Of a DNA stretch of 64,000 nt, positions 1 through 64,000 are shown one piece after another; positions within the stretch are counted from its first letter, which is position 1; the number at the start of each line of letters is the position of its first letter. The stretch is from Octopus sinensis (lineage: Eukaryota), in assembly GCF_006345805.1 (NCBI RefSeq), contig NC_043005.1, positions 90,520,001-90,584,000 of the forward strand, in the 5' to 3' direction. The notes below the pieces were generated by a model. That model was not told the DNA's origin, made no database searches, and was given only the letters and a program-made list of their open reading frames with translations. Position numbers and translations under genes: made by a program.

Positions 1-615
1 CTGTCAAATGAAATGCTTATTTATTCACATCATTTTGAATTAATCAGGCCTTAATCTCATAGCTTCAAAATTTTGATGATGTGATTGTTTATTTTTATGA
101 TGACATTGTAGAGTGGGTGTGAAAGGTCAGCTCTGGCTGGTTTGAACATAAACAAGTAGAATATTTGGGCCTGACGTGATTGGTTTAAATGCAAAAGGGC
201 TAATTAACAAAGCAAGGCCATTAAGGGTCAGATCCTAAGGAAAATTAGCATTTAAACTGGCCATATCCAGCCCAAAATGGTCTACCTGTTTTATGGTCAA
301 ACTGGCCAGGTCTGGCCTCTCACACATACCTGACAATGTCATTTAAATCATAAACAATTACATCATCAAAATCCCAAAGCTACAAGATGACGCGTGATTA
401 ATACAAAATAATGTGAATAGATAAGCTTCACATTTGACAGGTGAAGTTGAATGCTGAAAGGTTAAAGAACCTAATACCTTTAATTAATCATTCTACAAGA
501 CAATGACATATAAGAACTGGTTAAGTATCAAGTATTAAGTGTTACGGTTCATTTATGGGCATCTGTTCAATCCAGTCTACTTGGCTGTAAATAAGTACCA
601 ACTGGGTATTGGCAC

Positions 616-650
<35 letters not shown>

Positions 651-984
651 GAAAATGGAATTTTTTTGAGATCATTTAATAATAATAGTTTTGATAAATA
701 AAACCAAAAATTTTCCATTTACTTGTTTGGTTATTCAACAACTCAGCAAATAATATTTCCATAATTCTCAATTTTAAAGTGTGTTTCTACATATAACATT
801 ATGGATACATTGATTGTGATAATAGAATAATCAGATGTACTTTGAGAGGAAACAGCTGGAATTTACCCTAATTACCTAGATCATATTTATATATATATAA
901 TATATACATATATATATACCAGAGTAAGCACATAAATATGAAACAAGGTGGAGAAAATAGTACTCGAATACCAGAGGTAGAGTA

Positions 985-1212
985 ATATGCTTTATTAATA
1001 AAGCTGCAAAAATATCATAAAAACTGTTACTCAGAGTTTCACATTCCTGTTCATCGGACAGTTTTGTTTAGAATGGAACAAAAATAAGGTTCTAAGCAAA
1101 TATGTACAATTAGTTTGATAGATACACGTTTGAAAACTGTCCAATGAATGGAAATGTGAAACTCTGAGCAACAGTTTTTGCGGTATGTTTGCTGCTTTTT
1201 AATAAAGTATAT
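985..1212. repeat. Inverted repeat (about 80-bp arms, 985-1065 and 1133-1212) next to (TA)n; Penelope-like inverted pseudo-LTR
   Basis: The arms are reverse complements with scattered mismatches, and each carries a hammerhead-like motif. Confidence 0.8.
1020..1065 (-). ncRNA. Minimal type I hammerhead ribozyme candidate in an inverted Penelope-type terminus
   Basis: Minus strand reads AAAACUGU-CCGAUGA-ACA(GGAA)UGU-GAAA-CUCUGAG-UA-ACAGUUUU. This gives an 8-bp stem I, a 3-bp stem II with GNRA loop, stem III ACU/AGU and a GUA cleavage triplet. The only core deviation is U4C. Confidence 0.65.
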
Positions 1213-1526
1213 ATATATGTGTGTGTGTGTGTAGATAGACAGATACATACATAAATTATGAGAATGGTTCTCTTAATGAACAAACTGAATAATGAATGGT
1301 TTTCCTGAAGATAATTAAACTCACAAAACCAGCTAAGAATTGATCAGTGAACCATGAACAGGCATGGCTTTGTGGTGAGAAGCTTGCTTCCTAACCAGAT
1401 GGTTCCAGGTTCAGTCTCACTGTGTGGCATTTTAGATAAGTGTCTTCTGCTATAGCCTCAAGATGACCAAAGCCTTGAGGGTGGATTTGTAGATGAAAAC
1501 TGAAAGAAGCCAATCATGCATATACT

Positions 1527-1530
1527 GTAA

Positions 1531-1569
<39 letters not shown>

Positions 1570-1742
1570 GATATATATATATATATCTATATATATATAT
1601 ATGTATATATATACATATATATATGTATATATATATATATATGTATATTATATATATATGTATATATATATTATGTATATATATATATATATAATATATA
1701 TGTATATATATATATGCATATATATATATGTATATATATATG

Positions 1743-1773
<31 letters not shown>

Positions 1774-1865
1774 TGTATATATATATATATGTATAATATA
1801 TATATGTATATATATATATATGCATATATATATATATGTATATATATATTGCATATATATATATG

Positions 1866-1915
<50 letters not shown>

Positions 1916-1952
1916 ATATATATATATATGTATATATATATGTATAGATATA

Positions 1953-1992
<40 letters not shown>

Positions 1993-2048
1993 GTATATAT
2001 ATAGTATATATATATATATGTGTATATGTATATATGCATATATATGTG

Positions 2049-2084
<36 letters not shown>

Positions 2085-2120
2085 ATATATGTATATATGT
2101 ATATATGTATATTATATATA
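1527..2120. repeat. About 600-bp compound (TA)n/(TATG) microsatellite
   Basis: Almost exclusively alternating T/A. Source of the spurious YIYI ORFs. Confidence 0.98.
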
Positions 2121-2594
2121 TGCCGGTGACACGTAAAAGCACTGTCCGTTTGTGGCCGTTTGCCAGCTCAGTCTGGCCCCGTGTCGGTGGCACGTAAAAG
2201 CACCATCCGTTGTGTTCGTTGCCAGCCTCGGCTGGCCCCCGTGCCGGTGACACATAAAAGCACTGTCCGTTCGTGGCCGTTTGCCAGCTCTGTCTGGGCA
2301 CGTAAAAGCACCATCCGTTCGTGTCTGTTGCCAGCATCGCCTGGCCCTGTGCCGGTGACACGTAAAAGCACCATCCGTTCATGGCCGTTCGCCAGCTCTG
2401 TCTGGCATCTGTGCAGGTGGCACGTAAAAAACACCCACTACACTCGCGGAGTGGTTGGCGTTAGGAAGGGCATCCAGCTGTAGAAACACTACCAGATCTG
2501 ACTGGGCCTGACGAAGCCTTCCAGCTTCACAGACCCCAGTTGACCCGTCCAACCCATGCTAGCATGGAAAGCGGACGCTAAATGATGATGATGA

Positions 2595-2597
<3 letters not shown>
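2120..2597 (+). mobile_element. SINE-like retroposon family A (internal tandem units plus RTE-like 3' tail ending in (GAT)n)
   Basis: Tandem GTGCCGGTGGCACGTAAAAGCAC units, body cccactacactc..ggaagggcatccagctgtagaaac, tail cccatgctagcatggaaagcggacg..gatgatgat. About 20 further copies, e.g. 11860-12140+, 12940-13270+, 16230-16640-, 18980-19430+, 21710-21940-, 23310-23480-, 24550-24880-, 25480-26110-, 26405-26640+, 27400-27780-, 40880-41290+, 44090-44610+, 46430-46720+, 47790-48000-, 48400-48630+, 49210-49455+, 60670-61290-. Confidence 0.85.
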
Positions 2598-2631
<34 letters not shown>

Positions 2632-3439
2632 CATACATACATATATATGTGTGTGTGTGTGTATATATATATACACACACACACACACAGATATATATAT
2701 ATATATATATACACACATGTGTATGTGTCTTTTGTGTGTGTTTGTCTTTCACCACCGCTTGACAATCAGCATTGGGGTGTTTTTGTTGAACGTAGCAGTT
2801 CATCAAAAGAGACTGGTAAAATAAGTATTAGGCTTTAAAAACAATCCTGGGGTTGATTTGTTCAACTAAAACCCTTTGTGACAATGTCTCACAATGGCTG
2901 CAGTCAAACAACAATAACAAGATTTCTCATGTTTTTTGCTAAAAAACATAACCATTGATCGACAGAAGCAAGACATAGTGAAAAACGTCTCACCCCACAC
3001 ACATGTATATATGTATATACTTATGTATTTGCAATCAATAACTGAAGGTTGAAAGGAACAAATAAAAATAGTTATCCTTTTATTTGTGTCATACTATGGG
3101 CTTACCACAAAACTCGGATTGCATAAGTTTTAGGATTGAGGTCAAGTTGAAAAAAACTTAAGCATAAAATAAAAAGAATTGATTATTACAGTGGTATACA
3201 TTGTTTGAAAATAGTACAGAGTATGAGAAACAGATCGAAAACATGTATGGTTCACATTGTGTAATATATATTTGTAAGTAGCTCGAGGTCAATGTATATA
3301 CGATCTATTGACTTATGTTATGCCTTATTAACTTACATTTTTCTGTTTTGCTCTTTTTTTCTTACTGCCTGGATTTTCTGGGAACATTTATGAAATATAA
3401 ATAGGAATTTCTCATGAAAGTTCATTCACTTAATCTCTG

Positions 3440-3710
3440 TTCTGTGTAAGAGTTTTTAACTCAACCACTTCTGACTCATTCCAGGGGTGTGACAAAGAGC
3501 CAAATCCTACTGCCACACATATGGCCTTCCAGCAGCAACCATCTCCAACCAGGGATTGACCACAGTCTCCAGCAGCTTCATATAGCCATCTGAATTTAGC
3601 TTAAGGCCCTGTTCAAAGATGTTGTGATAATCTCCACTGTGAAAAATCATCTTTGAACTCACAAGTAAGCTGAAGTGGGCACGATTTTGGTAAACTCTAA
3701 CCCATGGAAG
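3440..3710 (-). mobile_element. Tc1/mariner transposase fragment (degraded)
   Basis: Minus frame reads GLKLNSDGYMKLLETVVNPWLEMVAAGRPYVWQ*DLALCHTPGMSQKWL, similar to the DDE region QQDxAPxH. Confidence 0.75.
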
Positions 3711-4191
3711 ACACAGCTGTGAATAATGATGGTTCTACTAATTAGTGGCTGATTGGCCACATAATTTTTGCGTTTATGGCTTGCTAATAGGCAGGAACAT
3801 TATTTTCAGCCATAAACATAAAACCATTTGGCTGTTCAATTTTTGTGCCTTCCAAGAGTTAAACAAAATCACACCTGCCAAATCATACCTGTACCCCTTT
3901 GAAGGTTGTGCTTATTCTGTCTATTCTTAAAATACAACAAATATGACATTGTTGTGAAAAGATTTTGTTTTGTTTTACTTTTTTAATGACACTTCAATAA
4001 AAAACATTACAGATATTTGTCACAGATTTGTTAATATCTTGTTAGTTGATATTATTAAAATTATTATAATTTAGGAAAAGGCAAAGTGCAAGGAGAATAT
4101 TGTGGGAACATTGTTAGCCAAAGTATTGAGAGAATAGGTGCAGGCATAGCTGTGTGGTTAAGAAGCTAGTCTCTCAATCATGTGGTCCTTA

Positions 4192-4940
4192 ATAATAATA
4201 ATAAGAAGAAGAATGAAATTATTGTATACAGTGCTCAGGTGCTCTACAACTAGTCAAAAGTGCGTATAAAGCATATGCAGTAATGTACAAATGTTTGGGA
4301 AGTGAACAGTGTATGAGTCAGATAGATACTTGCGTGTGTATGGAGGGGGGAAAATCAGGTGTAGTATTGGCGAATCTCAGGAAGCATGGAAGTTTTGAAG
4401 GATGCAGTGCTCCGACAACTAACAACTGATGCCGGCAGTTTGTTCCATGCTTCAGCAACTCTTAGCATGAAAAAATGTTTCCGAAAGTCATGGGAGCTGT
4501 GCTGTTTTCTGACTTTGTAAACATGTCCACGGGTGTTAGAGAGATGGAGTTTGAAAAGGTGCTCAGAGTTATTGTTTGTAAGATGGTTAATAATTTTATG
4601 GGTGTCTGCCAAGTCAGCTGCCAGATGTCGGAGTTTCAATGTGTCCATGCCCAGGGAAGTAAGGCGTTCAGAATATGGCAAATGCCTGATGGAGGGTATT
4701 CTCTTGATTGCATGTCGCTGAACTAGCTTCCAGATGATTAATATCCTGGGTAAGATAGGGGTTCTAGACCGGTGATGCAAATTCCAGGTGATGCCGCACC
4801 ATAGCTATATAAAGCCTCAGATAGATAGCCGGAGATCGGCTCACAAAGGACTTGGTAAGTGATGCCAAGACACCCTCAGCCTTCTTGGCAATTTTAACAA
4901 TGTGTTTTGTCCAACACAAATTGCTGTCGACAATGATGCC
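4192..4940 (-). mobile_element. CR1-clade LINE 3' end (5'-truncated)
   Basis: RDLGIIVDSNLCW..YIAMVRHHLEFASPV and SNTRGHVYK..RKHFFMLRVAEAWNKLP, with an (ATT)-type tail. Confidence 0.9.
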
Positions 4941-5544
4941 CAGGTCACGTTCAGTCCTTTGTTCAGTCCTTCTGTACCACCACTTAATAGAAATGTCTTT
5001 TGCTATAGCCCTGGGTTCACCAAAGCCTTGTGAGTTGATTTGGTGGACAGAAACTAAAAGAAGCACTTCTTATGTGTACATGTGCATGTCTGTGTGTGTG
5101 TGTGGCTCCAAAGCTATGCAGAAATAGTATAAGTATAGCCTCTCCTCATATGCTGGTCCTTACACTCCAAGTTGAAATCCATGTAAATTATAAACACAAA
5201 CAGACCTGACACAATAATCTGTGTGGTCAATGTAAAGTGGTTGGCTTTAGGAAGGGCGTCCACGTGCAGAAACCAAGCCAAAACTGACGTTGGAGCTCGA
5301 TGCTGGAGGTGGACACTGTCAAACTGTTCAACCCTTGCTAGTGTGGAAAATGGACGTGAGGCTGATGATGGCGATGGTGATGATATTATACGACAGGCTT
5401 CGTCCAGTCTCTGTCAACCAAGTTCATTCATTGGTGAATCTGAGGTTGTAGTTGAAGGACACTTGTAACATACAATGCACACACTTATAAACATTAATAG
5501 AAATGCATAATGTAGATATACTCGACAGAAATAAATGCATCTTA

Positions 5545-5780
5545 AGGCGGTGAGCTGGAAAAGAATGGTTAGCACGCCAGGCGAAATGCTTTATGGTATT
5601 TCGTCTGGCACTACGTTCTGAGTTCAAATTCCGCCGAGGTCGACTTTGCCTTTCATCCTTTCGGGTTCGATTAAATAAGTACCAGTTACGCACTGGGGTC
5701 GATGTAATCGACTTAATCCGTTTGTCTGTCCTTGTTTGCCCCCTCTATGTTTAGCCCCTTGTGGGCAATAAAGAAATAAG
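5545..5780 (+). mobile_element. tRNA-derived SINE family B (resembles octopus OK/OR-type SINEs; family not verified)
   Basis: ggcggtgagctgg..gttagcacg head with A-box and GTTCAAATTCC B-box, ending in gcaataaagaaata. Other copies at about 6790-7010, 7820-8010(-), 28920-29120, 30740-30880(-), 34270-34490 and 47270-47690. Confidence 0.8.
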
Positions 5781-6109
5781 AAATAAATGCATCTAATTAC
5801 TAAAGATAATGATCTAAGGGAAATAACTTGCTGCAGATACGTGCACACATACACACACACACACACTTATAAATAGATACGTGCACGAGCATAAACACGC
5901 ACATACAAACACACATGTCTACATACACGGCACACTCAGAGACACACATATTTATACATACATAAATACATATATACAGGGTGTTTGGGCTAAGTTTGAT
6001 GGGGAATTTTTGTTTCCTTTTTTCTTCAGGAACATCTTGATGTATGGATGGAGAGTGGATGGTGTTGGAGAGCATAAAGATTAATGTTGTAGATGACAAA
6101 AAAGATAAA

Positions 6110-6502
6110 ATTTAAATTATCAACCATCTTACAAACAATAACTCTGAGCACCTTTTCAAACTCCACCCGTCTAACACCCGTGGACATATTTACAAAGTCA
6201 GAAAACAGCACAACTCCCATGACTTTAGGAAACATTTTTTCACGCTGAGAGTTGCTGAAGCATGGAACAAACTGCCAGCATCAGTTGTTAGTTGTCGGAG
6301 CACTGCATCCTTCAAAACTTCCATGCTTCCTGAGATTCGCCAACACTACACTTGATTTTCTCCCCTCCATACACACGCAAGCATGTATCTGACTCATACA
6401 CTGTTTGCTTTCCAGACATTTATACATTACTGCATATGCTTTATATGCACTTTTGACAAGTTGTGGTGCACCTGAGCACTGTATACAATAATTTCATTAT
6501 TA

Positions 6503-6552
<50 letters not shown>
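6110..6552 (+). mobile_element. CR1-clade LINE 3' end, second copy, inverted relative to 4192-4600
   Basis: Highly similar to the reverse complement of 4215-4598, ending in (ATT)n at 6498-6552. Confidence 0.9.
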
Positions 6553-6554
<2 letters not shown>

Positions 6555-7708
6555 GTCAACGTGGAGGACTGGAAACCATCTGAATATTGGAAAGAGTTAC
6601 TTGTATCATGATGATGTGCACAGGGTATCAAAATGTTCACATAGTGACTCATACTCAAGGTGGTGGTGGTGGTGGGTGATTTGGATAAACTGCCCCTGGT
6701 GAAGCTTTCATGGGGTGTCAGTGCTTTTGGGTTTGCTGTGTAAGTCTGTATAGGGGGCACAGAGGATGGATGGCAAATTCAGGGGCTGCTTAAGGTGGAA
6801 AGCTGGCTGAATCATTAGCACACCAGGTAAAAAGCTTAGTGGCAGTTTGTGCATCTTTATATCCTGAGTTCAAATACTGCTACGGTTGACTTTGCTTTTT
6901 ATCCTCTCGGGGTCGATAAAATAAGCATCAGTTGAGCAGTGGGGTTAATGTAACCAACTTGCACCCACTCCCAGCAACTGCTGGCCTTGTGCTAAAATTT
7001 GAAACCAAATTCAAGGGCTGCTACAGATGGCACACACTCTAGCTGCATTGCTGACATTATTAAGAGTCAGTGAGGAGAGGGACATGCCCATGAATTTTGC
7101 AGGGCCTTGAAGACTGATGAAGGAATTAATAAATAGTCTTCATATCCATCATTTATTAAGCATCACTGTCATAAAATCAAAAGGAAAGCTGATTGTTACT
7201 GCATTTAATGCAGGAAACATAAAAAAATCCCAAAAGCTGATCAGAATTAAATATCATTATCGTCATCATCATTTAACATCTTTTTTTCCATGCTAGCATG
7301 GGTTAGATGGTTCAACAAAGACTGACATGCACGAAGACTGTGCTGAACTCCAACGTCCAGTTTTGCATGTTTTCTGCTGCTAGATGTCCTTCCTAATGCC
7401 AACCACTTTACAGAGAGTACTCGGTGCTTTTTAAGTGGCACCAGCATTAGTGAGGTCACCAAGAATCATCATCATCATCATCATTTTTTTCTATGCTTGC
7501 ATGGCTTGGATGGAATTGGGTTGAGGCAGACTTTCTGCCGCTGGCTGTCCCTCCTGTCTCCACCATTTACCTGTTTTGAAGTAAAGTGATATTTATATCT
7601 ATGACAAGGAGAGTGGAAACAAAAGACCTGCTTGCACGATGGTGACACGCGTTTCAACTATCACATGGCAGAGGACAGTAACAGATACATGCACACACAT
7701 AAACATAA

Positions 7709-7787
<79 letters not shown>

Positions 7788-8049
7788 CACACATACATAC
7801 ATATATAATAATAATAATAATAATCCATTCTACTATAGGCACAGGGCCTGAAATTTTGGGGGAGGGGACTAGTCGATTACATGAACCCCAGTGTTTTACT
7901 GGTACTTAATTTATTGACCCTGAAAGGATCAACCTTGGTGGAACTTGAACTCAGAATGTGGTGACAGGCTAAGCATTTTGTCCAGTGTCCTAATGATATT
8001 GCCAGCTCACCACCTTAATATTAATAATGATGATGATGATGATGATAAT

Positions 8050-8520
8050 TGAAAGACTTCGGACAAAAATCTTGCCTCATTGATACGACTGTCCTAAACG
8101 ACATAAATGTATGTGTCAAGACCTACCAAAAACTGAGCAAGTAAAATGTGGAGTCTCAAGACTAAAACAGTACCTGTTGTCATAGGTGTTCTGGGAACGA
8201 TAGCAAAAGGGGCTGATTGCTACCTAACTCAGATACCAGGAAACCCCCAAGCAGAAATTCTAAAGATAGTGCTCATAGGGACTGCCCATGTCCTACATAA
8301 AATACTGTCTATGTAATCTCAAGTTTTAAAACAGGCTTATATTTTTCTTATGTTTTCTTAAACATTCTCTAGAACAATATTATGTACAAAACCAAATATA
8401 TGACACCCTGGGCAAAACACCAACATGAACTTCCAACTTGTTGTCTCTTGAGGTCTCTGGGTGAGACTTGGAGCCAGCTTGTACAAATACAAAGCAAAAG
8501 GCAAACAATTAATAATAATA
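8050..8520 (+). mobile_element. R4/Dong-like (RLE-type) non-LTR retrotransposon 3' fragment
   Basis: CLID.TV.ND and MWSLKTKTVPVVIGVLGTI motifs after the restriction-like endonuclease, followed by (AAT)n. Confidence 0.7.
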
Positions 8521-8669
8521 ATAATAATAATATCAAAAATAGTCATAATATTAATAATAATAATAATAATAATAATAATGCAATTACTTGAAATTTATAA
8601 CATGACAAACAGTGCAGTATAGTTTAATGATATATTCGCTAATATTTACATAACTTCATTTGGCAATGG

Positions 8670-8900
8670 TGATTATGGTGATGATGATGATGATCATCAT
8701 CATCATCACACCACTGTTGTCAGCACTGAAGTCAATGTGATAAGTGATCACCACCACTCTAATTACATGTCATCACTGCTGCCACCACATTCATCACCAT
8801 CATTATAATTGTCATCATCATCACCACCACCAACACCAGCACGATCATCATCTTCATAATTTTCACCACCATCACCATCATCACCATCACCACCATCAGT
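8670..8900. repeat. (GAT)/(CAT)/(CAC) trinucleotide low-complexity tract
   Basis: Direct reading. Gives the poly-His and poly-Asp pseudo-ORFs. Confidence 0.9.
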
Positions 8901-9564
8901 ATTTATTCCACATTTTTTTTTATATATGTTAGTCCCAGAAATGTGCAGTATAATACAAAAAAAAAATATTTTAAAATAATAAACTAAGCAACAAAAAGAA
9001 AAAAATGAAAGCAAGAAAATGATTAAAGATTTGTGAAGCTGTTTCATAAGTCTTTATTCTATTACTCTACATCACAAATATAGAAGCAATCTTCACTGAT
9101 GCAACTTCTCTGATTCTAAACACAAACCAACAAGTAATTTGCATATTTTAAAGTTGCTTTGTATTGTCAGCAGCAAGAGAGGTGGTGGTGGTGGTGGTGG
9201 CGGTGGTGATGGTCTAATTTCGTTTGAGACTTACTGACATAATACTGCCGAGTCTAGATTGCATTTAGGTCAGACAGTTGTGGCTTATAAAGAGTGAAAG
9301 AAGGACTCAGTAAAAAAAAATATTGCATCAGCTTTTTCGTGTTGGGTGAATGACAAAAAAAAAAGAAAACAGTAACAAGAAAATACTTTTTGTAACATAC
9401 TTGCATATATACGTACATGTGTACCTTATACATACATACTTATATATATCCATCGGTCTATCCATCTGTGTGACTATATATATGCATGCGTGTGTGTGTG
9501 CGTCTGCATTTAAAATGCCTTGTGAGCATAATATATAGAAAATGCATATAAGCAAACTTTTGCT

Positions 9565-9596
9565 GTATGTATGTATATATGTATGTATGTATGTAC

Positions 9597-9627
<31 letters not shown>

Positions 9628-9676
9628 TGTATGTATGTATGTATGTATGTATGTATGTATGTATGTATGTATGTAT
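9565..9676. repeat. (TATG)n microsatellite
   Basis: More than 20 TATG units. Confidence 0.97.
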
Positions 9677-10239
9677 AGCTCTCTGTCTATCTATTTCTCT
9701 GACACACACTCTCTCTCACTATATATATATATATATTGGCCTGCTCGCTTAGCCAGCAAGGCGGCATCATTTGAAGGCTAAAACAATGCAAAGCGCATTG
9801 TGACCAGTGATGTGTAGCAACATCTGATAGCCTGGTCGGTCACAGTGATATATATATATATATATAATCAGCAACATTTTATATCCTTTTTCTCTTTTTC
9901 TTTTGCATACTGCATGGGTCTCAAAGCCATTCATAACCAGCCACGTCATCTGAGACATACAGCAACAGAAATAAACTGCAGAAAAACAATGGACTACACA
10001 CATCTCCTCATGTCACTGACAACTAGAGAAGTTATCTTCTGCTGCTAAACCAAAGAGTTCTTTCTGTCATGTGTCAGATCTTATTTGAAGTTACTGCTCT
10101 CCAAGACAAGTACTTAACTTATCCATATTTCGTCCATCTGTTCAGTTTTGCAACATGGTTTCTATGACTGGATACATTTCCAACCACCAACCATTTTGTC
10201 ACATATACTGAATCCACTTTGTCATAGTACCATTTGTTG

Positions 10240-10271
<32 letters not shown>

Positions 10272-11029
10272 TAATGTCCATTTTCCATCCTGGTATGTGT
10301 TGAACAGTTGTAGGTCTTAATTATACTATGATCCATAGGTTGGAAGTAAGGAAGTGATTTCTGGTGATATCTATCTATCTGTCTATCTATCTATCAACAG
10401 GATTACAGGTTTGAAGGACATCAGGAATTGGAGGATAGCCTGGAACCTAATCAATCATCAATAAAACCTTAGATTCAATGTTATGTTTTCCACATCTTTT
10501 CACAGCCACACAAAAATATGACACAAACCACTGTGTGCAAATTTCTTTTTTTACTAGGCCTTCTTCTTTGGCCTCAAAATCACACGTTGATACACATCTC
10601 ATGTTCCCCCTCACTGGCTGTTGTATTTCTGAATAATAAAACAAGTATTCACTTCAGTTTGTATTCTCCTTCAGCTTGGAGTACTTCATTAAATAACCTT
10701 TTCCAGCCTTGAATCCAGAACTTTTATATTCCATCTCAGAAGATGAAAATGCAAGATGGTTTCTTTTCCAGAAAAAAGAGATTTGTCACATCTACATTGA
10801 ACACAAATTGGTGGTGGAGGGCTGGTGGGTAATTGCCACATTCAATGATATTCTTAAAAATTGGGGAAAATTCCTTGCCTGTCTGAGAGTCTGAACTTGT
10901 GGCTTCATCAATCACTTCCAGCCTATCTAAACATGTTTGTGTGTTTAAGTTTGATTCCACAGTGGGGCACCCTGGCCATGTTTCTTCTACCTTAACTTAC
11001 AGTTGACCAGTATATTACAAGTGGAATCT

Positions 11030-12810
11030 GATAGATGGAAACTCAAAAGCTATGAATCTGAAGAAGAGCTCATCATCTCGAAGTAAAAGGTATCAGTTGA
11101 ATTTGCAGATTTCTTTAAGGCATTCGAAAGTGTTAAAAGAAGGGTTTTGGTACATACTCTTTTGAATTATGGTACTGCAGTTGAGACTGGGTCTTTTTGT
11201 ATGAAAACTCATCAAACTTTGTGAAAAACCACAGAGAGTCCAAGTAAAGAGTTGCCAACAACAGCAGGAATCCTTCAAGGGGACATCCTAGCTTGTTTTC
11301 TCTTTGTGATTGCAGTAGGCTACATCCTTAGGCAAAGTCTTGACCTCATCAAAGACAAAGGCCTCACCATCAAGCAGAAATGATCAAAACATCAGCAAGC
11401 AAAGCTGTACCTCTCTGACATTGGCTATACTGATGATCATATCTTAGTAGAGGCACATGGTTTTGTGGTTAGGATGCTGCACTGGTGATAGTAAGATTGG
11501 GGTTTCAATTCTTGGACCAAGAGATGTGCTGTGTTCTTGAGCAAAACACTTCATTTCATGTTGCTCCAGTCCACTTAGCTGGCAAAAAGAAGTAATCCTG
11601 CAATGGTCCAGCATCCTGTCCAGTAGGAAGAATATAAGCTACAGAATCTGAGAAACTGGCCCTATGAGTGTCTATGAATTGGGAAGGAGCTCTTTTTTTA
11701 TAGCCTCGATCTTATCTTCACACTTCATCAGCTGCATGATGCACGAGACTTGTTAACACCCCGTGAGGATATTGCATCCAAAGTTGGTCTGTTTCTCAAT
11801 GCTAAGAAGATTATTGATCATCAATGAGGATGAAAGCCACCTGCCAATTTGTTCCAACAATGCCAGCACCGCCTGGACTGGCTTCTGTGCCGGTGGCACG
11901 TAAAAAGCACCAACCGATCGTGGCTGTTGCAGCCTCGCCTGGCACCTGTGCCGGTGGAACGTAAAAAGCATCCACTACACTCACGGAGTGGTTGGCATTA
12001 GGAAGGGCATCCAGCTGTAGAAACACTGCCAGATCAGACTGGAGCTGGTGCAACCTCCTGGCTTCCCAGACCCCGGTCGAACCATCCAACCCATGCTAGC
12101 ATGGAAAGCGGACGTTAAACGATGATGATGATGATGATGACAGTGTCTTCAAAACATTGGTGACTTCAAGTATTTTGAGTCCTGTGTTGCTGACAGATAG
12201 AAAGACTTTCTGACATGTAAGAGACAAGCCTGGAATAACTGTAGCGAGTTTCACAACATTTGACAATCAAATACTTCAAAGTGAACAAGGCTGGTCTTCT
12301 TCATGATAGGCGTAGAGGGAATTATTCTTTATGAAGCTGAAACCAGGGCTTGGAAGAAGGAACATCAAGATTGCTTTAATATTATATACACCAGGCTTCT
12401 TATCAGGGCTCAAAATAGTTAATGGCATGAGCACAAGGCCAAACAGGAATATATCCACCTATCTAATTGTTGCTCAATGCAAAATAGACTTAGTATTAAG
12501 TGTGTATAAGTAGCCATGCTGGACGTTATATTTTGGGGAATTACACACCCTAATAGAAGGATCAAAACACTTAGCCATATTAAACTGAGAACCTCTCTCA
12601 AGCTAATAGGGGATAGAGATTACTAGTGCAGTGTAGTAAAACATATCTCAGCTGTGGCATCATCAAAGCTGGCTGTGGGACTAATCAAAACAACAACAAC
12701 AACATCAGCAACCATTTGTAGGTAGATGTATGAAACTTTACAAAAACTTGCCTTGATAGATAGAAGATGGTTAAATGTTTCTAGCCTTCTTCTGACCAAG
12801 GAAAACTGAC
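11030..12810 (+). mobile_element. RTE-clade LINE reverse transcriptase and C-terminal region, degraded and interrupted by SINEs
   Basis: FADFFKAFESV, GILQGDILACFLFVIAVGYILR, LSDIGYTDD, KVGLFLNAKK, GDFKYF and YTRLL across frames with stops. SINEs inserted at about 11450-11700 and 11860-12140. Confidence 0.8.
11450..11700 (+). mobile_element. tRNA-head SINE family D
   Basis: gtggttagg..gtttcaattcttggacc..tgtgttcttgagcaaaacacttcatttc body. Related copies at 17150-17360(-), 40720-40870 and 47070-47200. Confidence 0.65.
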
Positions 12811-13389
12811 TGACCAAGGAAAACTATATGGTTGTGCAACCTACTCAAAAAGGAAGCTAAACTATTCCTCAAATCTCACTTTAGTTAGGAGAGAATAATG
12901 TGATATCACCCATTGCTGGTTTCGAATGTTGGGCCCCATGGAGGCAAAGGGTGAAATGTTGAAGCATGGTCTTTGAATGTTGGGCCTCACGGCAATATGC
13001 AGTGCTTGAGAAGACTTGTTAAGCCAAGTGAAATCGTAGTCATGGCCATTGGCAGTGCCATGTAAATGGCACATGTGCCAGTGACACATAAAAAGCATCC
13101 ATTACACTCTTAGAGTGATTTTGGCATTAGGAAGGGCATCCTGCCGTAGGAACCATGCCAAATGAGACTGCGATATAGTGCAGCACTCTGGTTTACCGGT
13201 TCCAGTTAAACCGTCTAACCCATGCCAGCATGGAAAACAGACGTTAAATGGTGGTGGTGGTGGTGGTGGTGATGGTGGTGGTGGTGATGGTGGTGCACTT
13301 TACCTAGGAAATGACAGGATGTGGGATATTTGGGACTGGAGAGCCCATAACCTCAGATCTGCTACTTAGGGGCAAGTATATTCCTAGAT

Positions 13390-13826
13390 GAGAGAGGCTG
13401 AGTGACAAAAAGAATGACAGGCATTAATGAATAAATTAATAAGTAAATAAATAAAAGAAAGAAAGAAAGAAAGATGACAGACAGAAATAAATAAAGAGAG
13501 GGAAAAACAGAAAAGAAAGATAACTAGAAAAAAGAAAGGAAGAAAACAAAATGGAATGAATGAAAGATGAAAAGAAGCAGAAATAAACGAAGAATAAATA
13601 ATAAGTTTAAAAGGAAAGAGAAAGAAACAGAAATGAAGGAGGCGGCAAGATTGAAAGAAAGGAAAGACAGAGAGAATAGAAGAAATATACAAGAAAAGAA
13701 GATAAAACAAGGGAAAGAGGATCCTTACCACTCTTTTCCTCGCCATTTCTCAAGATCTGCCTTCTTTTCTCCCGTTTTGGTCTTCCCCTCTTCCTTCCTT
13801 CATTCACTCACTCACTCACTCACTCA

Positions 13827-13857
<31 letters not shown>

Positions 13858-14170
13858 TTCGTTCACCGCCCTCCCTTCCTCTCATAATTTTCTTTCTTCG
13901 CTTGTTATTACCACTATCACCTCCACCCGCACCCCCATCACCCGTTCTTTTCCTTTCTTTCAACTATTCCCCCCCCTTCACCTTCTTCCCTTTCGACTCT
14001 CTCTTTCCTCCTCCCCCAATCTCTTTATCCTCTTTCTCTCTCCTCACACTCTCCACATCTTTTTATTCTTGCTTTACTTCCCTCTTTTCACTTTCTCCTA
14101 TTCTCTCTCTCTTTCCATTCACCGCTGTTTCTTCTCCTTTTCCTTCTATTCCTCTTTCTCACACTAAACA
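13390..14170. repeat. Purine-rich tract (13390-13715) followed by a pyrimidine-rich tract (13730-14165) upstream of PHGDH
   Basis: Direct reading: GA-rich then CT-rich low complexity, including (TCAC)n and (CT)n. Confidence 0.85.
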
Positions 14171-14485
14171 GTTAAAAATAAAAACAACTATTTCGATAAA
14201 TAAATAAATAAACCGTTTTAGTGTGGTAAACCACTTGCTCTTAATCAGTTTATATAGTCTGCTCAGTCAAGCGAGACCTTTGAGAGATTCACGCAAACCT
14301 TACTTTTCCACGAGGAAGAAAACTTATAAGCGAAGTTGAAAAAAAATACTACTTTGCAAGTAAAATCTCTGTAGCTGACTGTCCTGTCTGTTCACGACTA
14401 GTGGGTCATTTGTTATTAAAAGCGTCTGTCAGCCTACTTTGCTATCAGAAAAGAAATAGAGACCCTTTCAATTAAAAGCCGAAGC

Positions 14486-14620
14486 ATGGGTAAACTAAGT
14501 ACACCTCTCAAGGCCTTGCTCTGTGACAAAGTGAGCCAAGTTTGTGGAGATATATTAAAAGAAAATGGAATTGATGTTACCTTTTCTGAAACGAAAGATC
14601 AATTTCAAGAACAAATTGGT
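14486..14620 (+). CDS. PHGDH: D-3-phosphoglycerate dehydrogenase, coding exon 1 (MGKLSTPLKALLCDKVSQVCGDILKENGIDVTFSETKDQFQEQIG)
   Basis: ATG at 14486, 45 open codons, GTAAGC donor at 14621 (phase 0). Resembles the PHGDH N-terminus (kvLisD..C..ILqdgGlqV). Confidence 0.9.
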
Positions 14621-17600
14621 GTAAGCTGGTTTTTTTTTTCTTTTTAATCTTTTTAAAATGTTTTTTTTTTACAAGAAGCCGCCGCCTATTCTGCATTATA
14701 AGCTCTATATATAAAAGTTTAAAAGTTAGTTTTATATATGTATTTTGTTAACTTTCTTTTATCCCTTATCAAATATAACTGAATTCTGATCTCTAATTAC
14801 AACATATTTCAAAGCATGCATTAATTAAGCTACTGCAAATGATAGTTTAAGGGAATTATATTTTATTTTTTCTTAAGAGGACAACTGAAAAAACTTGGAT
14901 TTAAAAATAATAAAAACAATATTTAATGGCTTTGCAAGTATTTTGCAATATGAAATTGTGTAAAATATCGAAAAATCTTGAAAAAGAAAAAAAAAAGGAA
15001 TTCTATTTTATTCGCGACAGCTATTCCGAAAGTCGTTCTCTTTCTAATTTAAACTTTTTAAAAAGAAAACAATTTTATTTGGGGGCTAATACAGATTCGA
15101 AAAATGCATTTTTCTGAAAAAGTTTATTCGGCACCCCGCACCCCCATTTCTATATTGAAGTGTGGAAATTTCATTAAAACCGGTATGTAACGTGAGAAAA
15201 TATGGGGGTGAAAAAAATATCATCGAAAAATTAAAATTTTTCACAATTACACCTATTAAAACATTGTCATTTTATAACGCTTTGCTGGCAAATTCTTAAA
15301 TTTTCTTTTTCAATCCCTGACCAAATAGTTGCTTGTTTGAAAGTCCGCCTAATAGAACTAACCTCAGCTTCAGACCGAAACAGGTTTGCGCATATCTATT
15401 TGGGACATATTTTAAAGAGTAAAAATTGATTTTTTAAAAGTGTTTCTCTTCTAAAAGTGCTCCTAACTTCAGACTGTACACGTGTGATCATTGATCTCTG
15501 CTAGTTGGATTTTAAATCCAGGCAGTTGAATTTTAAAAAAAATTGTGTACTCTTTTTATTTGCTTTTCCGTCTGCATTTTTATATCGATGTATGAAATTT
15601 AAAACTTTCTGACCTTTTTAAATATTTAATTCATATAAACGCTCTGGTCTGTTATGTAATTTTTCTTATGCTCATTTTCATCGGAGATGGAGTGCGTGTG
15701 TGTGTGTGAGAAAGAGAAAGCGCGCGCTCGGATGATTCAATTAACGGCATTCTTGTAGAATAGCGTCGGAAATTTTTTAATATTTCAAAAACTATGTCTA
15801 ATTTTGTCTTCCACAACTTTGAGATTTTCGCTTTTAACTTTGTTTCATTAATATGAACATCCTTTTATATTTGTTTTAAAAAGGAGAAAAAAATGCGTAA
15901 CGAATCTGAAAAGGTTTTCGGAAAAACGTTTAAACCGAAAAAGTGTAAAAACAGGGTACCTAAAAACAGATGGAGGTTAGTTGAAACCCCAGCCAACCAT
16001 CAGAAATTTTGTAGAATCGAAATCCACAGTGCTTCAAACAAATATTTCCAAATAAATTTGAATGCCGAATTGATTTCATTCGTAACTTGCTTTACCGGTG
16101 ACCAGTAATAAAGTCACAGGAAAAAAATGTCACAATTTTGGGTAGTAAAAAAAAAGTCACAATTTATAGCATTAGGACAAAACCCTTGTGACTTTTTTTT
16201 TTTTTTTGCCTGAATTGGCTTTACCTACATCACCATCGTCGATTAACGTCCGCTTTCCTTGCTGGCATGGGTTGGACGGTTTGACTGAGGACTGGCAGAC
16301 CAGAAGGCTGTACCAGGCTCCAATCTGACCTGGCATAGTTTCTACAGCTGGATTCCCTTCCTAACACCAACCACTCTGAGAGTGTACTGGGTGCCTTTTA
16401 CGTGCCACTGGCACGAGGGTCAGTCAGGCGGTTCTGGCATCGGCCACGACAATGACTTCACTTGACACAACAGGTCTTCGCAAGCACAGTTTATTGCCCA
16501 ATGATTGAAGGGTGCTCTTAAATGGACTGGTTATGCTGCACTGGCATAGGCCACGGTTACCGTCTCACTTGGCTTGCCGGGTCTTCTCAAGCACAGCATA
16601 TCTCCAAAGGTCTCGGTCACTCGTCATCGCCTCAGTGAAGCCCAACGTTCAGAATATAACAAAATTCATTGATTTGCTTAAGTTTTCTAAACGCCTGCAT
16701 TTTGATAAAATGAAATTGTGCATCAATAATAAAGATTATCGCCCAGTACTCATTTTACCCCACGTGCCAATTTTTCCCACCTCTAATATTCACTTTCTGT
16801 CCATTTAATCGTGCGTAGGTTGTATGAACCCTGTTTATTTCTAGATTGGATCCAAAATGTTTACGGATATATGGTGTATTACATAATTTTCTTTGTTCAC
16901 TGATTGCCAGGTTATCTATTCTAGATATCGGCTATAAATACGACCGAGGGGGTGGGGTGGATACTGCAGGGCAGCGTGCTACATTCACATATTACAGTTC
17001 CACATTTGTAATATGGTGAGTTAAATACTTCCAGTTATTTGAGATCATCGTTTCATTGATAGCGAACGATCAAGAGGGCGTGCAGGGTTCTGGTTGTGCT
17101 CAAGCAGAATATCTTAATAAGTCGAAATAAATAATAATAAATGCGCCCTTTTAAAGCCTAGCCAGGCTCATGGGTCCGGTTTCCCACTTTCAATGGCGTA
17201 TGTGTTCCCCAGCGTTACTCGTTTTTGCCAGCTGAGTGGACTGGAGCAACGTGAAATGAAGTGTTTTACTCAAGAACACAACGCGTCGCCCGGTCCAGGA
17301 ATCGAAACCACAATCTTACGATCATGGTGCTGAGACCCTAACTACTAAGCCACGCGCCTCCACAATAACTCAAAATAATTGCTTCTTATTTAAGCACATG
17401 CCCAGTAATTTTAAGTAGATGAGGTTATTCGGTTATCTTGAGTCTAGTATTTAACTGGAACTTTTTATCGATCCTGTAATGATGAAAGCTAAGTTGAATT
17501 TGGTGGGATTTGAACTCCCACGTAAGCATTTTGCCTGATGCTCTAACGATATCGCAAAACGTGTATCTAAAACCAAAGATGACCTTTCGATCTTTCAGTT

Positions 17601-17898
17601 GTTAGGTTTGCATATTCTCTGTGGTTTATTTAAACACCCTTGCAGAATTTACTATCGCTACTAATTATAATGGCAACTTTGGAATAAGGTCACAAATTTT
17701 AGTTCTTATTTCTGAAAGATATTTTCCTATGCATCTGTTGTAATACCAATAACAGAATCACAGTCGACCTACGGAATAAGTAGTGAATTAAATGTGATGC
17801 GAAAACCGCGGTTTGAGTGGCACTTAGTCTGCAAAAGAATAGAATAGAGCAATTTTATGGCTGATGATCATTTTGTAAAGCAGACCATGCTGATCTTA

Positions 17899-17925
17899 AC
17901 TTCCGGTACAAAACGGAAGTGACGT
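17899..17925. promoter_or_regulatory. Two inverted ETS sites plus an ETS-CRE composite (ACTTCCGGT..CGGAAGTGACGT) in a CpG-rich patch of PHGDH intron 1
   Basis: The motif is directly visible. CGGAAGTGACGT is a known proximal-promoter composite in vertebrates; a function here is inferred. Confidence 0.4.
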
Positions 17926-20900
17926 AGAGAATCGTGTCTTAGCAGCCGACATATTATTGTATCCTATAAAACTGTAATTAAGTTAGTTTAATTAATCTTA
18001 GCAGTCACCATATGTAAGCAATGCTGATAATTGTATCTTCTGTGTGTCGGTTAAAAAGCTTCCATTCTCACCGACACGTTTTGTAGCGGAGAACAAGGTC
18101 GATATGACAGGGTTTTCAAAAACGTAGATCTTGCATAAGTCTGCCAAAATATCTCGGCAGAACTTTCGAGAGTGGACAGAAAAAGACTTGGAAGTGGTTA
18201 TCATTTTATTTATATTATTACTACCTTCATTAGCAATTACTGCATCTTTGCAGTTTTCTATAAAATCATACACGCCGCTTCGCTGTTGACCTGCATTTCA
18301 AAGTGAAACAAAATGACAAGAACAGAGGAATGACAATATAAAATATCTCAATTACTTCTTGCAATTTCAGTTTACCGTTTCCTTAAAACATTCTTGTGGT
18401 TATTTATTTGCGATGGCATTGCCAATGTCTGCCATACCAATGATTTTACCACGCATCACTCATTTCACGACTCGCATTTATGGGGAAAACAACATTACAA
18501 ATTTCTTCACAAATTCTTGTATCAAGTCATTGTCCATAGTTTCCAAATGACTTCTTTGTAAATTGTAATTCAGTTTGATGTTTGTACTTCAAGTCGAAAA
18601 GGCTGATGAAAAAAAAATCACATGCTATACAAGGTAAAAGCGAAGTTCCATAAGCGCAAGGTAATTTTTATTGTGGCAATTATACCATTATATATTTTAT
18701 CCTATGTTTCATTGGCGTGTAGTTCTTGACTCCTGTGTGATTTGAATTCAGAATTTAAAGGAAGAGGGTTTTATTTTTATTCTTTGTTCCTTATCTTTGA
18801 GTTTGTATTCATTCTTTGAGAACATTGTCATTCTATAAGATGTTGCTGGCAAATTTTTCACTTGCTGTGGTAAGTTTTTTTAAATCCGCACAAATGGTTT
18901 CAATACAGTTTTCACAGAAAGATTTGGAAGAATTATATGAAAGTTCTCCAGTAATTTTCTTTCATGTAAATGTTGTGCTAATGGAACATAAAGGGGCACC
19001 ATTTGAGTGTGATCGTTACCAGCGTCGCCTTACTGGCACTTGTGCCCATGCTAGTAGGGTGCCAAGAGCACCATCCGAGCGTGATTGTTGCCAGAGCAGC
19101 CAACTGGCTTCTGTGCCGGTGGCACGTAAAAGGGCACCATTCGAGCGTGATCATTACCAACGTCGCCTTACTAGCACCTGTGCTGGTGGCATGTGTAAAA
19201 AGATTTGAGCGAGGTCATTGCCAGTACCGCCTGACTGGCCCCCATGCCAGTGGCATGTAAAAAGCACTCACTACACTCTCAGAATAGTTGGCTTTAGGAA
19301 GGACATCCAGCTGTAGAAACTCTGCCAGATCAGATTGGAGCAGCCATCTGGTTCACCAGCCCTCAGTCAAAATCGTCTAACCCATGCTAGCATGGAAAGC
19401 AGACGTTAAACGATGATGATGATGAGTGATGATGTTAATTTCAAAATTTGCCACCAAAATCTTATAAAATGACAGATTTCTAAAAGATGTACATAGACAT
19501 TTATTTACATGAAAGGAAATTACTGGAGAACCTTCTAATTCTTCCAAATCTTTCTCTTAAAAAAAATTCCCCCACAAATGGTGTCAATACAGTTTTAAGA
19601 CAGCAACTGGTCCCACACCACTTAGAGTTGGATAAAATAAAGTATCCATCAGAAACTGGTATCTTAATCCACTAACACTTTCTCCTGAAAAGTGAGGTTT
19701 ACGTCTCTTTGAAATTATAATTTAGGTCGATTCAATCAACTATATCCTTCCTATTCACCTACATCTAGTTATTTGGTCCACATACGCATACAAAGGTTTA
19801 GAAACCCTCTGTGTAAAAGTACTCTACTATAAAACTGAAATTGCTTAATACACGTTGAACAAAGACAGTAATACATTCAGTATTTTTCTCCATAACTTGA
19901 AGGAAAATAATTTTTCTAATGAATTTTCAACAGATGCACCCCAGATGGTGTAGATTCCAATTATATTGGAATCTGTTGTGTAATTTGTTCCAGGGGTGAG
20001 GAGATGATTTTCGGAAAATTCACGAGTCAGATTGGTTTCCTAGTAACTTTCAGAAAAATGGGTGCTTCTTTGTGAAATTTGCTACGGATACCTTTCAGTA
20101 GTGGCGGACTGGGTTTTTAAATATTGGTTGCCAAGAGACACCTGCAACTACAATGCTATCATTAAATTTTTGTTTTCTTTGCTGTCCACAAATAGTCACG
20201 CTGAAGTAATGCATTCTTCCAGGAGTGAATTAAAAAATTCTCAAACTTGAGGGGATGGGCCCCTATATATGGATTCTAATGACACAGGGGCCCACTTGCC
20301 ATATGACAAGCTGGCAACCTGGCCAATCCGCCACTGCCTTTCAGCATGTGCAGATTACGATTTGGTATGAAAAGGAAAAAATTGATGGGTGCGCACGCAT
20401 TCATATTGACATGCATCATAATTTTTTTCGAAATTTCAAGTTTCATTTTCAGATGTCCATGTGACATGTGCAGGCTCTCCAATTTATGAGGAAACGGTCG
20501 GATGGGGGCACACTTGTTTAGGTATGCCTAATATATATATTTAGGTAAATTTTAGGAAGTACATCCGCACGCATTTCACTAAGAAAACCAGATTTTTTTT
20601 TTGCGTGGAATCAAATACCTGCAGACACCTTATTTTTGTTTAAAAAAATGGGGGTGGAGTGCCCCCCTCCCAGAATCATTGGAAATTTTTTTCGGTGAAT
20701 GAATTACGGTAGTCTAATGTGCCACAAAACACATTTTTTTGTCTGGAAGAGGAGGGGTAGGGCGGAACTCTTGGAAATTTCACACACACACACACACATT
20801 TTCATGGGGAAAATTTTTATTGCTGTTTCTTTCTTTACCCATAATTTTAGATAACATTTTGCAGAAATATGTTTTCAAGAGGGGATTACATAAGATTGAA

Positions 20901-22853
20901 AATTCAAACAAGCTTCAAAAGAATAAGTGAAAATGCTGAATTTATAAATTTTTTAAAATAAAGTTATGAGGAAACAAAATGCATGATTATAGAAATACTT
21001 GATGCTATCATGCTGCCGTTTCATCCCCGGAGTGGTACTAGAAAAGACAATTCTTAACAAGACTGCAACCTGGAAAGACAATTGCATTTATGCCGTTGAT
21101 TGATTCTCTGGTCATTTGTTTGTGAAAAATGTGTCCAGTCCCATTGCAATTTAATGTTTAATTTGGTTTATCCTCCTTTTAATGTACATACTTGAGCAAT
21201 GGGTGAATTATTCAAGTCAAATAAATCATCAGTTGTAACCTGTGTGTTGAAGGCAAAATGAATGTCTTTAGTATGAGAAGTTGTCACTAGTTTTACTCCG
21301 GTGATTAGAAAATAACATCAGTCTGGTTGGTTAATATCAGCATTTATTAAGGCCTCATCAGGAACATGTTACTCATTCTTGTCCAAATTTGCTTATACTA
21401 TAAATGATTTATAGCTATTTATAGTATGTACATACCTGGAAAAAACTGAATTGATCTTCCTAATTTTCTCAATGGTACAAGCATTGAAGGTAATGTAAAT
21501 TAAGACACTAAACAGTGGTGATAGGATGTGAAGAAGAATGTAAAGTAAATTTACAACGAGACTAAATATATGCACTTAAAAATATGTAAGTCTACCTTGC
21601 ATTTCCTCTTATCCTATTGTTGTGTTGTGCTTCTATTAATTAATACATACACACTATTTCATTATGTAAATTTGGTGATGCAAACAATAGGACTCAAAAC
21701 ATGAGTATATCATTATCATTTAATGCCTGTTTTCCATGCTAGCATGGGTTGGATGGTTTAACAGGAGTTGATAAGGCTGGGGGGCTTCACCAGACCCCAA
21801 TGTCTGTTCAGGTATGGTTTCAATGGCTGGATACCCTTCATAGCATCAACCCCCTTACAGTGTGTACTGAGTGCTTTTTTGCATGGCACCAACACCAGTG
21901 CATTTTATTTGGCACCAGCACTGGTATCAATTCTGCATAAATGTTTTGTTTTTTTATATTAATATTTAGCAGAAGCAACAGAGTGACTCAAGGGCTGAGA
22001 GTTTCGTGTGTTACCACTTATCAAATGTAGATACAGGAATTTCTGACATGTGTTCAACTATGTTCACCATAATTTCCAGTCTGTTGTTGTGTGGTGGTTT
22101 GCATGTCTCAATGACTATGTGAGCTGTGCCAGCTCCTAGTAGGGTCTCCATGCTGGGCAGGTCAAAGATTAGAAGCCAGACTAATATATACTACCTATTC
22201 CCAGACATAAAAATGGATTTGCAAAAGGGCCAAGACCCCTACTTAGTAACAAGGCAAGTTACAGAAGCGTTACTGACACATTCAAAACTGACAAGACTTG
22301 GGAGAGGAAAGCCTTCCCTCAAGGAAAGACAGCTCTGAGTAATAACAGTGAAGTGTTGTCAATGACCTATGCTCAAGGATTGGAAGGCTTAAGTGATTCA
22401 ACTGAGTGGCTTGTTAGTGCTGAGATGTTTTAAGGATTATGTAGACTAGAAGTATATCAGGCTTAATCATTTAGCATTTAAACCGGACATATCTGGCCAA
22501 AATTTTGTGTTTTATGCTCAAATGTCCCAGATTTCTCCTCTCACACCTGTACTACAATGTCATTCTAAACATACACAATCACCATTAACATCTCAAAGCT
22601 ATGAGATAAAGCAAAATCAATTCAAAACAATGTGAATAAATAAAAATTAAATTTGAGAGAATCCTAAAGTGTTAAGCATAGATACAACTAAACCAAAGTA
22701 ATTAAAGATGAAACATGTTTTTCAAAAATAGTATTTAAAGCATTAAGAGTAAAAAATGGAAAATGTTTAAGTATACCAAATAACCAATAAGTTTAGATTG
22801 AGAGTATATCTAATTTTATGAGGTTAATAGATTTCTATCTTTTCATTTTTCAG

Positions 22854-23005
22854 TCTGCAAACATACTTGTTGTTAGGTCAGCCACAACGGTGACTTCCGA
22901 CTTGTTAGATGAAGCGAAACATCTGAAATTGGTTGTTCGAGCTGGGACTGGTGTTGACAATGTCAATATTGAAGAATGTTCCAAACGTGGTGTTCTTGTA
23001 ATGAA
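22854..23005 (+). CDS. PHGDH: PHGDH exon 2 (SANILVVRSATTVTSDLLDEAKHLKLVVRAGTGVDNVNIEECSKRGVLVMN)
   Basis: tttcag acceptor, GTAAGT donor, 152 nt. Hallmark VRSAT and RAGTGVDNV motifs. Confidence 0.97.
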
Positions 23006-23664
23006 GTAAGTGAAGATTAGCCAACTCTGTTCACTTCCATCTCTCCTGTGGTATTTTGTTGATTTCTCTAATGATACGTTGTTGTTTTTTTGTATGTCAG
23101 CAGCTATTCTCATTTGAACCATCTCTTGTATCTTACCATTTAAGTAATGAAGTGGTTTGCGTTTGCTTTTATATCTGAGAAACTCTGTTCTTTTCTGTTT
23201 TAGCAATGGCTCTGCTAAGATGTCATATTTTAGGTGAGCCTCTCCCCTTTCCCAAAAAATAATGAAATGTAAAGAGATACTTTAGAACACACACAATCAT
23301 TGCTGCTACCATTTAAAGTCTGTTTTCCATGCTGGCATGGTTTAGACAGTTTGACCAGAACTGGTAAGCCAGAGAGCTGCATCAGGCTCTAGTCATCTGT
23401 TCTGGTTTGGTTTCTACAGCTGGATGCCCTTCCTAACACCAACCACTTTACAGAGTGTGCTGAGTGTCTTTTATGCATTGCACATATACAAATACATGGT
23501 GGGGTTTCTTTCATTTTCTGCCTACAATATCCATTCACAAGGTTTTAGTGTGGACCCTGGTTGAGAACCACTCCCTTAAGAAAGAAGTTTGCATTGTGGA
23601 ACCAGTCATTTTCAGGTGAGATGGTATGAAAAGGTTTAAGAATGCACACACACGTGTGTGTGTG

Positions 23665-24530
23665 CTTGAGGTCTGATAAATAAGTAATCCAGACTGTTGC
23701 CTTGGTAACAAAGCTAAAGCACACAGTAAAGCCACTTAGCAGAGATTGAACTTGAGCTCTGCTGTGCATGCACACTGTTTTAACGTTTCAGCTCACTTCT
23801 GCTGTTTACAGCAATGCTTGGAAGGAAGGTGTGTAGCGTGTGGTTATCACATTGACTAGGAAAGAAAAAGGTGTCATGGCAATACCTGCTCAGAGGCTTA
23901 CAAAGTTTCAGAAAGTGTATGCAGAGGAGTGTATGAGCTGCACACAAGTGTATGAATAGTTCAGATGTTTCCGAAAAAATGTCTATATCGACAAACATTC
24001 TGGGAGACCCACAACCAGCCAAACTGAAAAAACACCTCACGAATGTGCCTGCAGCTGTTAGGGTAAAGATAATTGATTCACCATCCATGAGTTATCAGAT
24101 TAGTTATGGTTCAACACAGTCCATTATCATTGGAGGTTTGGGTACCAGATGCATGTCTGCTAAGTTTGTGCCAAATCTGCTTTGAGTTGATCAAAAAGCC
24201 ACTTGAGTTTCAGTTGTATAAGATCTCCTTGATTGTGTCGAGAATGATAAAAATTTTTGGAAATTTTGTATAGGCCTCTGGGCAGGTATTGCCAAGCTTT
24301 TCGCAAAATTTGATGCAGATTCTCTGCTCAACTTTCTCTGTCATGATCAATGCGATGATCACATGCTACACACCTTCCTTCCAAGCACTGCTGTAAACAG
24401 CAAAAGTGAGCTAGAACATTAAAATTTAGTGTGCATGCACAGCAAAGTTTTTATTCAATCTGTGCCAAGTGGCTTCACTCTGCATGCTTTAGTTTTGTTA
24501 CTATGGCAGTCCGGATACTTATTGATCAGA
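23665..24530. mobile_element. Internally deleted mariner derivative with long inverted ends (PHGDH intron 2)
   Basis: gaggtctgataaataagtaatccagactg at the left end and its reverse complement at the right end. Both arms include the transposase N-terminus (TCSEAY..ECMS.TQVYEW). Confidence 0.7.
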
Positions 24531-25128
24531 ACACACACACATATATCATTCATCATCATCATTTAACGTCCGTTTTCCATGCTAGCATGGGTGTAACGGT
24601 TTGACCAGGGTCTGGGAAGCCAGGAGGCTGCACCAGGCTCCAGTCTGATCTGGCAGTGTTTCTACAGCTGGATGCCTTTCCTAACATCAACCACTCCGAG
24701 AGTGTAGTGGGTGCTTTTTATGTGCCGCCAGCACAGGGGCCAGAGGAGGCTGGTTAATGGCCATGATTGGTTGGTGCTTTTATGTGTCACCGACACGGAC
24801 GCCAGTCAGGTGGTGCTGGCATCTGCCACGTTTGGACGATGCTTTTTACGTGTCACCGGCATGGGTATCAACCAAATTCCACCCACAAAATACTGGCCAA
24901 TCTGTGACTGTTAGAAAACATTTGTCTAAGGTGCCAAGTGCAAAGAACTGAGATTGAACACGCAATCTATAATTGCAAAACAAACTTAATTACACAGCCA
25001 TGTCTACACACAGAGTAAAAAATCCTTTTTCTTTCTTTTATCTTTTCAGAAGATTTACATCTTGTACTTAAGATTTTATTTTTCACTATTTCATTTTTTT
25101 AAATATATTTTTTTGTTTTGTTTTCCAG

Positions 25129-25194
25129 TACTCCTATGTCCAACACACTGAGTGCCACAGAACATACATGTGCTTTAATTATGGCCCTCAGCAG
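25129..25194 (+). CDS. PHGDH: PHGDH exon 3 (TPMSNTLSATEHTCALIMALSR)
   Basis: ttccag acceptor, GTTAGT donor, 66 nt, phase 2 to phase 2. Matches the TPxxNxxSxxExT motif. Confidence 0.95.
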
Positions 25195-28002
25195 GTTAGT
25201 TTTACAAATTTCTTGTTCATAATGTTTATAGATTTCTAATGTCAGAAGCATGTTGTAGTGTTTTGAGACTTGTTATTGTTGTTTAACAAGTGAGACTTTA
25301 TTGAGTAAACTTAGTCAGAGGTATTGCACTCATGAATTTACTCGCCCCTTTGTTCTCATCATCATTTTACCATCCACTTTTCCATGCTTGTTTGGGTTGA
25401 CCAGCAGTTACTATGGCAGATTTTCTATGGTCAGCCATACAAAATCTGCCTCAATAAGCTTTGCCTGACCCCTGCATATCATCATCATCATCGTTGGACG
25501 ATTTGACTGAGGTCTGGAAAACCAGATAGCTGCACCAGACTTCAATCTGATCTGGCAGGGTTTCTACAGCTGGATGCCCTTCTTAACGCCAACCACTCCG
25601 AGAGTGTAGTGGGTATTTTACATGCCACTGGCATGAGGGCCAGTCAGGTGGTACTAGTAACGGCCACACTCAAATGGTGCTTTTTATGTGTCACCTGCAC
25701 AGGAGCCAGTCCAGCGGCGCTGGCAACGACCTCACTCGAATGTTTTTTCAAGTGTCACCAGCACAAGTGCTAGTAAGGTGACGCAGGTAACGATCACGCT
25801 CGAATGGTGTTTTTAACGTGCCATCGCTCAGAGGCCAGCTTGTTGCTCTGGCCCCGATCTCACTCGTATGGTAATCTCCACTAGCACGGATGCCAGTCAC
25901 CAAATTTGATTTCGATTTCACTTGCCTCAACAAGTCTTCACAAGCAGAATTTAGTGTCCAATGAAGGAAAGGCATGCATAAGTGGACTGGTTATACCCCT
26001 GGCATAGGCCACAAGGTTATGGTCTCACTTGTGCTTGCCGAGTCTTCTCAAGCACAGCATATTTCCAGAGGTCCCAGTCACTAGTGAGGCCCAGTGTTTG
26101 AAGGTCATGCTTCACCACCTCATCCCAGGTAATATTTTTCCATACCCAGATATGTTTTTGCAGAATATTGGAAGTGACTGGCAATTATTTACAACAAACA
26201 AATGATGTTAAGACACTCTCTTTCACACATGCATGATAGTCTTCTTTCAGTTTCTGTCTACAAAATCTACTCACAAGGCTTTGGTCAGTTTGAGCAATAG
26301 AAGACACTTGCCTAAGGTGCCATGCAGTGGGTCTGAACCCAAGACTGCATGGTGAAGAAGCAAGCTTCTCAACCATGCGTGTGGCTTTTTTTTTGTGTGT
26401 GTGGTTGTTGCCAGTGCCACCTGACTGGCTACCATGCTGGTGGTATGTAAAAAGCACCATTCAAGCATGGTCGTTGCCAGTACCACCTGACTGGTCCTTG
26501 GCTGGTGGCATGTAAAAAGCACCCACTGCACTCTGAGTGGTTGGCATTAGGAAGGGCATCCAGCTGTAGAAACTTTGCCAGTCCTCAGTCAAACCGTCCA
26601 ATCCATGCCAACATGGAAAGCGGATGTTAAACGATGATGATATGTGTGTGTGTGTGTTTGTCATTTTCTTAAACATCGTGTGTGTGTGTGATTATGGTTG
26701 GTTTTACTTTATGATTTATGGTACTTAAATAATATTTTGTACTCTAGGCACAAGGCCTGAAATTTGGGGGAAGGTGTCAGTCTATTAGATCGATTCTAGT
26801 ACACAACTTTGCTCACTCAAATGAAGAGCACAGAGCACGTGTGTGCACACATACACACACACACACCTCACCTGGTGGTGAGATTATCAGACAAAAAGAA
26901 TATTAATGGGGGGGGGGGCAGCAGTCTAACAAAACAAGGCTGCATGAAGTAACAATATTTATTAAGTATATGTAGGCTCGTCATCATTTTGATTATTCAC
27001 TGTCCAAATTTGCATGGGTTGGATGGGGTTTACTGAGGCAGATTTTCTCTGGCCAGATGTCCATCCTCTGGCCAACCCTTGCCCATTTTTGAACCAGGTA
27101 ATATTTCTCTGCCCTGACATGTTTTTTGGAGAATTTACAACAATCACACAATGCCCTGACAAAGAGACATAAACCAACCCACACACACACATACATATTT
27201 ATATGTATATTCAATCAGTTATTTCGGTTTCTATCTACCAAATCCACTCAGAAGGTTTTGGTCAATCCAGGAAGTGGAAGACATTTGCTTAAGGTGCTAC
27301 GCTGTGGGATTGAACCCAAAACCATGTTGTTGAGAACTAAATTCTTGACCATAGTCATGTCTGTGTCTATAGTCACAACATCAGAGATTTATATCATAAT
27401 CATCATTTAACATCCGTTTTCCATGCTAGCATGGGTTGGACGGTTCGACCGGGGTCTGGTAAACCATAGAGGCTGCACCAGGCTCCAGTCTGGTTTGGCA
27501 GTGTTTCTACAGCTGGATGCCCTTCCTAACGCCAACCACTCCGTGAGTGTAGTGGGTGCTTTTTACGTGCCACCGGCACAGGGGCCAGAGGAGGCTGGCA
27601 AACGGCCACGATCGGTTGGTGCTTTTATGTTTCACCAACACGGACGCCAGTCAGGCAGTGCTGGCATCTGCCACGTTCAGACGGTGCTTTTTATGTGTCA
27701 CTGGCACAGGTGTCTTAACTACAATTTCCATTTGATTTTAATTTTGATGTTGATGTACTTGACTCAATAGATCTCCTCAATTCAGTCAACACTACAAGCC
27801 TGTTGGCTATTTTATAGAATCCAGAGGGATGACAGGCAAAGTCAAGTCTCTTTCAGCAAGATCCAAACTAATTTTGACCGATATATTACTGAAGCCCACA
27901 ACATTATCTCCATCACTTTGCAGTCTTTCTATTGAAGAAATGTTAATTTGAACCATGTATATTTTAGGCTTTAAAAATTCTTTAATTACTTCTTACATTT
28001 AG

Positions 28003-28156
28003 GCATGTTCCTCAGGCAGCCAAATCTATGAAAGATGGTTTGTGGGACCGCAAAAAATATATGGGTACTGAGTTGTATGGCAAAACTCTTGGAATTATTG
28101 GTTTGGGTCGTATAGGCAGAGAAGTTGCAAAACGTATGCAGTCTTTTGGTATGAAG
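28003..28156 (+). CDS. PHGDH: PHGDH exon 4 ([51 protein letters not shown])
   Basis: tttag acceptor, GTAAGG donor, 154 nt. NAD-binding GxGxxG motif (GLGRIG). Confidence 0.98.
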
Positions 28157-29526
28157 GTAAGGAATATTTTTTAAATTTTTTTTATGCTAATCTGATTTTT
28201 TTACCAAATTTCACTGGCAACATATTTCAGTAGAATTAGTTAAGATAATTGTTTGAAAATAAGGAAAAAGAAAAATCAAAATATCCAAAAGAAGGCCTAA
28301 AGGAGGTTCCTAAACATTTTACTACCAAGGTCCCATTATATTTAATCCCTTGTATTGCCATATTTTTCTTGAAATATTCTGCCCTTTTTTTTTCCAATAG
28401 TTTTGACAAATTTTTGTAAAATAACATTGTCATTGTTAAGTTGGTATTTGGAACACAAATTAACATGGGATTTTGAGAGATTTTAATTTGGATCACTTTA
28501 AAACAGGAAGCATGTATCACAGAAGTAAGAGTGGTTTCAGTGGGTTGGTACCAAGGCTGACCCTAGGGTTGTTGGTGCCACAGGCAAGCTGAACTTCAGC
28601 ATGTACAAGCTGATGGTTGTGGAAATTTCTTTGTCTTTGTTACTTTGTCATTTTTAGATGTGCATGCTCTCCAATTTATGAGGAAACGGTCGGATGGGGG
28701 CACACTTGTTTAGGTATACCTAATATATATATATTTAGGTAAATTTTAGGAAGTACATCCGCATGTGTTTCCCCAAGAAAAACAAAAACAAGATTGGTGG
28801 AAGATTTTAATTCAAAACTTATGAAAACAAGACATTTGTACTCAGAGCCAATTTCAGCTGGGTTGGTAACAGAAGGGTTAATATAATGAGGTTTTAATTT
28901 TGGCACAAGCAATTTTGACTCAAAGGCGGTGAGCTGGCAGAAACGTTAGCAAGCCAGGCGAAATGCTTAGCGGTATTTCATCTGCTGTTACGTTCTGAGT
29001 TCAAATTCCACCGAGGTTGACTTTGCCTTTCATTCCTTTGGGATCAATAAATTAAGTACCAATTACGCACTGGAGTTGATGTAATCGACTTAATCTCCAT
29101 GGGCAATAAAGAAATAACAAGCAATTTTGACACAAAGACTTTAGTCAATACCATCACTTCTAGTACTTGACTGGTACTTTATAATACAATTTGATTCAAA
29201 ACGGTGATTCTTTACCAAGGTCCAAATGACTCTTGGGGGTCCATGTAAGATTTCGTTGAAATTTAAATGCAATGAATTGGTTATATTTAAACAATACATA
29301 AAAATATTTTAATTTTTTTTATTCAATTCCAAATAATTAATTATAAAAATATAAGATTTTTCAAACATTAAGTAGCCTGAGGAGGAGGGTGGGTGTCTGA
29401 GTAAAATAGGAATCAAGGAGTCCATAGAGAAAAAAATGGTTGAGAACCACTGATTTAAAAGAACAAAATCTCTTAAAATAGTTTTCCTAATTATTATTCT
29501 TCTAAAGTTTGTTTTCTTTCTTTCAG

Positions 29527-29659
29527 ACTGTTGGTTTTGACCCAATAGTAACAGAAGAAGAAGCTCTGAAGTGCAACATTACGAAATTATCTCTGGAAGA
29601 AACACTTCGCTTGTCCCATTATCTCACAGTTCATACCCCATTGATTCCCCAAACCAAAT
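29527..29659 (+). CDS. PHGDH: PHGDH exon 5 (TVGFDPIVTEEEALKCNITKLSLEETLRLSHYLTVHTPLIPQTK)
   Basis: tttcag acceptor, GTAAGG donor, 133 nt. GFDP and TVHTPL motifs. Confidence 0.97.
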
Positions 29660-30168
29660 GTAAGGTTTGATACACTAATTACTGCTGTTTTATTATGTAA
29701 TTAATTAACAATCATGTATGCTCAATGTTATTTTCAGCACATATGACTATATTACAACCCCACAACAAATTTATTTATGCATACATATGTACGACAGGCT
29801 TCCAGGGAGTTTTTGCCTTTCTGTCTGCCGAATTCACTCATAAAGGTCATCTCCCATAGCCTGAGACTAAAGATGCCTCTCACCCAAGATGCTGTGCAGT
29901 AGAACCGAACCTAAAACCACATGGTTGCAAAGCAAACTTCTTAACTTAGCTTGAGTCTATGAAGATAATTTTTATATTTCTTCGTGAAACTTGAAAATAA
30001 GTACAAATTAAATACAAATTAAATAAATACAAATTAAAATAAATACAAATTAACGAGGCAAACAAGATTAAATCCAGCACCATTCCCTGTTTCTGATATT
30101 GTTTTGTATTTTGTTTTTAATTTTATTTATGTATATATATATATTTCTTTTTTGGTCTTTTGTCCCAG

Positions 30169-30317
30169 ATCTGATAAACTCTCAAACCCTGTCATCCTGT
30201 CCTAAGGGAGTAAAAGTGGTAAACTGTGCACGTGGTGGAATAATCAATGAGAAGGATTTGCTTTCAGCTTTAGAATCTGGTCAGTGTGGAGGGGCAGCAC
30301 TTGACGTCTTTGAGCTG
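30169..30317 (+). CDS. PHGDH: PHGDH exon 6 ([50 protein letters not shown])
   Basis: cccag acceptor, GTAAGA donor, 149 nt. NCARGG (catalytic Arg) and ALDVF motifs. Confidence 0.98.
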
Positions 30318-31153
30318 GTAAGAGTTTCTTAATTAACCCTATTGTTGCCATATTTTTTAAATTTTTCCTTTGTTTTAGATTATTTTGAAAATTTGCTAAA
30401 ATAACTTTGGAATGTTAATTAATGTGAAAATTTGAAAGATTTTAATTACTTTAAAACAGGAAGTTTGTATCATAAAATCAAAGGGTGGCCTTAAAATGGT
30501 TGATATCAAAAGGATTAAATCCCATCCTACCATCATTTGATGATGTAGTCTGGGATTTACTGTGATTAGATAAAAAAAAAATGATGGATGGCTATGGCTG
30601 GGATGTCTTTGAACATAAGATCTGCTTAACCCTTTTGTTATATTTGGAAATTCACTGTCCTTGGTTCAATTTATTTTGAAAATAATGAATTTAGTAAAAT
30701 GCCTGTCATTATTAATCTGGTTTGGAGCATAAATTGGTTTCAAATTTTGGCCTAAGCCAGCAATTTTGTGGGAGGGAATTTGACCTTGGTAGAATTTGAA
30801 CTTACAATCTAAAGACAGATGGAATGCTGCTAAGCAATTTGCCTGGTGTGCTAATGATTCTGCCAACTTGTCGCCTTCATTTGGAACATTAATTAACATG
30901 AAATTTTGATAGGTTTTAATTTAGATCATTATTAAAAAGGAAATAAGCAGCCTCAGACCAATTGGTATCAAAATAGAAGCTGCCATAGAAACAAGGGTGG
31001 TCTCTAGTGGTTTGCTGTCAAAATGGTTAAAAATAAAGCTATGGCAATATGTTGACTGATCTCAGTATGTATTTGGTGCATTTTAAAGGTTTTTTGTATT
31101 TATATATCTTTTTGAAAAAAGATTTCTTATTTTTTTTTTTTTTTGTCTTATAG

Positions 31154-31306
31154 GAGCCTCCCACAAATTCCAACTTAATTCAGCATGAGAAGGTGATCTC
31201 TACTCCACATCTGGGAGCTAGCACCGTGGAAGCTCAGAAACGGTGCGGAGAAGATGCAGCACGGCAGATTGTTAACTTTGTGCAAGGTGTTAACTACACT
31301 GGAGCT
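31154..31306 (+). CDS. PHGDH: PHGDH exon 7 (EPPTNSNLIQHEKVISTPHLGASTVEAQKRCGEDAARQIVNFVQGVNYTGA)
   Basis: tatag acceptor, GTAGGG donor, 153 nt. EPP (catalytic Glu) and PHLGAS (catalytic His). Confidence 0.97.
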
Positions 31307-31699
31307 GTAGGGATGCTGTTTTTCATATTTTTATTTTTCTCTCTTAAATGTGTGTGTGTGTATAAAAATGTAAATAGATAGGTATTGATAAGTGTGTGGT
31401 GGTGGAACTTGGCCTGTACTTTATGATTATGTTCAGGCTGTGTTTATGAAGTGTTTTGGCATCAGTTCAGCCTTCACTCAGAATCTGTAATTGAAGGTGT
31501 CACCTCAACAAAAAATTTCTTTTTTGTTTTTTGTGTAATGTATCTAGGACACATTACCCACGTGCCTTTTTTTTTTCTAAATGGCAAGACAGTTAGTTTT
31601 CTGTGTCACCTTGTCTCTCCTCTTTGTCTTTACCCTTCTCTAAATTTTATTAATTTGTACCTATCTGAGAAATCAACATTTGTCCATTGATATTTTCAG

Positions 31700-31850
31700 C
31701 TCAATGGTTTTGGCATTATGAATGCTGTTGACCCGAAGATTCAACCTTGGATGTCTTTAGCTTACAATTTTGGAATCATTATTTGGAAATACATTGAAAA
31801 ATTTCTGATGACTTCCTTCCAAGATGTAAAACTTGCAGTCAATTTAAAAG
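31700..31850 (+). CDS. PHGDH: PHGDH exon 8 (LNGFGIMNAVDPKIQPWMSLAYNFGIIIWKYIEKFLMTSFQDVKLAVNLK)
   Basis: tttcag acceptor, GTAAAA donor, 151 nt, in phase. P..PW..LA..lG pattern at the start of the ASB domain. Confidence 0.9.
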
Positions 31851-32659
31851 GTAAAACTACAATGTTTCTTTACAATCTTTGTTTTTTTCTGACACAGCTT
31901 ACTAACCAATTGACCATATCTCTAAAGTATCTCACCTCTTGGTGCTAGTTTACTCTGTAAGAAATCATGCCTACAGAAATAGTTGCAATTCCTTGATTTG
32001 CCACATTTGTTTTGGCAAATTATTTCAGAAACAATTTTCTCATTTTGTCTTTAAGTATAAGCATGGCTGTGTGGTTAAAAAAGCAGCTTCCAAATCACAT
32101 GGTTTCAGGTTCGGTCCCACAGCATAGTACCTTGGGCAAATTTCTCTCAACAATATAGTTGTAGCAGTTATTGGTGTCATGCACCTGACACATAAAAGCA
32201 ACTATTACTCTTGGAGTGGTTGGCGTTAAGGGCATCGAGATATAGAAACCATGCCATATCAGACTGGAGTCTGGTGCAGCCTTGGTCAAACCGTCCAACC
32301 CATGCCAGCATGAACAACAGATGTTAAAAGTTGATCATCTTTGAAAACAAAACAAAGTAAACAGACTGACAGGAGACCTGATGGCTGGTGGAAGAAATAG
32401 AAATTTTATTTTCACCTGAAAGTAGAATTGTTTGGAAGAAAGAATTTCAACGAAGATATGAGAAAAAATATATTGGTGCTATGGATTTAAGAAGTGACTA
32501 GAATGTTCCAAAGTAATTAAACCTATTATTAACATCAGAATGATTCCATTTGACATTAGAATTATTCTAATAAGATCAAGATGGAATGTAAATAAGATGA
32601 TCACCTCACTTTCCTTGCAGGATGTGCACTTTAGCTCCAACATCATAACCCTACTTTGT

Positions 32660-33170
32660 GATGTATCCACTGGCTAATCATCCCATTAGCCTGGTGCTGG
32701 AAGGTTTTTGATGTCCCACCCAGGTTCTAGAGCCACATGGTGCCTGCTGTCAAGCAAATTTCTCTGGCACAGTATGGCCAAGCAAACAGGGGAGTGGACC
32801 AAGACCTGTATCCTCTGTCAACAAACCAAAGTCCATCAGCACACCAAAGCACCTCTTGACGACTATGAACTGCCACAGGCCTGTTTCTGCCACATCATCA
32901 TTGACCTCATCAGTCCCCTACCACCTTTGCAAGGTTGCTCATACCTTACTGACCTTGACAGACCACTACACGTTGGCTTGAGGCTATCCTTCTGCACCTT
33001 CATCACAAACTGGGTTGCTTGTTTCTCTGTCCCAGACAGCATCTCATCTGATCATGGCCCTCAATTCACCTTGAATCTGTGGAATGACTTGTGACCTTTC
33101 TGGAATGACAATGAAGTGAACAACAGCCTACCATCCCTGGGCCAATGAGTTAGTGGAGAGATTTCGCCGC
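32660..33170 (+). mobile_element. Gypsy/Ty3 integrase fragment in PHGDH intron 8
   Basis: SHPGSRAT..KFLW..C..CQQTKV..HIIIDLISPLP..SDHGPQFT, then YHPWAN..VERFRR. Confidence 0.85.
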
Positions 33171-33451
33171 TGCACTGCCCAAGAACTGGTAATGAATGAA
33201 CTGTAGGCTAGCTTGTGAGCTGGTATGCAGTGAAGAGACTTCCAGCTAGGTAGGACTCCTCTGGAGCACCAGTTGGCTGATTGCTTTTGCCTTCACAGTA
33301 AATAACCAAATGTAACAAAATAAATTCTACATCATCACAGTCTCGTTCTTAGTTGATTGTTTTTATAGCTTAACTTTTGTTGTTTTTATAATTTTTTTGT
33401 TTGTTTTTTGTTGTTGTTTTTTAATTAGTAAATTCTGGAATCCAATTTCAG

Positions 33452-33576
33452 GTTGTGGACTAAAAACTGCTAAAGACAGTATCATTGGTGCTTTTTATAC
33501 TGGTATCTTGAAAGAAAATAACAGAAATGTTAATCTGGTGAATGCTTTCAAGATCTTTGACCAGAATAAAATGGAT
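33452..33576 (+). CDS. PHGDH: PHGDH exon 9 (GCGLKTAKDSIIGAFYTGILKENNRNVNLVNAFKIFDQNKMD)
   Basis: tttcag acceptor, GTAAGT donor, 125 nt. Conserved G.LK and VNLVNA motifs. Confidence 0.93.
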
Positions 33577-33611
33577 GTAAGTTTAATATGTTTATGATCT
33601 ATAACATTCCA

Positions 33612-33680
<69 letters not shown>

Positions 33681-36263
33681 CAAAATAAGCAACAAAGATA
33701 TCCAAGGTAGTGTAGTACAATTGTTTCATGCTACTTCATTTTATTAAACACTGTAAGTATTACATCAGTTTTAAAATGTTGAGCAATCTTCTACCGTGGA
33801 TATCTTTGTTGCTTATTTTGATTATAATCACCCCATTTGATTTATATGGATAATACCATACAAAATTCTGCTGCCTTTAACTTAAGTACCATATTCATCT
33901 GAATCTAAATTTTGCTGAACTTTCATATATATATATATATATATATATTTCACTACGGTATTGCAATGCTAATAACATAGTGCTAGGACTCAATATACAT
34001 ATGCTTTAGTACAATTGTTTTCCAAAATAGATTGGGCTTCTTGTTTGAAGCTCCAAGGAAGCTTTAAGGGGATACTCAAGCACTCAGCTATGAGGGCAGT
34101 GCACCTTGTAGCAGAAACAGCTTTAAGCTAATGGAGTTCATATCTTAATTGTTTATTATATTTATATTCTCTACTAGCAGGGCCCATGAAAAATTCATGG
34201 AAAATATTAAAATGTAAGCATTTGTAAATTGTGTGCTGGTGCCATGAAAAATGTTTCTATATTGTGTCAGTTAAAGGCGGTGAGCTGGCAGAATCGTTAG
34301 CACACTGGGTGAAATGTTTAGCAATATTTCATCTCTTTACGTTCTGAGTTCAAATTCTACCGAGGTCAACTTTGATTTCATCCTTTTGGGGTCGATAAAT
34401 TAAGTACCAGTTGTGTACTGGGGTCAATCTAATTAACTGGTACCCTCCCCTCCAAAATTTCAAAACTTGTGCCTATAGTGGAAAAGTATATTGTGTAAAA
34501 CTGATAACTATATAATCCAACCAAAATATTTCAGTTACACAAACATAAACAGAATTATTATTTAGCCTTAAAATACATCGTATATATTCAAAGAACCCGC
34601 TTGGTTTAGTGGTATGGAATGTTTTTCTTGTATTCTTTTATTTTTCTTATTTGTCATTTGATGATGGCCATGCTGGAGCACCACTGTTTAGTCAAAGAAA
34701 TTGACCCCTGGACTTATTCCCTGTGAGCCTGGTGCTTATTCTATCAGTCTCTTCTGCTGAGCAGCTAAGTTACTGGCACAGGTGCCAGTAAGGCAACACT
34801 GGTAACGATCACACTCAAATGGTGCCTTTTACGTGCCACTGGCACGGAGGCCAGATAGCCACTCTGACATCAATCATGCTTGGATGGTGCTCTTAATACC
34901 CTACTAGCACGGGACTCGAGTGCCAGTAAGGCGACGCTGGTAACAATCACGCTTGAATGGTGCCTTTTAAGTTCCACGGTAATTAATTATATTGTAGGAA
35001 AGTAAAAATTAACGGGAAAAAATAGAATTAATATTTTTGATTTTGTTCAGTTCTATGAATTTTTTTTTTTTTAAATGCTTTTGTCAAGAAATTGGAAAAA
35101 TCCTGACCAAAACAGAGAAATCCTAACTTAACAAAAATTATAAAATGAGAAAGTTGTATTTATTTTCACTATGCGACACTTATCGCACACACACATACAT
35201 TCATATATGTGTGTGTGTCTTTTAGATTTTGTTTACTTGTACACATCAACAAATGAGCCAATTGAACAACTCTGTGTGGTTGTTCAATTTGCTAGAAATA
35301 ACAGCCAAATCTCTCATACTATGCTCTTGTTAGTATTAAGGAAAGGGGAAAAATAGAACTAATATTTTTGATTTTTTTCGGCTCTATGAATTCAATTTTT
35401 TTTTTCCAAATGCTTTCATCTGTTACTTGATACAAGAAAAAGAAATTGGAAAAATCCTGACCAAAAGAGAAATTAACTTAACAAAAAATATAGAAAGAAA
35501 AGGTTGTATTCAAAAGCCAAAAGTTGTTTTTTAGCTGAGGTGTAATTTTATAATTCAAACAAATTCAAAATTTAAATTTCAGAACATAAGACTTAACTTG
35601 CTATCTAGTGTATCGCTGAATTCAAATGGGTAGAAGGCCTAAAACAAATGTGTGTGTGGTTGGGCTTTTAATAACCAGGGATCAATTTCATTTCACTCAT
35701 AGAAAGGAATTCAAATACCTACCAGCCACTTCCTCTCACTCTCTCTCTTTCTCTCACTCTCTCATCTCTCACTTTCTCTCACTGCCTCTCTCCCTTGTTC
35801 GACACATGTGTCAAATTTAAGTATTTTAAATTTCTCATTAAGATTGTTGCTGCTTCGATGGCCCTGTAGGCATGGGTGTTGTGAAGTGGTAATACAATAC
35901 ATAGGCAGTGGTTTCAAATCTCTTCCAGAAATTACAAGATAGTTAAAAATTTTTTATTTAAGCAACAAAATTTCAACAATTTCTTTTAAGGTGTGTTACA
36001 TACATCAGCTATATACAAAAAACAAATTGGCGTATTATTGATACTTGATAATGTCTCTTTGACAATCAGACAAAAGGCTCAGCAGCATTTCTTTTGGTTC
36101 TCTGTGTTTTGAGATGAAATACTGCTGAAGTCAATTTTGCCAGTCTTCCTCTCAAGGTTGACCTGCCAAGTATTTGAGTTGATGTAATTGCCTAAACCTC
36201 TCCTCCTAAAACGACCGGCCCTGTGCCAATTATTGTTGTAACTGTTAATATTTTATTATTCAG

Positions 36264-36483
36264 GTTCAAGTGAATTATGAAGAATCTACAGCAGCCTTTT
36301 TTTCTGTTGATATTATATTGAAAGAAACAGTTGTGTGGAAGATTGGTGGAACTTCACAAGGGCATAACCCAACACTGCTCTATATTGGGAACAATTCTCA
36401 CCTGACATGCCCTTTGACACTGAAAGACACCTTCTTGTTTTTCCCAATCAGTAAACAAACTGAAATCATTGAACAGTTAATTC
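36264..36483 (+). CDS. PHGDH: PHGDH exon 10 (VQVNYEESTAAFFSVDIILKETVVWKIGGTSQGHNPTLLYIGNNSHLTCPLTLKDTFLFFPISKQTEIIEQLI)
   Basis: ttcag acceptor, GTAAGT donor at 36484, 220 nt open and in phase. G..QG..P.L pattern of the type I PHGDH ASB domain. Confidence 0.85.
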
Positions 36484-38189
36484 GTAAGTAAATATTGGTC
36501 AGTTATAGTCTTTTTTTAGTCGTATATTTTTCAGTTGAAATTTCCTAACCAAGAACATTACTACATGGTTATGAGATTCAATTTGAAATTGTATGCTTTC
36601 AATTATGTACACTGTTTGTATTAGCCAGAGTGGTGTCTTCATCTTGATTATTGCTTTCGCAACATTTTGGCTGTTGTACATTCCATTCTTCTTTTGGTGT
36701 CTTGTGTCAAACTCAGTTGTTGTAGCAGAATTTCAAACCTAACTCTTTGATTCACAGAGGTACACTATTCTCATTTCACTCTCTGTGGAATGTATCAGAA
36801 TTCTGATACAACAATTAAGTTCATGATAAGACACCTGAAGAAGGGTTGGCACATAGACAGCTGAAACATAATGAAAGCAACAATCATGATGAGGTTGCCA
36901 GTCTGACTAATACATAACATAAATTCTTCATCTCAGAAATATAGAATAGTATTGTGTGGTTTTGAGGTCAATGTAGCTGAACAGCACCTTGCACAAGGGC
37001 CTTTTGCTTCACACTTGGTTTCAACAAAACTTTCATCATTTAATGTCCACTGGATTTTTCTTTTTTGCAGGGCTGGGGCTGATTTAATTCTTAACCACAT
37101 GGCTATTTCTGCATGAAAATTGGTGTATTTAATCCATTGCTTGTTTAGAAACCTACTGCCTGGTCCTTAGATATCCCTTTAGCAGATTTCACTTTTAGGC
37201 TTCGCTCTTAGTCTCTGAATTTCTTATCTTTTGAGGAAAAAAGAAAAAAAGCATAAAGAGTCGTGAGTATTGTTGTTACACCTCAAAGTCATGCAAAAAG
37301 AGTAAAAAATGATATTAAAAAGAACAAAGATCTATAACTGATGGTCATTTGGTCAATTAGCATCTGTATTAGAAATGAAACCTTTCACACTTTAACATTT
37401 AAACCAGCTGTAATTCAGCTAAAATAATTATCTTCAGAACCAACCTGATCTGGCCTCTCAACTTACTCTGCAATGTCATTCTAAAAATAAACAATCATGT
37501 CATGGAAATCTTAAAGCTACAAGTTAATGTGCATTTAAAGTAATTTAAATTTAAACTTTTAATCAAAATTCAATGTTAATTTATGTTCCAAACACCAGCT
37601 TCATAGGGGCAATGTTATTTTACTAAATTCTTCATTGAGTTCAAAATTAATTGAAACGAAGTTAGTGTGTTTCAACAGAAATATAACAAAAGTTATAACT
37701 AAGTTTATGGGCAGTTTTGTATGTAAATACAGTGAATCCTTGACGACATCATCCAATGATGGTAAGGTGCGAATTAACCCTTTTGATACCAACCCACCGG
37801 GGACTCTCCCTGGTTCTGTAATACAAACTTGTTTTAAAGTGATTTAAAGTAAAAACCTAAAATTTCATCTTCTGTTCCAAACACCAGCTTAATGTACACA
37901 ATTCTTTATTTTCAAAATTGAAATAAAGGAAGTTTCAACAGAAATATGGTAATAAAAAGGTTCAGCAGATAGCGAGAGGCATCCAATGATACGGTCACAG
38001 ATAATGGGAAACTTGGGCCTACTGCTGAGACAACTTAACTCTTCAGCATTCAGATTGCTTATTTGTTTACATTGTTTTGAATTAATCATGCATTATCCTG
38101 TATCTTTAAGATTTCAATGATGTGATTGTATAGTTTTAGGACATTGTAGAGTATGTGTGAGAGAACAGATCTGGCGGGTTTTAAGATAT

Positions 38190-38540
38190 ATATAGGCGTG
38201 GCTGCATGGTAAGAAGCTTGCTTCCCAACCACATGGTTCCGGATTCAGTTTCAATGTGTGGCACCTTGGGCAAGTGTCTTCTGTTATAGCCTCAAGCTGA
38301 CCAAAGCCTTTTGAGTGGATTTGGTAGGCAGAAACTGAAAGAAGCCTATTGTGTGCCTGTTTGTCGTCCACCCCCACCATCACTTGCCAACCGATGTTGA
38401 TGTGTTTGTTCCCATAACTTAGCAGTTCAGCAAAAGTGATCAACAGAATAACTACTAGGTTTACAAAGAATAAGTCCTGGGGTCAATTTGTTCGACTGAA
38501 GGTGGTGCTCCAGCATGGCTACAGTCAAATGATTGAAACA
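38190..38540 (+). mobile_element. tRNA-derived SINE family C
   Basis: ggcgtggctgcatggtaagaagcttgcttcccaaccacatggttcc..ttgggcaagtgtcttc..gaaagaagcc plus tail. Other copies at about 1360-1515, 4960-5060(-), 26230-26390(-), 27130-27360(-), 29790-29945(-), 48990-49150(-), 58110-58490 and 63850-63960. Confidence 0.8.
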
Positions 38541-38983
38541 AAAGAATATATATATATGGACCTCACAGAGGCAAAGTGGCTGAGTTCTTTTTGTGTGTTG
38601 GGCCTCACAGAAGCAAAGTAGCTGAATTTCTTCCAAGTGTTGGGCCTCACTCAGGCCTCACTTTTTATTCAGCTTGGTAGCTTACCATAACACTAGTGTT
38701 TTTTTTTCCGCCCCAGTCACTGCTTTCCTTTATCGGTTGTCCTAGTGTGCAGCCAGCAGTGGGTATGTGCTAGTGACAAGGACCAAAGAGGCCAAAATGT
38801 ACACTTAACATTCTCACCTCTGCTAGTGAACAATTTTCATCTGCTACTAATATATTTCGTTTTTAAACACAGTGAGTTCATAAGGGATGTCATCTCCAGG
38901 TGAATGCTAGTTCGTTTACTTTTTTTTTACATGTAATACAGGTAGCTTATGTTATTTTATCTTTATCATTTAATCTTCTTCAG

Positions 38984-39162
38984 AGAAACAAGATGTGTGT
39001 GGAAACTCTCTGTCTTCTATAATTATGCCACATGAAAAGAAAAATGAAAGCTGGTGTGTTATTACTGCTCATGGGAAGCTGGATGCTCCTGAATCTGGAA
39101 AAGGTTTTGAAATGTGTTTCCAAGTTTCAGTCTCTCCTCTCTCAGAAGTATTACCATTTTAA
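38984..39162 (+). CDS. PHGDH: PHGDH terminal exon 11 (QKQDVCGNSLSSIIMPHEKKNESWCVITAHGKLDAPESGKGFEMCFQVSVSPLSEVLPF*)
   Basis: cttcag acceptor in phase 1 continues exon 10. ESWCV and FEMCFQV align with vertebrate ETWHV and TEAFQFH. TAA at 39160-39162. Total CDS 1617 nt = 538 aa. Confidence 0.8.
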
Positions 39163-39205
39163 ACATTTGACATGGAATTATTTGAGAATTGTATAAACAA
39201 ATGTC

Positions 39206-39211
39206 ATTAAA
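39206..39211 (+). promoter_or_regulatory. Candidate PHGDH polyadenylation signal ATTAAA
   Basis: ATTAAA about 45 nt after the stop, followed by U/GU-rich sequence. Confidence 0.35.
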
Positions 39212-39739
39212 GTTATTTGCTATATTATAATTATTGTTGTGGGTCTTTTTGTTGTTGTTGATATTATTAGATAAGGTGGCAGCTGGGAGAAGCACCAATG
39301 CATTAGACAAAATCTTTAGTGGTATTTCTTCTGACCCATTATTCTCTGAGTTCAAATTCTGGGGGTTGATAAAATAAAGTAGCATTCAAGTAGTGGGGGT
39401 CAAAGTAGTGGTTGACATTAGGAAGGGCATCCAACCATACAAGCCCTACCAAAACCGACAGTGAAGTCTGTTGCAACCCATGGAAAACAGATGTTAAATG
39501 CTGATAAAATGGCAACCTGGTATTGTTTGTTGGACAAAATTCTTAGTGGTATTTCTTACAACTTTCCATTTTGAGTTCAAGCTCTGTTACAATTAACTTT
39601 GCTTTTCATTCTTCCAGGGTCAGTGAAATAAAGTGCCAGTTGAGCACTTTGTTGGTGTAATCACCTTATTGCTTCCTCTAAAATTGCTGGCCTTATACCA
39701 AAACAATTATTTAAGACATTGCACAGTATCAAATATTAT

Positions 39740-40320
39740 GATGATGTTGATTGGAGATATTGTGTCTACCGAGGGTTTGTACTCTGTCAAGTGACAACAA
39801 GGACCCCAGACAGACAGTACCTTACACAATATGTGTGCAGTTCCAGGAAGTGCTGATTTTTGCAATACACCTAGATTGTAGGGTATTTCTAAAGTTTTCA
39901 GATGTTTCTTCAGGTTGGGTGGTATTGAACCCAATGCTCTGATGACAACAGGGACAGCCTTTGTTTGACTCTTGTAGCTGTCACATCTTGGCGATCTCAG
40001 GTCTCTGTATTTATTAATCTTTTTTCTTTCTTTCTTTCATATGTTGATCTCCTAGCACTGCCATGTCAATTATTAGGCACACTTGTCTGTCCCTCCTAAA
40101 GGTTATTATATTCGACCATTGGTGCTCTAACACCTTGTCTGTCTGGAAGTCAATACCAAAGAATTTTTGCCTTCTCCTTTTCTGCTGTATGTTGGTAGCA
40201 GGCACCTGTTACCTTGTATCCATACTCCTGGCATAGTACCAATGAAAGTTTTGGGTTACCTTGCTGTGTCTGCACTTGTACTCTTTTCCTGTGCAAAACT
40301 TTCACAAGCACTAACCACAC
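39740..40320 (-). mobile_element. R4/Dong-like non-LTR retrotransposon 3' fragment
   Basis: DFQTDKVLEHQWSNIITFRRDRQVCLIIDMAVLGD and LGVLQKSALPGTAHILCKVL. Confidence 0.8.
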
Positions 40321-43019
40321 AGCCACACTAGTTTTTATGTTCTGAGTTCAAATTTTGCTGAGAAAGTCTTTATCTTACAAAGGTGGAAAGATAGAATCCA
40401 TAAATTATCAGACACAATGCTTTGAAACACTTAGTGTTGGGGTCAATTTACTTATTTTCTTTTCTAAGAGATTTGAGGAAATTATTGTTGAAAATTTGCA
40501 AGAGCTAAATACCAGCAGGTACTTGATTTATGTTCATTTAAACCGGCCACATCTGGCCCACATGTTCTGTTTTATGTTCAAACCAGCCAGGTCCAGAATG
40601 TCACACCTCTCTAACAATGTCATTCTAAAAATATACAATCCTTTTATCAACATCTGAAAGCTATGAGATATTGCACAATTATTTTAAACCAACAGGGAAT
40701 AAGCATGATATTGGTCAGTGGTTAGGGTGTTGCACTTGTGATCATGATTTCAGTTTCTGGACCAGATGATGCATTGTGTTCTTGTGCAGAAACACTTCAT
40801 CTGGTGGTGTTCTACAATCATGTCAGCACTTGACGTTTGGTACACCATACATCTGTTCAGGAAGGCAACAACAATTTCATGGAAGGAGTCACCTTACTGG
40901 CACCTGTGCCAGTGGCATGTGTAAAAAGATTTGAGCGAGGTCATTGCCAGTACCGCCTGACTGGCCCCTGTGCTGTGGCACGTAAAAGTGCACCATTCGA
41001 GCATGATTGTTACCAACGTCACCTTACTGGCACCTGTGCCGGTGGCATGTGTAAAAAGATTTGAGCGAGGTCATTGCCAGAACCGCCTGACTGGCCCCCA
41101 TGCCGGTGGTACGTAAAAAGCACCCACTACACTCTCAGAGTGGTTGGCATTAGGAAGGGCATCCAGCTGTAGAAACTCTGCCAGATCAAGATTGAAGCCT
41201 GGTGCAGCCATCTGGTTCGCCAGCCCTCGGTCAAAATCGTCCAACCCATGCTAGCATGGAAAGCGGATGTTAAACGATGATGATGATGAGTGAGTGAGCT
41301 TACATATGGCACACACATTTGATCACTATACACAAATCATTTGTGAAGGTTGTTCAGCTTTTGCTGAACATTCTTACATTGTCTTCAATGGAAGATTCCC
41401 CTGTATTTGACTGAGTAATTTGAACACTAAAGGATTAATGTGAGTCTGAATCTCTCTGAGGTTGACTTTACTTTTGATTCTTAAGTTAAACACTAGTCAA
41501 TCCAGACGACCACACCACACCCCTATCAAAATCTGTATTCTCTCTTTTTCATTGCACCATGCTGTCTGAAAGGAAGAATGGCACTGCACTCCCTATATAT
41601 TTTATCATTTTGTTTCAGTTAATTTTGACAATTACAAAGAATTTAGTACATACTTTTGCATTATTAAGCTGGTGTTAAAAATAAAAATTGACACAAAATT
41701 TTGATGGAAGGTTTGAATTTAGATCACTTTAAAATGGAATTTTTGTACCATAAAACCAGGGTGGTATCAAAAGGATTAACTGTTTTGTTATCATATTCCT
41801 GCTGAAAGACACTGCTTTTCATCATCATCATCATCCTCATTTAATTTCCATGTCCCATAATAGTATGGGTTAGAGGATTTGACAGGATCTGATGGGTCCT
41901 AGGACTGCATCGTGCTCTGTGTATTTTGAAATGATTTCTACAGCTGAATGCCCTTCCTGATCCCAATCACTTTACGGCATATACTGGGTGCTTTCATTCA
42001 TGGCACCAATACTAGTGAAGTTACCATGCAGCTTGCAAGAGTACACATCCCAAAACAACTTTATAGCAGATGTGAAGGGGCCAGAGCAGGTTTCTTGCTG
42101 TTCAGTAGCTACATGGTTACTCAACTTTTAGAAGGGAGGGTGGAGCTACAAAGAGATAAAAAGTGATGAGGTACCTGGGTGGGGTAAGAAGAAACCCTCA
42201 AGAAATGAGGTGAGTCATGAGAGAAGAGGGAGTGTGGGTGGGTAGAGACTGCAAGAGTGCACAGGAGTGTCAGGGGTGAACATAATGAATGAAGAATTAG
42301 TGTTGAAGGACAACCAATGATATAGAAGGGTAGTAAGGATTATTCAGGAGAAGGATTAGAGAGAGAGATATGTGGTTGGGTTGGTTGCAAGAATATAGTG
42401 AGGAGAGCTGCAGGTGTAGTGTATGGAGAGAATGACAGAGGTGGAGAAGAAAAGGGAATTAGGCTGAGGGTGATCAATATAAAATGTAGGTGAAAAGGAC
42501 TATTAAGAATAAAAGATGAATATCAAGTGAAATGATTCCAGGTAGTAAGAAAGATGGTGGGTGGTGGTGGTGGTGGCAGGGTTCCTTGTTTCAATTTTCA
42601 AATTATTGAAGAATTTAGTAAAATAATTTTGTCCTTAAGCTGGTGTTAGGAATATAAATTAACATGGTTTTAATTTAGATCCCTTTAAATAAGAAAATTT
42701 GTATCATGCTGGCAGACTGGTTAAATGAATAGAAATAACATAGGGGACTTTTTCTGTCTAGCGAAGGACATAAGAATCTCTCTGGTCTATCATGATAAAA
42801 TGCACCCAGTATGCTCATTGCATTGGTTGGTGCTAGGAAAGGCATTCAGCTGTACTTAGAATGAAACTTACAAGTGAGTTGTGGTACCCTGACTCATCTA
42901 GAAGGCTGGTGAGAAGAACAGATGTGAAGTGATGAGGATTATGATCTGTCACTGTTAGAAATCATTTACTTGTTAAAATGTATTGCAGTTTCTGTGTTGG
43001 TTTCAGTTGCACAAGATCT

Positions 43020-43330
43020 CCTTAATTATGTCCAGAACAATGAAAATTTTTGAAAACTTTGCTTAGGCCTCTGAGCAGGTATCGCCAAGTTTTAGCAAAA
43101 TTTGATGCCAGTTCTCTGCTCAACCTTCTCCTTCATGGTCAATGCAAAAATCACATGCTACACACTTTCCCTCCAAGCATTGTTGTAAACAGAAGTGAGT
43201 TAGAACGTTAAAACTTAGTGCACATGCACAGCAGAGTTCAAGGTCAATCTGTGCCAAGTGGCTTCACACTCATTTTTTTGCTTCGTTACCATAGTAACAA
43301 TCTGGATACTTATGAAACCACATACAGCAA
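43020..43330 (-). mobile_element. Mariner 5' end fragment
   Basis: Homologous to the arms at 23665-24530. Reads MKEKVEQRTGIKF. Confidence 0.7.
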
Positions 43331-43366
43331 TCAGATATTTTAAAACATAAGCTTTTGTATATTTAC

Positions 43367-43509
43367 CTCTAGATTGACAGTGGCTGTCAACTTGTGCTTT
43401 GTCAAAGATCACATCAGCAGGAAGAGAGCTTCCGGCTTCCAAATTTGTTTTCGTATTGGCAACCAAAACACTTATATTCTTATACTTTTGTACACATGTT
43501 CTGCCATTT
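43367..43509 (-). CDS. Uncharacterised secreted protein exon (NGRTCVQKYKNISVLVANTKTNLEAGSSLPADVIFDKAQVDSHCQSR)
   Basis: gtctttgcag acceptor, GTAAAT donor, 143 nt (phase 2 to 1), in frame with the previous exon. Confidence 0.7.
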
Positions 43510-43616
43510 CTGCAAAGACATCAAGAGACATTAAAAGAACAATTGTCAGCATAACCATTCTGTCATTGCATGTCTTAAGCTTTTCTTTTACTATAAATGT
43601 GTGTGTGTATGTATAC

Positions 43617-43660
<44 letters not shown>

Positions 43661-44879
43661 CATAGATGAGATCCAGATATTCTCCACATAGAATACACTT
43701 AATAGTGCTCAAGAGATTTGAATTTGGGTATGGAAGTAGATATAGGGATAACCAAATTAAACAAATCAGTATATAAAGTATATTAAATACAAAATATGTA
43801 TACATATAAAAAGAGTACAAATGATATAGAAAATTAATGGTGTGGAGGAAAAGTATTACAAATCCTACAGCTGTTTCTTGGGTGGCCGGGCTCATCAATC
43901 CATAATAACATTTGTAGATTAATTGCATCTCCTTTAACATCTCAAATGTAAGATCTCTTACCTAAAGACAGAGGCTCATCTCATCCTATGTGTATGTTGG
44001 ACCTTTTATATGTATATATGTATATATATATATATATATATATACATATTTTTGTATTTCTTGCATGTCCCAAACATTGAAGAGTACCCCTGCTGCGTTG
44101 GGCAATATGATATGCTTGAGAAGACCTGTTGAGTCAAGTAAAACCAAAATCGTAGCTGTGGCCAGTGCCCCTGACTCTGGTTGCACATAAAATGCATCAT
44201 CTGAACATGGTCAATGATAATGTTTCTTGACTGGCTCCCATGCCGGTGGCACATAAAAAGCACCATCCAAACAGGGTCAATGCCAAGTCCGCCTGACTGG
44301 CTCCTGTGCCAGTGGCAAGTAAAAAGCACTATCCAAACATGATCAATGCCAGGAACACCTGAATGGCCCCATGCTGGTGGAATGTAAAAAGCATTATCTG
44401 AACATGATTGATGCCAGGCCCGCATGACTGGCTCTCATGCTAGTGGTACATAAAAAGCACCCACTACACTCTTGGAGTGTCTGGCATTAGGAAGGGCATC
44501 CAGCTGTAGAAACATTGCCAGATCAGATTAGAGCCTGGTGAAGCTACTGGCTCTCCAGACCTCATCCAACCCATGCAAGCATGGAAAATGGACGAGGATG
44601 ATGATGATGATATATATATACATGTACATATGTATGCATACATTCTTTTATTTTATATTTTTCAGCCTTCAGGCTGCAGCCATACTGGGGCACCACCATT
44701 GAAATCATCTTTTAATTGGCCAATTTTATGGGTTTGGCTTCTAGTGAAGGAGGAAGTTCGATATTGCTTCCCTCTTTTTAGTTTCCTGCCTTGATATCAG
44801 TTCATCTGGGATCTTGGAAAGAAAGAGGTCAAATTGTTTCTTGAAAGCATCTACTCTCACTCCATGGAGGTACCTCAGA

Positions 44880-46260
44880 GGATTTGGCAAGGAGTTGAAT
44901 CCCAAGCTATTGCAGTACATAGCCCTTGCCCTAGATGAGACAACTGGGACTTTTGGAACAGTGCAGTGATGTCCATTTCAAGGTCTGGTATAACTCTCAA
45001 TTCTAAAGTTTGGTGCCAGCTCCTCCAGTATCTTCCATACATGTATCACTGAGTATCTCTCCCGTCTTCGCTCTATAGAGCTCTTTTAGTCACTACCAGT
45101 AGCTCAGCTGTTCCATTGGTGCAATCTTCCTTGTGTAGTATCTCTGAACCACCTCAAGTTCTGCTATTAATCCCATAGCGTAGGGTGACCATAGTTGAGA
45201 GCAGTAGTTCAGATGGATGAGGACAAATGCCCTCCATAGGACCAGCATAGTTTCCTGGTCCCTTGTTCAGAAGGTTCTCTGAATCCAGTCAGCCATTTGC
45301 CTGCTCGCTGCTACCATCTTGGTGACATGCATGTGAAATGAGGCATTGCTGCTCATATCAATCCCAAGATTATAGACCAGATGTGATTCTAGGATTTCCA
45401 CTCCTTTTGGTCCAAAGTATCATTGTTGTGACTTCTGAGCACCAATTAGCTGGTAGTGGAGGGCTTGGAATTTGCCTGCATTAAATTGCATGCCCTCAGC
45501 CCATTTATATATTGTATCTAGGTCTTTCTGTAGAAGATTAGCATCAGAAGGTTCCTTGACTGCTTGTACTACTTTTGTATCATCGGCATAACTAGTAAGT
45601 GTGGCTATCTGTGTAACTGATGGCATGTCTGAAAGAGCCACCATGAACAGCAGTGGCTCCAATACAGTTCCTTGAGGCACTCCACTTTCTATTAATGTTT
45701 CCATGGTGAGGGCTCCATTGGTTGCTACAGCTTGGCTTCTATCTTTTAAGAAGTCATGCAACCACTCTGCAATTTTCCCAGTTATGCCGAGTCTCCGTAG
45801 TTTGTGACATTCCATCCCATGATCGAACTTATCAAAGGCCTTTGGAAAGTCAAAATATATCACATCTACATTTGAGCAATTCATTAATTGTTTCAACATC
45901 CAGTCATAGTGTTGTAAAAGCTGTGTAAGGCAGCTTCTTCCTGAGTGAAAGCCATGTTGGGTGTCAGGAAACAAGTCATTATCTCCGAGGAACACATGGG
46001 AAGTTAGAGAGGCAGGTCTATAATTCTGAGTGTCTGCTCTGCTACTTCCCTTATGGATAGGGCATATAATGCTTTCTTTTAACTTTTTGGGAAGTCTCCC
46101 TGTTGTGAAACTCTGAAAGAGAACCCCAAGTGGTCTAGTTAGAGCCCCTTTGCATTTCTTTAGGAGTATTTCTGGGAATCTGCCAGGGCCTATGGCTGAT
46201 ATCACATCAGTTTCATCTATGCTGATGCTATCAATAATTGCCATTTTGTTGTGTAGATCT
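44880..46260 (-). mobile_element. CR1-clade LINE reverse transcriptase fragment
   Basis: NYRPASLTSH, QHGFHSGRSCLTQLL, YFDFPKAFDKFDH, SGVPQGTVLEPLLF and SYADDTK in ORF 45420..46589. Confidence 0.92.
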
Positions 46261-46807
46261 GAGGAGCCAAAGAACTCGTCAGGCATAGCTACTGGAGTTG
46301 TGAAAGCACTCTTGTATTGCACATTCAGTATTTCACTGATATATGTCTGTATATATACACTGACACGCACAAATGCACATACATACACACGTGTGTGTGT
46401 GTGTGTGTTAAGTGCAATATGTTTTGTAAACACATATTGCTTGAGAAGAAGACCCATCAAGCCGAGCAGAATTGCAGTCATGGCAGATACCAGTGTTATA
46501 CAAATTGGCACCACCATGCTGGTGGCACGTAAGCACACCCTGGTGTCACGCAAATGACACCCATGCCTGTGGCATGTAAAAGCACCCATTACACTTTCAG
46601 AGTGGTTTATGTTAGGAAAGGCGTCCAGCCGTAGAAAACCATGCCAAATCAGACTGGAGTCTGGTGCAGCCTGGTCAAACTGTCCAACTCATGCCAGCAT
46701 GGACAATGGACGTTAAATGGACGCAAAAACAACAACAAAAAAATGTTTTCTTAGACATCATTAATATAAAATTGAATATTTCATATGAAACATGTATTGT
46801 TCCTTAC

Positions 46808-46921
46808 CCTTTTTTACACTTTCCTACTTTAATTTCTTGGAATGTTTTATTAATTTCTGCAAGATATTTAATCTTGCTGTCTGTGTTGTTTATCGTTTCT
46901 TTGGTGTAGACAAAGTACCTC
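46808..46921 (-). CDS. Uncharacterised secreted protein exon (RYFVYTKETINNTDSKIKYLAEINKTFQEIKVGKCKKG)
   Basis: ttctttctttctag acceptor, GTAAGG donor, 114 nt (phase 2 to 2), in frame with both neighbours. Confidence 0.75.
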
Positions 46922-48755
46922 CTAGAAAGAAAGAAAAAATTTAAACTGGATTTATTTTCATCAATGTTGGTCATGGATGAATGTATAAGTTCCATTTGAA
47001 ATAAGTTCACATTAAAATAATGATGTGAATAACATTTATGGTGTATATACAAATGGGGAAGGTGTGTGACTTAGAAGTTAGGGTGCTGCACTTATGATTA
47101 CAAAATTGTGGTTTCAATTCCCAGACTGGCGGTGATTTATGTTCTTGGGCAAAACACTTCATTTCACAATTCTCCTGTCCACTCAGATGTAAATAGGTAA
47201 CACTGCCCTACATAGTTGGGGGGGGGGGAGTGTTGGCCTGCCAGCCTACCCATTAGTAGGATGGTACTGTTTGAAAGAGCTGGCAGAAACGTTATCATGC
47301 TGGGCGAAATGCTTAGCGGTATTTTGCCTGCCATTACGTTCTGAGTTCAAATTCCACTGAGGTCAACTTTGCCTTTCATCCTTTCGGGGTCGATTAAATA
47401 AGTACCAGTTACACACTGGGGTCAATATAATCGACTTAATCCGTTTGTCTGTCCTTGTTTGTCCTCTCTGTGTTTAGCCCCTTGTGGGTAGTAAAGAAAT
47501 AGGTATTTCGTCTGCTGTTACGTTCTGAGTTCAAATTCCGGCGAGGTCAACTTTGCCTTTCATCCTTTCGGGGTCGATTAAATAAGTACCAGTTACACAC
47601 TGGGGTCGATATAATCGACTTAATCCGTTTGTCTGTTCTTGTTTGTCCCCTCTGTGTGTAGCCCCTTGTGGGCAGTAAAGGAATAGGTACTGTTTGAAAG
47701 ATACAACAATGCAAAAAAATGCAATGCAACCAGTCGTGTGTAATGACATCTGATTGTCTGATCAATGCAGTGACTTACCTGACATACATCATCATCATCA
47801 TCATCATCATTTAATGTCCGCTTTCCATGCTAGCATAAGTTGGACGATTTGACTGAGGGCTGGCAAACCAGATAGCTGCACCAGGCTCCAATCTTGATCT
47901 GGCAGAGTTTCTACAGTTGGACACCCTTCCTAACGCCAACCACTCCAAGAGTGTAGTGGGTGCTTTTTACGTGCCACCGGCATGGGGGCCACTCAGGTGG
48001 TACTAGCACACATTGACATACAAATGTAAAAGAACACTGACTGTAAAGTTTTAAGTCAGAGAAACTTCTCATACAAATATTTATTCCGATACAGGAATCA
48101 ATGAATGTTTTGTTTACCGATTTCTGTGCTGGACAAATATATCAAACTAATATTTTCTGGTTTAGCTGTGGAAGTCCAAGAAATGAAACTAAATCAAAAC
48201 ACCATTTTCTGACCATGCACCATCAACATTCTGAAGAGAGGTCTATGTTTTTTAACAAATGTCTGTTTGAGAAGTTTATATTCTTCTTATATATTTCCTT
48301 GTAACATATCTTGCATGCTAGCATGAATGGAATGCTTTGACAGGATCTGTGTCGGATCTTGTCAAGCTAAGTAAAATCACTGTGTTCCACAAATACAAGT
48401 TTGTCCTTCAAGTGCTGGTCCCACATAAAAGGCACCTGCATAGGTGCTGCATCAATGCACCCATGCCAGTGGCATGTAAAAAGCACCCATCACACTCTGT
48501 TAAGTGGTTGGCATAAGGAAGGGCATCCTGCCATAAAAACCATGCCACAACAGACAGTTGGATCTGAACAGCTCCCTGCTGGTCAGTTCCATGCCAAACT
48601 GTCCAACCCATGGAGAGCAGACATTAAACGATAAGTCGTAAATTTCAAAGCAGTGCCCCATCATGGTCACAGTCTAATGAATGAAACAAGTAAAAGATAA
48701 AAGAATATAAAAATTGAAAGTGTTGAACAATAAATGAAATGAATTTTCTACTTAC

Positions 48756-48901
48756 GTTTCACAAGGAAGATGTTCATTTCCTTCTAAATGATTAAACGCG
48801 CCAAGATATTTATTGTAGGAACTTGATGACAAACAGGATGTTGTGTCATTCCAGACATTCAAGCCAGAAATAGCTACTATCAGAATACAGATTATTTGAA
48901 C
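48756..48901 (-). CDS. Uncharacterised secreted protein exon (VQIICILIVAISGLNVWNDTTSCLSSSSYNKYLGAFNHLEGNEHLPCET)
   Basis: tttcag acceptor, GTAAGT donor, 146 nt open (phase 0 to 2). Non-repetitive sequence with a hydrophobic N-terminal stretch. Confidence 0.75.
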
Positions 48902-49499
48902 CTGAAATTCAAATAAAAATGTTTGACTATTATTATTATTATTATTATTCCCTCTCTCTCTTTCGGAGAGGCACAAGCACCTACACGCACATATACACAC
49001 ACGGCAGTAACTTCCGCCTACCGAATTCAATCACAAAGCTTCGGTCGGCTCGGGGCTATAGCAGAAGACACCTGCCCAAAGTGTCACGCAGTGGGACTGA
49101 ACCTGAAACCATGTAGCTAGGAAGCTCCCTAACCACACAGCCATGTCCACCAGCAACTCCCTTAGGCCCTTTCTTAACAGACAATGCTCTTTGGTCTTAG
49201 ATTTTGATACTGTGCCGGTGGCATGTGTAAAAGATTTGAGCGAGGTCATTGCCAGTACCACCTGACTGGCACGTAAAAAGCACCCACTACACTCTCGGAG
49301 TGGTTGGCGTTAGGAAGGGCATCCAGCTGTAGAAACTCTGCCAGGTCAAGATTGAAGCCTGGTGCTGCCATCTGGTTCACCAGCCCTCAGTCATTCGTCC
49401 AACCCATGCTAGCATGGAAAACGGACGTTAAACGACGACGATGATGATGATGATCAAAAATCTCAATTTTTGAGGATAAAAAGGATTTGTACTGATATA

Positions 49500-50260
49500 G
49501 GAGATTACTGGAAACATGCAAATGCTTTTGTACACCATTGTGTCAAATGCGGTTAGAGTGAATCATGATTAAAGGAAATTGCAAATGAATTGCTAAGATT
49601 AGCAAGGAAAGTCAAACAAAGTAAAATATTTGAAAAAACTCCTATAGTGGTTAACTGGCTCCAGAATTTCACTGGCATTTCAAAAGTGTTGCATGAAAGT
49701 TACCAGCATGTTGCAGAAAAATATCCTTGTTTCAAACAAATATTCCCTCAGCTGCCTATTGTAGCCTTTAATTAGTATAAAAATATAAGGGAACTATTAA
49801 CCACTACTTCTGACATCAAGAAAAGTAACATTGGAATTTCTGAACACCGTATCTTGAAAAAATGGCTGCAACAGAGGTAATGAGTCAAGTCAATTCCGTT
49901 AAGAATCATAGCAGAAATGTTATAGTTTATACAGAAGGTAGGGTGTGTGGAGATCCCCATTTGCTGTGCTCAGCCGAATGCACCCAACACAACTTGATTT
50001 ACATTGGTTATACAGCAGAACAATTGAACAAAAAAGATTCAGTGGGCACAAGTATGATGTCAAGCACAATATTAGTTGTTTGACAGAACTTGCTGAACAT
50101 TTTACATCAATGGCTGCAGTTTTGAAAAAGACCTGGAAGTGCATATTCCCAGAAAATATTCTGAATTTACTTTCAGTCCTCAAAATGCACGAGGAGTATT
50201 ATGTGAGTTATTAACATTACTCCCTGAAGGAATGAACAAAATGAAAAGGGAATTTCATTG
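49500..50260 (+). mobile_element. Penelope-like element, GIY-YIG endonuclease end (degraded)
   Basis: PIVAF..YKNIRELL linker, CSAECTQHNLIYIGYT and RFSGHKYD..LAEHF. Confidence 0.75.
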
Positions 50261-50619
50261 TATTTACTCCAAACTGTTTGATTAAATGTTCTTTTTCTTT
50301 TTTTCTTTTTGTTTTTGTCAGTTGTAAAATTGAAATTTGAAGACTGATGATGTCATTCCTTCAAAGTGGGAATGCAGGATCTCCTCATTCAAACTTTTGA
50401 ATTTGAATTTCTATGTATCACTTTTCATTTTGAACTCAAAAAATTGTTCAAACCAACAAATACCTATTGCAACTGCATCATGCCCTTCATATTGTCTATT
50501 TATTTTTGTGAAGAGTTATGTCAATCCTTTTAAAGTACTATTATTGTTATTATTCTTATTTTTTTTAACTAAGGTTTTGTTGGAACTCCTGGAGTTTTGC
50601 ATGCATAACGGACTTGTTG

Positions 50620-53040
50620 CCTGCAGCCTGTGTCTCAAAGTCAGCAGTTCATCAAGCAGAAATCGATAAAATAAATGCCAGATTGAAATACATACTGAGG
50701 TCACCTGGTACTGAGGTCACTGGTTCACCTTGTCCAGCACTACTAGGTCTGGCTTGTTGTACTTTAGCACCTGATCTGTTTGGATTGGGAAATCCCACAG
50801 GATTTTGCAGGTCTCTGACTCTGCCACTCTCTGTGGTTCGTGCTCATACCACATCTTGCCCCTCTCTAAACCCCCACTTTTTGTGCAATTCCCAATGTAG
50901 CACTTTTGTTACCTCATCATGTTGTCACAACTTGTTGTGGTTTTGGGCAAGTCTAGGGCATTCATTTGTGATATGGGTAGTGGTTTTGTCCAGTCTGTTA
51001 CAGATGTGGTACAGCAGAAACACTTGCTCATTCCTAAAGTTGACCCTCTAATTTGCAGCCAAAACTTGGTCTGGCACCACCAGTATGGTGCTCTCAGTCT
51101 CTTTCTTCAGTGCTCCTTTCTTCACCTAGTCCCATTTACATTTGCCAGCAACTTCAGTTGTGGCCGCATAGAATTCATTGTGTAGCCCCTTGTTGTGTAA
51201 TACTTCTTCATGTTCATTTTGTAATTCCTGCTCTGTTTTTCTATTTTCCTCTGCTTTCAATACTCCCTCATTCATAACTGACTCTAGCAAGGTTTCCTTA
51301 CTTTGGGAGAGGTGTCTCAGTAAACTTCCTACTTCGTTACATATGCAGTCTTCCACACTCATCAATCCGCTTCCTCCATCTGCTCTTTTCATCTATTGGC
51401 AATCAGTGTCTGCACATGGATGATGAGCTCCATGCATCATTAAGAGCTTTCTTGTCTTCCTGTCCAACTCCTTTAGCTTCTGCTCTGTCCACTCCAGAAT
51501 CCCAGCACTATACCAAACTACTGTGACTACATGCAAGTTTATTGCTGAAATTACAAGGTACTAATTATGTTTACGCAAAAATAACTTAATTACCCAAGTT
51601 TTAACATCATTGCCTCCAAAGGAGTCTCCTTGTGCAGCAATGTACCGGTCCCTGTGCAATTCACTCTGGGTCTTGACAACAGTGTTAAAACGATGATATT
51701 TGAGCTGCATTTTCATCTTGGGGAAGGGATGGAAGTCTGCAGCTGCTTAATCTGGCAAATAGGGCAGGTGCAGAAATGATACCATGTTGTTTTTGGTGAG
51801 AAACTCACGAGTGAAGAGAGCTCTGTGAAGAATCCAATTCTTTATGCTTCATGGATCCGGTCACTTTCATCAAATGTCCTCCCTCAAATTCTTTAAAACA
51901 GTAGAACTCTCAATCGATGGCCTGGGCCTGGGTGAGGAGGAATTCTTGATGCACAAAACCACATTTCTAGAGTTAACACTTATGGCAGCTCTTCTGGATC
52001 GCTCATCATCTTCCAGGGACATTCTTCCACTCTTGAAGAACCCATGCCACTTAAAGCATGGCATAAACCCATTGCCTCATCCCCATAAGCTTACCAAAGC
52101 ATGCTCAATGTCTCTGTAATAGACATCCCAAGTTTTAAACAAAATTTCATGCTGGCTTTTTGTTCTTGACCATGACAAAACCACAGACTACAGCAATACA
52201 CATAATCACAAAAACACAAATTTCACATCTTGGTAAGTAAACAGTGATGTCATTTGGCACCCTGCCTCATGACGGACACTGCCAGCTCTTACTCTGCATG
52301 CAACTGTGTGCTGTCATCTGTTGATATGCTACAGAACTATAGTCCAAGAGCTTTTTGATATCATTTTGTATGTTTCTGGCATTCAGCTTTGAAACCAACA
52401 ATTTTCTCACCCACTGCAGCTACATTTTCTTTCTTTCCATTCATATCGTTGTGCTTAATTCCATCTGTTCCAAGTATTCCTAGATATCTATATCTGGATT
52501 CAGGTTCAATTTCCTTCATCATTTCACCACTTGGCATACATATGCCTTCTCTCCTGACAATACTTTCCTCCTCTCATCACTATTGTAGCACATTTTGAGA
52601 GTTGAACTCCATCTTAAGAAAATCCGCACAGACTGGACTAAGCTGTCCAGTTCTGCCTCACATTTTGTTAACAACTTCAAGTCATCCATGAATAGCAGGG
52701 GGTTCAGTTTTCCCTTACCGCTTACCGGATCATACTTCAGCTTTGTCTTCTGCAGTGTTTCACTCAAGAGAATAATTCCTAGCACAAAGATCAGTGGGGG
52801 GACACTGTCCCACTGGAAGATTCCTCTCTTGATTTTTACCTCTCCTAATACCTCATTCCCTGCTGTCAATTCAGTTTTCCAACATTTCATACTGTTCCAT
52901 ATAAAGTTTCTTGTGTTTTCTGCTACCCCACATATTTCCATGGTTCTTGTTACCCAAGCACATTGTATCATACTGTATGCTGTATGATAATTAATTCATG
53001 CCATGCTCAGGTTTGTGTGTCTTCTCTTGCAGTTTCTGAT
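50620..53040 (-). mobile_element. R4/Dong-like non-LTR retrotransposon (RT, CCHC, RLE), degraded and interrupted by mariner
   Basis: KIKRGIFQWDSVPPLIFV, LLFMDDLKL, GGSGLMSVEDC, RHDEVTKVLHWELHK and KILWDFPIQTD..NKPDLVV. Confidence 0.85.
51560..52330 (-). mobile_element. Mariner transposase fragment nested in the R4-like LINE
   Basis: CFKWHGFFKSGRMSLEDDERSRR (mariner HTH-region motif). Confidence 0.8.
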
Positions 53041-53139
53041 AATTAGATTATCAATTAACAGTTGACTTTTCATTCCAAGAAGTTCACGGTGGTGAGATGG
53101 TAATCTTGATGGTAATTTTTAGTCCAGACCCCTAGACCA

Positions 53140-53270
53140 CAAGCAGAGGCAGGATGCTCATGCAGGGACCATAACAGATGCCCAGTGAGAAGCAACTGCA
53201 AAACCAAGGGAGTCATCTATGAAACTAAGGTGTATGCTGACCCTAATAGCAGCAGCAACATCAGCAGCTC
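53140..53270 (+). mobile_element. Penelope GIY-YIG N-terminal cysteine-motif fragment
   Basis: GCSCRDHNRCPVRSNCKTKGVIYETKV resembles the CxCR..CPL.G.C....VVY motif. Confidence 0.65.
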
Positions 53271-53282
53271 ACCATTATAAAA

Positions 53283-56200
53283 TGGTGACCCCGACATAGA
53301 AAAAGGATTTTCAGCAGCCGCAAAGCTTTATTGTTGCAGATGCCTCACTTGAACTACAGAATGGCAGCTTTCACTTGCATTCTCAACCAAAAATCAATGG
53401 CCCAACGTCAGGATATCTTCTCTCATTCAAGTGAACCTTTAGAATTCAGGTTCTTCGCCCTAAACTCGTATCTAGAAGAATATGCAAGGAAAATACATGG
53501 AATTCTTTCAAATAATCTCCTGTTGAAGTAATTTCTCCCATAATATTGACCATCAACGTTTGTTACCAGTAAATACACCAAATTCACCTACGGAAGAACA
53601 CTTCAAGCAAGCTGACCATCAACTTCCAGCCATCATTCCTGTCTACCACAATATCTGGGTTGCCTCACGTGGTGAAACACAACATTACCAGTTTGCCCAC
53701 CATTTGCTGATGGTTTCTTAAACAACAACAGAAAAAATACAAAAAAAAAGGAGCACACAAACATTTCTTTTTCAGCAGACTGCAACACAGGTTTGGTGAC
53801 TAAAAAAAAAAGGAAAAAAATTTTTTTTTATTACTACACACTGTACACAAAGAAAAAAAAATCAAAAATTTTGTTAAGTAAAATTTTTTTTTGCACACAC
53901 GTTACTGTTCCAGCAACACTTTGTAAGTTCTTTGGTCCTTTCTTTTCCCTCCTCTGTAAAGAAAAAATAAAATGAGTCTTCCCCATTTACCAGCATACTC
54001 TGGTGACATCACGCTTTGGTTTGCCCAGTTGGATGCCTATTTTTCGGTCCATGCGGTGCCTCTCAAACAGCAACTAAGTCTATTGTGCTGTGGGATTCCT
54101 ACCCTTCTTGCACGCCCAGTGAGAGATCTTATCACTGACCCACATTCAGACGTGACTTGTGCGTCCATTAAATCTGAGGTTCTCCAACGGAACACCCAAT
54201 CTGCCAACAGCAAATTCCAGACGCTGATGCCATCTGAGTTTCTTCGTCATTTACCTGAACTCAGCGACACATCACCAGAGGACAATTCTCTGCTCCGAAA
54301 ATTATTTTTGTCTTGGCTGCCGCCGAATGTCCAATCCATACTGGCCACAGTCAAACACTCAACTCGCCATTATATCACTACTTCTGGACCACCCGTTTTT
54401 TCGCGTCCGCAGCATCTCGCTCCTGATTGGCTCAAAAAGGCTTGTTCTGAGTTTGAATATATGCTTCAACTTAGCCTTATTCGCCCCTCCACCAGCCCTT
54501 GGGCATCTCCTCTACATTTGGCAAGGAAAGGGGTTTCAGACTTTCGCCCAGTGGGGGATTACAGACATTTAAATGCGGTCACTGTTCCCGATAGCTATCC
54601 TATAAAGAATCTCCAGAATTTATCTTCGAACTTGCATATTTGTACCATTTTTTCCAAGGTTGACCTCAACCGGGCTTATCATCAGATTCCAATGAACCCT
54701 GATGACATTCCCAAAACTGCCGTACCTCCTATTTATGAGCTTTGGTTTGCAGAATGCAACGAGTACATTCCAGAGGTTTATCAATGAAGTTGTCTGTGGA
54801 CTTGATTTTGTGCTCACTTATATCGATGATTTGCTCATAGCTAGCGACACGTATGAAAATCATCTCCAACACTTATCTCAACTTTTTCAGTGTCTTCGCA
54901 ACTAATATGTGTGAATCAACCTCGATAAGTGTGTTTTCAGGCAGTCCCCTCTGGAATTTCTGGGGCATTACATCGACTCAAATGGTATCAGACCTTTCCC
55001 TTCCAAAGTCGATGGAATTCAACACATCTCACCTCCCACTTCTCTACACCAATTGCGTCACTTTTTGGGAATCGTCAACTTCTATAGATGCTTCATTTGT
55101 GATTGTGCAGACAAGTCACTTCCATTGACTGAACTACTGCAAGCAAATACAAAAAGAGATGCTCCTATCACTCTCTGCCGAGGCATTATCTTCGTTTGAG
55201 TCAATCAAGAAGGAAATAGCTTCTGTCCCTTTGCTTGCACATCGTCTCTCTTTAACAGTTGATGCACCAGATTCTGCGGTTGGTGCTGTTTTGCAACATA
55301 CCATCAACAATCAAACTCGGCCTGTGGCATTTTTTTCTCGTCAATTAAAACCAGTTGAATGTCATTACAGTACATTTGATCATGAACTCTTACCGATCTA
55401 CCTGTCAATTCGTCCCTTTCAGCATCAACTCGAGGGCCAGGATTTTGTGATTTATACTGATCACAAGCCCCTTAAATTTACTCTGACATCCAAATTGGAC
55501 AAACACTCGCCTCGTGCTTTTTGTTACCTGGACTGCATTTCCCAGCTCACGAGTGACATTTGGCATATACCTGGAACAGAGAACATACCTGCTGATGCAC
55601 TCTCATCTCCCTGTAAGTTCACTTTCATCTCCTGCTGCAATCGATTTAACTGCCATTGCACAGGATCAGCCAGCTCTGGACACATTGGATCTGACTTTCA
55701 CCAAGCTGTCCTGTTGCAAGTTTGCCTATCTGAAAGTACAATCCTTTATGACACAGCTACTGGTTCTCCCAGACCATTTGTACCTGTGACCCCGCCCCCA
55801 GCATTCTGTTTTCAATGCCTTGCATTCACTGTCACATCCTGGCATTGCTGCCTCTGTGAAGCTTATGATGGCTCGGTTTTTCTGGCCTAATGTGTGCGAT
55901 ATGATCACCGTTTGGGCACACTCTTGTGTGAAATTCCAGCATTCTAAAGTCCACAGGCACATTCATGCTCCTCTTGGACAGTTTTCTCCATTGGAGACTC
56001 ACTTTCGCCATGTCCACATTGATCTGGTTAGACCATGGCCTGTCAGTCGTGGGTTCTCTTACATGTTGATATGCGTCGATCGTTTCTGTCATTGGCCTGA
56101 AGCCATTCCAATAGTGGACATTTCCGCTGAGTCAGTTGCTTGAGCTTTTGTTTCTAACTGGATTGCTCGCTTTGGTGTCCCAGCTAAAATAACCATTGAT

Positions 56201-56950
56201 TGTGGACACCAGTTTGAAGCTTCTTTATTTCATGAATTGTCGCAAATCCTAGGCATTCATCACATTCGTATGACCAGCTACCATCCAGCTTCCAACGGGA
56301 TGGTTGAACGCTTTCACAGGCAACTGAAAGCTGCTTCACGTGCCACTCCTGATCCACAGTCTTGGACAGAATTCCTGCCTATCGTTCTTCTTGGTTGTCG
56401 CACTGCTGTTAAAACAGACTTAGGGTTCTCCTCTGATGAACTCCTTTACGGTACCATCTTGGCACAATGTTGGTGCCAGACAATTCTTCACGTCCTGATC
56501 CAATGTCGTATGTCACCAGACTTTGCTCGTATTTCTCAAGTCTTCCACCCATGCATCTGTGTGACCAGTCTATTCCCTCTCACGTCCCACCGGACATTAA
56601 CAAATGGACTCATGTTTTTGTTCAGGATGATTCTGTCAAGGGACTTCTCATTTCTCCTTATAAGGGACCATTTTGTGTGCTATCGTGCACACCCAAAACT
56701 TTTAGTCTCAACATCAATGGTTAGGCAGAGACCGTGTCGGTCGACAGACTTAAAAGGGCACATTTTGAGGTGTCCACACCCTTCGATGACACCCCAACCA
56801 TGCCCACTTTTGATCCTTTGCAACCACATATAAATCCACCTGCACATGCACCTTTGACCACACCATCACTTACATCTCCACCTTTGTCATCACTACCTAA
56901 CACAAACAAACCCTATGCCACCAGGACAGGCCACACTATGCATTGACCCC
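53283..56950 (+). mobile_element. Gypsy/Ty3 LTR retrotransposon internal region (PBS, gag, RT, RNase H, integrase), degraded
   Basis: PBS TGGTGACCCCGAC at 53283-53295 (complementary to the tRNA-Trp 3' end). gag LWFAQLDAYF; RT SPWASPLH..GDYRHLN..YIDDLLIAS; RNase H LTVDAPDSAVGAVL; integrase SHPGIAAS, HVHIDLV and YHPASNGMVERFHRQLK. Frameshifts and stops present; no LTR pair found. Confidence 0.95.
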
Positions 56951-57134
56951 AAAAACTCACTAGAACTATTTACATCTAACTTTTTTCTTTTTTCTTCCTC
57001 TGACAGACAATCGTTTTCTCGTCTGCTGAACATTACCAATGCCTTGTCATTGAACTCTGTAAAATAATATTTTGTGCATGCTCCTTTTATATTGCTTGTG
57101 ATTGTTTTTTCTCAATTTCATATTTTATATTATA

Positions 57135-57420
57135 CTAGCAGGGTTTGTTTCAACCCTTTAGAATAGGAATTTTTGAAAAGTAAAAATTTTGCATTATGTA
57201 GCTTCTTATTCTCTTTAAGTGAACATTTTTCTGGTTGAAATACACCAAAAAATGGCGACACAGCAGTCAAAAAATGGTTAAAAAATAGGGATTTTCATAG
57301 AAAAAAAGCACGTTTTTGATGTAAATAATTTTTTGTGTTAACATGGTCCGATTTGAATTTTTTCTTCTACGGCATGAAGAGCAAGCCTTCTTCTATCATA
57401 ATCTCAATTTTGGTCAACTT
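57135..57420 (+). repeat. Non-autonomous DNA-transposon-like repeat (possibly Helitron-type)
   Basis: Starts tatactagcag, a start also seen near 34150. Classification is by recollection of similar repeats only. Confidence 0.3.
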
Positions 57421-58699
57421 GCGCTGCAGGGTTTCGGAGGAGATAGTGTTAGTTGAAGGCTACCAAACCTGCCATACACAGACAACTTCAGCTTTATATA
57501 TAGAGAGGTTTTGTACCACATCTTGTTTGTGATTGGTGACCATCTTTGCTTTCTTGTGCCTGCTCCAGTCATTCTAATTTTTGCACTGGCGTTCTCAGGA
57601 GGGAACTCCTGTAGTGTGATACAAGAAGCCAGCACCATTTTGTACGAGATCTCACCTGCGGCCATTGCCAGGTCCAAGACAAGAGCAAAATCTCACCTAC
57701 AACCATGTTTACCATGCACGAGACCACAGCGAGGCTCTCGTGGGCAACATCTATTTAAGGAGGTGTATTGATCAACACGTTCTTTTCTCTTGCATTGGCA
57801 CTCACGTTGAACAACACTAGCAGCTCACAGAAGATTCTTAACCTGCTCTAACTTTACCCGTTATCTCCAGAGGTAATGTACCTCTTGCGAACGGGGCTAA
57901 CGAACTACATGCTGACATACAGATGGTCCCCGGGGCGCAAACCCCATGAAATGAGAACCAAATAAACAACGATTGAATTGCATCTGCTTGTAAGCCTCTT
58001 CTTCTTTGAGTTCCAGAATCCTAAGACTACAAAAAACAATTGTAATGGGAGAAGGAGATACTCCACAGGTATCAGGAACCTTCTGGTCCCATTATAGAAA
58101 TTTTCTGTACGAAGGCGCAGGAGTGGCTGTGTGATAAGTAACTTGCTTACCAACCACATGCTTCCAGGTTCAGTCCCAGTGCATGGCATCTTGGGCAAGT
58201 GTCTTCTACTATAGCCTCGGGCCGACCAAAGCCTTGTAAGTGGATTTGATAGACGGAAACTGAAAGAAGCCCGTCGTATATATGTATATATATATATATA
58301 TATGTGTGTGTGTTTGTGTGTCTGTGTTTGTCCCCCTAGCATTGCTTGACAACCGATGATGGTGTGTTTATGTCCCTGTCACTTAGCGGTTCTGCAAAAA
58401 GAACCGATAGAATAAGTACTAGGTTTACAAAGAATAAGTTCCGGGGTTGATTTGCTCGACTAAAGGCGGTGCTCCAGCATGGTATCGGTTTATCAATTTT
58501 TCAGCTCATCGATTGTTTTTTTTTTTTTTTGGAGTCCTAAGTAATGCAGGCATCCAGTTTGAACAAAATATGTCAAAACTGGTAAAAGTCATGGTTGAAA
58601 ATGGGGTGTAGCCAATTTTTGTGGGAAATTCTTATCTGCCTCCCCCCAGACTAAGTAAACCTGTCTCCTAACTCCCCTTCTGGCAATCTGATACAATTC

Positions 58700-59800
58700 C
58701 CTACTATCACCGTTCTTCTAATCCTTCCATGCCTGTTTCTTTTCCCTTATGACTCTGTCAACTACACTGTTCCATCACCACATTACCTTGAGTCAAGAGG
58801 GGACTTTGCACCATCCACAGATCTGGTCAATAGCCCTCAACAGGTTGTCCTGTAGGAACCCCCAGTTGTCTTCCATATCATGTGATGCTATATCCCCCTC
58901 TATTTCGTCAAAAGATTTGAGTAATACGTTTCTAAATCTCTGTCCATTCACAGGATCCTTAAGCTTCCAGACCCTTCTTCTCCAAGCTGGTCGTCTTCTG
59001 GGCATCCATTTAGCCCTGATTCTGAAGTTGCTAACTACTAATCTATGTTGTGGGGTGCATTCTTCACCTTGGAAGGTTTGGGCATTTATTTGTAGCCATC
59101 TTTCCCCATTTCCTGGTGAGAACTTAATCAATTTGACTAGTGTGTCCACCAGATCGGTAGGTAAATAGGTGACCATAAGATCATTTGCATTGCAGAACTC
59201 CAGCAGCCTGGTTCCCTCCTCATTGTGGGAACCAAAACCATAGCCACCATGTATGCCATAGAAGTCCTCTGCACATTGTCCAACATGCCCGTTGAAGTTG
59301 CCAGCCACAAAGAGAAGGTCCCTGTCATTTGTTGAGGAGGTAGTCTGCAAGAGGGGGTCATAAAATCAATCTTTCTCTTCGTCAGTTAGCCCTGGCTGAG
59401 GGGCATAAGCTGAGATAATGGTTGCTAATCCATGTTGCAGCACTAATTTAATCTTAAGTATTCTATCACAGACTCTGACTAACTTGATTACCTTATCAAC
59501 CCATTTCCCTGCAAGAAGTATACCCATGCCCCCGGCCCCATCACTGTTCCCTACCCAGAAAATCTTATATCTATGTTCTTTGTCTGTGAGGAACCTAGCA
59601 GAACTTCCTCCCCATCTAACTTCTTGGATGCAGCACAAATCTACACATCTTCGTTCAAGCATTTGAACAATCTCACCAGACCTACCTTTCAACATGCCAG
59701 CATTAAGTGTGCCAACTCTGAGGGCGTGGAAGGTGTGGGCCCGCAAAACCCTGGGATGGAAGACAGCAGCATCATGTACCTGAAAAGAAAGCTCACATTT
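58700..59800 (-). mobile_element. RTE-clade LINE AP-endonuclease region
   Basis: RVGTLNAG, CCIQEVRW, ISAYAPQPG, VAGNFNGHVG, NEEGTRLLEFC and QHRLVV. Confidence 0.92.
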
Positions 59801-60954
59801 GGCAGAACTCATAAACATACAATAGCTTTCAGTCTGCATACACTACACCATCATTTTATGCACTACATAATTACTGCATTACATAGGAGATAAACCCTAA
59901 GTAGGAATGGGGGGAAAAATTAAGCCTTTGGAGGTGTTCATGGGAAAGACATCTGATAGAAGTCAGAGGATAGAGACTTCTGGTATAGGTGGTGGGGTGG
60001 GAAGGGAGGGTGCACTGTGAAACGGCAAAAACTCAGGCTGACAATATGAAAGAATAGTAATAATAATAATGAGATAGAACTGGGCATTTGCATTCTTAGC
60101 TAGAGCTATAACCAAAAGTTTTCGGTCAGCCAAGGTGTGACAAAATTAGATAAATGAATGAATAAAATGACAATAATAAATGAGTGAAAGAGAGGAAGAA
60201 GGGAGAAAGAGGGGGTTGAGTGAAGGGACCTTAAGTTTTTTCTCAAAACATATTGGCATGGAAGACAAAACTGTGTTTACATAGATAGATAATGAAATAT
60301 ATAGCTAATGAAATTAAATAATAAAGTAATTATAATTTACATTGAAAAAGAGGTTTTAGATGTGTGCTAAGTTGGAAAACAAAGTTGTTTATCTGAACAC
60401 CTTGATTTCTACTCCATGTGGTGAGGTATTAAAATACGAGGTAGAAGAATCTGAATGAGCTAGTTTGTATAGGGTGGAGTGGGGTGTTGGGAGAAGCAAG
60501 TGGTTAATGAAACTGAGAGAGAAAATGAAGAAGAAGAGAGAGACCAGAGTTAAGCTGGTTGAAGACAGAACATGAGGAGATGGAATTTTAGAATTTAGGG
60601 TAACATAACTGAATGAATAGGTTTAACATTGCTGCTGCCAGTGTGAAAAAAAAAATAATATATATATATATCATCATTTAAAGTCCGTTGTCCATGCTGG
60701 CATGGGTTTGACGGTTTGACCAGGGCTAGTAAGCTGGAAGGCTGCACCAGACTCCAGTCTGATTTGGCAAGGTTTCTACAGCTGGATGCCTTTCCTAGCG
60801 CCAACCACTCCGAGTGTGTAATGGGTGCTTTTATGTGCCACTGGTATGGGTGCCATTTGTGTGACACCGGTACCTTCCATGACTGCAATTTTGCTCAGTT
60901 TGATGGATCTTCTTCTCAAGCATGACATAATGCCAAAGGTCTCAGTCATTGCCT

Positions 60955-61100
60955 CCATGAGGCCCAACACTCAAAAGAAATGCAGCCACTTTGCCTCCTT
61001 GGGGCCCAGTGCTCAAAAGGAACTCAACCACTTTGCGTCCGTGAGGCCCAGTGCTTGAAAGGAACTCAGCCACTTTGCCTCTATGAGGTCCGATACTTGA
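60955..61100. repeat. About 42-bp tandem repeat (3-4 units) inside a family-A SINE; related units at 38560-38660 in reverse orientation
   Basis: gaggccca..aaaggaactcagccactttgcctc repeated. Confidence 0.8.
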
Positions 61101-61319
61101 ATGGTGCTCTGTACATACCACTAGCATGGTTGCCAGTTACCTGGTACCAGCATCAGCCATGACTGTGATTTCACTTGGCTTGATGGGTCTTCTCAAGCGC
61201 CGTGTACCGCCAAAGGTCTCGGTCACTAGTCATTGCCTCTGTGAGGCCCAAAGCTTGAAGATCATGCTTCACCACTTCATCCCATGTCTTCCTGCATCTG
61301 CCTCAACCACAAGCTCCCT

Positions 61320-61640
61320 CTAGGAGCAGAAATCCTAAAAACACGTACAGTGTATGATCTTGGGATTCATTTGAGCAACATTGCATCAATGGAACAGCTG
61401 AGCTACTGGGACTCTACTCCCTAGAGTGAAGATGGGAGAAAACTGCAACTTTACTCCCTGGAGCAAAGGCATGAGACATATGCAATTATCTACATATGGA
61501 AAACTCTAGAGGGGCTAGATCCTAATTTTGGCATTGAGTGTTATACAAATGCCAGAACATTCCACCATTGTATTGTACCAAAGATACCATCGACTCCATC
61601 TAGATGCAGGACCAGGTACTGCAATAGTCTAGGGTAGGTA
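61320..61640 (+). mobile_element. CR1-clade LINE C-terminal fragment
   Basis: DLGIHLS, LYSLE and YAIIYIWKTLEGLDPNFG, the same family as the segment at 44880-45400. Confidence 0.6.
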
Positions 61641-62131
61641 ATCCAGATAGACAAGCACACACACACACACACACAAAAGAAGACTGAAACACATGACCAT
61701 ATACACACACAAGGAGATAGAAGTACACACACAAACACACAAACTCATGGATATACAGAATACACATATATAAAAACGTACACACATACATATATATATG
61801 CATACACACACACATACACACATACATACACACATGCATACATACATACACACATACATACATATGTGTATACACATGCACACTTATGCACACACATGTG
61901 CACAAACAAACAAACAAAAAGAATGCAGCTCTGTAGAGGTTGCAAGACAACGAAATTTTAGAAAAAATAAATAAGTAAATGGGTGGAAATTAATTCAGTG
62001 AATGTGTTAATTAATAAGGCATTAAAAGAGAACGACTCTCCTCAGACACAATACTATATGCGTGTGTGTGTGATTTGTAGAAAACACAAATCCGGAGAGG
62101 AAGCACCATCTAAGCTGTAGAGTGGTGTATA

Positions 62132-62339
62132 TTTTAATGGGGAAGGCCAGTTTATGGAATTACCCTGAGTTTTCCATCCATAAAGGGTCTAGCTTTACGG
62201 CATATTGTCAGATCCCAAAACCTGTTTTGAAGAGGTCTTAGGTCAACAGGTTTTGGGGTCTGACGATATGCCATAACGCTAAACCCTTTATGTTCAGGAA
62301 ACTCAGGGTAATCCCATAAACTGGCCTTCCCCATTAAAA
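62132..62339. repeat. Foldback palindrome with 95-bp arms and an 18-nt spacer
   Basis: 62132-62226 is the reverse complement of 62245-62339 with about 11 mismatches by hand count. Confidence 0.92.
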
Positions 62340-62504
62340 CACACACACACATATATATATTTTCATATGTATATATATTTATATATGAACATATATATAT
62401 GTATATATATATATTTATATATGCATATATATGAATATAAATTTTATTTGTTAGGGAATAAAAATTCCGGCATAACAGAGGTTCAAATTATTCTCAATGA
62501 AGAA

Positions 62505-62820
62505 ATATATTTTAATTTAGAGATAGTAGACCCCTACATCTCACCATATAAAAAAGAATTTTTATTTTAAATACCTACTGTTTTATTACTTGGCAACACG
62601 TGTTTCATGAGGTACATCCTCCGGTTACTAAACCACTCCGTGTTTTCCTGGGACCCTTCTTAAAATGTAACCCAAATCATCAGGCCCTTATATCACTTTA
62701 TCATGAGGATGTACCTCATGAAACACGTGTTGCCAAGTAATAAAACAGTAGGTATTTAAAATAAAAATTCATTTTATATGGTGAGATGTAGGGGTCTACT
62801 ATCTCTAAATTAAAATATAT
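62505..62820. repeat. Near-perfect inverted repeat with about 116-bp arms and an 83-bp spacer (Penelope-like inverted terminus)
   Basis: 62505-62621 is the reverse complement of 62705-62820 with about 2 differences. Flanked by AT/TA-rich sequence. Confidence 0.92.
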
Positions 62821-62823
62821 ATG

Positions 62824-62857
<34 letters not shown>

Positions 62858-63020
62858 ATATATATATATTAAATTAGAGATAAAACCACTATTAAGCAAA
62901 TCAAACAGTGAAAATCATAAACCAATACATAGAAATAAAATTAATTAATAAAATATAAAATTCAAAATTTAAATTTAAAGTTAAAATTTTTAAAATTATT
63001 TAAATAATTTATACCTATAA

Positions 63021-63067
<47 letters not shown>

Positions 63068-63516
63068 ATATATTTTATTATTATTATTATTATTATTATT
63101 TTGTATGTATGTATGTATGTATAGTGAGAAATTACAAAAAAAGCAAAAAACGAAGACAGGTGTGTAAACAACAAACAGATGTATTAGTTTAATGCTCAGG
63201 AAGTGAGAAAAATCTTTTACATTTCAAGCCTACGCTCTTCCACAGAAAGGAACACAGAAATAAACAGGGATAGAAAACAGAAAAAGGTACAGTGGCAACA
63301 TATATATATATATAAAATTAAATGGGTGGCTTAGTAATTTTGCCTTTATATATAATATAATATAATATACACATGTAATAAAATAGGATTTTTTCTCAGC
63401 AAGTACAAAAAATTTATTAAAATGAAATTGAAACTCAATAAAGAGTTGCTTTTTAAAACCTTTAGAAACATTCTCTTATTTTAGGGTGAAAAGCAAGGAG
63501 CATACCATTAACTTAC

Positions 63517-63531
63517 CATTAACAAGGCCAT
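63517..63531 (-). CDS. Uncharacterised secreted protein, first coding exon (MALLM)
   Basis: Minus strand reads agcATGG (good Kozak context), ATG GCC TTG TTA ATG, then a perfect GTAAGT donor (phase 0). An upstream acceptor (T-tract, ctcag) at 63608 implies a 5' UTR part from 63607. Joining to 48901 completes a signal peptide. Confidence 0.55.
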
Positions 63532-64000
63532 GCTATCTGGGGGCCACGTATCTTGATATTCTTTCGTTTCTTCAATATATGTGTAAGTGTGTGAAGTTTG
63601 TAATAAACTGAGATGCAAAAAAAAAATGCATCAAATAAGTAGAAGATTTGAAGTAGGGTTTTTTTTTTTTTGCTAAATATAAATTTAATTTACCAGAAAA
63701 CAGGATAACAGTTCTAATAATTAAACCAATCCTTTTGAATTTAGTTGGATGTGAAGTGATTATGTATTTTCCATTCATCGTTGATTCTCATGCATTCACA
63801 CAAACAGGATTTTGTACTATAATAATTCTTTTGTTTTACAATTGACGCTTGTATGGTTGGTATGGTTAAAAAGTTCACTTTCCAACTGTGTGATTATTGG
63901 AACCCCCTCCCTCACTGCATGCCACTTTGGGCAGTTGTCTTCTACTATAGCCCTGGGCAGGCTTGGTTTTGAGTCCCCACTTATTCATCATAGTCCTCTT

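Follow-up and report, generated by a model that had tools for sequence, protein, structure and literature searches.

LOC115215658 of Octopus sinensis, a five-exon gene interleaved with PHGDH, encodes a probably secreted cysteine-containing protein and has exons that diverge faster than the surrounding non-coding DNA

The window, the whole 64,000-nt stretch of Octopus sinensis DNA analyzed here (CM016867.1:90,520,001-90,584,000), carried the gene LOC115215658 on its minus strand, with five coding exons over a coding range of 26.3 kb (37208-63531, Table 1). Four of these exons had been proposed in the initial annotation, and they were confirmed, each with a GT donor after it and the internal ones with an AG acceptor before. 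The joined 418 nt ran in frame, with end phases of 0, 2, 2, and 1, and the peptide quoted in that annotation was recovered. All 139 residues (100%) were identical to RefSeq XP_029640776.1, "uncharacterized protein LOC115215658 [Octopus sinensis]", of 145 aa, and the window interval 37208-63531 was base for base the recorded interval of LOC115215658. The locus is this RefSeq gene. Accordingly, the gene could not be called unrecognised, as it had been, since its exact protein and an ortholog (XP_052827024.1) were both listed in RefSeq. The terminal exon, which had been left unplaced, was located as exon 5, and adding it rebuilt the full 145-aa RefSeq protein exactly. No name or domain was attached to the RefSeq entries of LOC115215658 and the orthologous LOC128248878, and a literature search with the LOC, XP, and UniProt identifiers found no papers. 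In addition, a scan of the window for tRNAs and an Rfam search at gathering thresholds both came back empty.

Table 1. Positions, in the window, of the features of LOC115215658 and of the last coding exon of PHGDH
Feature	Position	Strand	Details
Coding exon 1	63517..63531	-	ATG GCC TTG TTA ATG (M-A-L-L-M), then GTAAGT donor; start of the signal-like sequence
Intron 1	48902..63516	-	14.6 kb, versus 1.25 kb in O. bimaculoides
Coding exon 2	48756..48901	-	146 nt, codons 6-54; remaining hydrophobic signal-like core (48863-48901), Cys28, Cys52; proposed cleavage site after S17-G18
Coding exon 3	46808..46921	-	114 nt, codons 55-92; conserved block KIKYLAEINKTFQ.IKVG.C, sole conserved sequon N78-K-T, Cys89
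Coding exon 4	43367..43509	-	143 nt, codons 93-139 and first base of codon 140; Cys97, Cys136
Coding exon 5	37208..37227	-	acceptor ...ttttcctcaaaag (ending ctcaaaag); reads AT AAG AAA TTC AGA GAC TAA (D-K-K-F-R-D-stop); missed by the initial annotation
Two ATTAAA motifs	37128-37133 and 37083-37088 (within 37083..37133)	-	75 and 120 nt past the stop codon; candidate polyadenylation signals, with which the 3' UTR would be short
Last PHGDH coding exon	38984..39162	+	inside the last intron (37228-43366) of LOC115215658

The ortholog in O. bimaculoides, LOC128248878 (XP_052827024.1, also an "uncharacterized protein"), was 73% identical and syntenic, lying between Vta1 and PHGDH. It had the same five exons with all GT/AG donors and acceptors retained, and also kept the signal-like N-terminus, the five mature cysteines, and the NKT sequon. 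The chain of exons was beyond chance because of the RefSeq identity, the interval match, and this five-exon synteny, so the proposal that the minus strand carries a genuine spliced gene coding for a protein held. Stops and frameshifts were sought at the syntenic exons of O. bimaculoides, and the frame was intact. The join of the 15-nt exon 1 across 14.6 kb had been regarded as the weakest; exon 1 was present in XP_029640776.1, both annotated models carried the join, and the ATG and GTAAGT donor were kept in O. bimaculoides. Within intron 1, colinearity with O. bimaculoides ended at 48949 and restarted at 63347, and broken open reading frames matched RVT_1, RT_RNaseH, and Integrase_H2C2. The extra DNA is, judged by these matches, mostly decayed mobile-element sequence; LTR-like direct repeats were searched around the retroelement remnants, and none were found. 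At the other exons, exon 2 had an amino acid identity of 76% to O. bimaculoides (tblastn), the donor of exon 3 lay 3 nt further upstream in O. bimaculoides with the frame preserved, and at exon 5 the acceptor was kept with the stop two codons earlier. Read-through of the exon-4 donor was considered as an alternative C-terminus, but the frame is broken between the species by a 4-nt indel located 50 nt into the intron, and this reading was rejected.

The initial annotation had described the gene as convergent with PHGDH, which was correct, and the arrangement went beyond convergence. PHGDH was a 538-aa gene with PF00389 and PF02826, ending at 39162 of the window. Its last intron spanned about 36484-38983, the sole long open join being that of the GTAAGT donor following 36483 with the cag acceptor preceding 38984. 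Exon 5 of LOC115215658 lay antisense within this intron, and therefore both genes interleave, their coding ranges by 1,955 bp. The PHGDH exon peptides were 98-100% conserved in O. bimaculoides.

The product is a small, probably secreted, cysteine-containing protein, as its residues suggest. The proposed signal-peptide-like N-terminus was present in both species as an uncharged hydrophobic core at residues 2-17 (mean Kyte-Doolittle 2.9-3.1), followed by S-G and then L-N. Signal peptides usually combine a short n-region with a hydrophobic, uncharged stretch of about 7-15 residues and have small amino acids at -1 and -3. Here, S-G before L was kept, position -1 being G and position -3 being I or L, the 16-residue core was long, and the n-region was without a basic residue; the N-terminus may be a signal anchor. 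The five cysteines reported for the mature region were present and conserved (28, 52, 89, 97, and 136). Four sequons (NDT, NNT, NKT, and NIS) had also been reported and all were present in O. sinensis; O. bimaculoides had two, and N78-K-T alone was common to both. Likewise, the KK site existed in O. sinensis (K90-K91) but was K-I in O. bimaculoides. Glycosylation and KK processing thus rest on little, as one of the four sequons and no KK site were conserved.

No family could be assigned to the protein, in agreement with the initial annotation. The BLASTP-type search matched its own RefSeq entry and the ortholog. The Pfam scan of both orthologs gave no family at the cut-off and only sub-threshold matches to Spaetzle, ANAPC16, and SUR7. 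The sequence search of the PDB gave two chance matches (E about 0.5) with the single protein and none with the two-sequence profile. When 1.84 billion representatives were searched exhaustively with an HMMER profile, only the ortholog and P0003 were returned; the latter, a 1,437-aa translated tandem repeat, was rejected as a relative because its score was summed over five stretches. AlphaFold2 with two-sequence alignments yielded no confident fold, the pLDDT being 35.0 for the full-length and 39.9 for the mature-only protein. Such low values fit an orphan with a two-sequence alignment and equally a protein without a stable fold. Foldseek of the better AlphaFold model against the PDB found no match at E <= 0.001. 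An IL-17-like cytokine was also considered, since octopus has an IL-17 expansion, but seems doubtful: there was no Pfam IL17 match among those listed and the C-terminal C-x-C was absent. A control search with Drosophila Spaetzle returned just two D. melanogaster isoforms, which shows that the protein collection was sparse for animals; the searches would weakly suggest restriction to Octopus. With the family unassignable and relatives seen only in Octopus, "lineage-restricted secreted factor" appears a fair reading.

RefSeq already holds the gene model, so the model adds nothing new. What is new here is the evolutionary result, that exon divergence exceeds that of the introns and of the PHGDH silent sites. 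In the comparison of the two species over 141 codons, the coding exons were 84.6% identical, against 93.0% over 6.5 kb of aligned adjacent non-coding DNA (p = 9e-9). Relative to the surrounding non-coding DNA, the rate of divergence was about doubled, and this applied to the coding sequence alone. The change was local: the 100 nt of intron on each side of the internal exons were 87.5-95.8% identical, and the 300 nt past the stop codon 95.0% identical. For exon 2, the nucleotide identity was 87.4% compared with 95-96% in 100 nt of flanking intron, and for exon 4, the most divergent of the exons, 81.1% compared with 88-91% in the adjoining intron; the 36 intron bases right after the exon-4 donor were identical between both species. 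Furthermore, 9% of the bases differed in the signal codons and 16.5% in the mature codons. Both length differences in the coding sequence were of 3 nt, while nearby non-coding DNA had 8.4 indel events per kb, of which 69% were not multiples of 3.

Both classes of coding sites contributed to the divergence. The gene had a dN of 0.15 and a dS of 0.30, and four methods gave dN/dS of 0.47-0.55 and dS of 0.24-0.31. In the same alignment, PHGDH had a dS of 0.059 and a dN of 0.005 (338 codons), so that the divergence of the LOC115215658 coding sequence was several times that of the PHGDH synonymous sites. The proportion of non-synonymous differences was 13.4% versus 7.0% in non-coding DNA (p = 4e-5), and that of synonymous differences was 24.5% versus 7.0% (p = 1e-6). 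Compared with synonymous differences, replacements were rarer per site (odds ratio 0.49, p = 0.027). Hence the replacement rate was above neutral by external yardsticks in these two species (dN 0.15 versus PHGDH dS 0.059 and non-coding 0.07), but below the silent-site rate of the gene itself, with a within-gene ratio of less than 1. The case for positive selection depends on neutrality being gauged by the introns and the silent sites of PHGDH. Relative to these, the silent sites within LOC115215658 itself evolved about five times faster, and simple positive selection on the protein is no explanation for this raised rate.

Taken together, these observations make it likely that the product of LOC115215658 is a true secreted protein, restricted to its taxon and shaped by diversifying selection, which functions in recognition or in conflict, be it in reproduction, immunity, or saliva. 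The first 18 residues would act as a cleavable signal peptide, and a mature protein of about 127 aa (14.4 kDa, pI about 9) would be exported. It would form two disulfides and have one spare cysteine able to link two chains. The protein might bind an extracellular partner that itself keeps changing, and the repeated amino acid replacement would then reflect diversifying selection. As to the arena, our guess puts reproduction or chemical communication about level with immunity, with saliva or venom in third place. Being present in one copy and in conserved synteny, the gene does not resemble typical venom gene families.

The raised silent sites and the sharp exon borders could stem from balancing selection, from conversion, or from a mutational effect specific to the locus. 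In long-term balancing selection, old divergent exon alleles would have been kept and the introns homogenised by recombination, the references having sampled different lineages, as is comparable to MHC-like or mating-recognition loci. This would explain why silent and replacement sites were both raised while the introns stayed at the local background, and the product would still be a secreted recognition protein, the mode of selection alone being different. However, linked neutral sites only a few tens of bases away would be expected to have the same old coalescence time, and the change in divergence at the exon borders was very sharp, as in the 36 identical bases after exon 4; we regard this explanation as unlikely. 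A mutational cause would also raise silent and replacement sites together and give sharp exon borders, either by repeated gene conversion, with an unannotated diverged paralog or a processed copy as the donor, or by a mutator targeted to exons, an idea put forward in the past for the toxin genes of cone snails. The annotated proteins of both species and the window contained no paralog, though, and the probable untranslated part of the last exon was 95% conserved, which makes a process that affects the entire mRNA unlikely, and a mutational cause appears improbable overall. It is slightly less probable still that the frame is untranslated, the PHGDH 3' region giving rise to a spliced RNA, non-coding or antisense, with an open frame by accident, and the RefSeq protein being an annotation artefact. 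Such a transcript would be in agreement with the lack of homologs outside Octopus, of a known domain, and of a confident fold in these searches, with introns better conserved than exons, and with a last exon antisense inside PHGDH; moreover, a frame still open after 66 random substitutions is not very rare (probability 0.08). Nevertheless, a non-coding RNA would be expected to drift at the background of about 7% and not 15%, and replacements were significantly rarer per site than silent changes (p = 0.027). Both indels preserved the frame where about 2.4 frame-breaking events were expected, the joint chance of this and of the absent stops being about 0.007, and the hydrophobic N-terminus and five of five mature cysteines were retained.

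Two other identities were considered for the protein. A very divergent Spaetzle/neurotrophin cystine-knot cytokine, a dimeric ligand of a Toll-type receptor, was suggested by Pfam, where PF16077 ranked first for both orthologs (E 0.046 and 0.0065). Residues of about 50-99 aligned to profile positions 2-51, placing Cys52, Cys89, and Cys97 on the first three knot cysteines. None of ten cysteine-fixed shuffles matched Spaetzle, the odd cysteine number would permit a covalent dimer, and long strands were predicted in the C-terminal half of the low-confidence AlphaFold models. However, the scores (14.8 and 17.5 bits) were far under the 27-bit Pfam gathering cut-off, and the E-values were close to noise because six of the ten shuffles matched unrelated families at E 0.02-0.13. 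The hhalign comparison, made with a single Drosophila Spaetzle sequence, gave a probability of 0.08% and an E-value of 0.62, and the Foldseek search of the PDB with the low-confidence model was empty (E <= 0.001). An NGF-type cystine knot has six knot cysteines including a C-terminal C-x-C. With only four cysteines in the region (Cys52, Cys89, Cys97, and Cys136) and the C-x-C missing, a three-disulfide knot is impossible; a pro-domain was also absent. Membership in this family is therefore very doubtful, on a par with the untranslated frame. A prohormone or neuropeptide precursor cut at KK would have the signal-like N-terminus and the K90-K91 pair of O. sinensis. But the pair was not kept in O. 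bimaculoides, no conserved dibasic or amidation motif was found, and the conserved blocks were long and cysteine-containing, unlike repeated short peptides, which leaves this identity scarcely credible.

The proposed secreted recognition protein under diversifying selection can be compared with several known systems. Cone-snail toxin and snake-venom PLA2 precursors are known for "accelerated evolution", with a conserved signal, a hyper-divergent mature region, and better conserved introns, and they are multigene families expressed in the venom gland. The lower difference in the signal than in the mature codons of the octopus gene was similar to this pattern, but unlike those families the gene was single-copy, in conserved synteny, and without a detected paralog. 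Spaetzle/neurotrophin (PF16077) was the sole family indicated, through the segment from Cys52 to Cys97, which weakly matched the domain over its first half. Both proteins are small, with an odd cysteine number, and secreted, in the octopus case by prediction; the second half of the knot, including C-x-C, was absent from the octopus protein.

Abalone sperm lysin is a small secreted mollusc protein with a five-exon gene (PMC2704960), and its replacement substitutions exceed intron substitutions according to the title of Metz et al. (1998, PMC27954). The octopus gene followed the pattern of lysin and the 18-kDa acrosomal protein, with non-synonymous differences above those of non-coding DNA (13.4% versus 7.0%). 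It shared no sequence similarity with lysin, which is helical and not known to contain cysteines, and homology is not claimed. Lysin has a dN/dS of more than 1, whereas that of the octopus gene was about 0.5 because its silent sites were raised as well. Ordinary rates in further species would leave one more orphan secreted protein. The fertilisation, pheromone, and immune-recognition molecules of cephalopods are poorly known, and a gene with this fast-exon signature is a cheap, well-defined candidate for such molecules. A bolder and decidedly tentative possibility is that LOC115215658 is the founding member of a family specific to octopods, comprising extracellular recognition proteins that are stabilised by disulfides and have a new fold, and that its coding exons, including the silent sites, were driven apart between species in an arms race or through ancient alleles kept in balance. 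If so, it would correspond in cephalopods to abalone lysin or to a recognition locus of the MHC-like type.

The coding sequence of LOC115215658, a minus-strand gene at window 37208-63531, consists of five exons, and their translation is exactly the 145-aa RefSeq protein. The initial annotation had proposed four of these exons, and their positions, splice borders and 139-residue peptide (418 nt after joining) were all reproduced. The terminal exon, which it had left open, was located as well; the first two bases (AT) of this exon finish the split codon G|AT from exon 4. The first observation was thus confirmed and completed. Two ATTAAA motifs, 75 and 120 nt past the stop codon, may serve as polyadenylation signals.

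The gene had been described as unrecognised, but it is already in RefSeq. A search of a large protein collection matched the 139-residue query over its whole length, with 100% identity, to 'uncharacterized protein LOC115215658 [Octopus sinensis]' (XP_029640776.1, UniRef100_A0A6P7SS58; 145 aa). Furthermore, the recorded gene interval on CM016867.1 (GCA_006345805.1) equals window 37208-63531 base for base, and the window therefore corresponds to CM016867.1:90,520,001-90,584,000. The RefSeq model presumably rests on spliced reads, because ab initio prediction would hardly find coding exons as short as 15 nt (the first, 14.6 kb upstream) and 20 nt (the last, within another gene). In a literature search, the identifiers of the gene and its ortholog were mentioned in no paper.

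Coordinates of LOC115215658 exons, neighbouring features and repeats in the window
Feature	Position	Strand	Remarks
Coding exon 1	63517-63531	-	reads ATGGCCTTGTTAATG; donor gtaagt directly after
Coding exon 2	48756-48901	-	pyrimidine-rich tract and ag before; gtaag/gtaaa-type donor after
Coding exon 3	46808-46921	-	pyrimidine-rich tract and ag before; gtaag/gtaaa-type donor after
Coding exon 4	43367-43509	-	pyrimidine-rich tract and ag before; gtaag/gtaaa-type donor after
Coding exon 5	37208-37227	-	last six codons DKKFRD and stop; ctttttttcttttttcctcaaaag immediately upstream
Start of intron 4	43331-43366	-	36 nt, identical in both species
PHGDH last intron	about 36484-38983	+	
PHGDH last coding exon	38984-39162	+	
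Broken-ORF run, intron 1	53972-56143	+	DUF7041, RVT_1, RT_RNaseH, Integrase_H2C2
Further ORFs, intron 1	52519-52971, 58793-59839	-	150-185 aa
ORF in PHGDH intron	32708-33094	+	128 aa; integrase zinc-binding domain (PF17921, E 1.2e-8)
SINE-like repeat, example copies	2412-2597, 11949-12134, 16228-16413, 19245-19429, 27393-27578, 41101-41300, 47795-47982, 49267-49447		
AT-rich microsatellite tracts	1500-2800, 7600-7850, 9450-9780		long; TATA/TACA-type units

The syntenic ortholog from O. bimaculoides, LOC128248878 (XP_052827024.1, 141 aa), shares 73% identity, is flanked by Vta1 and the PHGDH homolog, and possesses the same five coding exons, with every donor and acceptor retained. It differs by a 3-nt deletion in exon 2, an exon 3 donor 3 nt further upstream and termination two codons earlier. 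At 1.25 kb, its intron 1 is much shorter than the 14.6 kb counterpart in O. sinensis, and the colinear alignment was interrupted between window 48949 and 63347. The extra DNA in O. sinensis contained broken plus-strand ORFs matching RVT_1, RT_RNaseH and Integrase_H2C2, indicating that intron 1 is normal but swollen. Accordingly, the join to exon 1, previously considered the weakest, spans an ordinary intron enlarged by decayed mobile elements.

The broken-ORF run in intron 1 marks a decayed LTR-type retroelement, antisense to LOC115215658. This element was missing from intron 1 of O. bimaculoides, and a search for long direct repeats flanking its remnants found none. The further ORFs of the intron gave the impression of LINE endonuclease or reverse-transcriptase fragments, with no Pfam match at E <= 0.001, and the ORF in the PHGDH intron is another retroelement fragment. 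In addition, the 64 kb window contains a SINE-like repeat, about 190 bp long, for which blastn reported 25 matches (the query copy included), on both strands and with 68-92% identity to the query copy. It was also common in the O. bimaculoides locus, and ARAGORN and Rfam assigned it to no tRNA or known RNA family. The 'YIYIYI' ORFs in the microsatellite tracts, up to 244 aa long, were rejected as spurious.

The plus-strand neighbour PHGDH encodes a protein of 538 aa in which PF00389 and PF02826 were detected; its exon peptides were readily legible in the ORF list, and position 39162 of the window is the last of its coding range. The two genes had been called convergent. Their orientation is indeed opposed, but the arrangement is not simple convergence, as the coding ranges share 1,955 bp and the last coding exon of each gene sits within the last intron of the other (window 36484-43366). 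The same interleaving was found in O. bimaculoides (locus sequence L001, 21982-24287).

Divergence was measured between these two species only. The coding exons of LOC115215658 were 84.6% identical, compared with 93.0% for non-coding DNA (eight colinear blocks, 6.5 kb together; Fisher p = 9e-9). The individual internal exons were 81-87% identical, the 100 nt of intron on each side of every internal exon 87.5-95.8%, and the 300 nt past the stop codon 95.0%. Four methods gave dN of 0.134-0.150 and dS of 0.244-0.315, while PHGDH in the same alignment (338 codons) had a dS of 0.059 and dN of 0.005. Per site, replacement differences (13.4%, p = 4e-5) exceeded the non-coding level of 7.0%, and the excess was larger for silent differences (24.5%, p = 1e-6). 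Neither drift of a non-coding exon nor relaxed constraint can outpace the background rate, and both were rejected, which leaves selection favouring changes in translated sequence, or a mutational or conversion process limited to the exons.

The reading frame is protected despite this fast divergence. Replacements per site were rarer than silent changes (p = 0.027), no new stop had arisen (chance 0.08 after 66 random substitutions), and both coding indels were 3 nt long, with about 2.4 frame-breaking events expected from the local indel rate. The identical 36 nt at the start of intron 4 adjoin the most divergent exon (81% identity), and may be a splicing element or a chance result (about 7% at 93% background identity).

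Both orthologs retained the hydrophobic N-terminus (MxLLMVQIICILI...SG|LN), the five mature-region cysteines (28, 52, 89, 97 and 136) and long blocks such as SYNKYLG.FNHLEGNE and KIKYLAEINKTFQ.IKVG.C. Base differences amounted to about 9% in the signal-peptide codons and about 16.5% in the mature region. Judging from the shape of the N-terminus, the protein is probably exported and cleaved after Gly18; the predicted mature protein has 127 aa, 14.4 kDa and a pI of 8.9. The four sequons noted initially are present in O. sinensis, but only N78-K-T is common to O. bimaculoides, which owns a private sequon (N-Q-T) and a sixth cysteine. The proposed KK site is K-I in O. bimaculoides and thus not conserved.

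The best reading of these patterns is that LOC115215658 encodes a translated, exported, disulfide-bonded small protein, whose binding partner would itself change and so impose diversifying selection on the coding sequence. The raised silent rate might instead come from balanced ancient alleles, from conversion by an undetected copy, or from a local mutational effect. Conversion and a local mutational effect are disfavoured by the sharpness of the exon borders and by the conservation past the stop codon, which also speak partly against balanced alleles.

No family had been assigned initially, and the searches yielded none either. The Pfam scan of both orthologs gave sub-threshold matches only, the best being to the cystine-knot cytokine family Spaetzle at residues about 50-99 (E 0.046 and 0.0065; scores of 14.8 and 17.5 bits, cut-off 27 bits). 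In ten shuffled versions that preserved the cysteine positions, Spaetzle was never matched, but six matched unrelated families at E 0.02-0.13, which places the real matches at the edge of noise. Moreover, hhalign assigned a probability of 0.08% when the two-sequence profile was compared with Drosophila Spaetzle, and the second half of the cystine knot, C-x-C included, is missing from the protein. PDB sequence searches gave nothing useful. HMMER, run exhaustively over 1.84 billion representatives, returned only the ortholog and one translated tandem repeat, the latter discounted. AlphaFold2 models had pLDDT of 35 and 40, and Foldseek found no match for the model. As a control, the C-terminal domain of Drosophila Spaetzle was searched against the protein collection, and it recovered two D. 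melanogaster isoform clusters only, indicating that the collection is thin for animal proteomes; 'Octopus only' therefore means not detected elsewhere, and caution is needed whenever an animal gene yields no homolog.

Overall, the view of a real, secreted-looking, lineage-restricted gene was upheld, but the gene was not an unrecognised one, and most of the sequons and the KK site were not conserved. Secreted proteins that are taxon-restricted and fast-evolving form a familiar class, to which LOC115215658 belongs as an uncharacterised member, and the gene would gain interest if further species and population data confirm the exon-specific acceleration. Venom precursors, which have a conserved signal region and a hyper-divergent mature region, are the second analogue. 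The gene is present as a single copy and its synteny is conserved, which speaks against membership in a venom family. In behaviour, though not in sequence, LOC115215658 most closely resembles abalone sperm lysin. This mollusc gene has five exons (PMC2704960) and a replacement rate above that of its introns, according to Metz et al. (1998, PMC27954).
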